DNA of 45,317 nt from Bacteroidota bacterium. Its GTDB lineage: Bacteria; Bacteroidota; Bacteroidia; AKYH767-A; OLB10. Location of the stretch: contig JAYVOC010000258.1 in NCBI GenBank assembly GCA_043758125.1, positions 1 to 45,317 of the forward strand. The letters run 5' to 3'. The position numbers were made by a program, and so were the translations under genes. Shown one piece after another: positions 1 through 45,317 of the stretch. Under the pieces are notes generated by a model that was given only the letters and a program-made list of their open reading frames with translations, searched no databases and was not told the origin of the DNA. Each line of letters begins with the position of its first letter. The first letter of the stretch is position 1.

Positions 1-225
1 TCTTTGAAGTATCTCACAAAGGAGCTGAACTTGCGGCAATGATTTATTACTTTTTTGGAACCTGTAAAATGAATGGCGTTAATCCTCAGAAATGGCTCAC
101 TGATGTTTTGATAAAAATCAATGACACTAGTTCCTCACAGTTTCACACTTTACTGCCGTATAACTGGAAAGATAACTCATTAGAGATTTTTTAATATCTT
201 AGAATGTACTACAGCGAATACTTAC
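1..225 (+). mobile_element. Right end of an IS66-family insertion sequence
   Basis: Transposase tail followed by ATGTACTACAGCGAATACTTAC (204-225). Its reverse complement starts GTAAGT, the typical IS66 terminal IR start. Confidence 0.8.
3..194 (+). CDS. tnpC: IS66-family transposase, C-terminal fragment (5'-truncated by window edge, possibly degenerate)
   Basis: Not in the ORF track. Frame 3 reads FEVSHKGAELAAMIYYFFGTCKMNGVNPQKWLTDVLIKINDTSSSQFHTLLPYNWKDNSLEIF*, matching the IS66 C-terminal pattern (SH.GA..AA.IY...TCK.NG.NP..WL.DVL..I......LLP.NW). Confidence 0.9.
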   Translation, partial: FEVSHKGAELAAMIYYFFGTCKMNGVNPQKWLTDVLIKINDTSSSQFHTLLPYNWKDNSLEIF

Positions 226-246
226 GTTACAAAACAAAATCAAGAT

Positions 247-277
247 AAAAAAAAGCCCCAACATTGTTGGAGCTTTT
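247..277 (-). terminator. Rho-independent terminator of the 294..1889 gene
   Basis: Minus strand AAAAGCTCCAAC-AAT-GTTGGGGCTTTT with the T run extending to 8 T (one G-U pair), 17 nt past the stop codon. Confidence 0.8.
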
Positions 278-293
278 CTTATTTTTTTATTAA

Positions 294-1889
294 TTAATCT
301 AATTTTATCCAAACTACATGAGCGGTTTTCTCTTCAGGAAAAATTGCTAAAGTTGCATATGTATTAGTTGATGCATTGTAGTCTGATGAACCTGGATTAA
401 TAAAAGTCGCTTCTTTTTTGTTTGCAGGTTTACCAAACATATAATCTTTGGTAATCTTTCCTCCTTTGTAAGTGTATTTTACACCCGTTGTTCCAGAAAT
501 ACCAGTAATTGCACCTGCATCTTTATCATCTGGTTTCTCCATATTATCTAATCTATTATTGAAGAATAAGTAGCATCCGTTTTCCGTACTAATAAAATCA
601 ATTCCATAATACCAATCATTGTCAGCAACCGGAGTAAAACCACCGTTTACTTTTCTGCCCTTACTAGCGCTGTTATAGCAAAAAGGATCGTGATCTCCTT
701 TTCTAAAAATATTTAAAGGAAATGCAGTAGACGAAACTTCTTTTCCTTCAGGTGACATTGTAACTAATGCAACGTCGCCGAACCTGCAACTTTCCACCAT
801 TGATGGCATACCGATACCTGAACTTCTAGTTACTTTTATAAGTTGCTGATAAAGGAAACTGATGTTTCCGTTTTTATCAACAAATGAACCTTCAAGCATT
901 GGGGCAAAATCTTTTTTGTTCCCCATTTGTTTTTTATAGAAATTGTTTACCGAAGTAAAATCACTAACGTATGGATTTTCGAGTGCTAAAGAAGTTGGAT
1001 TTATGTTTTGATTTACTTGTGCATTGTCAATGATCAAAATCATGTTAATCATGTCTTTTGGTTTATTGTAAACAAAAAAAGCTGATGCAGATTTATCATA
1101 GGTCGTGTATTGTAACTCCTTTTGAATAAAAGTTGTTTTTCCCTTATTCAATTGTGCAATATAATACCTCATATCTAAACCACCTGATTTTTTTGTATTA
1201 AAAGCACTTGTTCCAATTAAAACATAGTCAGCTCCGTGTACATAGCACGCAAGATATTTGGTAAACTTATATTTGTCGGTTGGTGTATTGTATTTTGCCT
1301 TGTTAATAATCTTATGGTCTGGTCCGTAATGGGAAATTTCAATACGATCTTTTGTTTCAGCTGTAGTAGTATTGTATTTAACTACTGCATAGTAATCACT
1401 TTCAGGATCTTTCTCTACTTTAAAAGTAGGTATGTCTGTATCTCCAAAGAACATTCCCATAGCAGCTCCCATTGAAATTTCGGGTAGTTTATCAATAACT
1501 TCTTCATTTTTTAGTTTGCCAGTGTTTCCATCAACAATTATCCGAAAAAATACTGGGATTTTTTTGTTTTCAGGTTCCGTTCCAATAACAAATACACAAA
1601 AATCTCCATTAATATCATACACACCTTCAATTTGTGCAAACCGTAAATGATCATTTGTTTTTACAAGATTTAATTTTCCTGATGAAATAATTTTATGTTT
1701 AGGATTATAAAGTGTGAAATTGGCGCCTTCTTTCTCGGTAATTTCAATAAGCCCAGTGTTATTGTTGCGTAGCTGAATTAATTTCGTCCAACCATCTGGC
1801 TCTTTGAAAGAATCACTTTTTTGTTGAGCCTGAGCTAAAAGTAGCCCTGTAAATAGAGCAAAAATTGAGCTCATTATTATTTTTTTCAT
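294..1889 (-). CDS. Secreted hypothetical protein (531 aa, beta-rich)
   Basis: Long ORF. Start moved to ATG 1889 because MKKIIMSSIFALFTGLLLAQA is a typical Sec/SPI signal peptide. No catalytic motif recognised. Confidence 0.8.
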   Translation of the reverse strand: MKKIIMSSIFALFTGLLLAQAQQKSDSFKEPDGWTKLIQLRNNNTGLIEITEKEGANFTLYNPKHKIISSGKLNLVKTNDHLRFAQIEGVYDINGDFCVFVIGTEPENKKIPVFFRIIVDGNTGKLKNEEVIDKLPEISMGAAMGMFFGDTDIPTFKVEKDPESDYYAVVKYNTTTAETKDRIEISHYGPDHKIINKAKYNTPTDKYKFTKYLACYVHGADYVLIGTSAFNTKKSGGLDMRYYIAQLNKGKTTFIQKELQYTTYDKSASAFFVYNKPKDMINMILIIDNAQVNQNINPTSLALENPYVSDFTSVNNFYKKQMGNKKDFAPMLEGSFVDKNGNISFLYQQLIKVTRSSGIGMPSMVESCRFGDVALVTMSPEGKEVSSTAFPLNIFRKGDHDPFCYNSASKGRKVNGGFTPVADNDWYYGIDFISTENGCYLFFNNRLDNMEKPDDKDAGAITGISGTTGVKYTYKGGKITKDYMFGKPANKKEATFINPGSSDYNASTNTYATLAIFPEEKTAHVVWIKLD

Positions 1890-1994
1890 TTGTAGTTTGT
1901 TAATTTTTTTGCTAAAAATAATCATAATTTTAATTAATTGGCTTGTCATTATTAGGGTTTTGGGGAATTTAAAGGCTTTTTGCACTTTAATAAG

Positions 1995-2002
1995 TATTTT
2001 TG
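1995..2002 (+). promoter_or_regulatory. Bacteroidota sigma-A -7 element (TATTTTTG) upstream of the M48 gene
   Basis: Exact TAnnTTTG match ending 4 nt before ATG 2007. No clean -33 TTTG at canonical spacing. Confidence 0.5.
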
Positions 2003-2006
2003 CTTT

Positions 2007-4070
2007 ATGAAACGACTGTTCTTAAGCCTAATTTTCCTTTTTCAAACATGTCATTTATTTCCGCAGCAAAATCTTAAACTAAATTATATACCGTTAAGTA
2101 GTTCCGGTATGCTTCCAAAAATTTTTTCTAAGGATGTCAGAGATATTGTGAATCTTGATATAAATAATATTGCAATAGAAGATACCAATAAGAAAATAAA
2201 ATCGACTTATTTGATGTTGACAGATTATCAAATCGTACGAACTGCGAAAAGCGGAAAGACCCTTGTCAACGATGAAATAACAACTTATATTAACGAAATA
2301 GTTGATATTTTGTTAAAGGATCAGCCCGATCTCAGAAAAAAAATAAATGTTTTTACAGTAAAGTCTCATGATATTAATGCTCATTGCTTTGATAAAGGAT
2401 ATTTGTTTGTAGATGTTGGTTTGATCGCCTCAGCCCAAAGTGAAGGACAGGTCGCCGCAGTGTTGTCGCACGAGATCATGCACTATGTTAAGCAACACGT
2501 AATAACTGGATACATTCACAACGTGAAGCTTGAGGAAAGTCAAGAAGGAAAAACGGATTCGGAAAAGGCACTTGTAAAAGAGGAATGTAAATTCTCGAAG
2601 GAACAAGAAAGCGAAGCAGATATGGAAGGTTATAAGTTGTTAGAGAAAACCAAATATGATCTTCAAGATGCAAAAGAATTTTTTCTGGTTCTGCAAAACA
2701 CTGAACTACCTTTTGAGTTAAAAGAATTTAATAAAAGTTATTTAGAAACTGAAAATTTCAAAATTCCCAATAAATATTTTTTAAAAGATGTTGCTCCAAT
2801 AAAAGATAAGTCAGAAGAAGATGATACACTTAGTAGTCATCCAAATTGTGCTAAACGTAAATTAGCAATTGAGGAATACATTAAGGATAAAAGTACTGAG
2901 GGCAGATTAAAAAATATTCTCGGAGAACAACGTTTTAAATATATTAGAGATCTTTCAAGATTTGAAACATGCCGATTGCAGCTGAAGAACCGTAATTATG
3001 GAGCAGCTTTATATTCGTCGTACATCCTATTATCAAAATATCCCGAAAATTTATTCCTATCACAAACCATTTCGAAATGTTTGTATGGAATTTCACTTTA
3101 TAAGGCAGGTTATTTAAGATATAACAGGGATTCATATCTCGATGGACCAATCCATTATCTGGAAGTAGAGAGTTATCCTCAACAGCTTTATTGTATGATT
3201 AACAAAATGCCAGATAACGAGTGGAATATTATGGCTTTGAATTATGCTTATCGTCAACATAAAAAATTCCCGAATGACAAAGTATTGAACATAGTTTCGG
3301 ATAGTCTTTTTAGCATGATGTCCTTTACAAATTGCGATCTTCAAGGTTTTGAAATTACGGATGAAAAGATCGTTAATCTAAATCCAATCAAAGACACAAC
3401 ATCATACTACAAACAAGTGTTTAAAGATTTATTCGTTAATGATAGTGAATTCACAAAAAAGTTTCCGAAAACTGTCGGTGAGGAGATCGTTATTCCTTAC
3501 ACTCCAAAAAGTTACAAAGTAAAAAGACTTACAAAATACATTAAGGAATTTGATAAGATAAGTAAAGTGATGACGCTTGCTCCGTTTTATCTTGTATTTG
3601 ATAAGGGAGTTGAAACAGATTATTTTGAGGCCGATGAACAGCAACAAAAATTGACAGAAGTTATTAAACAGTGCGCTAAGGATAAAGAATTGGGGATCGA
3701 ATTGCTTGATCCAGCTACTATTGATTCGAGCGAGGTGAACAAGTTAAATGATCTTTCTGTTGTGAACGATTGGCTAAATGAACGCATGGATGGAAGAGAC
3801 AATGAAAAGTCAAGGGTTCCGGTATTTTGTGTTGATGGGATCGATGATGTGATCAATCGCTATGGAACCCACCTCTTAAAAACTGGTTTTGTTTATTCAA
3901 AAAGAAAACCAAAAGAATATGTTTTTTATACTGTAATATATGATTTGAGGGAAAACAGAGAAGTATATGTGAAGCAGGAGCTTTTTAGTGGCGTGCCGAC
4001 TGAAAATGAAATGAAAAATAAACTTCAGGCTTTGTTTAATGAATTGAAGTACGGAATAAAACAGAAATAG
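2007..4070 (+). CDS. M48-family zinc metallopeptidase, exported (BepA/Ste24-like domain plus long C-terminal extension)
   Basis: Signal-like MKRLFLSLIFLFQ, INAHC, HEIMH (HExxH), EQESEAD third-ligand segment, SSHP. Confidence 0.85.
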   Translation: MKRLFLSLIFLFQTCHLFPQQNLKLNYIPLSSSGMLPKIFSKDVRDIVNLDINNIAIEDTNKKIKSTYLMLTDYQIVRTAKSGKTLVNDEITTYINEIVDILLKDQPDLRKKINVFTVKSHDINAHCFDKGYLFVDVGLIASAQSEGQVAAVLSHEIMHYVKQHVITGYIHNVKLEESQEGKTDSEKALVKEECKFSKEQESEADMEGYKLLEKTKYDLQDAKEFFLVLQNTELPFELKEFNKSYLETENFKIPNKYFLKDVAPIKDKSEEDDTLSSHPNCAKRKLAIEEYIKDKSTEGRLKNILGEQRFKYIRDLSRFETCRLQLKNRNYGAALYSSYILLSKYPENLFLSQTISKCLYGISLYKAGYLRYNRDSYLDGPIHYLEVESYPQQLYCMINKMPDNEWNIMALNYAYRQHKKFPNDKVLNIVSDSLFSMMSFTNCDLQGFEITDEKIVNLNPIKDTTSYYKQVFKDLFVNDSEFTKKFPKTVGEEIVIPYTPKSYKVKRLTKYIKEFDKISKVMTLAPFYLVFDKGVETDYFEADEQQQKLTEVIKQCAKDKELGIELLDPATIDSSEVNKLNDLSVVNDWLNERMDGRDNEKSRVPVFCVDGIDDVINRYGTHLLKTGFVYSKRKPKEYVFYTVIYDLRENREVYVKQELFSGVPTENEMKNKLQALFNELKYGIKQK

Positions 4071-4198
4071 TAATTTTATTTTCAACTTATTAGCAATTAA
4101 CGGATTTTAATAATCATTCTTAAAAAATTTATTTAAATTAATTTCAAGCTAGAGTAATCCAACTTATCATAATAAAAAAACGGTTCGAGAAAACAAAA

Positions 4199-4834
4199 AT
4201 GCCAAACTCCTCTTTAGCTATTTCTCACTTTTGTAGAATTAAGAACAATACAATTTCTAAAGATTCTCAACTTCTTTTAAACTCGAAAGCCTCTCTTTTT
4301 CAGCAGTTTTCGGATGAAGCGTATCGCTTTTGCAAGGTAAATTATCCAAAATTTCACAAAATGGATAATCTCTCAAAATTGGCCTTTCTCAGCTCAGAAT
4401 TTTTACTTCAAGAGTTTCCGATATCTAAAAATTATAATTCTTATAGAATTGGTGTTATTCTTTCGAATAAAAGTGCGAGTTTAGATACAGATCATAAATA
4501 CTTTAACATGGTTAAAAAGGGAGTAGCCAGTCCCGCTGTTTTCGTATATTCGCTGCCTAGTATCATGCTTGGGGAAATTTGTATTAGAAACGGAATAAAA
4601 GGCGAGAATACTTTTTTTATTTCAGATACTTATGCTATTCAAGAACAGGTAGATTATATCAACAATCTTTTCACCTCAAATGTATTCGATGTTTGCATTG
4701 GTGGTTGGGTTGAATTGATTGAAGAAACGTATGAATCTTTCTTATTTCTTGTCGAAATATCAACAAATAATTCCAATCTAGCTTTTACTTCAGAAAACAT
4801 AAAAAAAATATATCAAGATTCAATAAATGGATGA
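4199..4834 (+). CDS. Short KS-like / chain-length-factor protein (non-catalytic KS partner)
   Basis: KFHKMDNLSKLAFL and SPAVFVYSLPSIMLGEICIR are KS N-terminal-domain motifs. No Cys/His/His catalytic triad. 211 aa. Confidence 0.8.
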   Translation: MPNSSLAISHFCRIKNNTISKDSQLLLNSKASLFQQFSDEAYRFCKVNYPKFHKMDNLSKLAFLSSEFLLQEFPISKNYNSYRIGVILSNKSASLDTDHKYFNMVKKGVASPAVFVYSLPSIMLGEICIRNGIKGENTFFISDTYAIQEQVDYINNLFTSNVFDVCIGGWVELIEETYESFLFLVEISTNNSNLAFTSENIKKIYQDSING

Positions 4835-5081
4835 TTTAAAAGTGCTTCTTAAAAAACAAATTGTTGAACAATTAAATCTTAAGGAAATTAAACCCGAAGA
4901 TATTGGCGATGATCAACAATTGTTTGTTGAAGGTTTAGGCTTAGATTCAATAGATGTTCTCGAGTTAATAGTTTTACTTCAACAAGAATATGGAATTAAA
5001 TTAGCGAATGCCGAGGAAGGTCCGAAAATTTTTCAATCAATTAACACAATTGCTGCTTTTATCGAGGCGAATAGGAAATAA
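4827..5081 (+). CDS. Acyl carrier protein (ACP1)
   Basis: 84 aa, acidic, GLGLDSID phosphopantetheine site. Confidence 0.95.
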   Translation: MDDLKVLLKKQIVEQLNLKEIKPEDIGDDQQLFVEGLGLDSIDVLELIVLLQQEYGIKLANAEEGPKIFQSINTIAAFIEANRK

Positions 5082-5086
5082 AATAA

Positions 5087-6286
5087 ATGAGTAAACCCGT
5101 TTATATTACTGGCCTTGGACTTATTTCAGCGATAGGAAACAATGTTTCGGAATCTTTACGTGCATTCGAACATCACGTGTCAGGTGTTGCCTCTGTTAAA
5201 TATCTTCCAACACGATACAGTGATAAATTTCCGCTTGCTGAAGTAAAACTAAGCAATGAAGAACTCGCATTAAAAACAGGTCTCTCTCCTACTCTCAGCC
5301 GCACTATTTTGTTAAGTTTAATTGCAGCTAAAGAAGCCCTTGAACCTTTTCCAATAAAACAATTACAAGAATATAAGCTCGGTTTTATCTCTGCAAATAC
5401 GGTTGGTGGAATGGATAAATCCGAAAATTTTTTCATCGATTATTTGCAAGATAATCAAAAGGGAAATCTACACGATATTATTAATCACGATTGTGGTAAG
5501 CCAACAGATTTCGTTGCAAAAGAACTAGGCTTAAAAGGATTTATAACAACCATTAGCACCGCATGTTCTTCCTCAGCAAATGCAATTATGCTTGGTAGCA
5601 GAATGATAAAAGCTGGGAAATTAGATATTGTTATTGCGGGTGGTGTTGATTCGTTAACGCGATTTACATTGAATGGATTTAATTCATTGATGATAGTGGA
5701 TGATCAACAATGTAGACCACTAGATCAAACACGCAAAGGTTTGAACTTAGGTGAAGGTGCAGCCTATGTTGTTTTGATGAATGAAAAAATAGCTAAAGCA
5801 TTTTCAGCTACTATTTTTTGTGAGTTAACTGGTTATTGTAACACGAATGATTCACATCATCAAACTGCACTTTCTGATGATGGAAATGGTCCATATCTCG
5901 CAATGCAAGGAGCATTAAAAATGAGTAAACTTACAGCATCCGATATTGATTATATCAACATGCATGGAACAGGAACTCAAAACAATGATGCTGCTGAAGG
6001 GAAAGCTGTAGAAAGAATTTTTCATCCAAATTATCCGAAATTAAGCTCTACAAAATCATTCACAGGACATACATTGGGAGCCTCTGGAGCTGTTGAAGCA
6101 GTATTCTCAAGTTTAGCAATTAAAGAAGGATTAATTTATCCAAACTTTAACTTTACCGAGGCTATAAATAATTTACATTTTAGTCCTGAAACAAAATATC
6201 AAAAAGGTTTATCACTTCATCATATCCTCTCCAATTCATTTGGGTTTGGTGGTAATTGTACTTCACTCATTTTTTCAAAAGTTTAA
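5087..6286 (+). CDS. Beta-ketoacyl-ACP synthase (KAS II/type II PKS KS), elongation module 1
   Basis: TACSSS, HGTGT, KSFTGHTLGA, NSFGFGG. Confidence 0.95.
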   Translation: MSKPVYITGLGLISAIGNNVSESLRAFEHHVSGVASVKYLPTRYSDKFPLAEVKLSNEELALKTGLSPTLSRTILLSLIAAKEALEPFPIKQLQEYKLGFISANTVGGMDKSENFFIDYLQDNQKGNLHDIINHDCGKPTDFVAKELGLKGFITTISTACSSSANAIMLGSRMIKAGKLDIVIAGGVDSLTRFTLNGFNSLMIVDDQQCRPLDQTRKGLNLGEGAAYVVLMNEKIAKAFSATIFCELTGYCNTNDSHHQTALSDDGNGPYLAMQGALKMSKLTASDIDYINMHGTGTQNNDAAEGKAVERIFHPNYPKLSSTKSFTGHTLGASGAVEAVFSSLAIKEGLIYPNFNFTEAINNLHFSPETKYQKGLSLHHILSNSFGFGGNCTSLIFSKV

Positions 6287-6288
6287 TC

Positions 6289-7338
6289 ATGAGTATTTAC
6301 ATCAACGGGATCGGAAATATATCAGCGCAAAATACGTTTGATAATAGCATTTTAAAAAACGGTATAGAAAAATTATCAGGCAACCGCTATTGCTGCATTG
6401 AACCCGACTACACTCAATTTATTGATGGAAAACAAATCAGGAGAATGAGTCGTGTAATAAAAATGGGTGTTGCATCATCAACACTCGCAATGCGTGATGC
6501 CGGATTAGAAAGTCCACAAGCAATCATTGTTGGAACTTCTTTGGGATGTATGGAAGACACTTATTCATTTCTTTCAAAGATGGTTCAGTACAAAGAAGAA
6601 ATGTTAAGTCCAACGGCGTTTATTCACTCCACGCACAATTCGATTGCAGCACAAATTGCACTATTATTTCAATGCAAAGTGTACAACAGTACCTATGTTC
6701 ATCGCAATATTTCTTTTGAGTCAGCATTACTTGATGCCATGTTACTTTTAGAAGAAGGTAGTATTGACAATGCATTGATTGGTGGTATTGATGAAATTAC
6801 AAATACCAGCTTTGCAATCATGAATCGATTGGGTCATTTTAAAGATTCAGAAAAAGTAAATCAAGAAAATTTTTATTTTCCTGGGAAAGGTTCTGTTGCT
6901 GGAGAAGGTTCTGCATTTTTTGCTTTGGCGGCAAAACAATCAACAAATTCGTATGCCAAAATTCTATCAACACAAACATTATCATTTTGTGATCCAAATG
7001 AAATTACTGAAGCAGCGAAATCAATGTTATCCGAAAACGGAATTGACAAATTAGATTTATTACTTCAAGGAAATAATGGAGATATCGGCGATGATATTAT
7101 TTTTAATGAATTTGCAGAATCAATTCAAATGAGTAAGTGTAAATTAAATTTTAAACATCTCTGTGGCGAGTATGCAACCGCTTCTGCATTTGGAATGTCG
7201 ATAGCAGCTCAATTGTTGAGAAATGAGAATACAGCAGAAAAATTTGGATATGTGTTAACAGAAAAACCAAATTCGATTTTAATTCACAATCAATCGAATG
7301 GAATTCATCACTCGTTAACATTACTGACAGCATGTTAA
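6289..7338 (+). CDS. KS-like chain length factor (Cys-less), module 1
   Basis: KS fold motifs RRMSR, SPTAFIHSTHN, GEGS, KHLCGEY. The catalytic Cys region reads NISFESAL. Start set at ATG 6289, 2 nt after the KS stop. Confidence 0.85.
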   Translation: MSIYINGIGNISAQNTFDNSILKNGIEKLSGNRYCCIEPDYTQFIDGKQIRRMSRVIKMGVASSTLAMRDAGLESPQAIIVGTSLGCMEDTYSFLSKMVQYKEEMLSPTAFIHSTHNSIAAQIALLFQCKVYNSTYVHRNISFESALLDAMLLLEEGSIDNALIGGIDEITNTSFAIMNRLGHFKDSEKVNQENFYFPGKGSVAGEGSAFFALAAKQSTNSYAKILSTQTLSFCDPNEITEAAKSMLSENGIDKLDLLLQGNNGDIGDDIIFNEFAESIQMSKCKLNFKHLCGEYATASAFGMSIAAQLLRNENTAEKFGYVLTEKPNSILIHNQSNGIHHSLTLLTAC

Positions 7339-8102
7339 ATTTTAGAAATTCACTCTTGGTTTTTTTTGTAACTATTACGCTAATGTGTTATAAATATTAT
7401 CATATTGAATTTTCAGTATGGTATTTTTTAATTCCAATTTTACTATTTAGCATCTTACTTTTTTACGGATCCTACTTTATACAATCCAATTTTTTTGTCA
7501 AAGCGCTTTGCAATTCAACATCACAGAAAAAAGAAATAGCGTTAAGCTTTGATGATGGTCCAGTAACGAGCACTAATCTGGTGCTAGATGTTTTAAAAAA
7601 GCACAATGTTCCTTCTGCCTTTTTTTGTATTGGAAAACGTATGACAGAAAATCCAGATATCTTAAAAAGAATTCACGAGGAAGGTCATGTAATTGGCAAC
7701 CATAGTTTCACTCATCATGTATTATTTGATTTAATGTCGAAGAAGCAAATGAAGCTGGAACTTCAAGAAACAAATCATATTGCGAAAAATATAATTGGAG
7801 AAAATCTGAAAATGTTTCGCCCGCCTTATGGTGTAACTACTCCCGTTTTAGCAAAGGCAATTAAAGAAGAAGGATTCGAAACTATTGGCTGGAGTTTACG
7901 CACCTATGATACTATGATTGAAGATGGGCAAAAATTAATAAGCCAAATCACTTCTCAAATAAAAGCAGGAGATGTAATTCTCTTACACGACTCTCAAAAA
8001 GTGACCATTTCATCAATTGAAGAAATAATTAATGCAATACGGTTGAAGGGCTTTACCTTTGTTCGATTAGATCATCTTTTAAACATTAAAGCGTATGCTT
8101 AA
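7332..8102 (+). CDS. Membrane-anchored polysaccharide deacetylase (CE4/NodB family)
   Basis: SFDDGP, GNHSFTH, FRPPYG, ILLHD motifs; two N-terminal hydrophobic segments. Confidence 0.92.
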   Translation: MLNFRNSLLVFFVTITLMCYKYYHIEFSVWYFLIPILLFSILLFYGSYFIQSNFFVKALCNSTSQKKEIALSFDDGPVTSTNLVLDVLKKHNVPSAFFCIGKRMTENPDILKRIHEEGHVIGNHSFTHHVLFDLMSKKQMKLELQETNHIAKNIIGENLKMFRPPYGVTTPVLAKAIKEEGFETIGWSLRTYDTMIEDGQKLISQITSQIKAGDVILLHDSQKVTISSIEEIINAIRLKGFTFVRLDHLLNIKAYA

Positions 8103-8736
8103 GAAAATAATTTCTATAATTCTATTTATCACTTGTATCGTTTCGGCGCAAGCGCAAGTGCCCAAAGGCTTTAACTTGGTATCAAATGAAACAGAATTTC
8201 GTGAGAAACTTGTAGCGGCATCAAATTCAACGCAATCTATAAAAAGTAATTTTACTCAAGAGAAAAATCTTAATGTGCTTTCCGAAAAAATCACTTCGAA
8301 AGGAGAATTTCGATTTAAAAAACAGAATAAAATTCGAATGGAATATACTAGTCCGTTTAAATATTTGCTCATCATAAACGGCGATAAAATCACCATTAAA
8401 GATGATCAAAAAACAAATTCATTTTCATCAAAAAGCAATAAGTTATTTGCAGTAATCAATAATATAGTTTTGGATTGTGTTCAAGGAACAGCATTGGAGA
8501 ATAAAGACTTTACCAAGAAAATTTACAAAACGGATAAAGAATATTTATTGATCTTATCCCCACAGAAAAAAGAATTAAAAGAATTCTTCAATAGCATTAA
8601 CATTTACTTGGATGCGAAAGATTGCGCTGTCATTAAACTTGACATGGTTGAGTCGACTGGAGACAATACGCTAATCACATTTACAAATAAAGAATATAAC
8701 GTTGCAATTCCTGATGCGGTATTTAACAATAATTAG
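8095..8736 (+). CDS. LolA-like periplasmic carrier protein
   Basis: Signal peptide (..AQA), then SNFTQEK, SKGEF, KIRMEYTSPFKY, the LolA-fold pattern usual in APE/flexirubin clusters. Confidence 0.85.
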   Translation: MLKKIISIILFITCIVSAQAQVPKGFNLVSNETEFREKLVAASNSTQSIKSNFTQEKNLNVLSEKITSKGEFRFKKQNKIRMEYTSPFKYLLIINGDKITIKDDQKTNSFSSKSNKLFAVINNIVLDCVQGTALENKDFTKKIYKTDKEYLLILSPQKKELKEFFNSINIYLDAKDCAVIKLDMVESTGDNTLITFTNKEYNVAIPDAVFNNN

Positions 8737-9331
8737 TTTCATTATCTTGTCGATAGGATGCAGTAAATCACCTTATACCAGTCTGCAAAAATCAGATGCA
8801 GATAAATTATGTATTGCGAAATTTAAACCTCAATTCACCTCTATATTATACAATGCCAAAATCGATGTAGTTGGAAAACACTTAAGTGGATTATTACTCT
8901 TTAAAACGATGCCAGATAGCTCCATTCGAGTAGTATTCTCTAACGAAATGGGAGTCAAATTCTTCGATTTTGAATATAAAAATTCAGGATTCCAACCATT
9001 ATATTGTATTAGACAATTAAATAATAAAATAGTAATACGACAATTAAAAGAAGACATCGGTTATTTATTTATGTATGATATTGATGTATCATCAGCATCC
9101 GTAAAACAAGATAATAATCAACAATACTTTGAGTTTGATGGCAAAAAAACAAAGACTTATTATATCACAGATTCAAAGTGTTTGAAATTGCTTCGTGTTG
9201 AAAATGCTACAAAAATAAAAAAGAAAATTATTATTGATTTAAGTGATTACAAATCAGGAATGCCTGACTCAGTCAACATAGCCCATCAATTATTTCAATT
9301 TAATATTAGTTTAAAGCAAATAGACAGATAA
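8714..9331 (+). CDS. Hypothetical lipoprotein
   Basis: MRYLTIISFIILSIG-C lipobox from ATG 8714. Stop overlaps the next ATG (TAATG). Confidence 0.75.
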   Translation: MRYLTIISFIILSIGCSKSPYTSLQKSDADKLCIAKFKPQFTSILYNAKIDVVGKHLSGLLLFKTMPDSSIRVVFSNEMGVKFFDFEYKNSGFQPLYCIRQLNNKIVIRQLKEDIGYLFMYDIDVSSASVKQDNNQQYFEFDGKKTKTYYITDSKCLKLLRVENATKIKKKIIIDLSDYKSGMPDSVNIAHQLFQFNISLKQIDR

Positions 9332-9699
9332 TGTTAAAAGGAGATTTCTATAACGTCATTTCATCAAACATAAAAGATAATACATCTTTCAATAGCGTTT
9401 TAGATATTGATAAAACCCATGCTATTTTTAATGGTCATTTTCCTGATCTTCCAATAGTGCCAGGTGTTTGTATGATGCAAATAATCAAAGAACAACTAGA
9501 GGATCATCTTCAAAAGATTATAAAACTTCAATCTGCTTCAAACATAAAATTTCTATCATTAATAAATCCAGCAGAAAATACAGAGATAGAAGTCGATGTA
9601 AAATTTACAACAACAGAAGAAGGAACATATCTTACTGATGGCATTATTTCCGTTAAGGGAACACCCTATTTTAAATTAGTAAAAGCGATTTACAAATAA
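9331..9699 (+). CDS. 3-hydroxyacyl-ACP dehydratase, FabZ/ApeI-like
   Basis: HAIFNGHFPDLPIVPGV hotdog dehydratase motif, NIKFL. Confidence 0.9.
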   Translation: MLKGDFYNVISSNIKDNTSFNSVLDIDKTHAIFNGHFPDLPIVPGVCMMQIIKEQLEDHLQKIIKLQSASNIKFLSLINPAENTEIEVDVKFTTTEEGTYLTDGIISVKGTPYFKLVKAIYK

Positions 9700-10893
9700 A
9701 TGGAACCGTTATCGCAAATTGCGCAAAGGTTTAATCAACACAAAATTTGTGTGTTGATTCCTACGTACAACAATGCGAAAACACTAAGCAAAATCATTGA
9801 AGATGTTCTAAAATACACTAGGAATGTAATTGTATTGAATGATGGTTCTACAGATGATACAAGTAACATTTTATCAAGCTTCACCGAACTCACAACAGTT
9901 AGTTATTCAAAAAATATTGGTAAAGGTTGGGCGCTAAGGAAAGGATTTAATTTTGCATTAGAACAAGGCTACGATTATGCAATAACAATTGATTCGGATG
10001 GACAACATTTTGCTAGTGATCTTCCTAAATTCATCGACAAACTAGAAGAAATTGGGCCATCGCTTATCATTGGAGCACGTAATATGAATCAATCATCGGT
10101 TCCGAGTAAGAGTACTACAGGTTTAAAGATTTCTAATTTTTGGTTCAATATTGAAACTGGATTATCAGCTCCAGATACACAATCTGGTTACAGATTATTT
10201 CCATTACAACTCTTAAAGGATATTAAATTTTATACTAAGAAATTCGAATTCGAGATTGAAGTAATTGTGAAAGCATCATGGAGAGGAATTAAAATTGATT
10301 CTGTTCCCGTTACCGTTTATTATGCTCCAAGTGAAGTAAGAGTCTCGCACTTTCGACCATTCACCGATTTTACGCGAGTAGGAATATTACATACGATCCT
10401 CGTTACAATTACATTTCTTTACATAAACCCAAGAAATTTTTTTCGTAAACTTTTTGATCCTGCCTCCTACCATGATCTTAAAAGGCAAATGTTCAATCCC
10501 AAAGAATCTAAATCACTTATTGCATCTTCTGTAGCTTTTGGTATTTTTATGGGAATTATTCCGCTTTGGGGCTTCCAACTTATTATTGGCATTTCACTCG
10601 CCATTGCATTCCGATTAAATAAAGCACTTGTTATTATTGCAGCAAATATTAGTATTCCTCCAATGATTCCATTCATAATTTTAATGAGTTATAAAATGGG
10701 CGCAGTGTTACTTGGAAACAATGCTACTTCATTGCATTTGAACAAATCATATTCATTAGCATCAACACATATAAATTTCCTTCAATATGTTTATGGAAGT
10801 ATTACACTTGCCGTCGTGGCTGCAATAGTATTCGGAATAGGAACTTATTTGTTTCTTTCATTATTTAGAAAGTCAAATCAAGAAAAACTATGA
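9700..10893 (+). CDS. Glycosyltransferase family 2 with C-terminal membrane (DUF2062-like) domain
   Basis: IPTYN, NDGSTD, GKG, DSDGQH, DTQSGYR; hydrophobic C-terminal third with GIIPLWGFQ. Confidence 0.9.
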   Translation: MEPLSQIAQRFNQHKICVLIPTYNNAKTLSKIIEDVLKYTRNVIVLNDGSTDDTSNILSSFTELTTVSYSKNIGKGWALRKGFNFALEQGYDYAITIDSDGQHFASDLPKFIDKLEEIGPSLIIGARNMNQSSVPSKSTTGLKISNFWFNIETGLSAPDTQSGYRLFPLQLLKDIKFYTKKFEFEIEVIVKASWRGIKIDSVPVTVYYAPSEVRVSHFRPFTDFTRVGILHTILVTITFLYINPRNFFRKLFDPASYHDLKRQMFNPKESKSLIASSVAFGIFMGIIPLWGFQLIIGISLAIAFRLNKALVIIAANISIPPMIPFIILMSYKMGAVLLGNNATSLHLNKSYSLASTHINFLQYVYGSITLAVVAAIVFGIGTYLFLSLFRKSNQEKL

Positions 10894-13800
10894 GCAAATT
10901 TTTCCTTAGCATTTTTATTTTCTTTGAAAAAAGAAAATACTTTTTGTATTTAGTGATGGTAATATCATTAGCTACATTATTATTTTTCTCATCAAAAGTA
11001 AAGTTGCAAGAAAATTTTTTGCAAATGCTTCCTGAGGATAAAAATACTGAACAACTAAAACATTTTCTTGAAAATTCTAAATTCTCAGATAGAATTATTA
11101 TTTGCGTTTCCTCTAAAGATACTTTAAAAGCTGCTGAGCCTGAAAAATTAGTGTCACTGGCGGATTCATTTGCTCAGCAACTAAAAAATAAATTCCCGGA
11201 ATACATTGAGTCAATAAATTATCAAGCAGAAGATAGTAGTATTACTTCATTGCTGAGTGTAATCGATAATAATTTACCGCTATTTTTAGATAACAAAGAC
11301 TACCTGTCGATTGATTCATTGATAACGCAACAGGGAATTCACAATAAAATTGAATACAACTATCACACGTTAGTTGGTCCGGCAGGAATTGGATTGAAAA
11401 AATTTATTATTCAAGATCCATTAGGATTAAATTTTTTAGCGTATAAAAAGTTAGATCGATTTAGACCTGATGAACAATTAGAATTATACGAACAGCATTT
11501 TGTAACGAAAAATAAATTCAATCTGCTGATGTTCATCACACCAAAATTTCCTTCCAAGGAAACAACAAAGAATGCGACTTTCTTTACAAAGGTGGATGAA
11601 CTTATTGCAAAAGGTAGATCGCAAAATAAAGATTTTAATATTGTTTATTTCGGGGCTCCCGTTGTTGCATCTGGCAATGCGGAACAGATTCGTAAGGATA
11701 CACTACTCACAGTATCGTTAACGATAATTATTTTAGTATTGGCAATGACCTTGTTTTTTCGCAAACTGTCGGCACCGATTCTAATTCTAATTCCTGTAGC
11801 TTATGGAGGATTATTTGCGCTATCATGTATCTATTTTGTTCAAGGAAGCATCTCTGTAATTTCACTTGGAGCAGGGTCACTCATTTTAGGTATCGCCATC
11901 AATTATTCATTGCATTTCTTAACTCATTATAGATACCATCCATCGATTCGTGATGTGATAAAAGATCTATCTTTCCCAATGACAATTGGTAGTTTAACGA
12001 CTATAGGTGGGTTTTTATGTTTGCAATATGTAAAAGCACCAGTATTACGTGACTTAGGATTATTTGCTGCATTGAGTTTAACTGGAGCTGCATTGGCTAC
12101 ACTAATCTTTCTTCCACATCTTATTAAACCTAATAAATCGATTGTTCATGAAATAGAAGAAATCAAAAATCCCTTTTATAATAATTTATTAAAGCGTTTA
12201 CCTGGCAATAAATATTTGCTTTGGTCATTCGTGATTCTAACTCCAATTTTTCTTTATTTTGCTTATGATGTAAAGTTTGAAACCGATATGTATAAAATTA
12301 ATTACATGTCGAAGCAAACAAAAATTGCAGAAGCAGTTGTAAATAATGTTAGTTCATTTTATCAGAAATCTGTTTTTCAAATAACTAAAGGAAATACATT
12401 AGAAGAAGCGCTAATTCAAAATGAAAAGTCGTTGCCTTTGCTAGACAGCATGAAAGCGGAAGGAAAAATAAAATCCTTTACAAATGTATCAGTCTTGCTC
12501 CCATCAGATCAAGAGCAAAAAAGAAGAATTGATAAATGGAATGCCTACTGGACAACATCAAAGAAAAGTGACGTTTATAATTCACTAGTTGCAGAAGGAA
12601 GTATTGTAAAATTTAAACCAATTACATTCCTTCCATTTAAAACAGCTACAGAAAAGCAATATTCCATTCTATCAAAAGATGATTCACAAATTTTAAAGGA
12701 TGCATTTCTGAAAAACTTTATTGAAGAAAAAAATGGTTCTTACTCATTAATTGGATTAATAAAAACCACACCCGAATATGTAGGTGATATTTATAAGAAA
12801 TTTGCTGCAATACCAAGCTCTATAGTATTCGACAGACAATACATCACCGATAAGCTAATGGGTATTGTTAGTAACGATTTCAATTTTATCACATTATGGA
12901 CTTCCCTCCTAGTTTTTGTTGCTTTGTTATTGGTATATGGAAGAATTGAGTTAGCATTGATCACCTTTATACCAATGGTAGTTACATGGATTTGGATACT
13001 GGGACTAATGGCAATAATTGGAATAAAATTTAATATCGTAAATATTGTTTTGTCAACTTTAATATTTGCTTTAGGTGATGACTTTTGCATCTTTACAACT
13101 GATGGTTTACAACAAGAATATGCAAAGAAAGTAACGAAATTAAATTCCATCTCCACTTCTATTTCACTTTCAGCCATCACAACAATTGTTGGACTTGGTG
13201 TTTTAATTTTCGCAAAGCATCCCGCGTTAAATTCAATAGCGCTAGTATCGATCATTGGAATCTTTTCGGTTTGGATAATTTCTCAAACATTACAACCTGT
13301 TCTCTTCAAGTTGCTAATAACAAATCCTACTGATAAAAAACATGAACCTTATACATTTTTAAATATTCTAAAGTCAACATTTGCATTTAGCTATTTTATT
13401 TTCGGATCAATACTTATTGGCATTCTTGGGGTTGTAATCCTAAAATTATTTCCAAGGAAAATGTCAACTAAGAAAAATATTTATCATTGGGGTTTAAGCA
13501 ATTTTGCAAAGTCAATGATTTATATCATGGGAAATGTAAAAAAACAAATCATCAATGATCGAAATGAAGACTTTTCTAAACCTGCTGTGATCATTGCAAA
13601 TCATTCTTCGTTTCTGGATATTTTGGTTTTGGTTATGTTAAACCCAAAACTTATTCTACTAACCAACAAATGGGTTTACAATTCTCCAGTTTTTGGGTTA
13701 GCTGTTCGTTTAGCAGAATATTATCCTGTTGCAGATGGTGCAGAAAATGTAATTGATAAATTATCTTCAAAAGTTGCTGAAGGATATTCTATCGTTGTTT

Positions 13801-14741
13801 TCCCTGAAGGAACGAGATCAATAGATGGAGTTATTGCGCGATTTCACAAAGGTGCATTTTATCTTGCTGACCATCTGAAATTAGATATACTCCCAATTAT
13901 AATTCATGGGGCTAATTATACAATGACGAAAGGGTTTTTCTATCTTAAAAATGGAACACTCACACTTAAATTTTTACCACGTATTACTTTTGATGATAAA
14001 AGTTTTGGAGATACTTATTCAGAACGGGCAAAATTTATAGGCAGGTATTTTCGTCAAGAACATAAAATATTAAGTAACGAAATTGAAACTCCAAGATATT
14101 TTAGAAGTCAACTTTTTAGTAATTATCTCTTTAAAGGTGCCGTATTGGAATGGTACATGAAAATAAAAGTAAGCATGGAGAAAAATTACCTTCTCTTTGA
14201 TCAAACATTACCAAAAGAAGGTAAAATTCTTGACATCGGATGTGGATATGGTTTTCTTGCCTACATGATGGGATACACTTCTAAAAATAGAGAAATTTTA
14301 GGAATAGACTATGATACCGATAAAATTGAAATCGCACAAAATGGATATCTAAAAGGCAATAATGTGCAATTTGAACAAGCAAATGCCTTAGAATTTCAAT
14401 TCATGCAATATGATGCAATCGTGCTGAGTGATGTACTCCACTATCTTCCAACAAAGGACCAAATACAGCTATTAGAGAACTGCATAAACAGTATCCCAAC
14501 TAATGGGATGATTATGATTCGAGATGGCATTAAAGAACTCGAAAAACGTCATAAATGGACCAAGCTTTCTGAGGTATTTTCCACTCAGATTCTTGGGTTT
14601 AACAAGACTGGAAGTAATGATCTTACATTCCTCTCTTCAAAATTAATTTATGACTTCGCATCAAAACATAATTTACAATTATCCACGATTGATAATTCAG
14701 TAGTTACTTCAAATGTTATTTTTGTACTCAAGAAGAAATAA
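10890..14741 (+). CDS. Tri-domain MMPL/RND-like exporter + PlsC-type acyltransferase + class I SAM methyltransferase
   Basis: Two multi-TM blocks with large loops (GIAINYSLH, ALGDDF); NHSSFLD and FPEGTRS (LPLAT motifs); ILDIGCGYG and DVLHYL (SAM MT). Confidence 0.9.
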   Translation: MSKFFLSIFIFFEKRKYFLYLVMVISLATLLFFSSKVKLQENFLQMLPEDKNTEQLKHFLENSKFSDRIIICVSSKDTLKAAEPEKLVSLADSFAQQLKNKFPEYIESINYQAEDSSITSLLSVIDNNLPLFLDNKDYLSIDSLITQQGIHNKIEYNYHTLVGPAGIGLKKFIIQDPLGLNFLAYKKLDRFRPDEQLELYEQHFVTKNKFNLLMFITPKFPSKETTKNATFFTKVDELIAKGRSQNKDFNIVYFGAPVVASGNAEQIRKDTLLTVSLTIIILVLAMTLFFRKLSAPILILIPVAYGGLFALSCIYFVQGSISVISLGAGSLILGIAINYSLHFLTHYRYHPSIRDVIKDLSFPMTIGSLTTIGGFLCLQYVKAPVLRDLGLFAALSLTGAALATLIFLPHLIKPNKSIVHEIEEIKNPFYNNLLKRLPGNKYLLWSFVILTPIFLYFAYDVKFETDMYKINYMSKQTKIAEAVVNNVSSFYQKSVFQITKGNTLEEALIQNEKSLPLLDSMKAEGKIKSFTNVSVLLPSDQEQKRRIDKWNAYWTTSKKSDVYNSLVAEGSIVKFKPITFLPFKTATEKQYSILSKDDSQILKDAFLKNFIEEKNGSYSLIGLIKTTPEYVGDIYKKFAAIPSSIVFDRQYITDKLMGIVSNDFNFITLWTSLLVFVALLLVYGRIELALITFIPMVVTWIWILGLMAIIGIKFNIVNIVLSTLIFALGDDFCIFTTDGLQQEYAKKVTKLNSISTSISLSAITTIVGLGVLIFAKHPALNSIALVSIIGIFSVWIISQTLQPVLFKLLITNPTDKKHEPYTFLNILKSTFAFSYFIFGSILIGILGVVILKLFPRKMSTKKNIYHWGLSNFAKSMIYIMGNVKKQIINDRNEDFSKPAVIIANHSSFLDILVLVMLNPKLILLTNKWVYNSPVFGLAVRLAEYYPVADGAENVIDKLSSKVAEGYSIVVFPEGTRSIDGVIARFHKGAFYLADHLKLDILPIIIHGANYTMTKGFFYLKNGTLTLKFLPRITFDDKSFGDTYSERAKFIGRYFRQEHKILSNEIETPRYFRSQLFSNYLFKGAVLEWYMKIKVSMEKNYLLFDQTLPKEGKILDIGCGYGFLAYMMGYTSKNREILGIDYDTDKIEIAQNGYLKGNNVQFEQANALEFQFMQYDAIVLSDVLHYLPTKDQIQLLENCINSIPTNGMIMIRDGIKELEKRHKWTKLSEVFSTQILGFNKTGSNDLTFLSSKLIYDFASKHNLQLSTIDNSVVTSNVIFVLKKK

Positions 14742-14746
14742 AATCT

Positions 14747-16264
14747 GTGAAGGATAAAAAAGTCATAATTGTAGGAAGTGGAATCGGAGGACTCGTTTGC
14801 GGTGCAATCTTGGCCATCGAAGGTCACGACGTTACTGTTCTCGAAATGAATCGTCAGATTGGAGGAAACTTACAAACTTATGCACGTGACAAACATGTTT
14901 TTGACTCAGGAGTACATTATATTGGTGGTTTAGAGAAAGGGCAAAATCTCTACAAAATATTTAAGTACCTCAACATCATCGATAAATTAAAAATGGAAAA
15001 GCTTGATGAAAAAGCTTTCGATAAAATTCATTTTTATACAGATGAAAAAGAATATTCTTACTCACAAGGATATGATCTTTTTAGTAAATCTTTATTAGAA
15101 GCATTTCCAAATGAAAAAGAAGCAATCGATAAATATTGTTTTACACTTCAAGATGTTTGTGAGAAATTCCCTCTGTATAATCTTCGTCAAGGGGATTACA
15201 TGGAGAAATCAATTTACTTAGAGATTGACACCAAAACTTTTATTGAATCATTAACAGAAAATAAACGGCTACAAAATGTGCTAGGTGGAAATAATCCACT
15301 TTATGCAGGCATTGGTGATAAAACACCTATTTATGTACATGCCCTTGTTGTGAATAGTTATATTGAAAGTTCATATCGTTTAGTTAATGGTGGATCACAA
15401 ATTGCAAAATTGTTAAGCAAGATTATTACGAATAATGGTGGTATCATTAAGAATAGAACGGAGATAAAGAAGTTTGTTGTTGAAAATAATCGCGTTGCCT
15501 TTGCAGAAGCGGCCGATGGTAAACGTTTTGAAGGAGACTATTTTATTTCTAATATTCATCCAGCAAAAACACTTCAGCTTGCAGAAACTGAATTTATTCG
15601 CCCCGCTTATCGAAATAGAATTAATGGCTTAGAAAATTCCGTTTCAGCATTTATCATCAACATCACATTAAAACCTGGACAGTACAAATATGTGAATACT
15701 AATTATTATTGTTATCTCGAAGATGATGTTTGGAATAGCATGGAATATACAAATGAAACATGGCCATTATCGTATGCGCTTTTCTTTTCAGGAATGCCAA
15801 AACAAACTGAATTTGCAGAAGGAATGACCATCATGGCCTACATGAAATTTAGTGAAGTTGAAGAATGGAAAAATACATTTAACACCGTAGGAAAGCCTAG
15901 TGATCGAGGACCAGAATATGATGCATTTAAAAAACGTAAAGCAGAAAAACTTTTAGATGTTGTGGAAGTAAAATTTCCAGGACTGAAAGCTGCAATGTTA
16001 AATTATTATACTTCCACTCCACTTACTTTTCGAGATTATATGGGTACTGATGATGGATCAATTTATGGAATTGCAAAAGATTATAAAGATCCACTTAAAA
16101 CATTTATTTCTCCTCGAACAAAAGTGGAAAATCTATTGTTAACGGGGCAAAATATTAATTTGCACGGAGTATTAGGAGTAACGATAAGTTCAGTGGTAAC
16201 CTGCTCTGTTCTCTTAGGAATGCCAGAAATAATTAAGAAAATCGACGATGCGCAAATTGAATAA
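14747..16264 (+). CDS. CrtI/retinol-saturase-like FAD oxidoreductase 1
   Basis: GTG start; GSGIGG, IGG, FDSGVHYIGG, STPLT, GSIYG, NLLLTGQ. Confidence 0.88.
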   Translation: MKDKKVIIVGSGIGGLVCGAILAIEGHDVTVLEMNRQIGGNLQTYARDKHVFDSGVHYIGGLEKGQNLYKIFKYLNIIDKLKMEKLDEKAFDKIHFYTDEKEYSYSQGYDLFSKSLLEAFPNEKEAIDKYCFTLQDVCEKFPLYNLRQGDYMEKSIYLEIDTKTFIESLTENKRLQNVLGGNNPLYAGIGDKTPIYVHALVVNSYIESSYRLVNGGSQIAKLLSKIITNNGGIIKNRTEIKKFVVENNRVAFAEAADGKRFEGDYFISNIHPAKTLQLAETEFIRPAYRNRINGLENSVSAFIINITLKPGQYKYVNTNYYCYLEDDVWNSMEYTNETWPLSYALFFSGMPKQTEFAEGMTIMAYMKFSEVEEWKNTFNTVGKPSDRGPEYDAFKKRKAEKLLDVVEVKFPGLKAAMLNYYTSTPLTFRDYMGTDDGSIYGIAKDYKDPLKTFISPRTKVENLLLTGQNINLHGVLGVTISSVVTCSVLLGMPEIIKKIDDAQIE

Positions 16265-17924
16265 ATGGATTAGGTATCCGCTTTATGTTTTACTTTTTAT
16301 TGGGATACTCTTTATCATCCTATTCATTTATCTTGCTGCAGTTGCACTAGTTACTCCTCCTGTTCCAAAAGATTTATCTTCTTTATCATTAAATCCAACT
16401 CAACTAGATATCAATTGCTATGTGATCGGAAATAACTGGATCAGAAAAAGTAATTCTGGATTATGGGAAATGTATGTTGAAGGTGAACCTTTCGAAAGAG
16501 GTGTTATAAATGGAAAACTTGCAAAGCAATTAGTGTATAAACAAGAAGATGCATTTAACGATCAAATTTGCAAATTAGTTCCATCAGCATTTTATAGAAA
16601 TTTCTTAAAATATTTAATCGCTTGGTTTAACCGTGACCTTGATAAAAACATCATTGAAGAATATAAACTCGAAATTTATGGAGTATCAAAATCTGCTTCA
16701 CCAAAATTTGATTATATCGGTCCAGCATATCAGCGATTAATGAATTATCATGCAGCACATGACATCGGCCACGCATTACAAAATTTTGCACTCGTTGGCT
16801 GCTCCTCCTTTGGAACATGGAATGAAAAATCACAAGATTCAACATTAATAATTGGTAGAAATTTTGATTTTTATGTAGGAGATAAATTTGCAAAAGACAA
16901 AATCGTGATGTTTGTTAATCCAAAGCAAGGATATAAATTCATGATGGTTACATGGGGAGGAATGATTGGCGTTATCTCTGGAATGAACATGCAAGGATTA
17001 ACACTTACATTGAATGCCGCAAAATCAACAATACCAAACGGATCTGCAACTCCTGTTTCCTTACTTGCGAGAGAAATTTTACAATACGCAAAAAATATTG
17101 ACGAGGCAGTTAAGATCACTCGTAAACGCAAAACGTTCGTGTCAGAATCATTTCTTATTGGTTCTACTTATGATAACAAAGCTGTTAATATTGAAGTAAC
17201 TCCTGATACAGTTGATGTGTATGATCCAAAACAAAATCAAATTGTTTGTACCAATCATTATGAAGGTCCTGTATTAGGAAAAACTTATATTAATAAAAAG
17301 CAAATGCAAGAAAGTGCATCGGTTTATCGTGAAAATAGAATCTTAGAATTGTTGAATACTACTTCGGCAAATACGCCTGAAAAAACTGTTGCCATTTTAA
17401 GAAATCAATTTGGCTTGCATGATAAATTTATCGGATTTGGAAATGAAAAAGCGGTCAACCAACTTATCAGCCATCACTCCATCGTATTTGAACCGAAAAA
17501 GAAATTAGTCTGGGTATCTACTTCTCCATGGCAACTTGGACCGTTCATAGCTTATGATCTCAATAAGATATTTGCAATAAATGGATTAAAAACAAATCAC
17601 GAAGTAAATGATACGTCCCTAACAATTCCAGCAGATCCATTTTTACAAACTAGTGCATTTAAAAATTACATTGAATTTAAAAAATTACAATTACATTTAT
17701 CGAATGGTGAAGATATAAATTCAGATAAATTAATTCAATTGAATCCTGAATATTATCATGCTTATGTTTTAGCTGGTGATTATGTTTTCAAACGGAAAGA
17801 TTTTACAAAAGCAAAATCGTATTATCAAAAAGCATTAACGAAAGAAATTGCTACAGTTCATGAAAGGCAATACATCAACAATCAAATTGTAAAATGCACT
17901 AACGAATTAATGAAAATAAATTAG
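16248..17924 (+). CDS. C45-family Ntn-hydrolase acyltransferase (membrane-anchored, C-terminal TPR-like repeat)
   Basis: N-terminal TM helix; G|CSSF autoprocessing Cys, IGRNFDF, SGMN, CTNH; TPR-like YVLAGDY..KAKSYYQKAL. Confidence 0.88.
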   Translation: MRKLNKWIRYPLYVLLFIGILFIILFIYLAAVALVTPPVPKDLSSLSLNPTQLDINCYVIGNNWIRKSNSGLWEMYVEGEPFERGVINGKLAKQLVYKQEDAFNDQICKLVPSAFYRNFLKYLIAWFNRDLDKNIIEEYKLEIYGVSKSASPKFDYIGPAYQRLMNYHAAHDIGHALQNFALVGCSSFGTWNEKSQDSTLIIGRNFDFYVGDKFAKDKIVMFVNPKQGYKFMMVTWGGMIGVISGMNMQGLTLTLNAAKSTIPNGSATPVSLLAREILQYAKNIDEAVKITRKRKTFVSESFLIGSTYDNKAVNIEVTPDTVDVYDPKQNQIVCTNHYEGPVLGKTYINKKQMQESASVYRENRILELLNTTSANTPEKTVAILRNQFGLHDKFIGFGNEKAVNQLISHHSIVFEPKKKLVWVSTSPWQLGPFIAYDLNKIFAINGLKTNHEVNDTSLTIPADPFLQTSAFKNYIEFKKLQLHLSNGEDINSDKLIQLNPEYYHAYVLAGDYVFKRKDFTKAKSYYQKALTKEIATVHERQYINNQIVKCTNELMKIN

Positions 17925-17925
17925 C

Positions 17926-18303
17926 ATGATTTTAGGAGTAGGAATTGACATTATCGAAACAGAAAGAGTTGCAGAAAAGATCGCCAAAGAAGGTGGATTT
18001 AGAGAGCATGTGTTTTCTGTTTCTGAAATTTCCTATTGCGAAAAAAATACTAATCATGCTGAAAATTATGCCGCTCGATTCGCAGCAAAAGAGGCTCTGT
18101 TAAAAGCGTTAGGAACTGGATTTACCATAAATATTTCATTACCCGAAATTGAAGTAGTAACAGATGAGATGGGAAAGCCCTCTTTTAATATTTATGGTAA
18201 ACTGGAAACAATTGTAAAAGCTAGAAATATTTCCACTATCTTTTTATCACTTTCACATTTAAAAAGTATTGCTTGTGCAGTAGTTGTTATTGAATCATTA
18301 TAA
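17926..18303 (+). CDS. acpS: Holo-ACP synthase (4'-phosphopantetheinyl transferase)
   Basis: GVGIDI, AARFAAKEA, GKP, SLSH. Confidence 0.95.
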   Translation: MILGVGIDIIETERVAEKIAKEGGFREHVFSVSEISYCEKNTNHAENYAARFAAKEALLKALGTGFTINISLPEIEVVTDEMGKPSFNIYGKLETIVKARNISTIFLSLSHLKSIACAVVVIESL

Positions 18304-18307
18304 GATT

Positions 18308-19594
18308 ATGATACTTGAACTAGAACGAAAATCGAAAGAAGAAATTATTGAATTTCAAGAGCAAGAGCTTGTAAAATTATTACAATATCTAAATACGAAT
18401 TCTCCATTTTATAAAAATCACTTTAGTAAAAATAAGGTTGATCTTACTTCAATAAAAAAATATGCTGATCTCGTAAAATTACCTACAACAAGTAAAGATG
18501 ATTTACAAAATCAGAATTGGGATTTTTTGTGCGTCGATAAAAATAAAATAAAAGAATATTGCAGCACTTCTGGAACATTAGGAACTCCAGTAACAATCGG
18601 ATTAACAAAAAATGATATTGATCGATTGGGTTATAACGAATACATTTCCTTTTTAGCAATGAATTCAAATGCTGAAGATATTTATTTATTAATGCTTTCA
18701 CTTGATCGACAGTTTATGGCTGGCATCGCATATTATGAAGGTGCACGAAAACTTGATGCAGGAATTATTCGTAGTGGTGCTGGGAATTTTCCAATGCAAA
18801 TTGATTTAATACAACGTTTATTACCTAGTGTATTAATCGCTGTTCCCTCAACAATACTTAGCCTTATCAGCTATGCAAACGAAAAGCAAATAGATTTAAA
18901 AAGTACATCGGTTCGTAAAATTTTATGCATCGGTGAAAATATTCGTAATGAAAATTTTTCGCTCAATGAATTAGGACAACGAATTACGAATTCCTGGAAT
19001 GTTGAATTGTTTTCTACTTATGCTTCAACAGAACAACAAACTGCTTTCACGGAATGTGAAGCAGGAAAAGGTGGGCATCTTCATCCAGATTTATTAATTT
19101 TTGAAATCTTAGATGATGATAATAATCAGTTGCCACAAGGTGAAATTGGCGAACTTACAATTACTACCTTAGCAGTTGAAGGAATGCCGTTGCTACGTTA
19201 CAAAACAGGCGACATCTGCACTTACTTTAATGAGCCATGTTCTTGCGGCAGAATGACAAGTAGAATAAGTCCAATCATTGGAAGAAAGCAACAACTCATT
19301 AAATACAAAGGCACTACACTCTACCCTCAATCTATTTTCAATATTTTAAATAGTATTGAAAGCATAAAAGAGTATGTTGTTGATGTATTTAAAAATGATA
19401 TAGGAATTGATGAAATAATCATTCACATTGCAGTGCTAGATTATTCAGATGAGATTGATTTTAAAATCAAGAGAACATTGCAATCAATGTTGCGTGTACT
19501 CCCTGAAGTAAAGTATCTTTCACTGGATGAAATTCATAAAATGCAGATTTCCGATACCAAAAGAAAAGTAAATAGATTAAATGATCTCAGGTAA
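18308..19594 (+). CDS. flxY: Phenylacetate-CoA-ligase-like aryl-acid (4-coumarate) activating ligase
   Basis: STSGTLG, TYASTE, RYKTGD, IGR (PaaK family); context with the TAL. Start at ATG 18308, just after the acpS stop. The symbol is by analogy with the Chitinophaga pinensis cluster. Confidence 0.82.
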   Translation: MILELERKSKEEIIEFQEQELVKLLQYLNTNSPFYKNHFSKNKVDLTSIKKYADLVKLPTTSKDDLQNQNWDFLCVDKNKIKEYCSTSGTLGTPVTIGLTKNDIDRLGYNEYISFLAMNSNAEDIYLLMLSLDRQFMAGIAYYEGARKLDAGIIRSGAGNFPMQIDLIQRLLPSVLIAVPSTILSLISYANEKQIDLKSTSVRKILCIGENIRNENFSLNELGQRITNSWNVELFSTYASTEQQTAFTECEAGKGGHLHPDLLIFEILDDDNNQLPQGEIGELTITTLAVEGMPLLRYKTGDICTYFNEPCSCGRMTSRISPIIGRKQQLIKYKGTTLYPQSIFNILNSIESIKEYVVDVFKNDIGIDEIIIHIAVLDYSDEIDFKIKRTLQSMLRVLPEVKYLSLDEIHKMQISDTKRKVNRLNDLR

Positions 19595-19713
19595 ATATTT
19601 GAAAAATAGCTAATTAGTTGAGCAATGACTATGAAACTATTGGAGAATATGAATTAAAAGGATATTTTTATAAAAAATAGTAACAAAACATTTCAAACCT
19701 TACACATCAAGTT

Positions 19714-20550
19714 ATGCAAAAAACATTAATGCTCTTCGCAGTTTTATTATTAACCTTAAATGCTTCTTTTGCACAAAGAAAACCAAGTGATCCGAAACAC
19801 GAAAATCATTATGCAGTAAAAGCAATTGTAAATGATGATTATGCAATTGAATTTGTTGATGCGCAATCACAACAAGAATTCTCATTGGTAAAAATTACGA
19901 TCACCAATAAAACTGCTGATTATCTCTATTTCAAAGGCACAGATTCGAAATTTATTTTCGATTTTGGTTCGGTTAGCCCAACTGGTGGATTACTGAATAG
20001 AATTGATTTTTTTATTAAGCCTAATGATCATGAATCGAAAACATTAAAAGTAACAGGTGGCAAAAATTTTCATGTCGACAAATTAAAATTGGATCTGAAT
20101 TGCCTTTATAAAATTGCAATCAATGGTAAGAAATTAAAAGTTCCAGACTTTCAATTACCAGCATCAAAAAATACATTTACGACAGGAGATTTTCATTGCT
20201 CTTTGGAGAAATCAAAACAAACGACAAAAGAAACAGCTGCTGAATTTAAGTGTACTTATACTGGGAAAGATATTGGTTTAGTAAATTCATCTCAACTTTC
20301 TGTGAAGTTAAAAGACGGACAAGAGTTTGCAAATAATGGTAGTAAAGACAAATTAGAAATTCTTCGTCCTAATGATGACTGTAAATTTTATGCAGTATTT
20401 AATATTCCCGGAAAAATCGCTGACATGCAATTCACCGTTTTGAATATAAATTGGAATGATACATTTGGTGAATCTGCAATGAAACCATTGAAAGTTCCAG
20501 TCTCCGATTTAACATTGGATGAAGGATTAACGATACTAAAAAATAAGTAA
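19714..20550 (+). CDS. Secreted hypothetical protein with two similar beta-sandwich-like halves
   Basis: Signal peptide MQKTLMLFAVLLLTLNASFA-Q; repeated pattern (IKPND / LRPND). Confidence 0.8.
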   Translation: MQKTLMLFAVLLLTLNASFAQRKPSDPKHENHYAVKAIVNDDYAIEFVDAQSQQEFSLVKITITNKTADYLYFKGTDSKFIFDFGSVSPTGGLLNRIDFFIKPNDHESKTLKVTGGKNFHVDKLKLDLNCLYKIAINGKKLKVPDFQLPASKNTFTTGDFHCSLEKSKQTTKETAAEFKCTYTGKDIGLVNSSQLSVKLKDGQEFANNGSKDKLEILRPNDDCKFYAVFNIPGKIADMQFTVLNINWNDTFGESAMKPLKVPVSDLTLDEGLTILKNK

Positions 20551-20612
20551 TTCAAAATTTGATAATTGCAATTAAAAAATATAAATCGATTAATTTTTAA
20601 TCTATTTCGAAA

Positions 20613-21884
20613 ATGAAAAGAGAGCAAGTTGATGTGTTGGTAATTGGTGCGGGTCCATCAGGAACAGTTGCCGCATCCATCATTAAGAAAGGTGGTTTTA
20701 ATGTTAAGATTGTAGAGAAATTGAAATTTCCTCGTTTCGTAATTGGAGAAAGTCTTTTACCGAGATGCATGGAGCCATTGGAAGAGGCAGGATTTTTACC
20801 AGCCTTAAAAGCCAAAGGGTTTCAAGAAAAATTCGGTGCTAAGTTCGTGAAAGATGGAAAAATTTGTGACTTCAATTTCTCAAATAAATTTTCTGAAGGA
20901 TGGTCATGGACATGGCAAGTTCCTAGATCAGAATTTGATAAAACTTTATGTGATGAAGTTCAGAAAATGGATATCGCAATCGATTTCGAAACTGGTGTAA
21001 CGGATATAAAATTCAATGGTAGTGATTCAGTAACAACCGTTGAAAATAGCAGTGGAGAAAAAAGTGAAATTGAAGCCAAATTTATAATCGACGCAAGTGG
21101 ATATGGAAGAGTAATTCCGAAATTATTTAACCTCGACAAACCATCCAATTTACCACCTCGTAAAACACTTTTCGCTCATATCAAAGATTTAAATCGTGCA
21201 AATTATGACGAACCAAATCGTATTACAATCGTAATTCATAAAAGAGATGTTTGGATTTGGATTATTCCTTTCTCGAATGGAATTACTTCCGTTGGTTTTG
21301 TAGGTAGTCCTGAGTTTTTTGAAAAGATGGAAGGTAACACAAGCGAAAAGTTAAAGGCCTTTATCGAAACAGAACCTGAATTAAATGTTCGTTTTAAAGA
21401 TTGTGAATTTATTTTCGAAGCTAAGACAATTGAAGGTTGGTCAACATCAACGAATAAATTCTTTGGTGATGGTTTTGTACTTACTGGAAATGTTACAGAA
21501 TTTCTTGATCCAGTTTTTTCTTCAGGTGTTACGTTAGCAACAGTATCCGGACATAAAGCAGCGAAATTAGTTTGTCAACAGCTAAATGGAGAATCTGTTA
21601 ATTGGCAAGAAGATTATACTGATTACATGATGCAAGGTGTAAATACATTCCGCTCTTATGTGATGGGATGGTACGATGGTCATCTTCAAGATATTTTCTT
21701 TGCAAAAAATCCAAACGAACAAATTCAACAACAGATCTGCTCTGTATTAGCTGGATATGTTTGGGATACCAATAATCCATTAATAAAAAATCACAGTCGC
21801 ATATTAAAAACCATCGCTCATGTGATAAAGATGGAAGAAGCGGAAGTAGATAAAAATTTGGCAGAAGGATTGACGGAGATTTAA
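20613..21884 (+). CDS. Flavin-dependent halogenase-family oxidoreductase
   Basis: GAGPSG, FPRFVIGESLLP, GFQEKFGA (candidate catalytic Lys), WIWIIP (WxWxIP), FLDPVFSSGV. Confidence 0.85.
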   Translation: MKREQVDVLVIGAGPSGTVAASIIKKGGFNVKIVEKLKFPRFVIGESLLPRCMEPLEEAGFLPALKAKGFQEKFGAKFVKDGKICDFNFSNKFSEGWSWTWQVPRSEFDKTLCDEVQKMDIAIDFETGVTDIKFNGSDSVTTVENSSGEKSEIEAKFIIDASGYGRVIPKLFNLDKPSNLPPRKTLFAHIKDLNRANYDEPNRITIVIHKRDVWIWIIPFSNGITSVGFVGSPEFFEKMEGNTSEKLKAFIETEPELNVRFKDCEFIFEAKTIEGWSTSTNKFFGDGFVLTGNVTEFLDPVFSSGVTLATVSGHKAAKLVCQQLNGESVNWQEDYTDYMMQGVNTFRSYVMGWYDGHLQDIFFAKNPNEQIQQQICSVLAGYVWDTNNPLIKNHSRILKTIAHVIKMEEAEVDKNLAEGLTEI

Positions 21885-22131
21885 TTGTATGAATCATATT
21901 AGAAAAGATTTACAGAAGTTACAGTATTGTTTTTTACTTGCGTAATGCATTTGGTTAGGTTCGGTAATTCATCAAATAAAATTTATGAATTCCGTAAAAT
22001 TTTCATTTAAAATGACTTTCAGAACTGCAAATTTTACTGCTTGTACTTAAATTCTGCTAATACTTTATTCTGATAGTTTTAAGAACAGTTTCTGATAAAA
22101 ATAAATCTTCAAATCTCACTCTAATGAATAG

Positions 22132-22163
22132 TTTGTGAAGCAATAATAATTACGCTACTTTTG
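22132..22163 (+). promoter_or_regulatory. Bacteroidota sigma-A promoter upstream of the TAL gene
   Basis: TTTG (22132-22135), 20 nt spacer, TACTTTTG (22156-22163): full consensus at canonical spacing. Confidence 0.7.
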
Positions 22164-22172
22164 AGGTCTCCC

Positions 22173-22202
22173 AAAAAGAGCATTTCATCGATGCTCTTTT
22201 TT
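22173..22202 (+). terminator. Terminator-like perfect hairpin (potentially bidirectional) upstream of the TAL start
   Basis: AAAAAGAGCAT-TTCATCG-ATGCTCTTTTT(T): 11-bp perfect inverted repeat with A and T tracts. Confidence 0.6.
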
Positions 22203-22232
22203 AAATTAAATCAAATTTCTATATTTTTTGAT

Positions 22233-23777
22233 ATGATTCCAATAGGTGACAAACCATTGACTTTAAGTGATATGTATGCTGTTCTGTATGAGAATCAGAA
22301 GGTGAAACTATCTGAAAAGGCATTGAAAATGGTGAATGAGAGTTATATTTTTTTAAATGAATTCTCAAATGGGAAACTCATTTATGGGATAAATACTGGC
22401 TTTGGACCTATGGCGCAGTATAAAATCAAGGACAAAGATCTCAAACAACTACAATTTAATCTCATCCGAAGCCATTGCTCCGGCTCTGGTAATTTACTCT
22501 CGCCTCTCGATACTAAATCATTGATGATAGTGCGTTTGTCGTCACTCATGCAAGGCTACTCAGGCGTGAATAAGGAGTTGGTTCAAATTCTAAAAGAGCT
22601 TATCAATAAGGATATTTATCCGTGTATCTATGAGCACGGTGGCGTAGGCGCAAGTGGTGATTTGGTGCAGCTTGCTCATCTTGCATTGACTTTGATTGGT
22701 GAAGGGGAGGTTTGGTACAACGGTAAAATTTGTGATACCGCAAGTGTGTACAAGAAGGAAAAAATTAAAGCACTTTCGATCCATAAACGTGAAGGTATTG
22801 CGGTATTAAATGGTACTGCGGCAATGACTGGTATCGCTGCCATAAATTTACTTTACGCTAAAAAATTAGTGAATTGGTCAGTCATTTTTTCGACAATGAT
22901 TAATGAACTTGTTGAAGCTTTTGACGATCATTTTTCTACAGAATTAAATAATGTAAAACCGCATAAAGGTCAGCGACGTGTTGCTGCGGCGATGCAAAAA
23001 ATTTCCGCAAAGAGTAAGTTGATCAAAAAACGTTCTGACATTTTATACCAAAGTGTCAACATCGAAACACAAGATATTTTAACAGAAAAAGTGCAAGAGT
23101 ATTATTCGTTGAGATGTGTTCCGCAAATTCTAGGACCTATTTTCGATTCGATTGAGTACGCAGAAATGGTGGTGATGAACGAAGTTAATTCGGTAAATGA
23201 CAATCCAATTATCGATGCGAAAAACAAAGATGTTTATCATGGTGGAAATTTTCATGGTGATTATGTAGCCTTGGAAATGGACAAACTTAAAATTGCAATT
23301 ACCAAGTTAACAATGCTTTCCGAACGTCAGTTGAACTATTTATTGAATGATAAGTTAAATCAGAAACTACCAGCTTTTTTAAACCTTGGTACGTTAGGTT
23401 TAAATTACGGTATGCAGGGAATGCAGTTTACCGCAACCTCAACAGTTGCCGAATGTCAAACGCTTTCGATGCCTGCTTACGTTCATAGTATCCCAAATAA
23501 TAACGATAATCAAGATGTGGTTAGCATGGGGACGAATGCTGCATTGATCACAAGAAAGGTTATAGAGAATGCTTTCGAAGTGCTTTCTATACACGCCATC
23601 GCAGTAATTCAAGCTGTTGATGGAATCGATTGTTCCGATCTCCTTTCCCCATTTTCGAAAAAGATTTATAAAAAGCTTAGAGATATTTGTCCTGTAATTT
23701 CCTCCGACCGACCGATGTATAAAAACATGAAATCTGTACGAGAATTCTTGAAGCAAGAGAATAACGATATACTATAA
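22233..23777 (+). CDS. flxA: Tyrosine ammonia-lyase (MIO aromatic amino acid lyase, FjTAL-like)
   Basis: IYGINTGFG, GASGD (MIO-forming ASG), QEYYSLRCVPQ, NDNP, GGNFHG, NQDVVSMG. Closely resembles Flavobacterium johnsoniae TAL as I recall it. Start set at ATG 22233. Confidence 0.88.
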   Translation: MIPIGDKPLTLSDMYAVLYENQKVKLSEKALKMVNESYIFLNEFSNGKLIYGINTGFGPMAQYKIKDKDLKQLQFNLIRSHCSGSGNLLSPLDTKSLMIVRLSSLMQGYSGVNKELVQILKELINKDIYPCIYEHGGVGASGDLVQLAHLALTLIGEGEVWYNGKICDTASVYKKEKIKALSIHKREGIAVLNGTAAMTGIAAINLLYAKKLVNWSVIFSTMINELVEAFDDHFSTELNNVKPHKGQRRVAAAMQKISAKSKLIKKRSDILYQSVNIETQDILTEKVQEYYSLRCVPQILGPIFDSIEYAEMVVMNEVNSVNDNPIIDAKNKDVYHGGNFHGDYVALEMDKLKIAITKLTMLSERQLNYLLNDKLNQKLPAFLNLGTLGLNYGMQGMQFTATSTVAECQTLSMPAYVHSIPNNNDNQDVVSMGTNAALITRKVIENAFEVLSIHAIAVIQAVDGIDCSDLLSPFSKKIYKKLRDICPVISSDRPMYKNMKSVREFLKQENNDIL

Positions 23778-23787
23778 AATCAATTTA

Positions 23788-24522
23788 TTGACTGTGAAAT
23801 ACGCATTAATAACAGGAGGATCAAGAGGCATCGGACGTGCAGTTAGTTATAAGCTTGCGCAGATGAATTACAACATCTTGTTAAATTATAAGAGCAATGA
23901 TGTAGAAGCTCAAATCACTAAAGAATTGATTGAATCGGCTGGTGTTGTTTGTACTTTATTAAAATTTGATGTCTCAAATAAGGAAGAAGTTGATGAAATC
24001 CTATTAGGATGGATCGAAAAAAATCCAGAGAATATAATTGAAGTGCTTGTAAACAATGCTGGTATAAGAGAGGACAATCTATTGATGTGGATGACAGAAG
24101 CGCAATGGAAAAATGTTATCTCAACAAGCCTCGATTCTTTTTATTATGTAACACGTCATGTGATTAACCAAATGCTAGTAAAGAAATTTGGAAGAGTAAT
24201 AAATATGGTATCCTTGTCGGGATTAAAAGGATTGCCTGGGCAAACAAATTATTCGGCTGCAAAAGCTGGATTGATAGGTGCGACAAAAGCTCTCGCTCAA
24301 GAAGTTGCTCGTAGAGGTGTTACAGTTAATGCCATCGCTCCTGGATTTATCCAAACAGAAATGACAGCAGGATTGGATGAGAAAACTTTATGTGCGATGA
24401 TTCCCATGAAACGGTTTGGAAAAGCAGAAGAAGTGGCAGAAGCTGTTGCCTTTTTCGCATCACCCGGCTCATCCTACATTACTGGCGAAGTATTGAATAT
24501 TAATGGAGGCTTATACTCCTAA
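23788..24522 (+). CDS. fabG: 3-oxoacyl-ACP reductase
   Basis: TGGSRGIG, NNAG, YSAAK, NGG; TTG start. Confidence 0.95.
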   Translation: MTVKYALITGGSRGIGRAVSYKLAQMNYNILLNYKSNDVEAQITKELIESAGVVCTLLKFDVSNKEEVDEILLGWIEKNPENIIEVLVNNAGIREDNLLMWMTEAQWKNVISTSLDSFYYVTRHVINQMLVKKFGRVINMVSLSGLKGLPGQTNYSAAKAGLIGATKALAQEVARRGVTVNAIAPGFIQTEMTAGLDEKTLCAMIPMKRFGKAEEVAEAVAFFASPGSSYITGEVLNINGGLYS

Positions 24523-24543
24523 TTGGAAAAATTACAGATGACC

Positions 24544-24551
24544 TATATTTG
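24544..24551 (+). promoter_or_regulatory. Internal -7 element (TATATTTG) upstream of the KS at 24557
   Basis: Exact TAnnTTTG in a 34-nt intergenic gap, TTG about 18 nt upstream, 5 nt before the ATG. Confidence 0.5.
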
Positions 24552-24556
24552 TTGAA

Positions 24557-25783
24557 ATGAAGAGAGTTGTTATCACAGGCATTGGAATTTATTCTTGCAT
24601 TGGTCATAATATTGAGGAAGTAAGAAACTCACTTTATACTGGCAAATCAGGGATTGTACTCGATCTTGAGCGTAAAGATTTTGGTTATCGATCAGGTTTA
24701 ACAGGATCTGTACCGAGACCTTATTTAAAAGAATTACTCGACAGAAGAGCTCGAATAATGCTTCCTGAGCAAGGTGAATTTGCATACATGGCTACTCTAG
24801 AAGCCTTAAAAATGGCGGGACTCGATTTAGATTTTCTTGATAATAACGAAGTAGGAATCATTTATGGAAATGATAGTTCAGCAAAACCTGTGATGGAAGC
24901 TGTTGATATTATTCGATTAAAAAAAGATACTTTATTGGTTGGATCAGGATCGGTTTTTCAAACTATGAATTCAACAGTAACGATGAATCTCTCTACTATT
25001 TTTAAGTTGAAAGGTATCAATTATACGATTAGTGCAGCTTGCGCGAGTGGTTCGCATGCCATTGGAACAGGTTATCATTTTATACGCACTGGCTTGCAAG
25101 ACATGATCGTTTGCGGAGGTGCCCAAGAGGTAAATATTTATTCTATGGGGAATTTTGATGCACTTTCAGCATTCTCAATTCGTGAACATGAACCTACAAA
25201 AGCTTCTCGACCTTTTGATCGTGATCGAGATGGATTGGTTCCGAGCGGAGGTGCAGCAACAGTGATTTTAGAAAGCTTGGATTCTGCTCTTGCAAGAGGT
25301 GCAAATATTCTCGGCGAAGTGATTGGTTATGGCTTTTCATCTAATGGAGGTCATATTTCTAATCCTACCGTTGATGGTCCTGCAAAAGCGATCACTATGT
25401 CGTTAAAAGACTCTGGAATTAAAGCTTCCGATGTAGATTATATTAATGCACATGCTACTTCAACTCCTGTGGGAGATGCGAAAGAAGCTAAAGCAATCGA
25501 TTCCGTTTTTGGTGAATCTCGACCACCAGTAAGTTCAACAAAATCAATGACCGGTCACGAGTGTTGGATGTCGGGAGCCAGTGAAATAGTTTATTCAATT
25601 TTGATGATGAGAGATGGTTTTATCGCTCCAAATATTAACTTTGAAAATCCTGATGAGGATTCAGCAAAACTAAATATCGCCGATAAAACGATCGATAAAA
25701 ATATAGACATCTTCCTTTCCAACTCTTTTGGATTTGGCGGAACGAATTCATCATTGATAATAAAAAAAAGTATCAATAAGTAA
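24557..25783 (+). CDS. Beta-ketoacyl-ACP synthase (FabB/F-like)
   Basis: AACASG, HATST, KSMTGHECW, NSFGFGG. Confidence 0.95.
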   Translation: MKRVVITGIGIYSCIGHNIEEVRNSLYTGKSGIVLDLERKDFGYRSGLTGSVPRPYLKELLDRRARIMLPEQGEFAYMATLEALKMAGLDLDFLDNNEVGIIYGNDSSAKPVMEAVDIIRLKKDTLLVGSGSVFQTMNSTVTMNLSTIFKLKGINYTISAACASGSHAIGTGYHFIRTGLQDMIVCGGAQEVNIYSMGNFDALSAFSIREHEPTKASRPFDRDRDGLVPSGGAATVILESLDSALARGANILGEVIGYGFSSNGGHISNPTVDGPAKAITMSLKDSGIKASDVDYINAHATSTPVGDAKEAKAIDSVFGESRPPVSSTKSMTGHECWMSGASEIVYSILMMRDGFIAPNINFENPDEDSAKLNIADKTIDKNIDIFLSNSFGFGGTNSSLIIKKSINK

Positions 25784-25793
25784 ATAGTACAAA

Positions 25794-26042
25794 ATGGAAA
25801 CTGCAGAAATAGTTAGTAAGATTAATCACTTTTTAGTTGAAGAGTTTGAAGTAGATATTGAAAAAATTGTACCCGAAGCAAACCTTCGCGAAACACTTCA
25901 ATTAGACAGTCTTGATTATATAGACTTAGTTGTTGTAATTGAAAGCAATTTCGGCTTCAAAGTGAAAGCCGAAGACTTTACAGATATCGTTACCTTCCAA
26001 AGTTTCTACGACTATGTAGAAAATAAGTTAGCAGTAAAATAA
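25794..26042 (+). CDS. Acyl carrier protein (ACP2; DarC-like candidate)
   Basis: 82 aa, acidic, LQLDSLD. A different subtype from ACP1/ACP3. Confidence 0.93.
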   Translation: METAEIVSKINHFLVEEFEVDIEKIVPEANLRETLQLDSLDYIDLVVVIESNFGFKVKAEDFTDIVTFQSFYDYVENKLAVK

Positions 26043-26920
26043 TGCCGCAGTGGCAGGGTAAGTCAAAAGGTACTACTAATGGACACAAATTTTTTGTATT
26101 CATTATTAAAAGATTTGGAATAAAAATCTCGTATTTTATTTTACGATTTGTAGCAGCTTATTATTTATTCTTTTCATCGAAAACTTCAAAACCAGTTCTT
26201 GATTTTTATCGTGACACGCTAAAGTTTTCTCGGCTTAAGTCATTCATCATGTTATATCAAAACTACAGGATCCTTGGTCAAACACTCATCGACAAAACAG
26301 CAATGATGGCAGGAATCCCTATCAATTTTACTTTTAACTTTGATGGTGAAGAAGCACTACGAGAAATGATTTCACAAAATAAAGGTGGTTTATTGATGAG
26401 TGGTCATGTTGGAAATTGGGAAGCTGCCGGACATCTGTTAAAACGGCTAAACACCCGTATCAATATCGTAATGTATGATGGCGAAGATGAACAGCTAAAA
26501 AATTATATGGATGGAATTACGGGTGAAAAAACATTTAATATAATTTATGTTAACAAAGATTTATCGCATATCTATAAAATTATTCAAGCATTAAATCAAA
26601 ATGAAATAGTATGCATTCATGCAGATAGATTTTTACCTGATAATAAAACTATCACTTGCGATTTCTTTAATATGCCTGCTAAATTTCCCGAAGGACCATT
26701 TTTGATTGCACTTAAATTAAAAGTACCTATCACGTATGTTTATGCCTTCAAAGAAAGTTCAATACATTATCATTTCTTCTCAACACCTATAAAATATTTC
26801 GATTCAAAAAAAGGCGATTCAGTACAAAGTATCGCTAATGATTTTGCATATAGTTTACAAGAAATGGTGAAGAAATATCCCGAACAGTGGTTTAACTATT
26901 ATGATTTCTGGAAACAATAA
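26042..26920 (+). CDS. LpxL/HtrB-like (lipid A late acyltransferase family) acyltransferase
   Basis: GHVGNWE (Hx4E), ADR, FPEGP, YPEQWFNYY. Confidence 0.9.
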   Translation: MPQWQGKSKGTTNGHKFFVFIIKRFGIKISYFILRFVAAYYLFFSSKTSKPVLDFYRDTLKFSRLKSFIMLYQNYRILGQTLIDKTAMMAGIPINFTFNFDGEEALREMISQNKGGLLMSGHVGNWEAAGHLLKRLNTRINIVMYDGEDEQLKNYMDGITGEKTFNIIYVNKDLSHIYKIIQALNQNEIVCIHADRFLPDNKTITCDFFNMPAKFPEGPFLIALKLKVPITYVYAFKESSIHYHFFSTPIKYFDSKKGDSVQSIANDFAYSLQEMVKKYPEQWFNYYDFWKQ

Positions 26921-26922
26921 TT

Positions 26923-27348
26923 ATGTTAGCGAACGGAATTGAAGTACATGAATTTATTCCACAACGTCCTCCCGTTGTGATGATCGATAAACTCATATTT
27001 TCAGATGTAGAGAAAGTGATATCTGGATTTACTGTTTTAAGTGATTGCATCTTTTGTGAAGATGGTGACCTTTCTGCAAGTGGTATGGTGGAGAACATCG
27101 CACAAACAGCAGCAGCAGGTGTAGGTTATGTTTGCAAGATGGAAAACAAACCCGTTCCTATTGGATTCATTGCTTCAATAAAAGATTTAAAAATTCACAG
27201 ATTACCTCCTATTGGCGCTGAATTAATGACAGAAATAAATATAACCAACCAAATAATGGATATTACAATTGTTAAAGGTACTATTACACTTAACAATAAA
27301 ATATTAGCTGAATGTGAAATGAGAATTTTCGTTAAACCAAATGAATAA
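26923..27348 (+). CDS. Hotdog-fold dehydratase, ApeP-like
   Basis: IPQRPPVVMID, ENIAQTAAA, PIGFI. Confidence 0.85.
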   Translation: MLANGIEVHEFIPQRPPVVMIDKLIFSDVEKVISGFTVLSDCIFCEDGDLSASGMVENIAQTAAAGVGYVCKMENKPVPIGFIASIKDLKIHRLPPIGAELMTEINITNQIMDITIVKGTITLNNKILAECEMRIFVKPNE

Positions 27349-27357
27349 ATTAACATC

Positions 27358-28014
27358 ATGAAAAAAATATCTTATAGAAAATTGTTGACTTTAGTACTAA
27401 GTTTTTCAACAATTTTTAATTCTCTATTTGCTCAATCAAGAGCGGAAGCATTCTCCTCCCAAACTCCCATTACCTGGCTTGGTGTTGATTTTTCTGAAGC
27501 GAAATACTTTGGCGATCCAGGAACTGTTAGTCAGGAGCAAATGAAAACAATGACGATTAACATTAATTATCTTTTGATTAATGAAACAGAAAAATATGAT
27601 TTCCACAAAACGTTTGAAAAGGAAACTATCATAAACGACATTAAAGAAATTAGCGAAATCAACAATTCCATTGATGCAACAAAAATTATGTCGTTGGACA
27701 TGCAAGATTATACTCGATTTAATCCAACTTCGATTCAAACAATGGTAAGCAAATATAACTTCGAATCAAACAAAGGGATCGGTTTGGTGTTTGTTATGGA
27801 AGGAATGAATAAAACGATTGAAGAAGGTGCATTTTGGGTAACCTATATTAACATGAGTGATAAATCAGTGTTGTTCACTGAACGTGTTACCGGAAAAGGC
27901 TTTGGTTTTGGCTATAGAAATCATTGGGCTGGCTCCATCCTAAATGGAATGAAAGACATTAAATCAAACCGATACAAAAAATGGAAAACGGGAACCTTAC
28001 CAAAAGGGAAATAA
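27358..28014 (+). CDS. Secreted hypothetical protein
   Basis: Signal peptide ending SLFA-Q; WLGVDFS and GFGYRNHWAGS; embedded in the operon. Confidence 0.8.
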   Translation: MKKISYRKLLTLVLSFSTIFNSLFAQSRAEAFSSQTPITWLGVDFSEAKYFGDPGTVSQEQMKTMTININYLLINETEKYDFHKTFEKETIINDIKEISEINNSIDATKIMSLDMQDYTRFNPTSIQTMVSKYNFESNKGIGLVFVMEGMNKTIEEGAFWVTYINMSDKSVLFTERVTGKGFGFGYRNHWAGSILNGMKDIKSNRYKKWKTGTLPKGK

Positions 28015-28015
28015 T

Positions 28016-28435
28016 ATGCTATCAGCGATAACAGAAATTAAAGTTCGATTTAATGAAGTAGATCCTTTAGGAATCACGTGGCATGGTCATTATATTACCT
28101 ATTTTGAACTTGGAAGAGAAGCCTTTGGTGAGAAGTTCCAATTAAGTTACATGGAAATATACCGACAAGGTTTTGTTGCTCCTATCGTAAATATAAATTG
28201 CGATTATAAGCGATCATTAAAATATGGTGATAAAGCAATTGTTGAAACAACATTCATTGACCATCCTGCTGCAAAAATAATATTCAATTATAAAATTTAT
28301 TTACCAATCACAAACGAAATCATCGCAACGGGATCATCAGTTCAAGTATTTTTAGATGGAGAAAATCGTCAATTGCAAATTGTACGACCAAATTTTTTTG
28401 AAATTTGGAGAAAAGAACATCAACTTTTCAATTAA
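28016..28435 (+). CDS. 4HBT/YbgC-like acyl-CoA/ACP thioesterase (ApeK-like)
   Basis: VRFNEVDPLGITWHGHYITYFELGRE. Confidence 0.92.
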   Translation: MLSAITEIKVRFNEVDPLGITWHGHYITYFELGREAFGEKFQLSYMEIYRQGFVAPIVNINCDYKRSLKYGDKAIVETTFIDHPAAKIIFNYKIYLPITNEIIATGSSVQVFLDGENRQLQIVRPNFFEIWRKEHQLFN

Positions 28436-28441
28436 GTAATC

Positions 28442-29593
28442 ATGCAAAACGTTTTTGTTGAATCGAGTAACATTATTTCCGCACTTGGAAATTCCACATC
28501 AGAAAATTTTCAAAACATAATGTTGGGAAAATCAGGAATACAACAGCATTTAAATCCTCAAATAAATGATGAACCATTTTGGGCTTCGTTGCTTGATAAG
28601 CAACAACTTAATATATTCGAAAGTGAAATTTTAAATTCAGCGCAATATACTCGATACGAAAAAATTATAATTGCCTCTATAAGTGATGCACAAAAACTTT
28701 CGTTGGTAGATTTTTCTAGTAAGGAAACAATTTTTATATTTTCCACAACAAAAGGTAATATTTCTTTACTTGAAGAAAATAAAACTTTACCAGAATTATA
28801 TGCACGTTTAAGTTTGATGCACTCTGCAAAAATCATTTGCTCCTTGTTTAAAAATGAAAATGAACCCATCGTAATTTCTAATGCATGTATTTCGGGAGTG
28901 GTAGCATTACTCTATGCAAGAAGAATTTTAGCATCAGGAAAATATAAAAATGCTATTGTAATTGGAGCAGATACGATCAGTAAATTTGTCTTTTCAGGTT
29001 TCTTATCGTTTCAAGCGTTGAGTAAAAAGATTTGTCAACCATTTTCGTTAAACAGAGATGGAATTAACCTTGGCGAAGCCGCTGCTACTGTCGTATTAAC
29101 AACAAAAAATACAGTGGAGGCAAATCCTATCCAAATTTTAAATGGAGCCGTAACAAATGATTCCAATCACATTTCTGGACCATCACGAACCGGAGAAGAA
29201 CTAAGTTGTGCTATAAATAATTCTCTGCTTTTATCATCACTAAAGCCAGATGATATAGGATTTATTTCTGCACATGGAACAGGAACTTTATTTAACGACG
29301 AAATGGAAGCGAAGGCTTTTAGTTTATCAGGATTAGTCGATACTCCAGTAAATAGTTTAAAAGGATATTTCGGACATACACTTGGAGCAGCAGGAATAGT
29401 AGAATCGATTATTTGTTTTTTATCATTACAAAATAACACTATCATTCCTACTTTAGGATTTACAGAAATTGGTGTAACACCACCAATAAATATTTGCAAT
29501 ACCATCACAAAAAAAGAATTAAATTACTGTTTAAAATCCGCTTCTGGTTTTGGTGGTTGTAATGCAACATTAATTTTCTCCTCAAAGAATTAA
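28442..29593 (+). CDS. Beta-ketoacyl-ACP synthase (probable starter-extending KS)
   Basis: SNACISG, HGTGT, KGYFGHTLGA, SGFGG. Confidence 0.92.
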   Translation: MQNVFVESSNIISALGNSTSENFQNIMLGKSGIQQHLNPQINDEPFWASLLDKQQLNIFESEILNSAQYTRYEKIIIASISDAQKLSLVDFSSKETIFIFSTTKGNISLLEENKTLPELYARLSLMHSAKIICSLFKNENEPIVISNACISGVVALLYARRILASGKYKNAIVIGADTISKFVFSGFLSFQALSKKICQPFSLNRDGINLGEAAATVVLTTKNTVEANPIQILNGAVTNDSNHISGPSRTGEELSCAINNSLLLSSLKPDDIGFISAHGTGTLFNDEMEAKAFSLSGLVDTPVNSLKGYFGHTLGAAGIVESIICFLSLQNNTIIPTLGFTEIGVTPPINICNTITKKELNYCLKSASGFGGCNATLIFSSKN

Positions 29594-29602
29594 TATTTTC
29601 AG

Positions 29603-31204
29603 ATGAAAAATTTATACTCTTCTGAACTTAAAAATTCACATTATGATGCCATCATCATTGGATCAGGAATGGGCGGACTTACAACGGCTGTTTTGCTGGC
29701 TAAGGCTGGAAAGAAAGTTCTAGTTCTTGAAAAGCATTATGTGATTGGCGGATTTACACATACCTTCAAGCGTAAAAATTTCGTTTGGGATGTGGGTGTT
29801 CATTACGTTGGTCAAGTAAATTTAACAGAATCATTATTAAAAAAAGCGTTCGATTATGTTTCAGAAGGAAAATTAAAGTGGGCGGAGATGGGTGATGTTT
29901 ACGATCAAACCATTATTGAAGGTGTAACTTATAATTTCAAAAAAGGATACGATAATCAAGTAGCACAAATGATTGATTATTTTCCAAATGACGAAAATGC
30001 AATTCGCGAATATTATAAATTATTAAAAAGTATTGCAGGAAGATCGATAATGTTTTTCTCTGAAAAGACAATGCCAAATTGGTTGAGCAAATCAGTAGGC
30101 TATTTTTTAAGAAAAGGATTTTATAAATATTCCAATCAAACAACCTACGAAGTATTAAGTGCATTAACAACTAATGAAAAACTGATAGCAGTACTTTGTG
30201 CGCAATGTGGCAACTATGGTTTACCTCCTAAAAAAAGCAGTTTCGCACTTCATGCAATGATCGTTGAACATTTTTTAGAAGGTGGAAATTATCCTGTTGG
30301 AGGCGCTTCTAGTATTCATAAAAGCTTGTCGAATGTTATTGAGAATAATCATGGAAAGATTGCAATTAAAGCAACTGTAAAAAATATTATTCTGGAAAAG
30401 AATATGGCTATCGGTGTAGAAATGGAAAATGGCGATAAAATTTACGGTAAAAAAATTATCAGTAATGCAGGCGCATCCAATACCTTTAACCACCTCATCG
30501 TTGATGAAAATAAAAAATTTGAAAACACAAATGAGCTAAATAAAATTGATCCTTCTGTTGCACATGTATGTTTATATGTGGGATTAAATGCATCCGATAA
30601 AGAATTAAATTTACCAAAACACAATATTTGGCATTACGACACTTATAAATTAGATGATAAATTTGATCATCATTTAACGGATAAAAAATATGCTTCTTTA
30701 CTATCTTATTTTTCATTTCCATCCGCAAAAGATCCTGAGTGGCAAAAAAATCATCCCGATAAAGCTACCATACAAGTTGTAGATTCTTGTCGTTATAGTC
30801 ATGTAGCAAAATGGGCCGACAAACCATGGCAAAAGCGAGGTGAAGATTATGAGTTGGTAAAGCAAGAAATTCAAAATTCATTGCTAGAAAAACTTTACGA
30901 AGTTTTACCTCAAGTAAAAGGAAGAGTTGAAGTTTGTGAATTATCGACGCCACTTTCAACAGCACATTTTAGCAATTATACGCATGGCGAAATTTATGGC
31001 TTAGAACATTCACCTCAACGCTTTCACCTTAAACAATTACGTCCACGCACCAATTACAAAAACTTGTACCTAACCGGTCAAGATGTAGTTTGTGTTGGTG
31101 TTGGTGCAGCATTATTTTCGGGAATTATAACTGCTGTTTCAATTTTAAACCGAAATTTGCTTTGGAAAATAATTCGATTCAAAGCTCTTGAATCTGCTGA
31201 ATGA
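29603..31204 (+). CDS. CrtI/retinol-saturase-like FAD oxidoreductase 2
   Basis: GSGMGG, IGG, WDVGVHYVG, YPVGGAS, FPSAKDP, STPLS, GEIYGL, LYLTGQD. Confidence 0.88.
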   Translation: MKNLYSSELKNSHYDAIIIGSGMGGLTTAVLLAKAGKKVLVLEKHYVIGGFTHTFKRKNFVWDVGVHYVGQVNLTESLLKKAFDYVSEGKLKWAEMGDVYDQTIIEGVTYNFKKGYDNQVAQMIDYFPNDENAIREYYKLLKSIAGRSIMFFSEKTMPNWLSKSVGYFLRKGFYKYSNQTTYEVLSALTTNEKLIAVLCAQCGNYGLPPKKSSFALHAMIVEHFLEGGNYPVGGASSIHKSLSNVIENNHGKIAIKATVKNIILEKNMAIGVEMENGDKIYGKKIISNAGASNTFNHLIVDENKKFENTNELNKIDPSVAHVCLYVGLNASDKELNLPKHNIWHYDTYKLDDKFDHHLTDKKYASLLSYFSFPSAKDPEWQKNHPDKATIQVVDSCRYSHVAKWADKPWQKRGEDYELVKQEIQNSLLEKLYEVLPQVKGRVEVCELSTPLSTAHFSNYTHGEIYGLEHSPQRFHLKQLRPRTNYKNLYLTGQDVVCVGVGAALFSGIITAVSILNRNLLWKIIRFKALESAE

Positions 31205-32136
31205 AAAACGCTATGAAAAATATACTTGTCATCTATTTTACACAATCAGGCCAATTGAACAAAGCAGTAAAAGCTACGTTACAAAACCTAGAAAACGATG
31301 CTGACGTTAACATTCAATACGAGCAAATACAACCACAAAAAGCATTTCCTTTTCCATGGACTTACATGCAATTTTTTGATGCTTTTCCAGAAACGGTGCA
31401 AGGAGTTCCATGTCCACTTTTACCATTTTCATTTGATCCTGATGCACATTTTGACCTAATCATTATCGCATATCAGCCTTGGTTTTTATCTATAAGTCAA
31501 CCGATAAATTCTTTTTTACAAACTATTGAGGCTAAAAAATTACTAAGAAATAAACCAGTAATTACCATTTTAGCTTGTCGTAATATGTGGTTAAATGCAC
31601 AAGAAAAGATGAAAATGCATTTAAAAAAGTTAGGTGCTAACTTAGTTGGCAACATCACTTTCGTAGATAAATCAGCTAATTTGGTGAGTTTAGTAACTGT
31701 TTTCGCGTTTGCCTTAGGAGGTATTCAGGATAAGTTTTTGGGCATTTTTCCGAAATATGGTGTGTCTGACGATGATTTGAAAGCAAATGCCGGGAAATTT
31801 GGAGCCATAATTCAATCTCACTTAAAAAGTGGGGAATACGTTGGACAGCAAGAGGAACTTATTGTAAGCGGAGCAATAAACATTAAATCGAATTTAATGT
31901 TACTAGAAGGCAGAGGAAAAGTATTGTTTCCACTTTATGCCAATTATATCTCTAAGAAAGGAACCGCCAATAGTAATGAACGCAGGTCAAGAGTTAGGAT
32001 TTTTGGTATTGTTTTACCAACAGCAATTTTAATACTCTCCCCTATTATCACCATTTTATCACGCTTGGCACCAGTAATTTTCCCGAAAAAAATTAGAGGA
32101 GAAATTAATTATTTCTCAAATAATACTTTACGATAA
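31201..32136 (+). CDS. darA: Dialkylresorcinol biosynthesis protein DarA (flavodoxin-like)
   Basis: ILVIYFTQSGQL, FPFPW, FPETV, YQPWFLS, CRNMW; upstream of a DarB-type KAS III. Alternative start at 31213. Confidence 0.88.
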   Translation: MKNAMKNILVIYFTQSGQLNKAVKATLQNLENDADVNIQYEQIQPQKAFPFPWTYMQFFDAFPETVQGVPCPLLPFSFDPDAHFDLIIIAYQPWFLSISQPINSFLQTIEAKKLLRNKPVITILACRNMWLNAQEKMKMHLKKLGANLVGNITFVDKSANLVSLVTVFAFALGGIQDKFLGIFPKYGVSDDDLKANAGKFGAIIQSHLKSGEYVGQQEELIVSGAINIKSNLMLLEGRGKVLFPLYANYISKKGTANSNERRSRVRIFGIVLPTAILILSPIITILSRLAPVIFPKKIRGEINYFSNNTLR

Positions 32137-32210
32137 TTTATTAATAAATTTTCAAATAAATAGTGCTAATCGAAGATCATGTTTAGCAGACAATTATACC
32201 CTATTTTTAA

Positions 32211-32218
32211 TATCTTTG
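32211..32218 (+). promoter_or_regulatory. -7 element (TATCTTTG) upstream of darB
   Basis: Exact TAnnTTTG in the 210-nt darA-darB gap. The -33 element is not clear. Confidence 0.5.
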
Positions 32219-32346
32219 TCCTATTCTTCAATATGTGAAAATTGGAGTAAAATAATTATATTTATGCCTAATGGTGTCTCGATTTTATCGAGGTTTATAT
32301 TCCCAACGCATTATTCATTCTATTAACTACCAAAATAATTATACAA

Positions 32347-33498
32347 TTGTCGTCAAATAATAATTCAGTTTACATAAATAAAATTGCAAAGTTTCTTCCT
32401 GGCGAAGTTGTTCTCAATGATGAAATGGAACAGTTTCTTGGATATGTTGGTGGTGATTTAAAATCAAAATCAAAACCATTAATTTTAAGAAACAATAAAA
32501 TTACAAAACGGTATTATGCTTTAGATAAACATGGCAAAAGTACTTATAGCAATACCGAGCTAACCATTGAAGCAATTAAAGGTTTAGTAAGTGAAGATTT
32601 TCAGCTCGATAAAATTGAACTTTTAACATGTGGAACAACAACTCCTGATCAAATATTACCAGCACATGCTACAATGGTTCATGGTGAATTAAAAGGTCAT
32701 TCAATCGAAGCCATCACTTTTGCAGGATCCTGTTGTGCAGGAATGAATGCATTAAAATATGCGTATATGTCGGTGCTAACTGGGAATACAAAAAACGCAA
32801 TTACTACGGGTTCAGAAAAATTTTCTCAATGGATGATAGCAAATAATTTTTCGGAAGAAGCAGAAAAAATTAAGCTGATAGAAGAAAGACCAATTTTAGG
32901 ATTTGAAAAAGATTTTCTACGTTGGATGTTATCAGATGGTGCTGCTGCAGTTTTACTTAGTAACACACCAAGTAAAGTAGGATTAAATTTAAAAATTGAG
33001 TGGATTGAAATAAGTTCTTATGCAAATGAATTAGAGACCTGCATGTACTCAGGTGGTGAGAAAAATGAAGATGGTAGCATAAAAGGATGGGCTACATTCG
33101 AACAAAAAGAATGGTTAGAAAAATCATTGTTCTCTTTACGACAAGATACCAAATTATTAGATAACAATATTGCTCGACTAGGAACGATATCTTACATTGC
33201 AGCATTTAAAAAACACAATGTTGATCCTTTAACTGTCGATTGGTTTTTACCACATATTTCCTCTGAATATTTTCGTTCGAAAGTGGATGATGAAATGAAA
33301 TCAACAGGTATTCAACTAGCACAAGAAAAATGGTTTGTGAACCTTTCTCAAATTGGAAATATTGGATCTGCTTCTATATTTCTTGCACTAGAAGAATTGA
33401 TAAACTCTGGAAAACTTATTAAAGGTCAAAAGATAGTTATAACAGTTCCTGAAAGTGCGCGATTCTCCTTCGCAAATGCATTACTTACCGTTTGCTAA
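32347..33498 (+). CDS. darB: DarB/StlD-type KAS III (cyclohexanedione/dialkylresorcinol-forming condensing enzyme)
   Basis: ILRNNKITKRYYA, GSCCAGM, FLRWMLSDGA, LPHISS, GNIGSAS, VPESARF; TTG start. Confidence 0.9.
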   Translation: MSSNNNSVYINKIAKFLPGEVVLNDEMEQFLGYVGGDLKSKSKPLILRNNKITKRYYALDKHGKSTYSNTELTIEAIKGLVSEDFQLDKIELLTCGTTTPDQILPAHATMVHGELKGHSIEAITFAGSCCAGMNALKYAYMSVLTGNTKNAITTGSEKFSQWMIANNFSEEAEKIKLIEERPILGFEKDFLRWMLSDGAAAVLLSNTPSKVGLNLKIEWIEISSYANELETCMYSGGEKNEDGSIKGWATFEQKEWLEKSLFSLRQDTKLLDNNIARLGTISYIAAFKKHNVDPLTVDWFLPHISSEYFRSKVDDEMKSTGIQLAQEKWFVNLSQIGNIGSASIFLALEELINSGKLIKGQKIVITVPESARFSFANALLTVC

Positions 33499-33555
33499 AT
33501 AAAAGATTCAAATAACTATTTGTGGAAACATGACCATTTTCCCAGCAACTTAAAA

Positions 33556-33966
33556 ATGGAAAAAGACAAAGTACCACAACAAGATAGCAACATACTCGAA
33601 GGCAAAGTAAAGATGCTGAAGTATGCCGTTGATGAAAATGGCAATTATACAAAAGTTCCAAGTGCTGGTTGGGAACCAGAAACAATTGTACTCTCATTAG
33701 CATGGGATGAAATACATGAAAAGATTGATGCAGTAAGAAAACGTGTTTTGGCGAATGAAATAAGTCCTATTGCATATTTTATGGAAAAAGAAATGCTAGA
33801 CATACCTTTACTTTCTCAATATGTTGGTTATTTTTCTTTTCAAGTAAAGCGTCATTTGAAACCACGAATTTTCAAAAAGTTATCAGAAAAGCAATTAGAA
33901 AAATACGCAAAAGCATTTCAAATAACAAAAGAACAACTTCTAGATATCTCACTCGATAATAAATAA
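33556..33966 (+). CDS. Hypothetical cytoplasmic protein with possible C-terminal HTH
   Basis: ATG 33556 (MEKDKVPQ..), KYAVDENGNY, SAGWE, QVKRHLKP..F..L....LEKYA..F. Confidence 0.75.
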   Translation: MEKDKVPQQDSNILEGKVKMLKYAVDENGNYTKVPSAGWEPETIVLSLAWDEIHEKIDAVRKRVLANEISPIAYFMEKEMLDIPLLSQYVGYFSFQVKRHLKPRIFKKLSEKQLEKYAKAFQITKEQLLDISLDNK

Positions 33967-34020
33967 ATTTCTCCATCCAAATATTAAAATTTATAATTTA
34001 AATTTTTAATTCTTAAAGAT

Positions 34021-35022
34021 TTGCAAATTAATTTCGAACATAATCAGTCAGCACATTGTGAAAGTGGAACAGCATCCAATCTGCTTCGCTATCACGGATT
34101 AATATTAAGTGAGCCAATGATCTTTGGAATTGGATCTGGATTATTTTTCGGACATTTTCCATTCTTAAAAGTTAATGGAATTCCAGGAACTACATATAGA
34201 ATTTTCCCTGGTCTAATTTTTAGCAGAACATGCAAACGATTAGGTATTAAAATGAAAAAGCAAACGTTTCGCAGTGAAACAAAAGCGATGGAAGAATTGG
34301 ATCGTATTTTAGAAAAGGGAATGCCTGTAGGACTTCTTACAAGTGTTTATTACCTTCCCTATTTGCCCGCAGCACTTAGATTTCATTTCAATGCCCACAA
34401 CATCGTTGTGTACGGAAAAAAAGATGGAAAATATTTAGTGAGTGATCCAGTAATGGAAACGGTAACTGAAATTGCACCAGAAGATTTACAACGCGCTAGA
34501 TTTGCTAAAGGTGCCTTAGCTCCAAATGGCAAAATGTATTACCCCATATTTGTTCCTAAAGAAATTAATTTAAAACGATCAATTGTTGCTGGAATACGAA
34601 GAACTGCAGTGGACATGACCGCTATTCCTGTACCACTCATTGGTGTAAGAGGAATACGTTTTCTTGCAAAAAAAATAGCAGGCTATCCCAAAAAATTATC
34701 GGAAAGAAAATCATCACTTTACTTAGGTAATATTGTTCGAATGCAAGAAGAAATTGGAACTGGTGGTGCTGGCTTTCGTTTTATATATGCCGCATTTTTA
34801 CAAGAGTCATCATCAATATTAAAGCAAGATTGGTTGATGGACATTTCAAAAGAAGTTACAGAAACAGGTGATAAATGGAGAGACTTTGCTTATGATGCGG
34901 CAAGAATTTGTAAAGACCGCGCTACATCAGGTGAGAGTTATGAAAAGCTATCTTCTATGATGTTGGATTGTGCTGACCGTGAAGAAAATATTTTTACTAA
35001 GCTCAAAAAAATTACTTTGTGA
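34021..35022 (+). CDS. BtrH-like protein (papain/C39-like N-terminal domain)
   Basis: HCESG (Cys), FNAHNIVVYG (His), VSDP (Asp); C-terminal EEIGTGGAGFR..YAAFLQE; TTG start. Confidence 0.82.
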   Translation: MQINFEHNQSAHCESGTASNLLRYHGLILSEPMIFGIGSGLFFGHFPFLKVNGIPGTTYRIFPGLIFSRTCKRLGIKMKKQTFRSETKAMEELDRILEKGMPVGLLTSVYYLPYLPAALRFHFNAHNIVVYGKKDGKYLVSDPVMETVTEIAPEDLQRARFAKGALAPNGKMYYPIFVPKEINLKRSIVAGIRRTAVDMTAIPVPLIGVRGIRFLAKKIAGYPKKLSERKSSLYLGNIVRMQEEIGTGGAGFRFIYAAFLQESSSILKQDWLMDISKEVTETGDKWRDFAYDAARICKDRATSGESYEKLSSMMLDCADREENIFTKLKKITL

Positions 35023-35771
35023 TGAATAATCATGATGCCATACATGTATCGAATTTATTAAAAAGTTATAAGGATAGCAACGTACCTGCTGTTAACGACA
35101 TTACCTTTTCAATAAGACCAGGAACTATTTGGGGGTTACTTGGACCAAATGGTGCAGGAAAAACAACTGTAATATCTATCCTTTGCGGATTACTTAAAAA
35201 AACAGCTGGTGATGTTTCAATTTTCGGATTAAATTATCAAGATAATAGAGAAGAAATAAAACAGTTGATAGGCGTTGTTCCTCAGGAAATTGCTATTTAC
35301 CCAACACTCACTGCATACGAAAACTTGAAATATATTGGTAATATGTATGGGTTAAAAGGTCAAGAATTAAAAGACCGCATTTCGAATTGCTTATCTCTAT
35401 TTGAATTAGATCATGTTTCAAATAAGAGAATAGAATCTTTTTCTGGCGGTATGAAACGTCGAATAAATTTAATTGCTGGAATACTAAACAAACCTAGAAT
35501 TCTTTTTTTAGATGAACCAACAGTAGGTGTAGATGTTCAATCGCGAAATATAATTACTGAATATTTGCATAAGCTTAATTCGGAAGGAGCGACAATAGTT
35601 TATACTTCACATCTCATGGAAGAAGCAGAAAATCTATGCTCTTACATTTCCATTATTGATCACGGAAAAATTATTACTGATGGTAGTCCGAAGGATTTGT
35701 TAAAACAACATTCTTGTATTCATCTCGAGCAGCTTTTCTTAAAATTAACAGGTAGAAAATTACGAGATTAA
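35022..35771 (+). CDS. ABC transporter ATP-binding protein (ABC-2/DrrA-like)
   Basis: GPNGAGKT, FSGGM, LFLDEP, SH; TGATG coupling to the upstream gene. Confidence 0.95.
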   Translation: MNNHDAIHVSNLLKSYKDSNVPAVNDITFSIRPGTIWGLLGPNGAGKTTVISILCGLLKKTAGDVSIFGLNYQDNREEIKQLIGVVPQEIAIYPTLTAYENLKYIGNMYGLKGQELKDRISNCLSLFELDHVSNKRIESFSGGMKRRINLIAGILNKPRILFLDEPTVGVDVQSRNIITEYLHKLNSEGATIVYTSHLMEEAENLCSYISIIDHGKIITDGSPKDLLKQHSCIHLEQLFLKLTGRKLRD

Positions 35772-37048
35772 TGTTACGTCTTTTTGCTACCATAAAAAAA
35801 GAATTACTCATCCTCTTGCGTGACAGAAGTGGATTAGCAATCTTATTTTTAATGCCAATGGCTTTGGTAACAATCATGGCGTTAATTCAAGATGCACCAT
35901 TTAGAGATTACCAAGAATTACGAATACCTGTACTTGTTATCAACAACGACAAAGGTGATTTAGGAAAAAAAATTATTGATGGACTTACGGATTCAAAAGT
36001 TTTTCAAGTAACCATCTTTAAAGGATCAGAAATTGAAGCGAAAAAAAAAGTAGCTAAAAGTGATTCTGAAATCGGCATTTCCATTCCAAAAAATGCTACT
36101 GAACAATTAAATTTACGAATACAGAAATTTGTCACCAACACATTAACCGAAGTTGGTATTGTTGATACCCGTATTGCAAAACAAATATCACCAACTAAGG
36201 ACTCCACAATTTCTGTTTATTTTGCGCCCAATATTAAAAAATCATTTCGCAATTCTGTACTTAGTTCCATCAAGCAAGTATCATCAAAACTTGAAACACA
36301 AAGTATGCTTGATAATTTTAAGAATGCATTGAATCAAGATGAAGAGAATACTTCAAATAACAATCAAGCAATAGGTGATTTCATTAATTTTAAGGAAGAA
36401 GCAGTTATTGAAAATCAATATGCTGTTCTTGAATTAAATTCCGTTCAACACAATGTTCCTGCTTGGACAATGTTTGGAATGTTTTTCATTGTGATTACGC
36501 TTTCAGGTAGCATCATTAAAGAACGAGAAGATGGAAGTTATCTTCGTATTAAAACTATGCCTGGCTCCTACTTCACTGTGATGGCTGGAAAAATTTTTAC
36601 ATTTTTACTAGTATGCCTTACGCAATGTTTTTTAATGTTGTTAGTGGGCATCTATCTATTACCACATTTAGGATTACCTCAACTAATAATTGGATCAAGT
36701 ATAACAGCTATTACAATTGTGGCAATAAGTAGTGGATTAGCCGCAACTGGTTATGGTGTTTTAGTAGGCACAATATTTAGCACTCACCAACAATCTTCAA
36801 CATTTGGTGCTGTTTCTGTGGTGATACTAGCTGCCTTAGGAGGTATTTGGGTGCCTGTATATGTAATGCCCGATACAATAAAATTATTAGCTGAATTTTC
36901 TCCATTATTTTGGGGATTATCTGCATTTCAAAATATTTTTCTTAGTCATGGTGATGTATTAAGTGTGCAAATTTATATTTACAAATTACTATTATTTTTT
37001 GGTTGTTGTATTGGAATTTCCTACTTAATAAATAAAGTTCGACAATAA
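35771..37048 (+). CDS. ABC-2 type transporter permease
   Basis: KKELLILLRD, one TM plus large periplasmic loop plus multiple TMs, KEREDG, LGGIWVP. Confidence 0.92.
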   Translation: MLRLFATIKKELLILLRDRSGLAILFLMPMALVTIMALIQDAPFRDYQELRIPVLVINNDKGDLGKKIIDGLTDSKVFQVTIFKGSEIEAKKKVAKSDSEIGISIPKNATEQLNLRIQKFVTNTLTEVGIVDTRIAKQISPTKDSTISVYFAPNIKKSFRNSVLSSIKQVSSKLETQSMLDNFKNALNQDEENTSNNNQAIGDFINFKEEAVIENQYAVLELNSVQHNVPAWTMFGMFFIVITLSGSIIKEREDGSYLRIKTMPGSYFTVMAGKIFTFLLVCLTQCFLMLLVGIYLLPHLGLPQLIIGSSITAITIVAISSGLAATGYGVLVGTIFSTHQQSSTFGAVSVVILAALGGIWVPVYVMPDTIKLLAEFSPLFWGLSAFQNIFLSHGDVLSVQIYIYKLLLFFGCCIGISYLINKVRQ

Positions 37049-37104
37049 TAAATAATCTTTTAAGGATTTATAGTTAAAATAAAAATCATTAACATTATAA
37101 AAAA

Positions 37105-37785
37105 TTGAATCATAAATTTTACTACACATCATTTCTATCATTAGGTATAACTTTTCTATATCTGCTATTTTGCTCGTGTAATTTTTCAAAAAAAACATGT
37201 TTGAAATATTTAAACAAATCAAAAAATGAAAGTTTTGATATGGTAATCGTTCCAGGTGTTCCATTACTTAATGGGAAATGGGATTATACGATGAAAGGAA
37301 GAATTCTTTGGTCGAAATATTTGTATGATGCAGGAATAGCAAAAAACATTATGTACTCTGGTTCAGCAGTATATTCTCCTTACTATGAAGGAGAAGTTAT
37401 GGCACTTTATGCGGAAGCACTAGGAATACCTAAAGAACATATCTATACAGAAACTAAAGCAGAACATAGTACAGAAAATATTTATTATTCTTACAAGAAA
37501 GCAAAGCAATTAAATTTCGACAAGATAGCATTAGCTTCTGATCCGTTTCAAACTAAATTACTAAGCAGATTCGCGAGAAAAAAAGTTAGTGCTGATATAC
37601 GTTTATTACCAATGGTTGTTGATTCACTAAAAGAAATGAATACTGTTAAAATAGATCCACAAATAAATTATCAAAAAGCTTTCGTTACGGATTTTAAATC
37701 ACTTCCAGAACGACAAGGATTTTGGAAAAGGTTACGAGGAACACGTGGACTAAATATTGATATAAATGCTTATTCAACAAAATAA
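37105..37785 (+). CDS. YdcF/ElyC (DUF218) family protein, probable lipoprotein
   Basis: VIVPG, YSGS, EGEVM, ETKAEHSTEN; LLFCSC lipobox-like; TTG start uncertain. Confidence 0.8.
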   Translation: MNHKFYYTSFLSLGITFLYLLFCSCNFSKKTCLKYLNKSKNESFDMVIVPGVPLLNGKWDYTMKGRILWSKYLYDAGIAKNIMYSGSAVYSPYYEGEVMALYAEALGIPKEHIYTETKAEHSTENIYYSYKKAKQLNFDKIALASDPFQTKLLSRFARKKVSADIRLLPMVVDSLKEMNTVKIDPQINYQKAFVTDFKSLPERQGFWKRLRGTRGLNIDINAYSTK

Positions 37786-37884
37786 AAAGCTTGTAAAGTG
37801 GGAATAGAAACCACAGATTCAACTTCTTATTTTATTACTATATCAGGAAATGGTAAATAATAATTAATCGTTTCTTATAAACAG

Positions 37885-37892
37885 TATATTTG
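37885..37892 (+). promoter_or_regulatory. -7 element (TATATTTG) upstream of the methyltransferase
   Basis: Exact TAnnTTTG(C) 18 nt before ATG 37911. Confidence 0.55.
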
Positions 37893-37910
37893 CTTCACAA
37901 TAATATAAAA

Positions 37911-38981
37911 ATGGATTTTTTTAAAAAAGATACGAGGACAGCACTTCAAGCAAAAGAATATGCCCAGTGGATTGCTTTTGCACCAATGGTTTTTCAGGCT
38001 TCTAGAGCATTACGTAATCTGAATATTTTATCAGAAGTTCATGAATCCCGTAAAGTTGGAGTTACCATTGAAGAAATTTGCAAGAAATTAGATCTCTCAA
38101 ATTATGGAGCACGAGTTCTTATGGAAGCTGGATTAGGAATTGGATTGTTATTAGTTAATGATAATAAATTCACGTTAACAAAAGCAGGATACTTAATATT
38201 AAACGACCCACTCACAAAAGTAAATTTTGATTTCTCTAACGATGTATGCTATGAAGGGTTATTTTCACTGACTGAATCTATTAAATCAGGAAAGCCTGAA
38301 GGATTAAAAGTATTTGGCACTTGGAAAACTGTTTACGATGCGCTGGCTCACCTTCAACCCAATGTACAAAAATCGTGGTTCGCTTTTGATCACTATTATT
38401 CAGATGATTCCTTTCCAGAAGTTTTAGAATATATTTACAAATCAAAACCAAAAACACTTTTAGATATCGGTGGAAACACAGGCAAATGGGCGATCTCAAG
38501 TGTTAATTTCGACAAGGATGTTCATGTAACTATTATGGACTTACCAGGTCAAGCGGAAATGGCGAAAAAGAATATTGAGAAATTAGGTTTATCAGATAGA
38601 GTATCTTTTTATCAAACGAATATATTAGATGAATCAATTCCATTTCCAAAATATTATGATGTAATATGGATGAGCCAATTTTTAGATTGCTTCTCTGATA
38701 ATGAAATAATTTCCATTCTTACTAGATGCAAAAACTCCTTAAATGATGATGGTGCAGTTTATATCTTAGAACCATTTTGGGATAATCAACGATTTGAAGC
38801 TGCTGCGTTTAGTTTACAAATGACATCCATCTATTTTACAGCAATCGCAAATGGAAATAGTCAAATGTATAACTCAACAATATTTATAAAACTTATAGAG
38901 AAGTCAGGGTTCGTAGTTGATGAAACGATTAATGATATTGGCATTTCAAATACATTAATTAAATGTGTCAAAAAAAATTAA
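37911..38981 (+). CDS. Class I SAM-dependent methyltransferase (O-MT family 2 architecture; probable aryl-ring methylase)
   Basis: N-terminal dimerisation/wHTH-like part; LLDIGGNTG, MDLP, WMSQFLDCF; start at ATG 37911. Confidence 0.88.
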   Translation: MDFFKKDTRTALQAKEYAQWIAFAPMVFQASRALRNLNILSEVHESRKVGVTIEEICKKLDLSNYGARVLMEAGLGIGLLLVNDNKFTLTKAGYLILNDPLTKVNFDFSNDVCYEGLFSLTESIKSGKPEGLKVFGTWKTVYDALAHLQPNVQKSWFAFDHYYSDDSFPEVLEYIYKSKPKTLLDIGGNTGKWAISSVNFDKDVHVTIMDLPGQAEMAKKNIEKLGLSDRVSFYQTNILDESIPFPKYYDVIWMSQFLDCFSDNEIISILTRCKNSLNDDGAVYILEPFWDNQRFEAAAFSLQMTSIYFTAIANGNSQMYNSTIFIKLIEKSGFVVDETINDIGISNTLIKCVKKN

Positions 38982-39059
38982 GTAAATTGAGATAGTAATT
39001 ATCAATTATATAGTTATTACCGTAAAATTTATCTTTAAATTATTAGAAAAAAAATCACC

Positions 39060-39314
39060 ATGGATGAAATAATTGAAAAATTAAAAAATGAAATTATTGA
39101 GCAACTAAATCTGGTAGATATAAAGAAGGAAGATATCACAGCAGATACGCCACTCTTTGGCGAAGGTCTTGGCTTAGACTCCATAGATTCATTAGAGCTT
39201 ATTGTACTACTCGACAGAAAATATCAAATTAAAATAACAAATCCTCAAGAAGGAAAGAAAGTTTTTCAATCGCTAAGAACAATGGCGGAATATATTCAAG
39301 AGCATAAGAAATAA
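39060..39314 (+). CDS. Acyl carrier protein (ACP3), paralog of ACP1
   Basis: GLGLDSID; 48/84 positions identical to ACP1 by ungapped hand alignment. Confidence 0.95.
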   Translation: MDEIIEKLKNEIIEQLNLVDIKKEDITADTPLFGEGLGLDSIDSLELIVLLDRKYQIKITNPQEGKKVFQSLRTMAEYIQEHKK

Positions 39315-39328
39315 CCGCTTAATTTATT

Positions 39329-40531
39329 ATGAGCAAAAATATTTATGTAACTGGACTAGGAATGATTTCAGCAATAGGAATCAATATTGATGAATCATTG
39401 CAATCTATTAAACAATTAAAATCGGGAATAGGTAAATTAAATCATGTTGCATCGCGTCATAAAGAAATTATTTCAGTTGGTGAAGTGAAATTTTCAAATA
39501 TTGATTTACAAAACATTGCAGGTCTTTCTTCTCAATTTAATTTTACGCGTACAGCACTCTTGGGAATAATTGCTGCTAAGGAGGCGATAAACTCAGCAAA
39601 CATTACCGATATTAATTTGTTTAAGACAGGAATTATATCAGCTACAAGTGTTGGAGGAATGGCAGTAGCAGAAAACCATTATTTAGACTGCTTAAACATT
39701 GAAAAAAGTACTGATTTTCTCAAACATATAAATACATTAGATTGTAGTGATAGCACCGAAAGAATTGCAGATGCATTAGGCATTACGGAATTTTTATCAA
39801 CTATCAGCACTGCGTGTTCATCATCAGCAAATGCGATCATGTTAGGAGCACGGCTTATAAAGCATGGCATACTAGATCGTGTTGTTGTTGGCGGCACAGA
39901 TTCGCTTTCACGATTTACAATAAATGGCTTCTTAACATTGAAAATATTAGATGAAACTCCATGCAGACCATTTGATGCCAATCGCAATGGATTAAACCTT
40001 GGAGAAGGAGCAGGATTCATCGTTTTGGAATCAGAAAAAGCAGCACAAGGAAAAAAGATTTTAGCACAACTAACTGGATATGCTAATTCAAATGATGCCT
40101 ATCATCAAACAACTTCATCACCAAATGGAGAGGGAGCATTTATCGCGATGAAAAAATCATTAGAAATGAGTGGACTTAGCATTTCAAATATCGATTACAT
40201 CAATGCACATGGAACGGGAACTGAGTTAAACGATTTATCTGAAGGCATGGCTATCGAAAGATTATTTGGAAACACTGTACCGCCCATTAGTTCAACGAAA
40301 GCATTCACGGGTCACACATTGGCAGCAGCGGGAGGAATAGAAGCCGTATTATCAATACTTGCAATTCAAAATAATTTTATTTATCCGAATTTATTTTTTA
40401 AAAATGAAATGCCAGAACTACACTTCAAACCAGAAACAAATCTCATCAATACCAAGAAAATAAATCATGTGCTTTCCAATTCATTTGGATTTGGTGGAAA
40501 TACTTCATCATTAATCTTCTCGAGAAATTAA
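39329..40531 (+). CDS. Beta-ketoacyl-ACP synthase, elongation module 2 (paralog of 5087..6286)
   Basis: TISTACSSSANAIMLG identical to module 1; HGTGT, KAFTGHTL, NSFGFGG. Confidence 0.95.
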   Translation: MSKNIYVTGLGMISAIGINIDESLQSIKQLKSGIGKLNHVASRHKEIISVGEVKFSNIDLQNIAGLSSQFNFTRTALLGIIAAKEAINSANITDINLFKTGIISATSVGGMAVAENHYLDCLNIEKSTDFLKHINTLDCSDSTERIADALGITEFLSTISTACSSSANAIMLGARLIKHGILDRVVVGGTDSLSRFTINGFLTLKILDETPCRPFDANRNGLNLGEGAGFIVLESEKAAQGKKILAQLTGYANSNDAYHQTTSSPNGEGAFIAMKKSLEMSGLSISNIDYINAHGTGTELNDLSEGMAIERLFGNTVPPISSTKAFTGHTLAAAGGIEAVLSILAIQNNFIYPNLFFKNEMPELHFKPETNLINTKKINHVLSNSFGFGGNTSSLIFSRN

Positions 40532-40532
40532 A

Positions 40533-41597
40533 ATGCAAGCATTCATTAAAGGAGTTGGACTTATTTCTCCTCAACACTCCATAAACTTCCATGATTTCAT
40601 TTCTGAAACTGTTACTTCAGAAAATAATTTATTGAAATGCATTGAACCTTCCTATTCGGAATTTTTAAACCCCATTATGTCGCGTAGAATGGGAAGAATT
40701 GTTAAGATGGGAATGGCAGCTGCATTAACAAGTTTAAACGATGCAAATATAAAAATGCCCGATGCAATTATTACAGGTACTGCATTAGGTTGTTTGGGTG
40801 ATACCGAAAAATTTTTAACAGCAATGATTACTGACGAAGAATTATACCTCACTCCTATTCCCTTTATACAATCGATTCAAAATACAGTAGGTGCACAAAT
40901 TGCATTGCATTTAAAATGTATGAATCATAATTTTACACATTCGCATAAAGGATTTTCTTTTGAAAGTGCGGCATTGGAAGCATTAATGCTTTTAGATGAT
41001 GGTGAAGCTAATAATGTTTTAATAGGTGGATTAGATGAGATGACTACTAACAATTTCTTGTTGTTCAATCGAATTAATCGTTGGAAAAAGGAATTCGTGC
41101 TCAACACTAATTTATTAAATGCAAAAACAGAAGGAACTATTGCCGGTGAAGGTGCCGCATTCTTTGTGTTTAGCAAGAAAGAAAATGAAAACAATTATGC
41201 TATTGTTAAAGGTCTGAGAATAATATACAAGCCAGAAAATGATAATATTGTTTTTGATAAAATTCAAGAACTATTAAACGAAAATAATCTTACAAATAAT
41301 GAAATTGATTTAGTGATTTATGGCCTCAATGGCGACGTACGTTATGATGCGATTCACTACACATTAATAGATTCTCTTTTCCAAAATAGCACCTCTGCTT
41401 ATTTCAAACATTTGTGTGGTGAATATCAAACTTCTAGTGGCTTTGCAATGTGGTTGGCGGCGATGATTTTAAAAAATCAACAAATTCCAAATTTAATTAT
41501 CATTAATAATAAAAATCATAAATCGATTGCAAATATTCTAATTTACAATAATTATGAATCAGAAAATCAATCTGCAATCTTGATGTCAAAGATTTAA
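40533..41597 (+). CDS. KS-like chain length factor (Cys-less), module 2 (paralog of 6289..7338)
   Basis: RRMGRIVKMG, PIPFIQSIQN, GFSFESA, AGEGA, KHLCGEY. Confidence 0.87.
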   Translation: MQAFIKGVGLISPQHSINFHDFISETVTSENNLLKCIEPSYSEFLNPIMSRRMGRIVKMGMAAALTSLNDANIKMPDAIITGTALGCLGDTEKFLTAMITDEELYLTPIPFIQSIQNTVGAQIALHLKCMNHNFTHSHKGFSFESAALEALMLLDDGEANNVLIGGLDEMTTNNFLLFNRINRWKKEFVLNTNLLNAKTEGTIAGEGAAFFVFSKKENENNYAIVKGLRIIYKPENDNIVFDKIQELLNENNLTNNEIDLVIYGLNGDVRYDAIHYTLIDSLFQNSTSAYFKHLCGEYQTSSGFAMWLAAMILKNQQIPNLIIINNKNHKSIANILIYNNYESENQSAILMSKI

Positions 41598-41624
41598 TGT
41601 TCAAGTGATTTAATTTGGGATATT

Positions 41625-41676
41625 TGATCTTATAGCAAAATAACTTCAATTTTATATTTCCTTTGAAATAAGATCA
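41625..41676 (+). other. Stem-loop downstream of the last cluster gene
   Basis: TGATCTTAT (41625-41633) and ATAAGATCA (41668-41676) form a perfect 9-bp inverted repeat with extra inner CAAA/TTTG pairing. AT-rich, with a large loop. Confidence 0.35.
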
Positions 41677-41856
41677 GACATTATTTTTTCGTGGCTAAAA
41701 GGCTAATTAGAGCAATATTATCCTTTCAATTCTCAAACCAATAATCCCAATTAAAATTATTTCAGCCTAAAGTTCATTTTAAACGAAATTCACTAATTTT
41801 ACGCTTCAAATTATCCTTTTACAAATAATTACAATTAATTATCGAATATCCTATCT

Positions 41857-42630
41857 ATGAAAAACAAACTGCTAATACTTATTTCTATTATTCTACTACT
41901 TGCAACCCCTAAATTTTCTTTTGGATGGGGAAAAAAAGGTCACGAACTAGTTGCCGAAGTGGCATCCCACTATTTAGATGAAAGTACTAAAGCAAAAGTT
42001 CAAGGATATTTAAAAAATATTAGTTTCGAAGATGCAGCTAATTGGATGGATGAAATGCGCTCCAATGATTATTATACGTTTATGAAAACTTGGCATTATC
42101 TAGATGTTGAAAAAGGTCAACGATATACGCCTGTTGCAACAGATCGTAATATTATTATCATTTTAAATTCCGCGATTTCTGAATTACAACACAGAGATAA
42201 TATCAAAAAGAAACAAATCAAAAATGATATACTACTTCTATTTCATTTAATGGGTGATCTTCACCAACCTTTGCATGTTGGTTATCCTGGTGATAAAGGT
42301 GGCAATACAATTAATGTTACTTTGATTAAAACAAATACGAATCTTCACAGTGCATGGGATACTGGTATTATTGAATCAAAAAATATTACTCTTGAGGATT
42401 GCTTAAAACAATACGCTACCTATTCACCAGAAGAAATTGCAAGTTTCAAACAACTACATGTGATGCAATGGATGGATCAATCACGCTCACTTCTTGATAC
42501 TGTTTATAATTTTAAAGATGATTTATTAGATCAAAATTATGTTGATGCTAATAGTGTAATTATTGAAAAACAAATTTTAAAAGCTGGGATTCGTTTAGCG
42601 AGTGTTTTAACGGAAGCATTTAAAAATTAA
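41857..42630 (+). CDS. S1/P1 nuclease, secreted
   Basis: Signal peptide, then WGKKGH, ANWMD, WHYLD, HLMGDLHQPLH, DKGGN, NLHSAWD, AGIRLA. Confidence 0.95.
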   Translation: MKNKLLILISIILLLATPKFSFGWGKKGHELVAEVASHYLDESTKAKVQGYLKNISFEDAANWMDEMRSNDYYTFMKTWHYLDVEKGQRYTPVATDRNIIIILNSAISELQHRDNIKKKQIKNDILLLFHLMGDLHQPLHVGYPGDKGGNTINVTLIKTNTNLHSAWDTGIIESKNITLEDCLKQYATYSPEEIASFKQLHVMQWMDQSRSLLDTVYNFKDDLLDQNYVDANSVIIEKQILKAGIRLASVLTEAFKN

Positions 42631-42666
42631 TATCTCGATACAATTTAATAAAATTTCTTTAGTATA

Positions 42667-42701
42667 AAAATAGGCGTCACATAAAACATGACGCCTATTT
42701 T
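42667..42701. terminator. Bidirectional rho-independent terminator
   Basis: AAAATAGGCGTCA-9 nt-TGACGCCTATTTT, a perfect 13-bp inverted repeat between convergent genes. Confidence 0.9.
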
Positions 42702-42717
42702 CGTATAAACTAACTAA

Positions 42718-43206
42718 TTATTTTGTGATATTCGTAACTATCATGTGACCTTCTGAAATTGTTTTTGAAGTTGATCCAGTATAAGGATATTCTTTACCTA
42801 CAAAATTAAAATCACCTTCTAGTTTATTTCCTATTGTATCACATAACGTAAGATTTAATGATCCCGATTGTGAATCAAAACTATTTATAGGTGATGCTAA
42901 GTATGTTAAAAATGCACCAGTTCCTAATGTTGATCCAGCAACTTTCATTCCTGTTGTAGGAGCGAAATGGAATTCAAGAACTTCTTGTCCGCCTTTATAT
43001 GCATACACATCAATCATTCGCATCCCACCGTTAGTATAAATTTGTGCATTGGAGGAATCAATAGTGTTAGAAGTACCTCCATCTACTTTAAATCTGAATC
43101 CAGTGGCACTTGTTTGAGGATCACTTGAACTATCCTTCTTACAAGATGAAGCTCCAATTGCTATTACTAAGCAGCAAACTGCCATTATCTTAAACGACTT
43201 TTTCAT
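42718..43206 (-). CDS. Hypothetical (surface) lipoprotein
   Basis: MKKSFKIMAVCCLVIAIGASS-CKKDSS lipobox; beta-rich body. Confidence 0.85.
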   Translation of the reverse strand: MKKSFKIMAVCCLVIAIGASSCKKDSSSDPQTSATGFRFKVDGGTSNTIDSSNAQIYTNGGMRMIDVYAYKGGQEVLEFHFAPTTGMKVAGSTLGTGAFLTYLASPINSFDSQSGSLNLTLCDTIGNKLEGDFNFVGKEYPYTGSTSKTISEGHMIVTNITK

Positions 43207-43242
43207 TATTGATTTTTTTATTAATTAATTTGAAAAGTTAGG

Positions 43243-44013
43243 TTACTGAATGTTGATACTTTTAACATTTGCTTGCTCCTTAACAAAGGCATAATTTTTT
43301 CCGCCAAAAGATTGTAGGTGTATCGAATAAGGAATCACTTCAATTAAAGCAGAATTATCTGTGACAACTGGAAGACTTGAAAGCGTGCTGGCAGAAATCA
43401 CGGCAGATGCTGCTGTCCCAGCGAATGTACGTGTAATAGAAACGCTTCCTTTTGTGATGAAAACAATTACACTATCAGCATCATTTACATCAGATCCGAG
43501 TGAAATAGTTAAACCATTAGCACGAGTGATACTTGTTGGAACAATTCCAGTAAAACTTGGAAAATTACTATTGTGGTTATACGAAATTGCTGGAACAGCT
43601 CCTGCGCCAGAAACAATCCAGTTACTACTTTGAGAACTAAAATTAAGTGATGCTGGAGTTTGTCCTACTGTAGCAGATTTTACATAACTATTGTTTGATT
43701 GCTTATCTAGTGGAAATGTATTCACACTCACTGTCCCAGCATTTATAAATGAACTATTATTACCTGTAGAAGCGAAGAAAGTAGCAACTCCAGTTTCTGT
43801 AGTAATGGTGAATGGAAATCCTCCAGCAATCGTTGTTACATCTGTCTCTAAACTTACAAGCGCGCCATCTACATTTCCAACTTGTGGTGATGGAGCTGAA
43901 CCATTTCCGCCTGAAGTGGAAGGACTCGCTGAACTATCATCTTTTTTACAAGAATTTATTGAAATGGTAAGTGCAATCATCAAGATTGTAGGAAGAATTT
44001 TGTAATGTTTCAT
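43243..44013 (-). CDS. Hypothetical (surface) lipoprotein
   Basis: MKHYKILPTILMIALTISINS-CKKDD lipobox, Ser/Gly/Pro linker, beta-rich body. Confidence 0.85.
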   Translation of the reverse strand: MKHYKILPTILMIALTISINSCKKDDSSASPSTSGGNGSAPSPQVGNVDGALVSLETDVTTIAGGFPFTITTETGVATFFASTGNNSSFINAGTVSVNTFPLDKQSNNSYVKSATVGQTPASLNFSSQSSNWIVSGAGAVPAISYNHNSNFPSFTGIVPTSITRANGLTISLGSDVNDADSVIVFITKGSVSITRTFAGTAASAVISASTLSSLPVVTDNSALIEVIPYSIHLQSFGGKNYAFVKEQANVKSINIQ

Positions 44014-44081
44014 CGTTTGATTTATATTAGAATTAGTATTTTAATTTGGGTGCAAGATATTTAAAACAAAAAGGGAATGGT

Positions 44082-44123
44082 ATACCTTATGTAGGGTATT
44101 TTGATAAGTACTAGTGGGTATTT
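44082..44123. promoter_or_regulatory. Candidate tandem operator in the divergent intergenic region
   Basis: Near-palindrome ATACCTTA-TG-TAGGGTAT (44082-44099); GGGTATTT repeated at 44094 and 44116. Confidence 0.4.
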
Positions 44124-44235
44124 ATTTAACTAACCATTGATAATTAATACTAGATTTAATGTTAATAAATAAAATTGGCTTATGAACGAATGGCTTTGAT
44201 TTCATTCTAATTTGGTAAAAAAATAAGCCTTTCAC

Positions 44236-45317
44236 ATGGAAGAAAAAAATAATAGTATTATTCCAGTAATCATTCTCGGTTGCTTCTTCTTTATCTTCGG
44301 ATTTGTAACATGGTTAAATGGAACTCTCATCCCCTACTTAAAAATTGCCTGTGAACTCAATACACAACAATCACTTTTAGTTGCCTTTGCATTTTACATT
44401 TCCTATTTTGTGATGGCATTACCTTCTTCATGGGTACTACAAAAAATAGGATTCAAAAAAGGAATGATGCTTGGACTTTTTGTAATGGCAGCAGGTGCAT
44501 TGATTTTTATTCCCGCAGCAAATACGCGCACTTATGAATTATTCCTTACAGGATTATTTGTAATAGGTACAGGATTATCACTTTTACAGACGGCCTCCAA
44601 TCCATATATCACTATTGTTGGGCCAATAGAGAGTGCGGCAAAACGAATTAGCGTTATGGGTATTTGTAGTAAGGTTGCGGGTGTTCTCGCTCCTATTATT
44701 CTTGGTGCAATTATTCTTTCAGATGCAGATACTCTTACTACAAAATTAACTACTATGAATAATGCAGATCGTATTATTCAATTGAATGAACTTGCTTCTA
44801 GAGTAATTCAACCATATACTTTTATGGCAATTGCATTGGCCGTTCTCGCACTACTTGTCAACTTTTCCCCTTTACCAGAAATTGAAGCAAAGGAAGAATT
44901 AATTTCTAGTGATACGAATGAAATGCGAACCTCCGTTTTTCAATTTCCTAATTTAGTATTTGGTGCTATCGGTATCTTTGTTTGTGTAGGTGTTGAAGTT
45001 ATTTCTGGCGACACCATCGGCATCTATGGGCAATCTCAAGGCATACCATTAAGCGAAGCAAAAATTTATACATCTTTCACTTTATCAGCAATGGTTATTG
45101 GATATATCATTGGCATATTAACGATACCTAAATTTTTATCGCAACAAAAAGCATTAGCCTATTCAGCAATATCTGGAGTATTATTTTCGGCGCTTATTTT
45201 GTTTACTAAAGGATATACCTCAGTATTTTTTGTTGCATTGTTAGGATTATCGAATGCATTAATGTGGCCTGCTATCTGGCCTCTTGGTATTGATGGTTTA
45301 GGGAAATTTACTAAAAC
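44236..45317 (+). CDS. gluP: MFS sugar transporter, glucose/galactose (GluP/FucP family), 3'-truncated by window edge
   Basis: Not in the ORF track (no stop in the window). MEEKNNSIIPVIILGCFFFIFGFVTWLNGTLIPYLK..FAFYISY..IGFKKG..LLQTASNPY..GPIESAAKR..VGVEV..NALMWPAIW. Confidence 0.9.
   Translation, partial: MEEKNNSIIPVIILGCFFFIFGFVTWLNGTLIPYLKIACELNTQQSLLVAFAFYISYFVMALPSSWVLQKIGFKKGMMLGLFVMAAGALIFIPAANTRTYELFLTGLFVIGTGLSLLQTASNPYITIVGPIESAAKRISVMGICSKVAGVLAPIILGAIILSDADTLTTKLTTMNNADRIIQLNELASRVIQPYTFMAIALAVLALLVNFSPLPEIEAKEELISSDTNEMRTSVFQFPNLVFGAIGIFVCVGVEVISGDTIGIYGQSQGIPLSEAKIYTSFTLSAMVIGYIIGILTIPKFLSQQKALAYSAISGVLFSALILFTKGYTSVFFVALLGLSNALMWPAIWPLGIDGLGKFTK

Follow-up and report, generated by a model that had tools for sequence, protein, structure and literature searches.

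The 45,317-nucleotide Bacteroidota contig analyzed here (the window) carries a flexirubin-type aryl-polyene gene cluster with two modules, each made up of a carrier protein (ACP), a ketosynthase (KS), and a catalytically dead KS-like partner (CLF). The unusual point about the second module is that a separately acquired polyene-type pair stands where a different type of KS-CLF normally sits, in the slot at the end of the dar block. In the explanation that we favor, with a probability of roughly 0.55 for the explanation as a whole, the module in the dar slot would be a polyene-type xenolog in a mosaic cluster, acting as a second polyene-elongating pair.

Two intact ACP-KS-CLF modules in one cluster

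The gene triplet of module 1 recurs in the same order at 39060–41597, and the open reading frames have the coordinates and lengths reported in an earlier sequence-only reading that had pointed out the repeat (84/84, 399/400, and 349/354 amino acids in modules 1/2 for ACP, KS, and CLF, respectively, with CLF1 counted from the ATG at 6289; Table 1). Pairwise BLASTP gives 48/84 identical residues for the ACPs (57%, E = 2e-31), the same figure as a previous hand count, 203/401 for the KSs (51%, E = 3e-140), and 120/339 for the CLFs (35%, E = 1e-74); given these E-values, the repetition of the triplet is far beyond chance. Pfam assigns both triplets alike: PP-binding in the ACP, N- and C-terminal ketoacyl-synt domains in the KS, and an N-terminal-only ketoacyl-synt match in the CLF. 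The KS triads are intact in both modules, as had been noted (the Cys of ACSSS and the His residues of HGTGT and GHTL), and so are the ACP serines. Both CLFs lack the Cys and both His residues, with Asn (CLF1) or Gly (CLF2) at the Cys position. The motif differences described between the modules are also present: DSIDV in ACP1 and DSIDS in ACP2, PTAFIHSTHN in CLF1 and PIPFIQSIQN in CLF2.

Table 1. Ketosynthase-related, dar-block, and neighboring genes of the window
Feature	Coordinates	Strand	Remarks
Conserved 211-aa gene	4199..4834	+	Precedes main ACP-KS-CLF set
ACP1, carrier protein of module 1	4827..5081	+	PP-binding E 1.6e-9; GLDSID
KS1, ketosynthase of module 1, main slot	5087..6286	+	ketoacyl-synt N+C; Cys/His/His; called active
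CLF1, catalytically dead KS-like partner	6289..7338	+	N-terminal KS domain only; no Cys/His/His
KS3, FabB/FabF-like	24557..25783	+	Beside KR and ACP3; outside repeated triplet
KS4, further ketosynthase	28442..29593	+	After thioesterase; outside repeated triplet
First dar-block gene, darA position	31201..32136	+	Always precedes DarB in related loci
DarB, dialkylresorcinol-forming KAS III	32347..33498	+	NCBIfam resorcinol_DarB 566 bits (cut-off 550)
DarG-family protein	33520..33966	+	NCBIfam DarG_fam 163 bits (cut-off 70)
DarH, BtrH-related acyltransferase	34021..35022	+	NCBIfam DarH_acyl 487 bits (cut-off 300); Pfam BtrH_N + DUF4872
ABC ATPase, dar block	35019..35771	+	
ABC-2 permease, dar block	35771..37048	+	
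DUF218 gene	37105..37785	+	
FlxJ-family O-methyltransferase	37890..38981	+	FlxJ model 524.6 bits, under cut-off 560
ACP2, carrier protein of module 2, darC position	39060..39314	+	PP-binding E 1.4e-8; GLDSID
KS2, ketosynthase of module 2, darJ position, main (polyene) lineage	39329..40531	+	Cys/His/His; called active
CLF2, dead KS-like partner of KS2, darK position	40533..41597	+	N-terminal KS domain; no Cys/His/His

CLF1 is followed by deacetylase-LolA genes, the arrangement seen in single-module clusters. The 211-aa gene upstream of module 1, to which neither Pfam nor NCBIfam assigns a family, has a homolog immediately ahead of the main module in G151, G050, G028, G048, G153, and G062. The cluster has one tyrosine ammonia-lyase and one AMP-ligase as starter genes, and a PPTase gene lies in the window at 17926–18303. 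A search of the window's genome (89% complete) yielded neither a third CLF nor a dar-linked one.

The DNA of the two triplets aligns in only two patches (770 and 320 nt, at 66%–67% identity), and the longest exact word that they have in common is 14 nt. Module 2 is therefore not an assembly repeat, as the sequence-only reading had held. A chimeric contig is likewise ruled out by gene order in sister genomes: The order ABC2-DUF218-OMT-ACP2-KS2-CLF2-S1/P1 nuclease is found in two independently assembled congeneric species (G002 and G003), and in G002 the end of contig C67 and the start of contig C3 fall inside one gene (unk278), which bridges the two contigs in the window's order from module 1 to module 2.

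Module 2 had been described as following the methyltransferase and as possibly having its own promoter. The O-methyltransferase gene does precede ACP2, and the sequence proposed as a promoter, TATCTTTA, is present at ~39030; a sigma-70 scan, with a model not built for Bacteroidota promoters, does no better than shuffled sequence (28 sites, 28.4 expected). No terminator was found in the scan between the methyltransferase and ACP2. A look-up of RNA runs for 37000–41700 listed none that contains this part of the window.

Position of module 2 at the end of the dar block

The usual order of a dar block is DarA-position gene, DarB, DarG, DarH, ABC ATPase, ABC permease, ACP, KS, and CLF, and module 2 occupies the place of the ACP-KS-CLF set closing the dar sub-cluster of the flexirubin-type aryl-polyene pathway. 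The DarB gene is the only resorcinol_DarB gene in the genome. The first gene of the block, which matches no Pfam or NCBIfam family, probably corresponds by position to darA of Azoarcus (PMC3949708 Table 1). The DarG-family protein scores 168.5 bits with the flexirubin_DarG model, just below the cut-off of 170; our literature search returned no papers on the DarG/DarH naming.

An alignment mixing all CLF types proved too diverse as a query, and named loci were hence surveyed with seven dar-linked CLFs, so that the survey covers dar-linked modules only, as the best 80 of 299 loci. Among these best 80 of 299, ABC2-ACP-KS-CLF is present in 60, and the entire block from DarB to CLF in 50. The DUF218 and methyltransferase genes that separate the permease from ACP2 are found at that position in this genus only (the window, G002, and G003). 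They are absent from it in G151 and G050, where the module-2 orthologs come directly after ABC2 and the methyltransferase lies elsewhere. Since the adjacency of the methyltransferase is limited to this genus, the suggestion that the two modules handle methylated and unmethylated starters finds no comparative support.

The presence of two modules, put forward by the sequence-only reading as a special feature, is itself largely routine. This type of CLF occurs in 75 of 401 sampled Bacteroidia genomes, and 25 of the 75 have two (hand count); among 31 close relatives, eight carry it, and each of the eight has two. In the annotation of Azoarcus BH72, whose aryl-polyene/dialkylresorcinol production has been published, arcK/arcJ stand alongside darC/darJ/darK (PMC3949708 Table 1). 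Single-module clusters exist as well, for example throughout g31 and in most of g47.

Phylogenetic evidence for separate acquisition of module 2

The KS tree (65 rows) contains a dar-linked clade of 18 rows (support 99/98) and a separate module-2 clade of four rows (99/95). The latter is sister to the main modules of g47 (100/99), the sister of KS2 thus belonging to the sole KS-CLF of g47. KS1 falls in a clade with the copies from G028:C2, G151, and G050 (100/94), and the CLF tree (80 rows) agrees with the KS tree. The outgroups of the KS tree are long branches, and KS3 attaches within the main clade.

AU tests, with the groups for both chosen after inspection of the trees, reject the placement of module 2 with the dar-linked clade (lnL difference 112.7, P = 0.00028) and the union of modules 1 and 2 in one clade (lnL difference 258.6, P = 0.0005). 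Membership of KS2 and CLF2 in the dar-linked lineage is rejected by the trees and the first of these tests, and an in-lineage (or recent tandem) duplication by the second. Of the two origins that had been considered for the repeat, an old retained paralogy or a second acquisition, the trees are in agreement with the latter.

Trees of DarB and of the ABC-2 permease both place the window with G151, G050, and G048 (100*), and this group sits inside a clade of dar blocks without a dar-linked module. The genes of the cluster differ in their affinities: DarB is 67% identical to that of G048 and 46% to that of G028:C6, and the ABC-2 permease 54% and 32%, respectively; the exporter fusion is 43% identical to G048 and 54% to G028:C2, and FAD oxidase 1 is 51% and 67%, respectively. 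Because module 2, DarB, and the permease have the same affinity and the AU tests reject the alternatives, these sequence relationships indicate that the cluster is a mosaic and that module 2 was acquired separately from module 1. Parsimony on gene position suggests the direction of transfer.

Selection on the two modules

Purifying selection acts on both modules. Between G000 and G002, all six module genes have dN/dS values of 0.04–0.17: ACP1 0.04, KS1 0.09, and CLF1 0.11–0.13 in module 1; ACP2 0.05–0.06, KS2 0.10–0.17, and CLF2 0.14 in module 2. On the very short branch between G000 and G003, CLF2 has a dN/dS of 0.34. The module-1 and module-2 clades have diverged in step over three genera (identity to G151 and G050 is 71% and 68% for KS1, and 70% and 64% for KS2). 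QSIQN is specific to the CLF2 clade: All module-2 CLFs have undergone the derived change from QSTHN in an otherwise conserved motif.

Comparison with known systems

In the type II PKSs of actinomycetes (actinorhodin, PDB 1TQY), KS-alpha/KS-beta pairs combine an active KS with a dead, cavity-shaping partner, and the Cys position in KS-beta is occupied by Gln. The pairs of the window would follow the same heterodimer logic, but with Asn or Gly at this position, and reduced polyenes, as opposed to aromatic polyketides, are the predicted products. The CLF profile matches 1tqy_A only weakly (E = 0.0068).

Judged by KS triad, dead partner, discrete ACP, and sequence relationship, both modules are of the ApeO-ApeC type. 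ApeO-ApeC of Acinetobacter baumannii (PDB 7F28), as described in PMC8358021, consists like the window's modules of an active FabF-like KS and an adjacent short KS-like protein free of catalytic residues. The setting is also common to both: discrete ACPs together with KR, dehydratase, thioesterase, LolA, exporter, and glycosyltransferase genes. KS2 matches chain 7f28_B of the ApeO-ApeC structure (E = 1.2e-48), and the CLF profile A3 matches 7f28_A (E = 5.3e-6); CLF2 alone gave one weak match in PDB and did not reach ApeC at E = 0.01. The systems differ in the length of the partner (~350 amino acids in the window's CLFs, 204 in the solved ApeC chain), and the window has two pairs in one cluster, with a dialkylresorcinol block attached.

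The arcuflavin dar locus of Azoarcus sp. BH72, given as darA-darB-darD-darE-darF-(darG,darH)-darI-darC-darJ-darK (PMC3949708 Table 1), has the gene order of the window from 31201 to 41597, compared by printed order and annotation. Common to both is the succession of DarA-position gene, DarB, small conserved protein, BtrH-like protein, ABC ATPase, permease, ACP, ketosynthase, and hypothetical protein (PMC3949708), and the polyene locus of Azoarcus has a separate pair of a KS and an "N-terminal KS domain" protein. Azoarcus is, however, a proteobacterium with split loci, and the window has DUF218 and methyltransferase genes inserted before the ACP. The window's slot KS-CLF is of the polyene lineage and not dar-linked, and is set beside that of Azoarcus by printed gene order rather than by sequence. 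In PMC3949708, which includes no test of their function, darJ and darK are named in Table 1 only, and the literature searched holds no function test of a dar-attached KS-CLF pair (darJ/darK in Azoarcus).

The flx cluster of Chitinophaga pinensis (flxA–flxY) and the flexirubin cluster of Flavobacterium johnsoniae, in the account of PMC3992019, have in common with the window a tyrosine ammonia-lyase, a CoA ligase, a deacetylase, LolA, a glycosyltransferase, an exporter, and darA/darB. The beta-ketoacyl synthases of flx are FlxC, I, L, N, and O, and the window likewise has several such synthases. Module 1 precedes the deacetylase as FlxN/FlxO precede FlxP, if the order of the latter follows their letters (PMC3992019).

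Discussion

Many Bacteroidia fill the dar slot, usually with a deeply diverged and separate dar-linked KS-CLF lineage. In this genus and in g27 and g96, the slot is filled by an ordinary polyene-type KS-CLF-ACP set, which probably arrived together with a foreign dar block; its nearest relatives are found in g47, in the lone main module and the dar genes there. Module 1 would then be the resident, ahead of the deacetylase-LolA-exporter genes, and module 2 a xenolog that displaced a dar-linked pair. Each KS presumably pairs with the adjacent CLF and uses the adjacent ACP. Module 2 is most likely a second polyene-elongating pair, and both modules would lengthen the aryl-polyenoyl chain derived from 4-coumarate. 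Between them, the pairs probably divide the work by chain-length stage or increase throughput, comparable to ApeR and ApeO-ApeC, which are described in PMC8358021 and set an example of ketosynthases that complement each other in making aryl polyenes. The product would be one flexirubin-type pigment family and no molecule with two polyene chains; the dual-chain product that had been suggested is unsupported by any of our evidence.

Given how closely the slot is tied to the dar genes, its function could lie with the resorcinol instead of the polyene. Module 2 would in that case build or hold a medium-chain beta-ketoacyl- or 2-enoyl-ACP for DarB and set the alkyl chains of the resorcinol. This would fit the position of ACP-KS-CLF directly after darB...ABC permease, both in Azoarcus and in 60 of the 80 named loci (best 80 of 299), and dar loci include an ACP named DarC (PMC3949708 Table 1). 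We nevertheless consider it distinctly unlikely: Module 2 is of the polyene-type lineage, and its sister proteins are the sole KS-CLF of their own clusters. The slot lacks a KS-CLF in the other members of the same DarB/permease clade (G085, G314, G123, G103, and G048), and thus this type of dar block works without one; in E. coli, darB and darA alone yield resorcinol, as reported in PMC3992019.

Module 2 might also be functionally redundant, carried along in the recombination that gave rise to the mosaic cluster, and contribute extra throughput at most. The modules are of the same type, and one pair is enough in single-module clusters such as those of g31 and most of g47, so that a second polyene pair is not obviously needed; in the in vitro work described in PMC8358021, ApeO-ApeC makes the full polyene by itself, and adding another KS only raises throughput. 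The retention of module 2 speaks against a mere passenger, which we think improbable: Three genera from two families have kept it intact, its dN/dS values are 0.05–0.17, it has no stops, and its CLFs all have the derived QSIQN. We give the least credence to a division into two products, as suggested in the sequence-only reading, whether polyenes of different length or starter, two pigment series, or a switch between them. Each module does have its own ACP, and the CLFs, merely 35% identical, differ where they align to FabF residues ~137–141, near the cavity-end residues of ApeO-ApeC given in PMC8358021. The cluster has, however, a single starter pathway, and a separate promoter or terminator was not detected in the sigma-70/terminator scan.

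Beyond the polyene-elongating role that we prefer for module 2, the stable replacement in three genera might mean that polyene-type and dar-linked pairs are functionally interchangeable, that the widespread DarJ/DarK-type pairs also act on the aryl-polyene, and that a two-pair relay builds long flexirubin polyenes. This is a tentative proposal that we consider improbable; the KS-CLF pairs of the relay would differ in their cavity ends (QSTHN in one, QSIQN or the dar-type motif in the other).

Few biosynthetic clusters are as common in Gram-negative bacteria as those for flexirubins and aryl polyenes. When genomes are annotated, a second ACP-KS-CLF set within a flexirubin cluster should be taken as commonplace and assigned to the dar block. 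The window represents a natural swap, the dar slot being held by a polyene-type pair under selection in three genera, and clusters of this kind lend themselves to tests of the role of the second pair and of how the CLF controls polyene length. If the relay were true, it would provide a general chain-length rule for a very common pigment family.

Organization of the cluster

The source genome (G000) is a metagenome assembly, 89% complete, and the window is its entire contig C258. A flexirubin-type cluster spans ~4199 to 41597 with every gene on the plus strand; it holds three ACPs and four ketosynthases that, from their sequences, look active. Curated NCBIfam flexirubin and dialkylresorcinol (dar) models (LolB2_flexi, DarG, DarH, and the FlxJ methyltransferase) match window positions 8702-9331, 33520-35022, and 37890-38981; NCBIfam holds no curated flexirubin/dar model for either KS-CLF pair (CLF: chain-length factor, KS-like without the catalytic residues), nor for the gene at 4199-4834 or that at 31201-32136. 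A 1283-aa fusion of MMPL-type exporter, acyltransferase, and SAM methyltransferase (10890-14741) is kept in G151 and G050 (module-2 carriers in two further genera), in G028 (a same-order genome), and in G048 (a member of genus g47). The in-cluster tryptophan-halogenase-like flavoenzyme at 20613-21884 suggests that the product may be a chlorinated flexirubin-type pigment.

Gene content of the flexirubin-type cluster in the window
Feature	Position	Strand
Module 1, ACP-KS-CLF triplet	4827-7338	+
Module 2, ACP-KS-CLF triplet	39060-41597	+
Tyrosine/histidine ammonia-lyase, AMP-ligase, KR, FabA/FabZ-like dehydratases, thioesterase	within ~4199-41597	+
LolA, LolB2-like protein, glycosyltransferase, MMPL-acyltransferase-methyltransferase fusion	within ~4199-41597	+
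Halogenase, PPTase	within ~4199-41597	+
DarB and companion genes, ABC transporter	within ~4199-41597	+

The second module is real, and two modules are routine

The diverged second triplet reported by the sequence-only reading is real, and every detail of that observation that could be checked is right. Modules 1 and 2 share 57% (ACP), 51% (KS), and 35% (CLF) protein identity in pairwise comparison; DNA identity between them reaches no more than 67%, the longest common word being 14 nt. The Cys-His-His triad is intact in KS1 and KS2 and absent from CLF1 and CLF2, and both ACPs retain the Ser motif. Nor is module 2 an assembly artefact: the order ABC permease-DUF218-methyltransferase-ACP2-KS2-CLF2-S1/P1 nuclease is found in G002 and G003, two other species of the genus, each assembled independently. 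In G002 the end of one contig and the start of the next fall inside a single gene, unk278, so the module-1 half is joined to the module-2 half in the order of the window. Between G000 and G002, all six module genes have dN/dS of 0.04-0.17 and zero stops. Measured against G002, synonymous divergence comes to 0.62-0.99 in the module-1 region (4827-8102) but to 0.35-0.48 in the region of module 2 and the methyltransferase (37890-41597), an inequality that may reflect separate histories or within-genus recombination.

Carriers were surveyed with CLF2 as the first query and CLF1 as the second. Among 31 relatives (G000 included), eight carry CLFs and all eight have two. In a class-wide sample, 77 of 401 genomes gave CLF2 matches at E 1e-5 or better; exclusion of G265 (E 1e-6) and of G099, where the match is a short stretch within a 577-aa frame, leaves 75 carriers, 25 of which, by hand count, have two CLF-type genes (24/74 without the unpublished G194). 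This count excludes five second matches: four short stretches within 281-615-aa frames (G068, G109, G144, and G357) and a contig-end fragment (G197). Having two modules is therefore routine; the earlier proposal that this is a special feature largely falls.

Two KS-CLF lineages and the usual occupant of the dar slot

Synteny and trees together set apart two KS-CLF lineages. Main modules usually follow the order unk211-ACP-KS-CLF-deacetylase-LolA, unk211 being a 211-aa gene. The dar-linked lineage, usual in the ACP-KS-CLF position that ends the dar block after the ABC permease (the dar slot), is deeply separate, with KS-tree support of 99/98 and CLF-tree support of 100. When species genomes were scanned with seven CLFs of the dar-linked type, 299 relatives were confirmed, and the analysis kept the 80 that ranked highest. 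These best 80 of 299 come mostly from Chitinophagaceae (with the isolates Agriterribacter humi, Terrimonas spp., and Danxiaibacter flavus) and Flavobacteriales MAGs; 60 have ABC permease-ACP-KS-CLF, 50 the entire DarB-DarG-DarH-ABC-ABC2-ACP-KS-CLF block, and 10 a main-type second CLF inside the 21 kb examined. Several of the remaining 20 lie at contig ends, and six whose upstream DNA extends for 5 kb or more have a lone CLF. The one lone-CLF locus examined in detail (L144:10004-11032, Terrimonas rubra) is an orphan dar-type CLF homolog, without KS or ACP, that lies beside genes for a Na/H exchanger and a bestrophin.

Each of the nine class-sample dual genomes with both copies placed (G014, G416, G028, G041, G087, G365, G344, G369, and G390) pairs a dar-linked copy with a main one; outside this placement are ten further dual genomes, all from family f17, the second copy of G413, and the two copies of G353. 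In PMC3949708, the Azoarcus BH72 dar locus is printed as darA, darB, darD, darE (BtrH-like), darF, darI, darC (ACP), darJ (ketosynthase), and darK (hypothetical), the same order as the DarB-to-CLF block of the Bacteroidia dar-linked loci, and the polyene locus has its own arcK/arcJ pair, apart from the dar locus. There, darJ and darK appear in a single table, as annotation without functional assay.

Module 2 is a main-type pair in the dar slot of a mosaic cluster

Module 2 occupies the dar slot, directly after the permease in G151 and G050. KS2 and CLF2 of G000, G002, G003, G151, and G050 form one clade (support 99/95, from four KS rows), sister to the sole KS-CLF of genus g47 (100/99). In both KS and CLF trees this clade is nested among deacetylase-preceding main modules and falls outside the dar-linked lineage. 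The careful tree omitted 18 near-duplicate rows for speed; a quick 69-row tree gave the same picture. Module 1 falls together with G028's main module (100/94). If module 2 is forced into the dar-linked clade, the log-likelihood drops by 112.7 units (AU p 0.00028); uniting modules 1 and 2 as a single clade lowers it by 258.6 (AU p 0.0005). In both cases the groups were named after the tree was seen, and the outgroups are long-branched. G194, unpublished and kept out of all trees, resembles the module-2 carriers by identity only.

The DarB and ABC-permease trees each contain two clades (both labeled 100*), of blocks with and without a dar-linked module. DarB and permease of the window, G151, and G050 belong to the latter, sister to G048; the exporter, oxidase, KS3 (a further ketosynthase), KR, and lyase genes of the window are nearer G028 instead. 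Given these divided affinities, the cluster is a mosaic. The best reading of module 2 is that it was a foreign cluster's main module, which would have come in with its own dar block and taken over the slot from the dar-linked pair. The window's genome (89% complete) has no third CLF and a single DarB.

The cluster halves are swapped relative to G151 and G050, which is why the modules lie 34 kb apart in the window and 5 kb apart in those genomes. Compared with G151:C65 and G050:C2 (L073-L078), window 4199-41597 has the segments lyase...CLF2 and unk211-ACP1...halogenase in reverse order; G002 confirms the window's arrangement, with ~2.1 kb more between halogenase and lyase. Within the 2.2-kb CLF2-unk211 gap of G151:C65 lies a 547-aa ORF (L227:248-1888) of no Pfam or NCBIfam family, which may mark a recombination joint. 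Relocation of DUF218 and the methyltransferase before ACP2 is found in the window's genus only.

Possible division of labor between the modules

By ancestry, both modules are probably polyene elongators. In every module-2 CLF one motif reads QSIQN; the rest of the main-type CLFs in the comparison, g47 sisters included, have STHN in it. Module-1 CLFs share IHSTHN, with Asn at the former Cys position in most and Ala in G050. The QSIQN/STHN stretch aligns at FabF residues ~137-141; according to PMC8358021, ApeO His138 and ApeC Glu142 end the cavity of the solved ApeO-ApeC pair, to which the stretch is likened by position only. Four loci (L152, L173, L197, and L207) have no ACP annotated beside the main pair and their sole ACP in the dar block, which hints that one carrier may be usable by both pairs.

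We favor module 2 as a second polyene-elongating pair that would share the work with module 1, divided by chain-length stage or throughput. The rival with position on its side is that module 2, lying at the end of the dar block, supplies resorcinol precursors, a reading to be weighed against its main-type ancestry. Plain redundancy is another, to be set beside the retention of both modules, at similar rates, across the divergence of three genera; a third is that the modules yield two separate products. For a single product with two polyene chains, also proposed earlier, we see no basis.

A full-text literature search, with subscription papers and one supplement beyond reach, found no paper that discusses what an additional KS-CLF does in a flexirubin cluster. 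Possession of two modules is ordinary; what is new here, and of modest interest, is that in a mosaic cluster the dar slot holds a pair of the polyene type.
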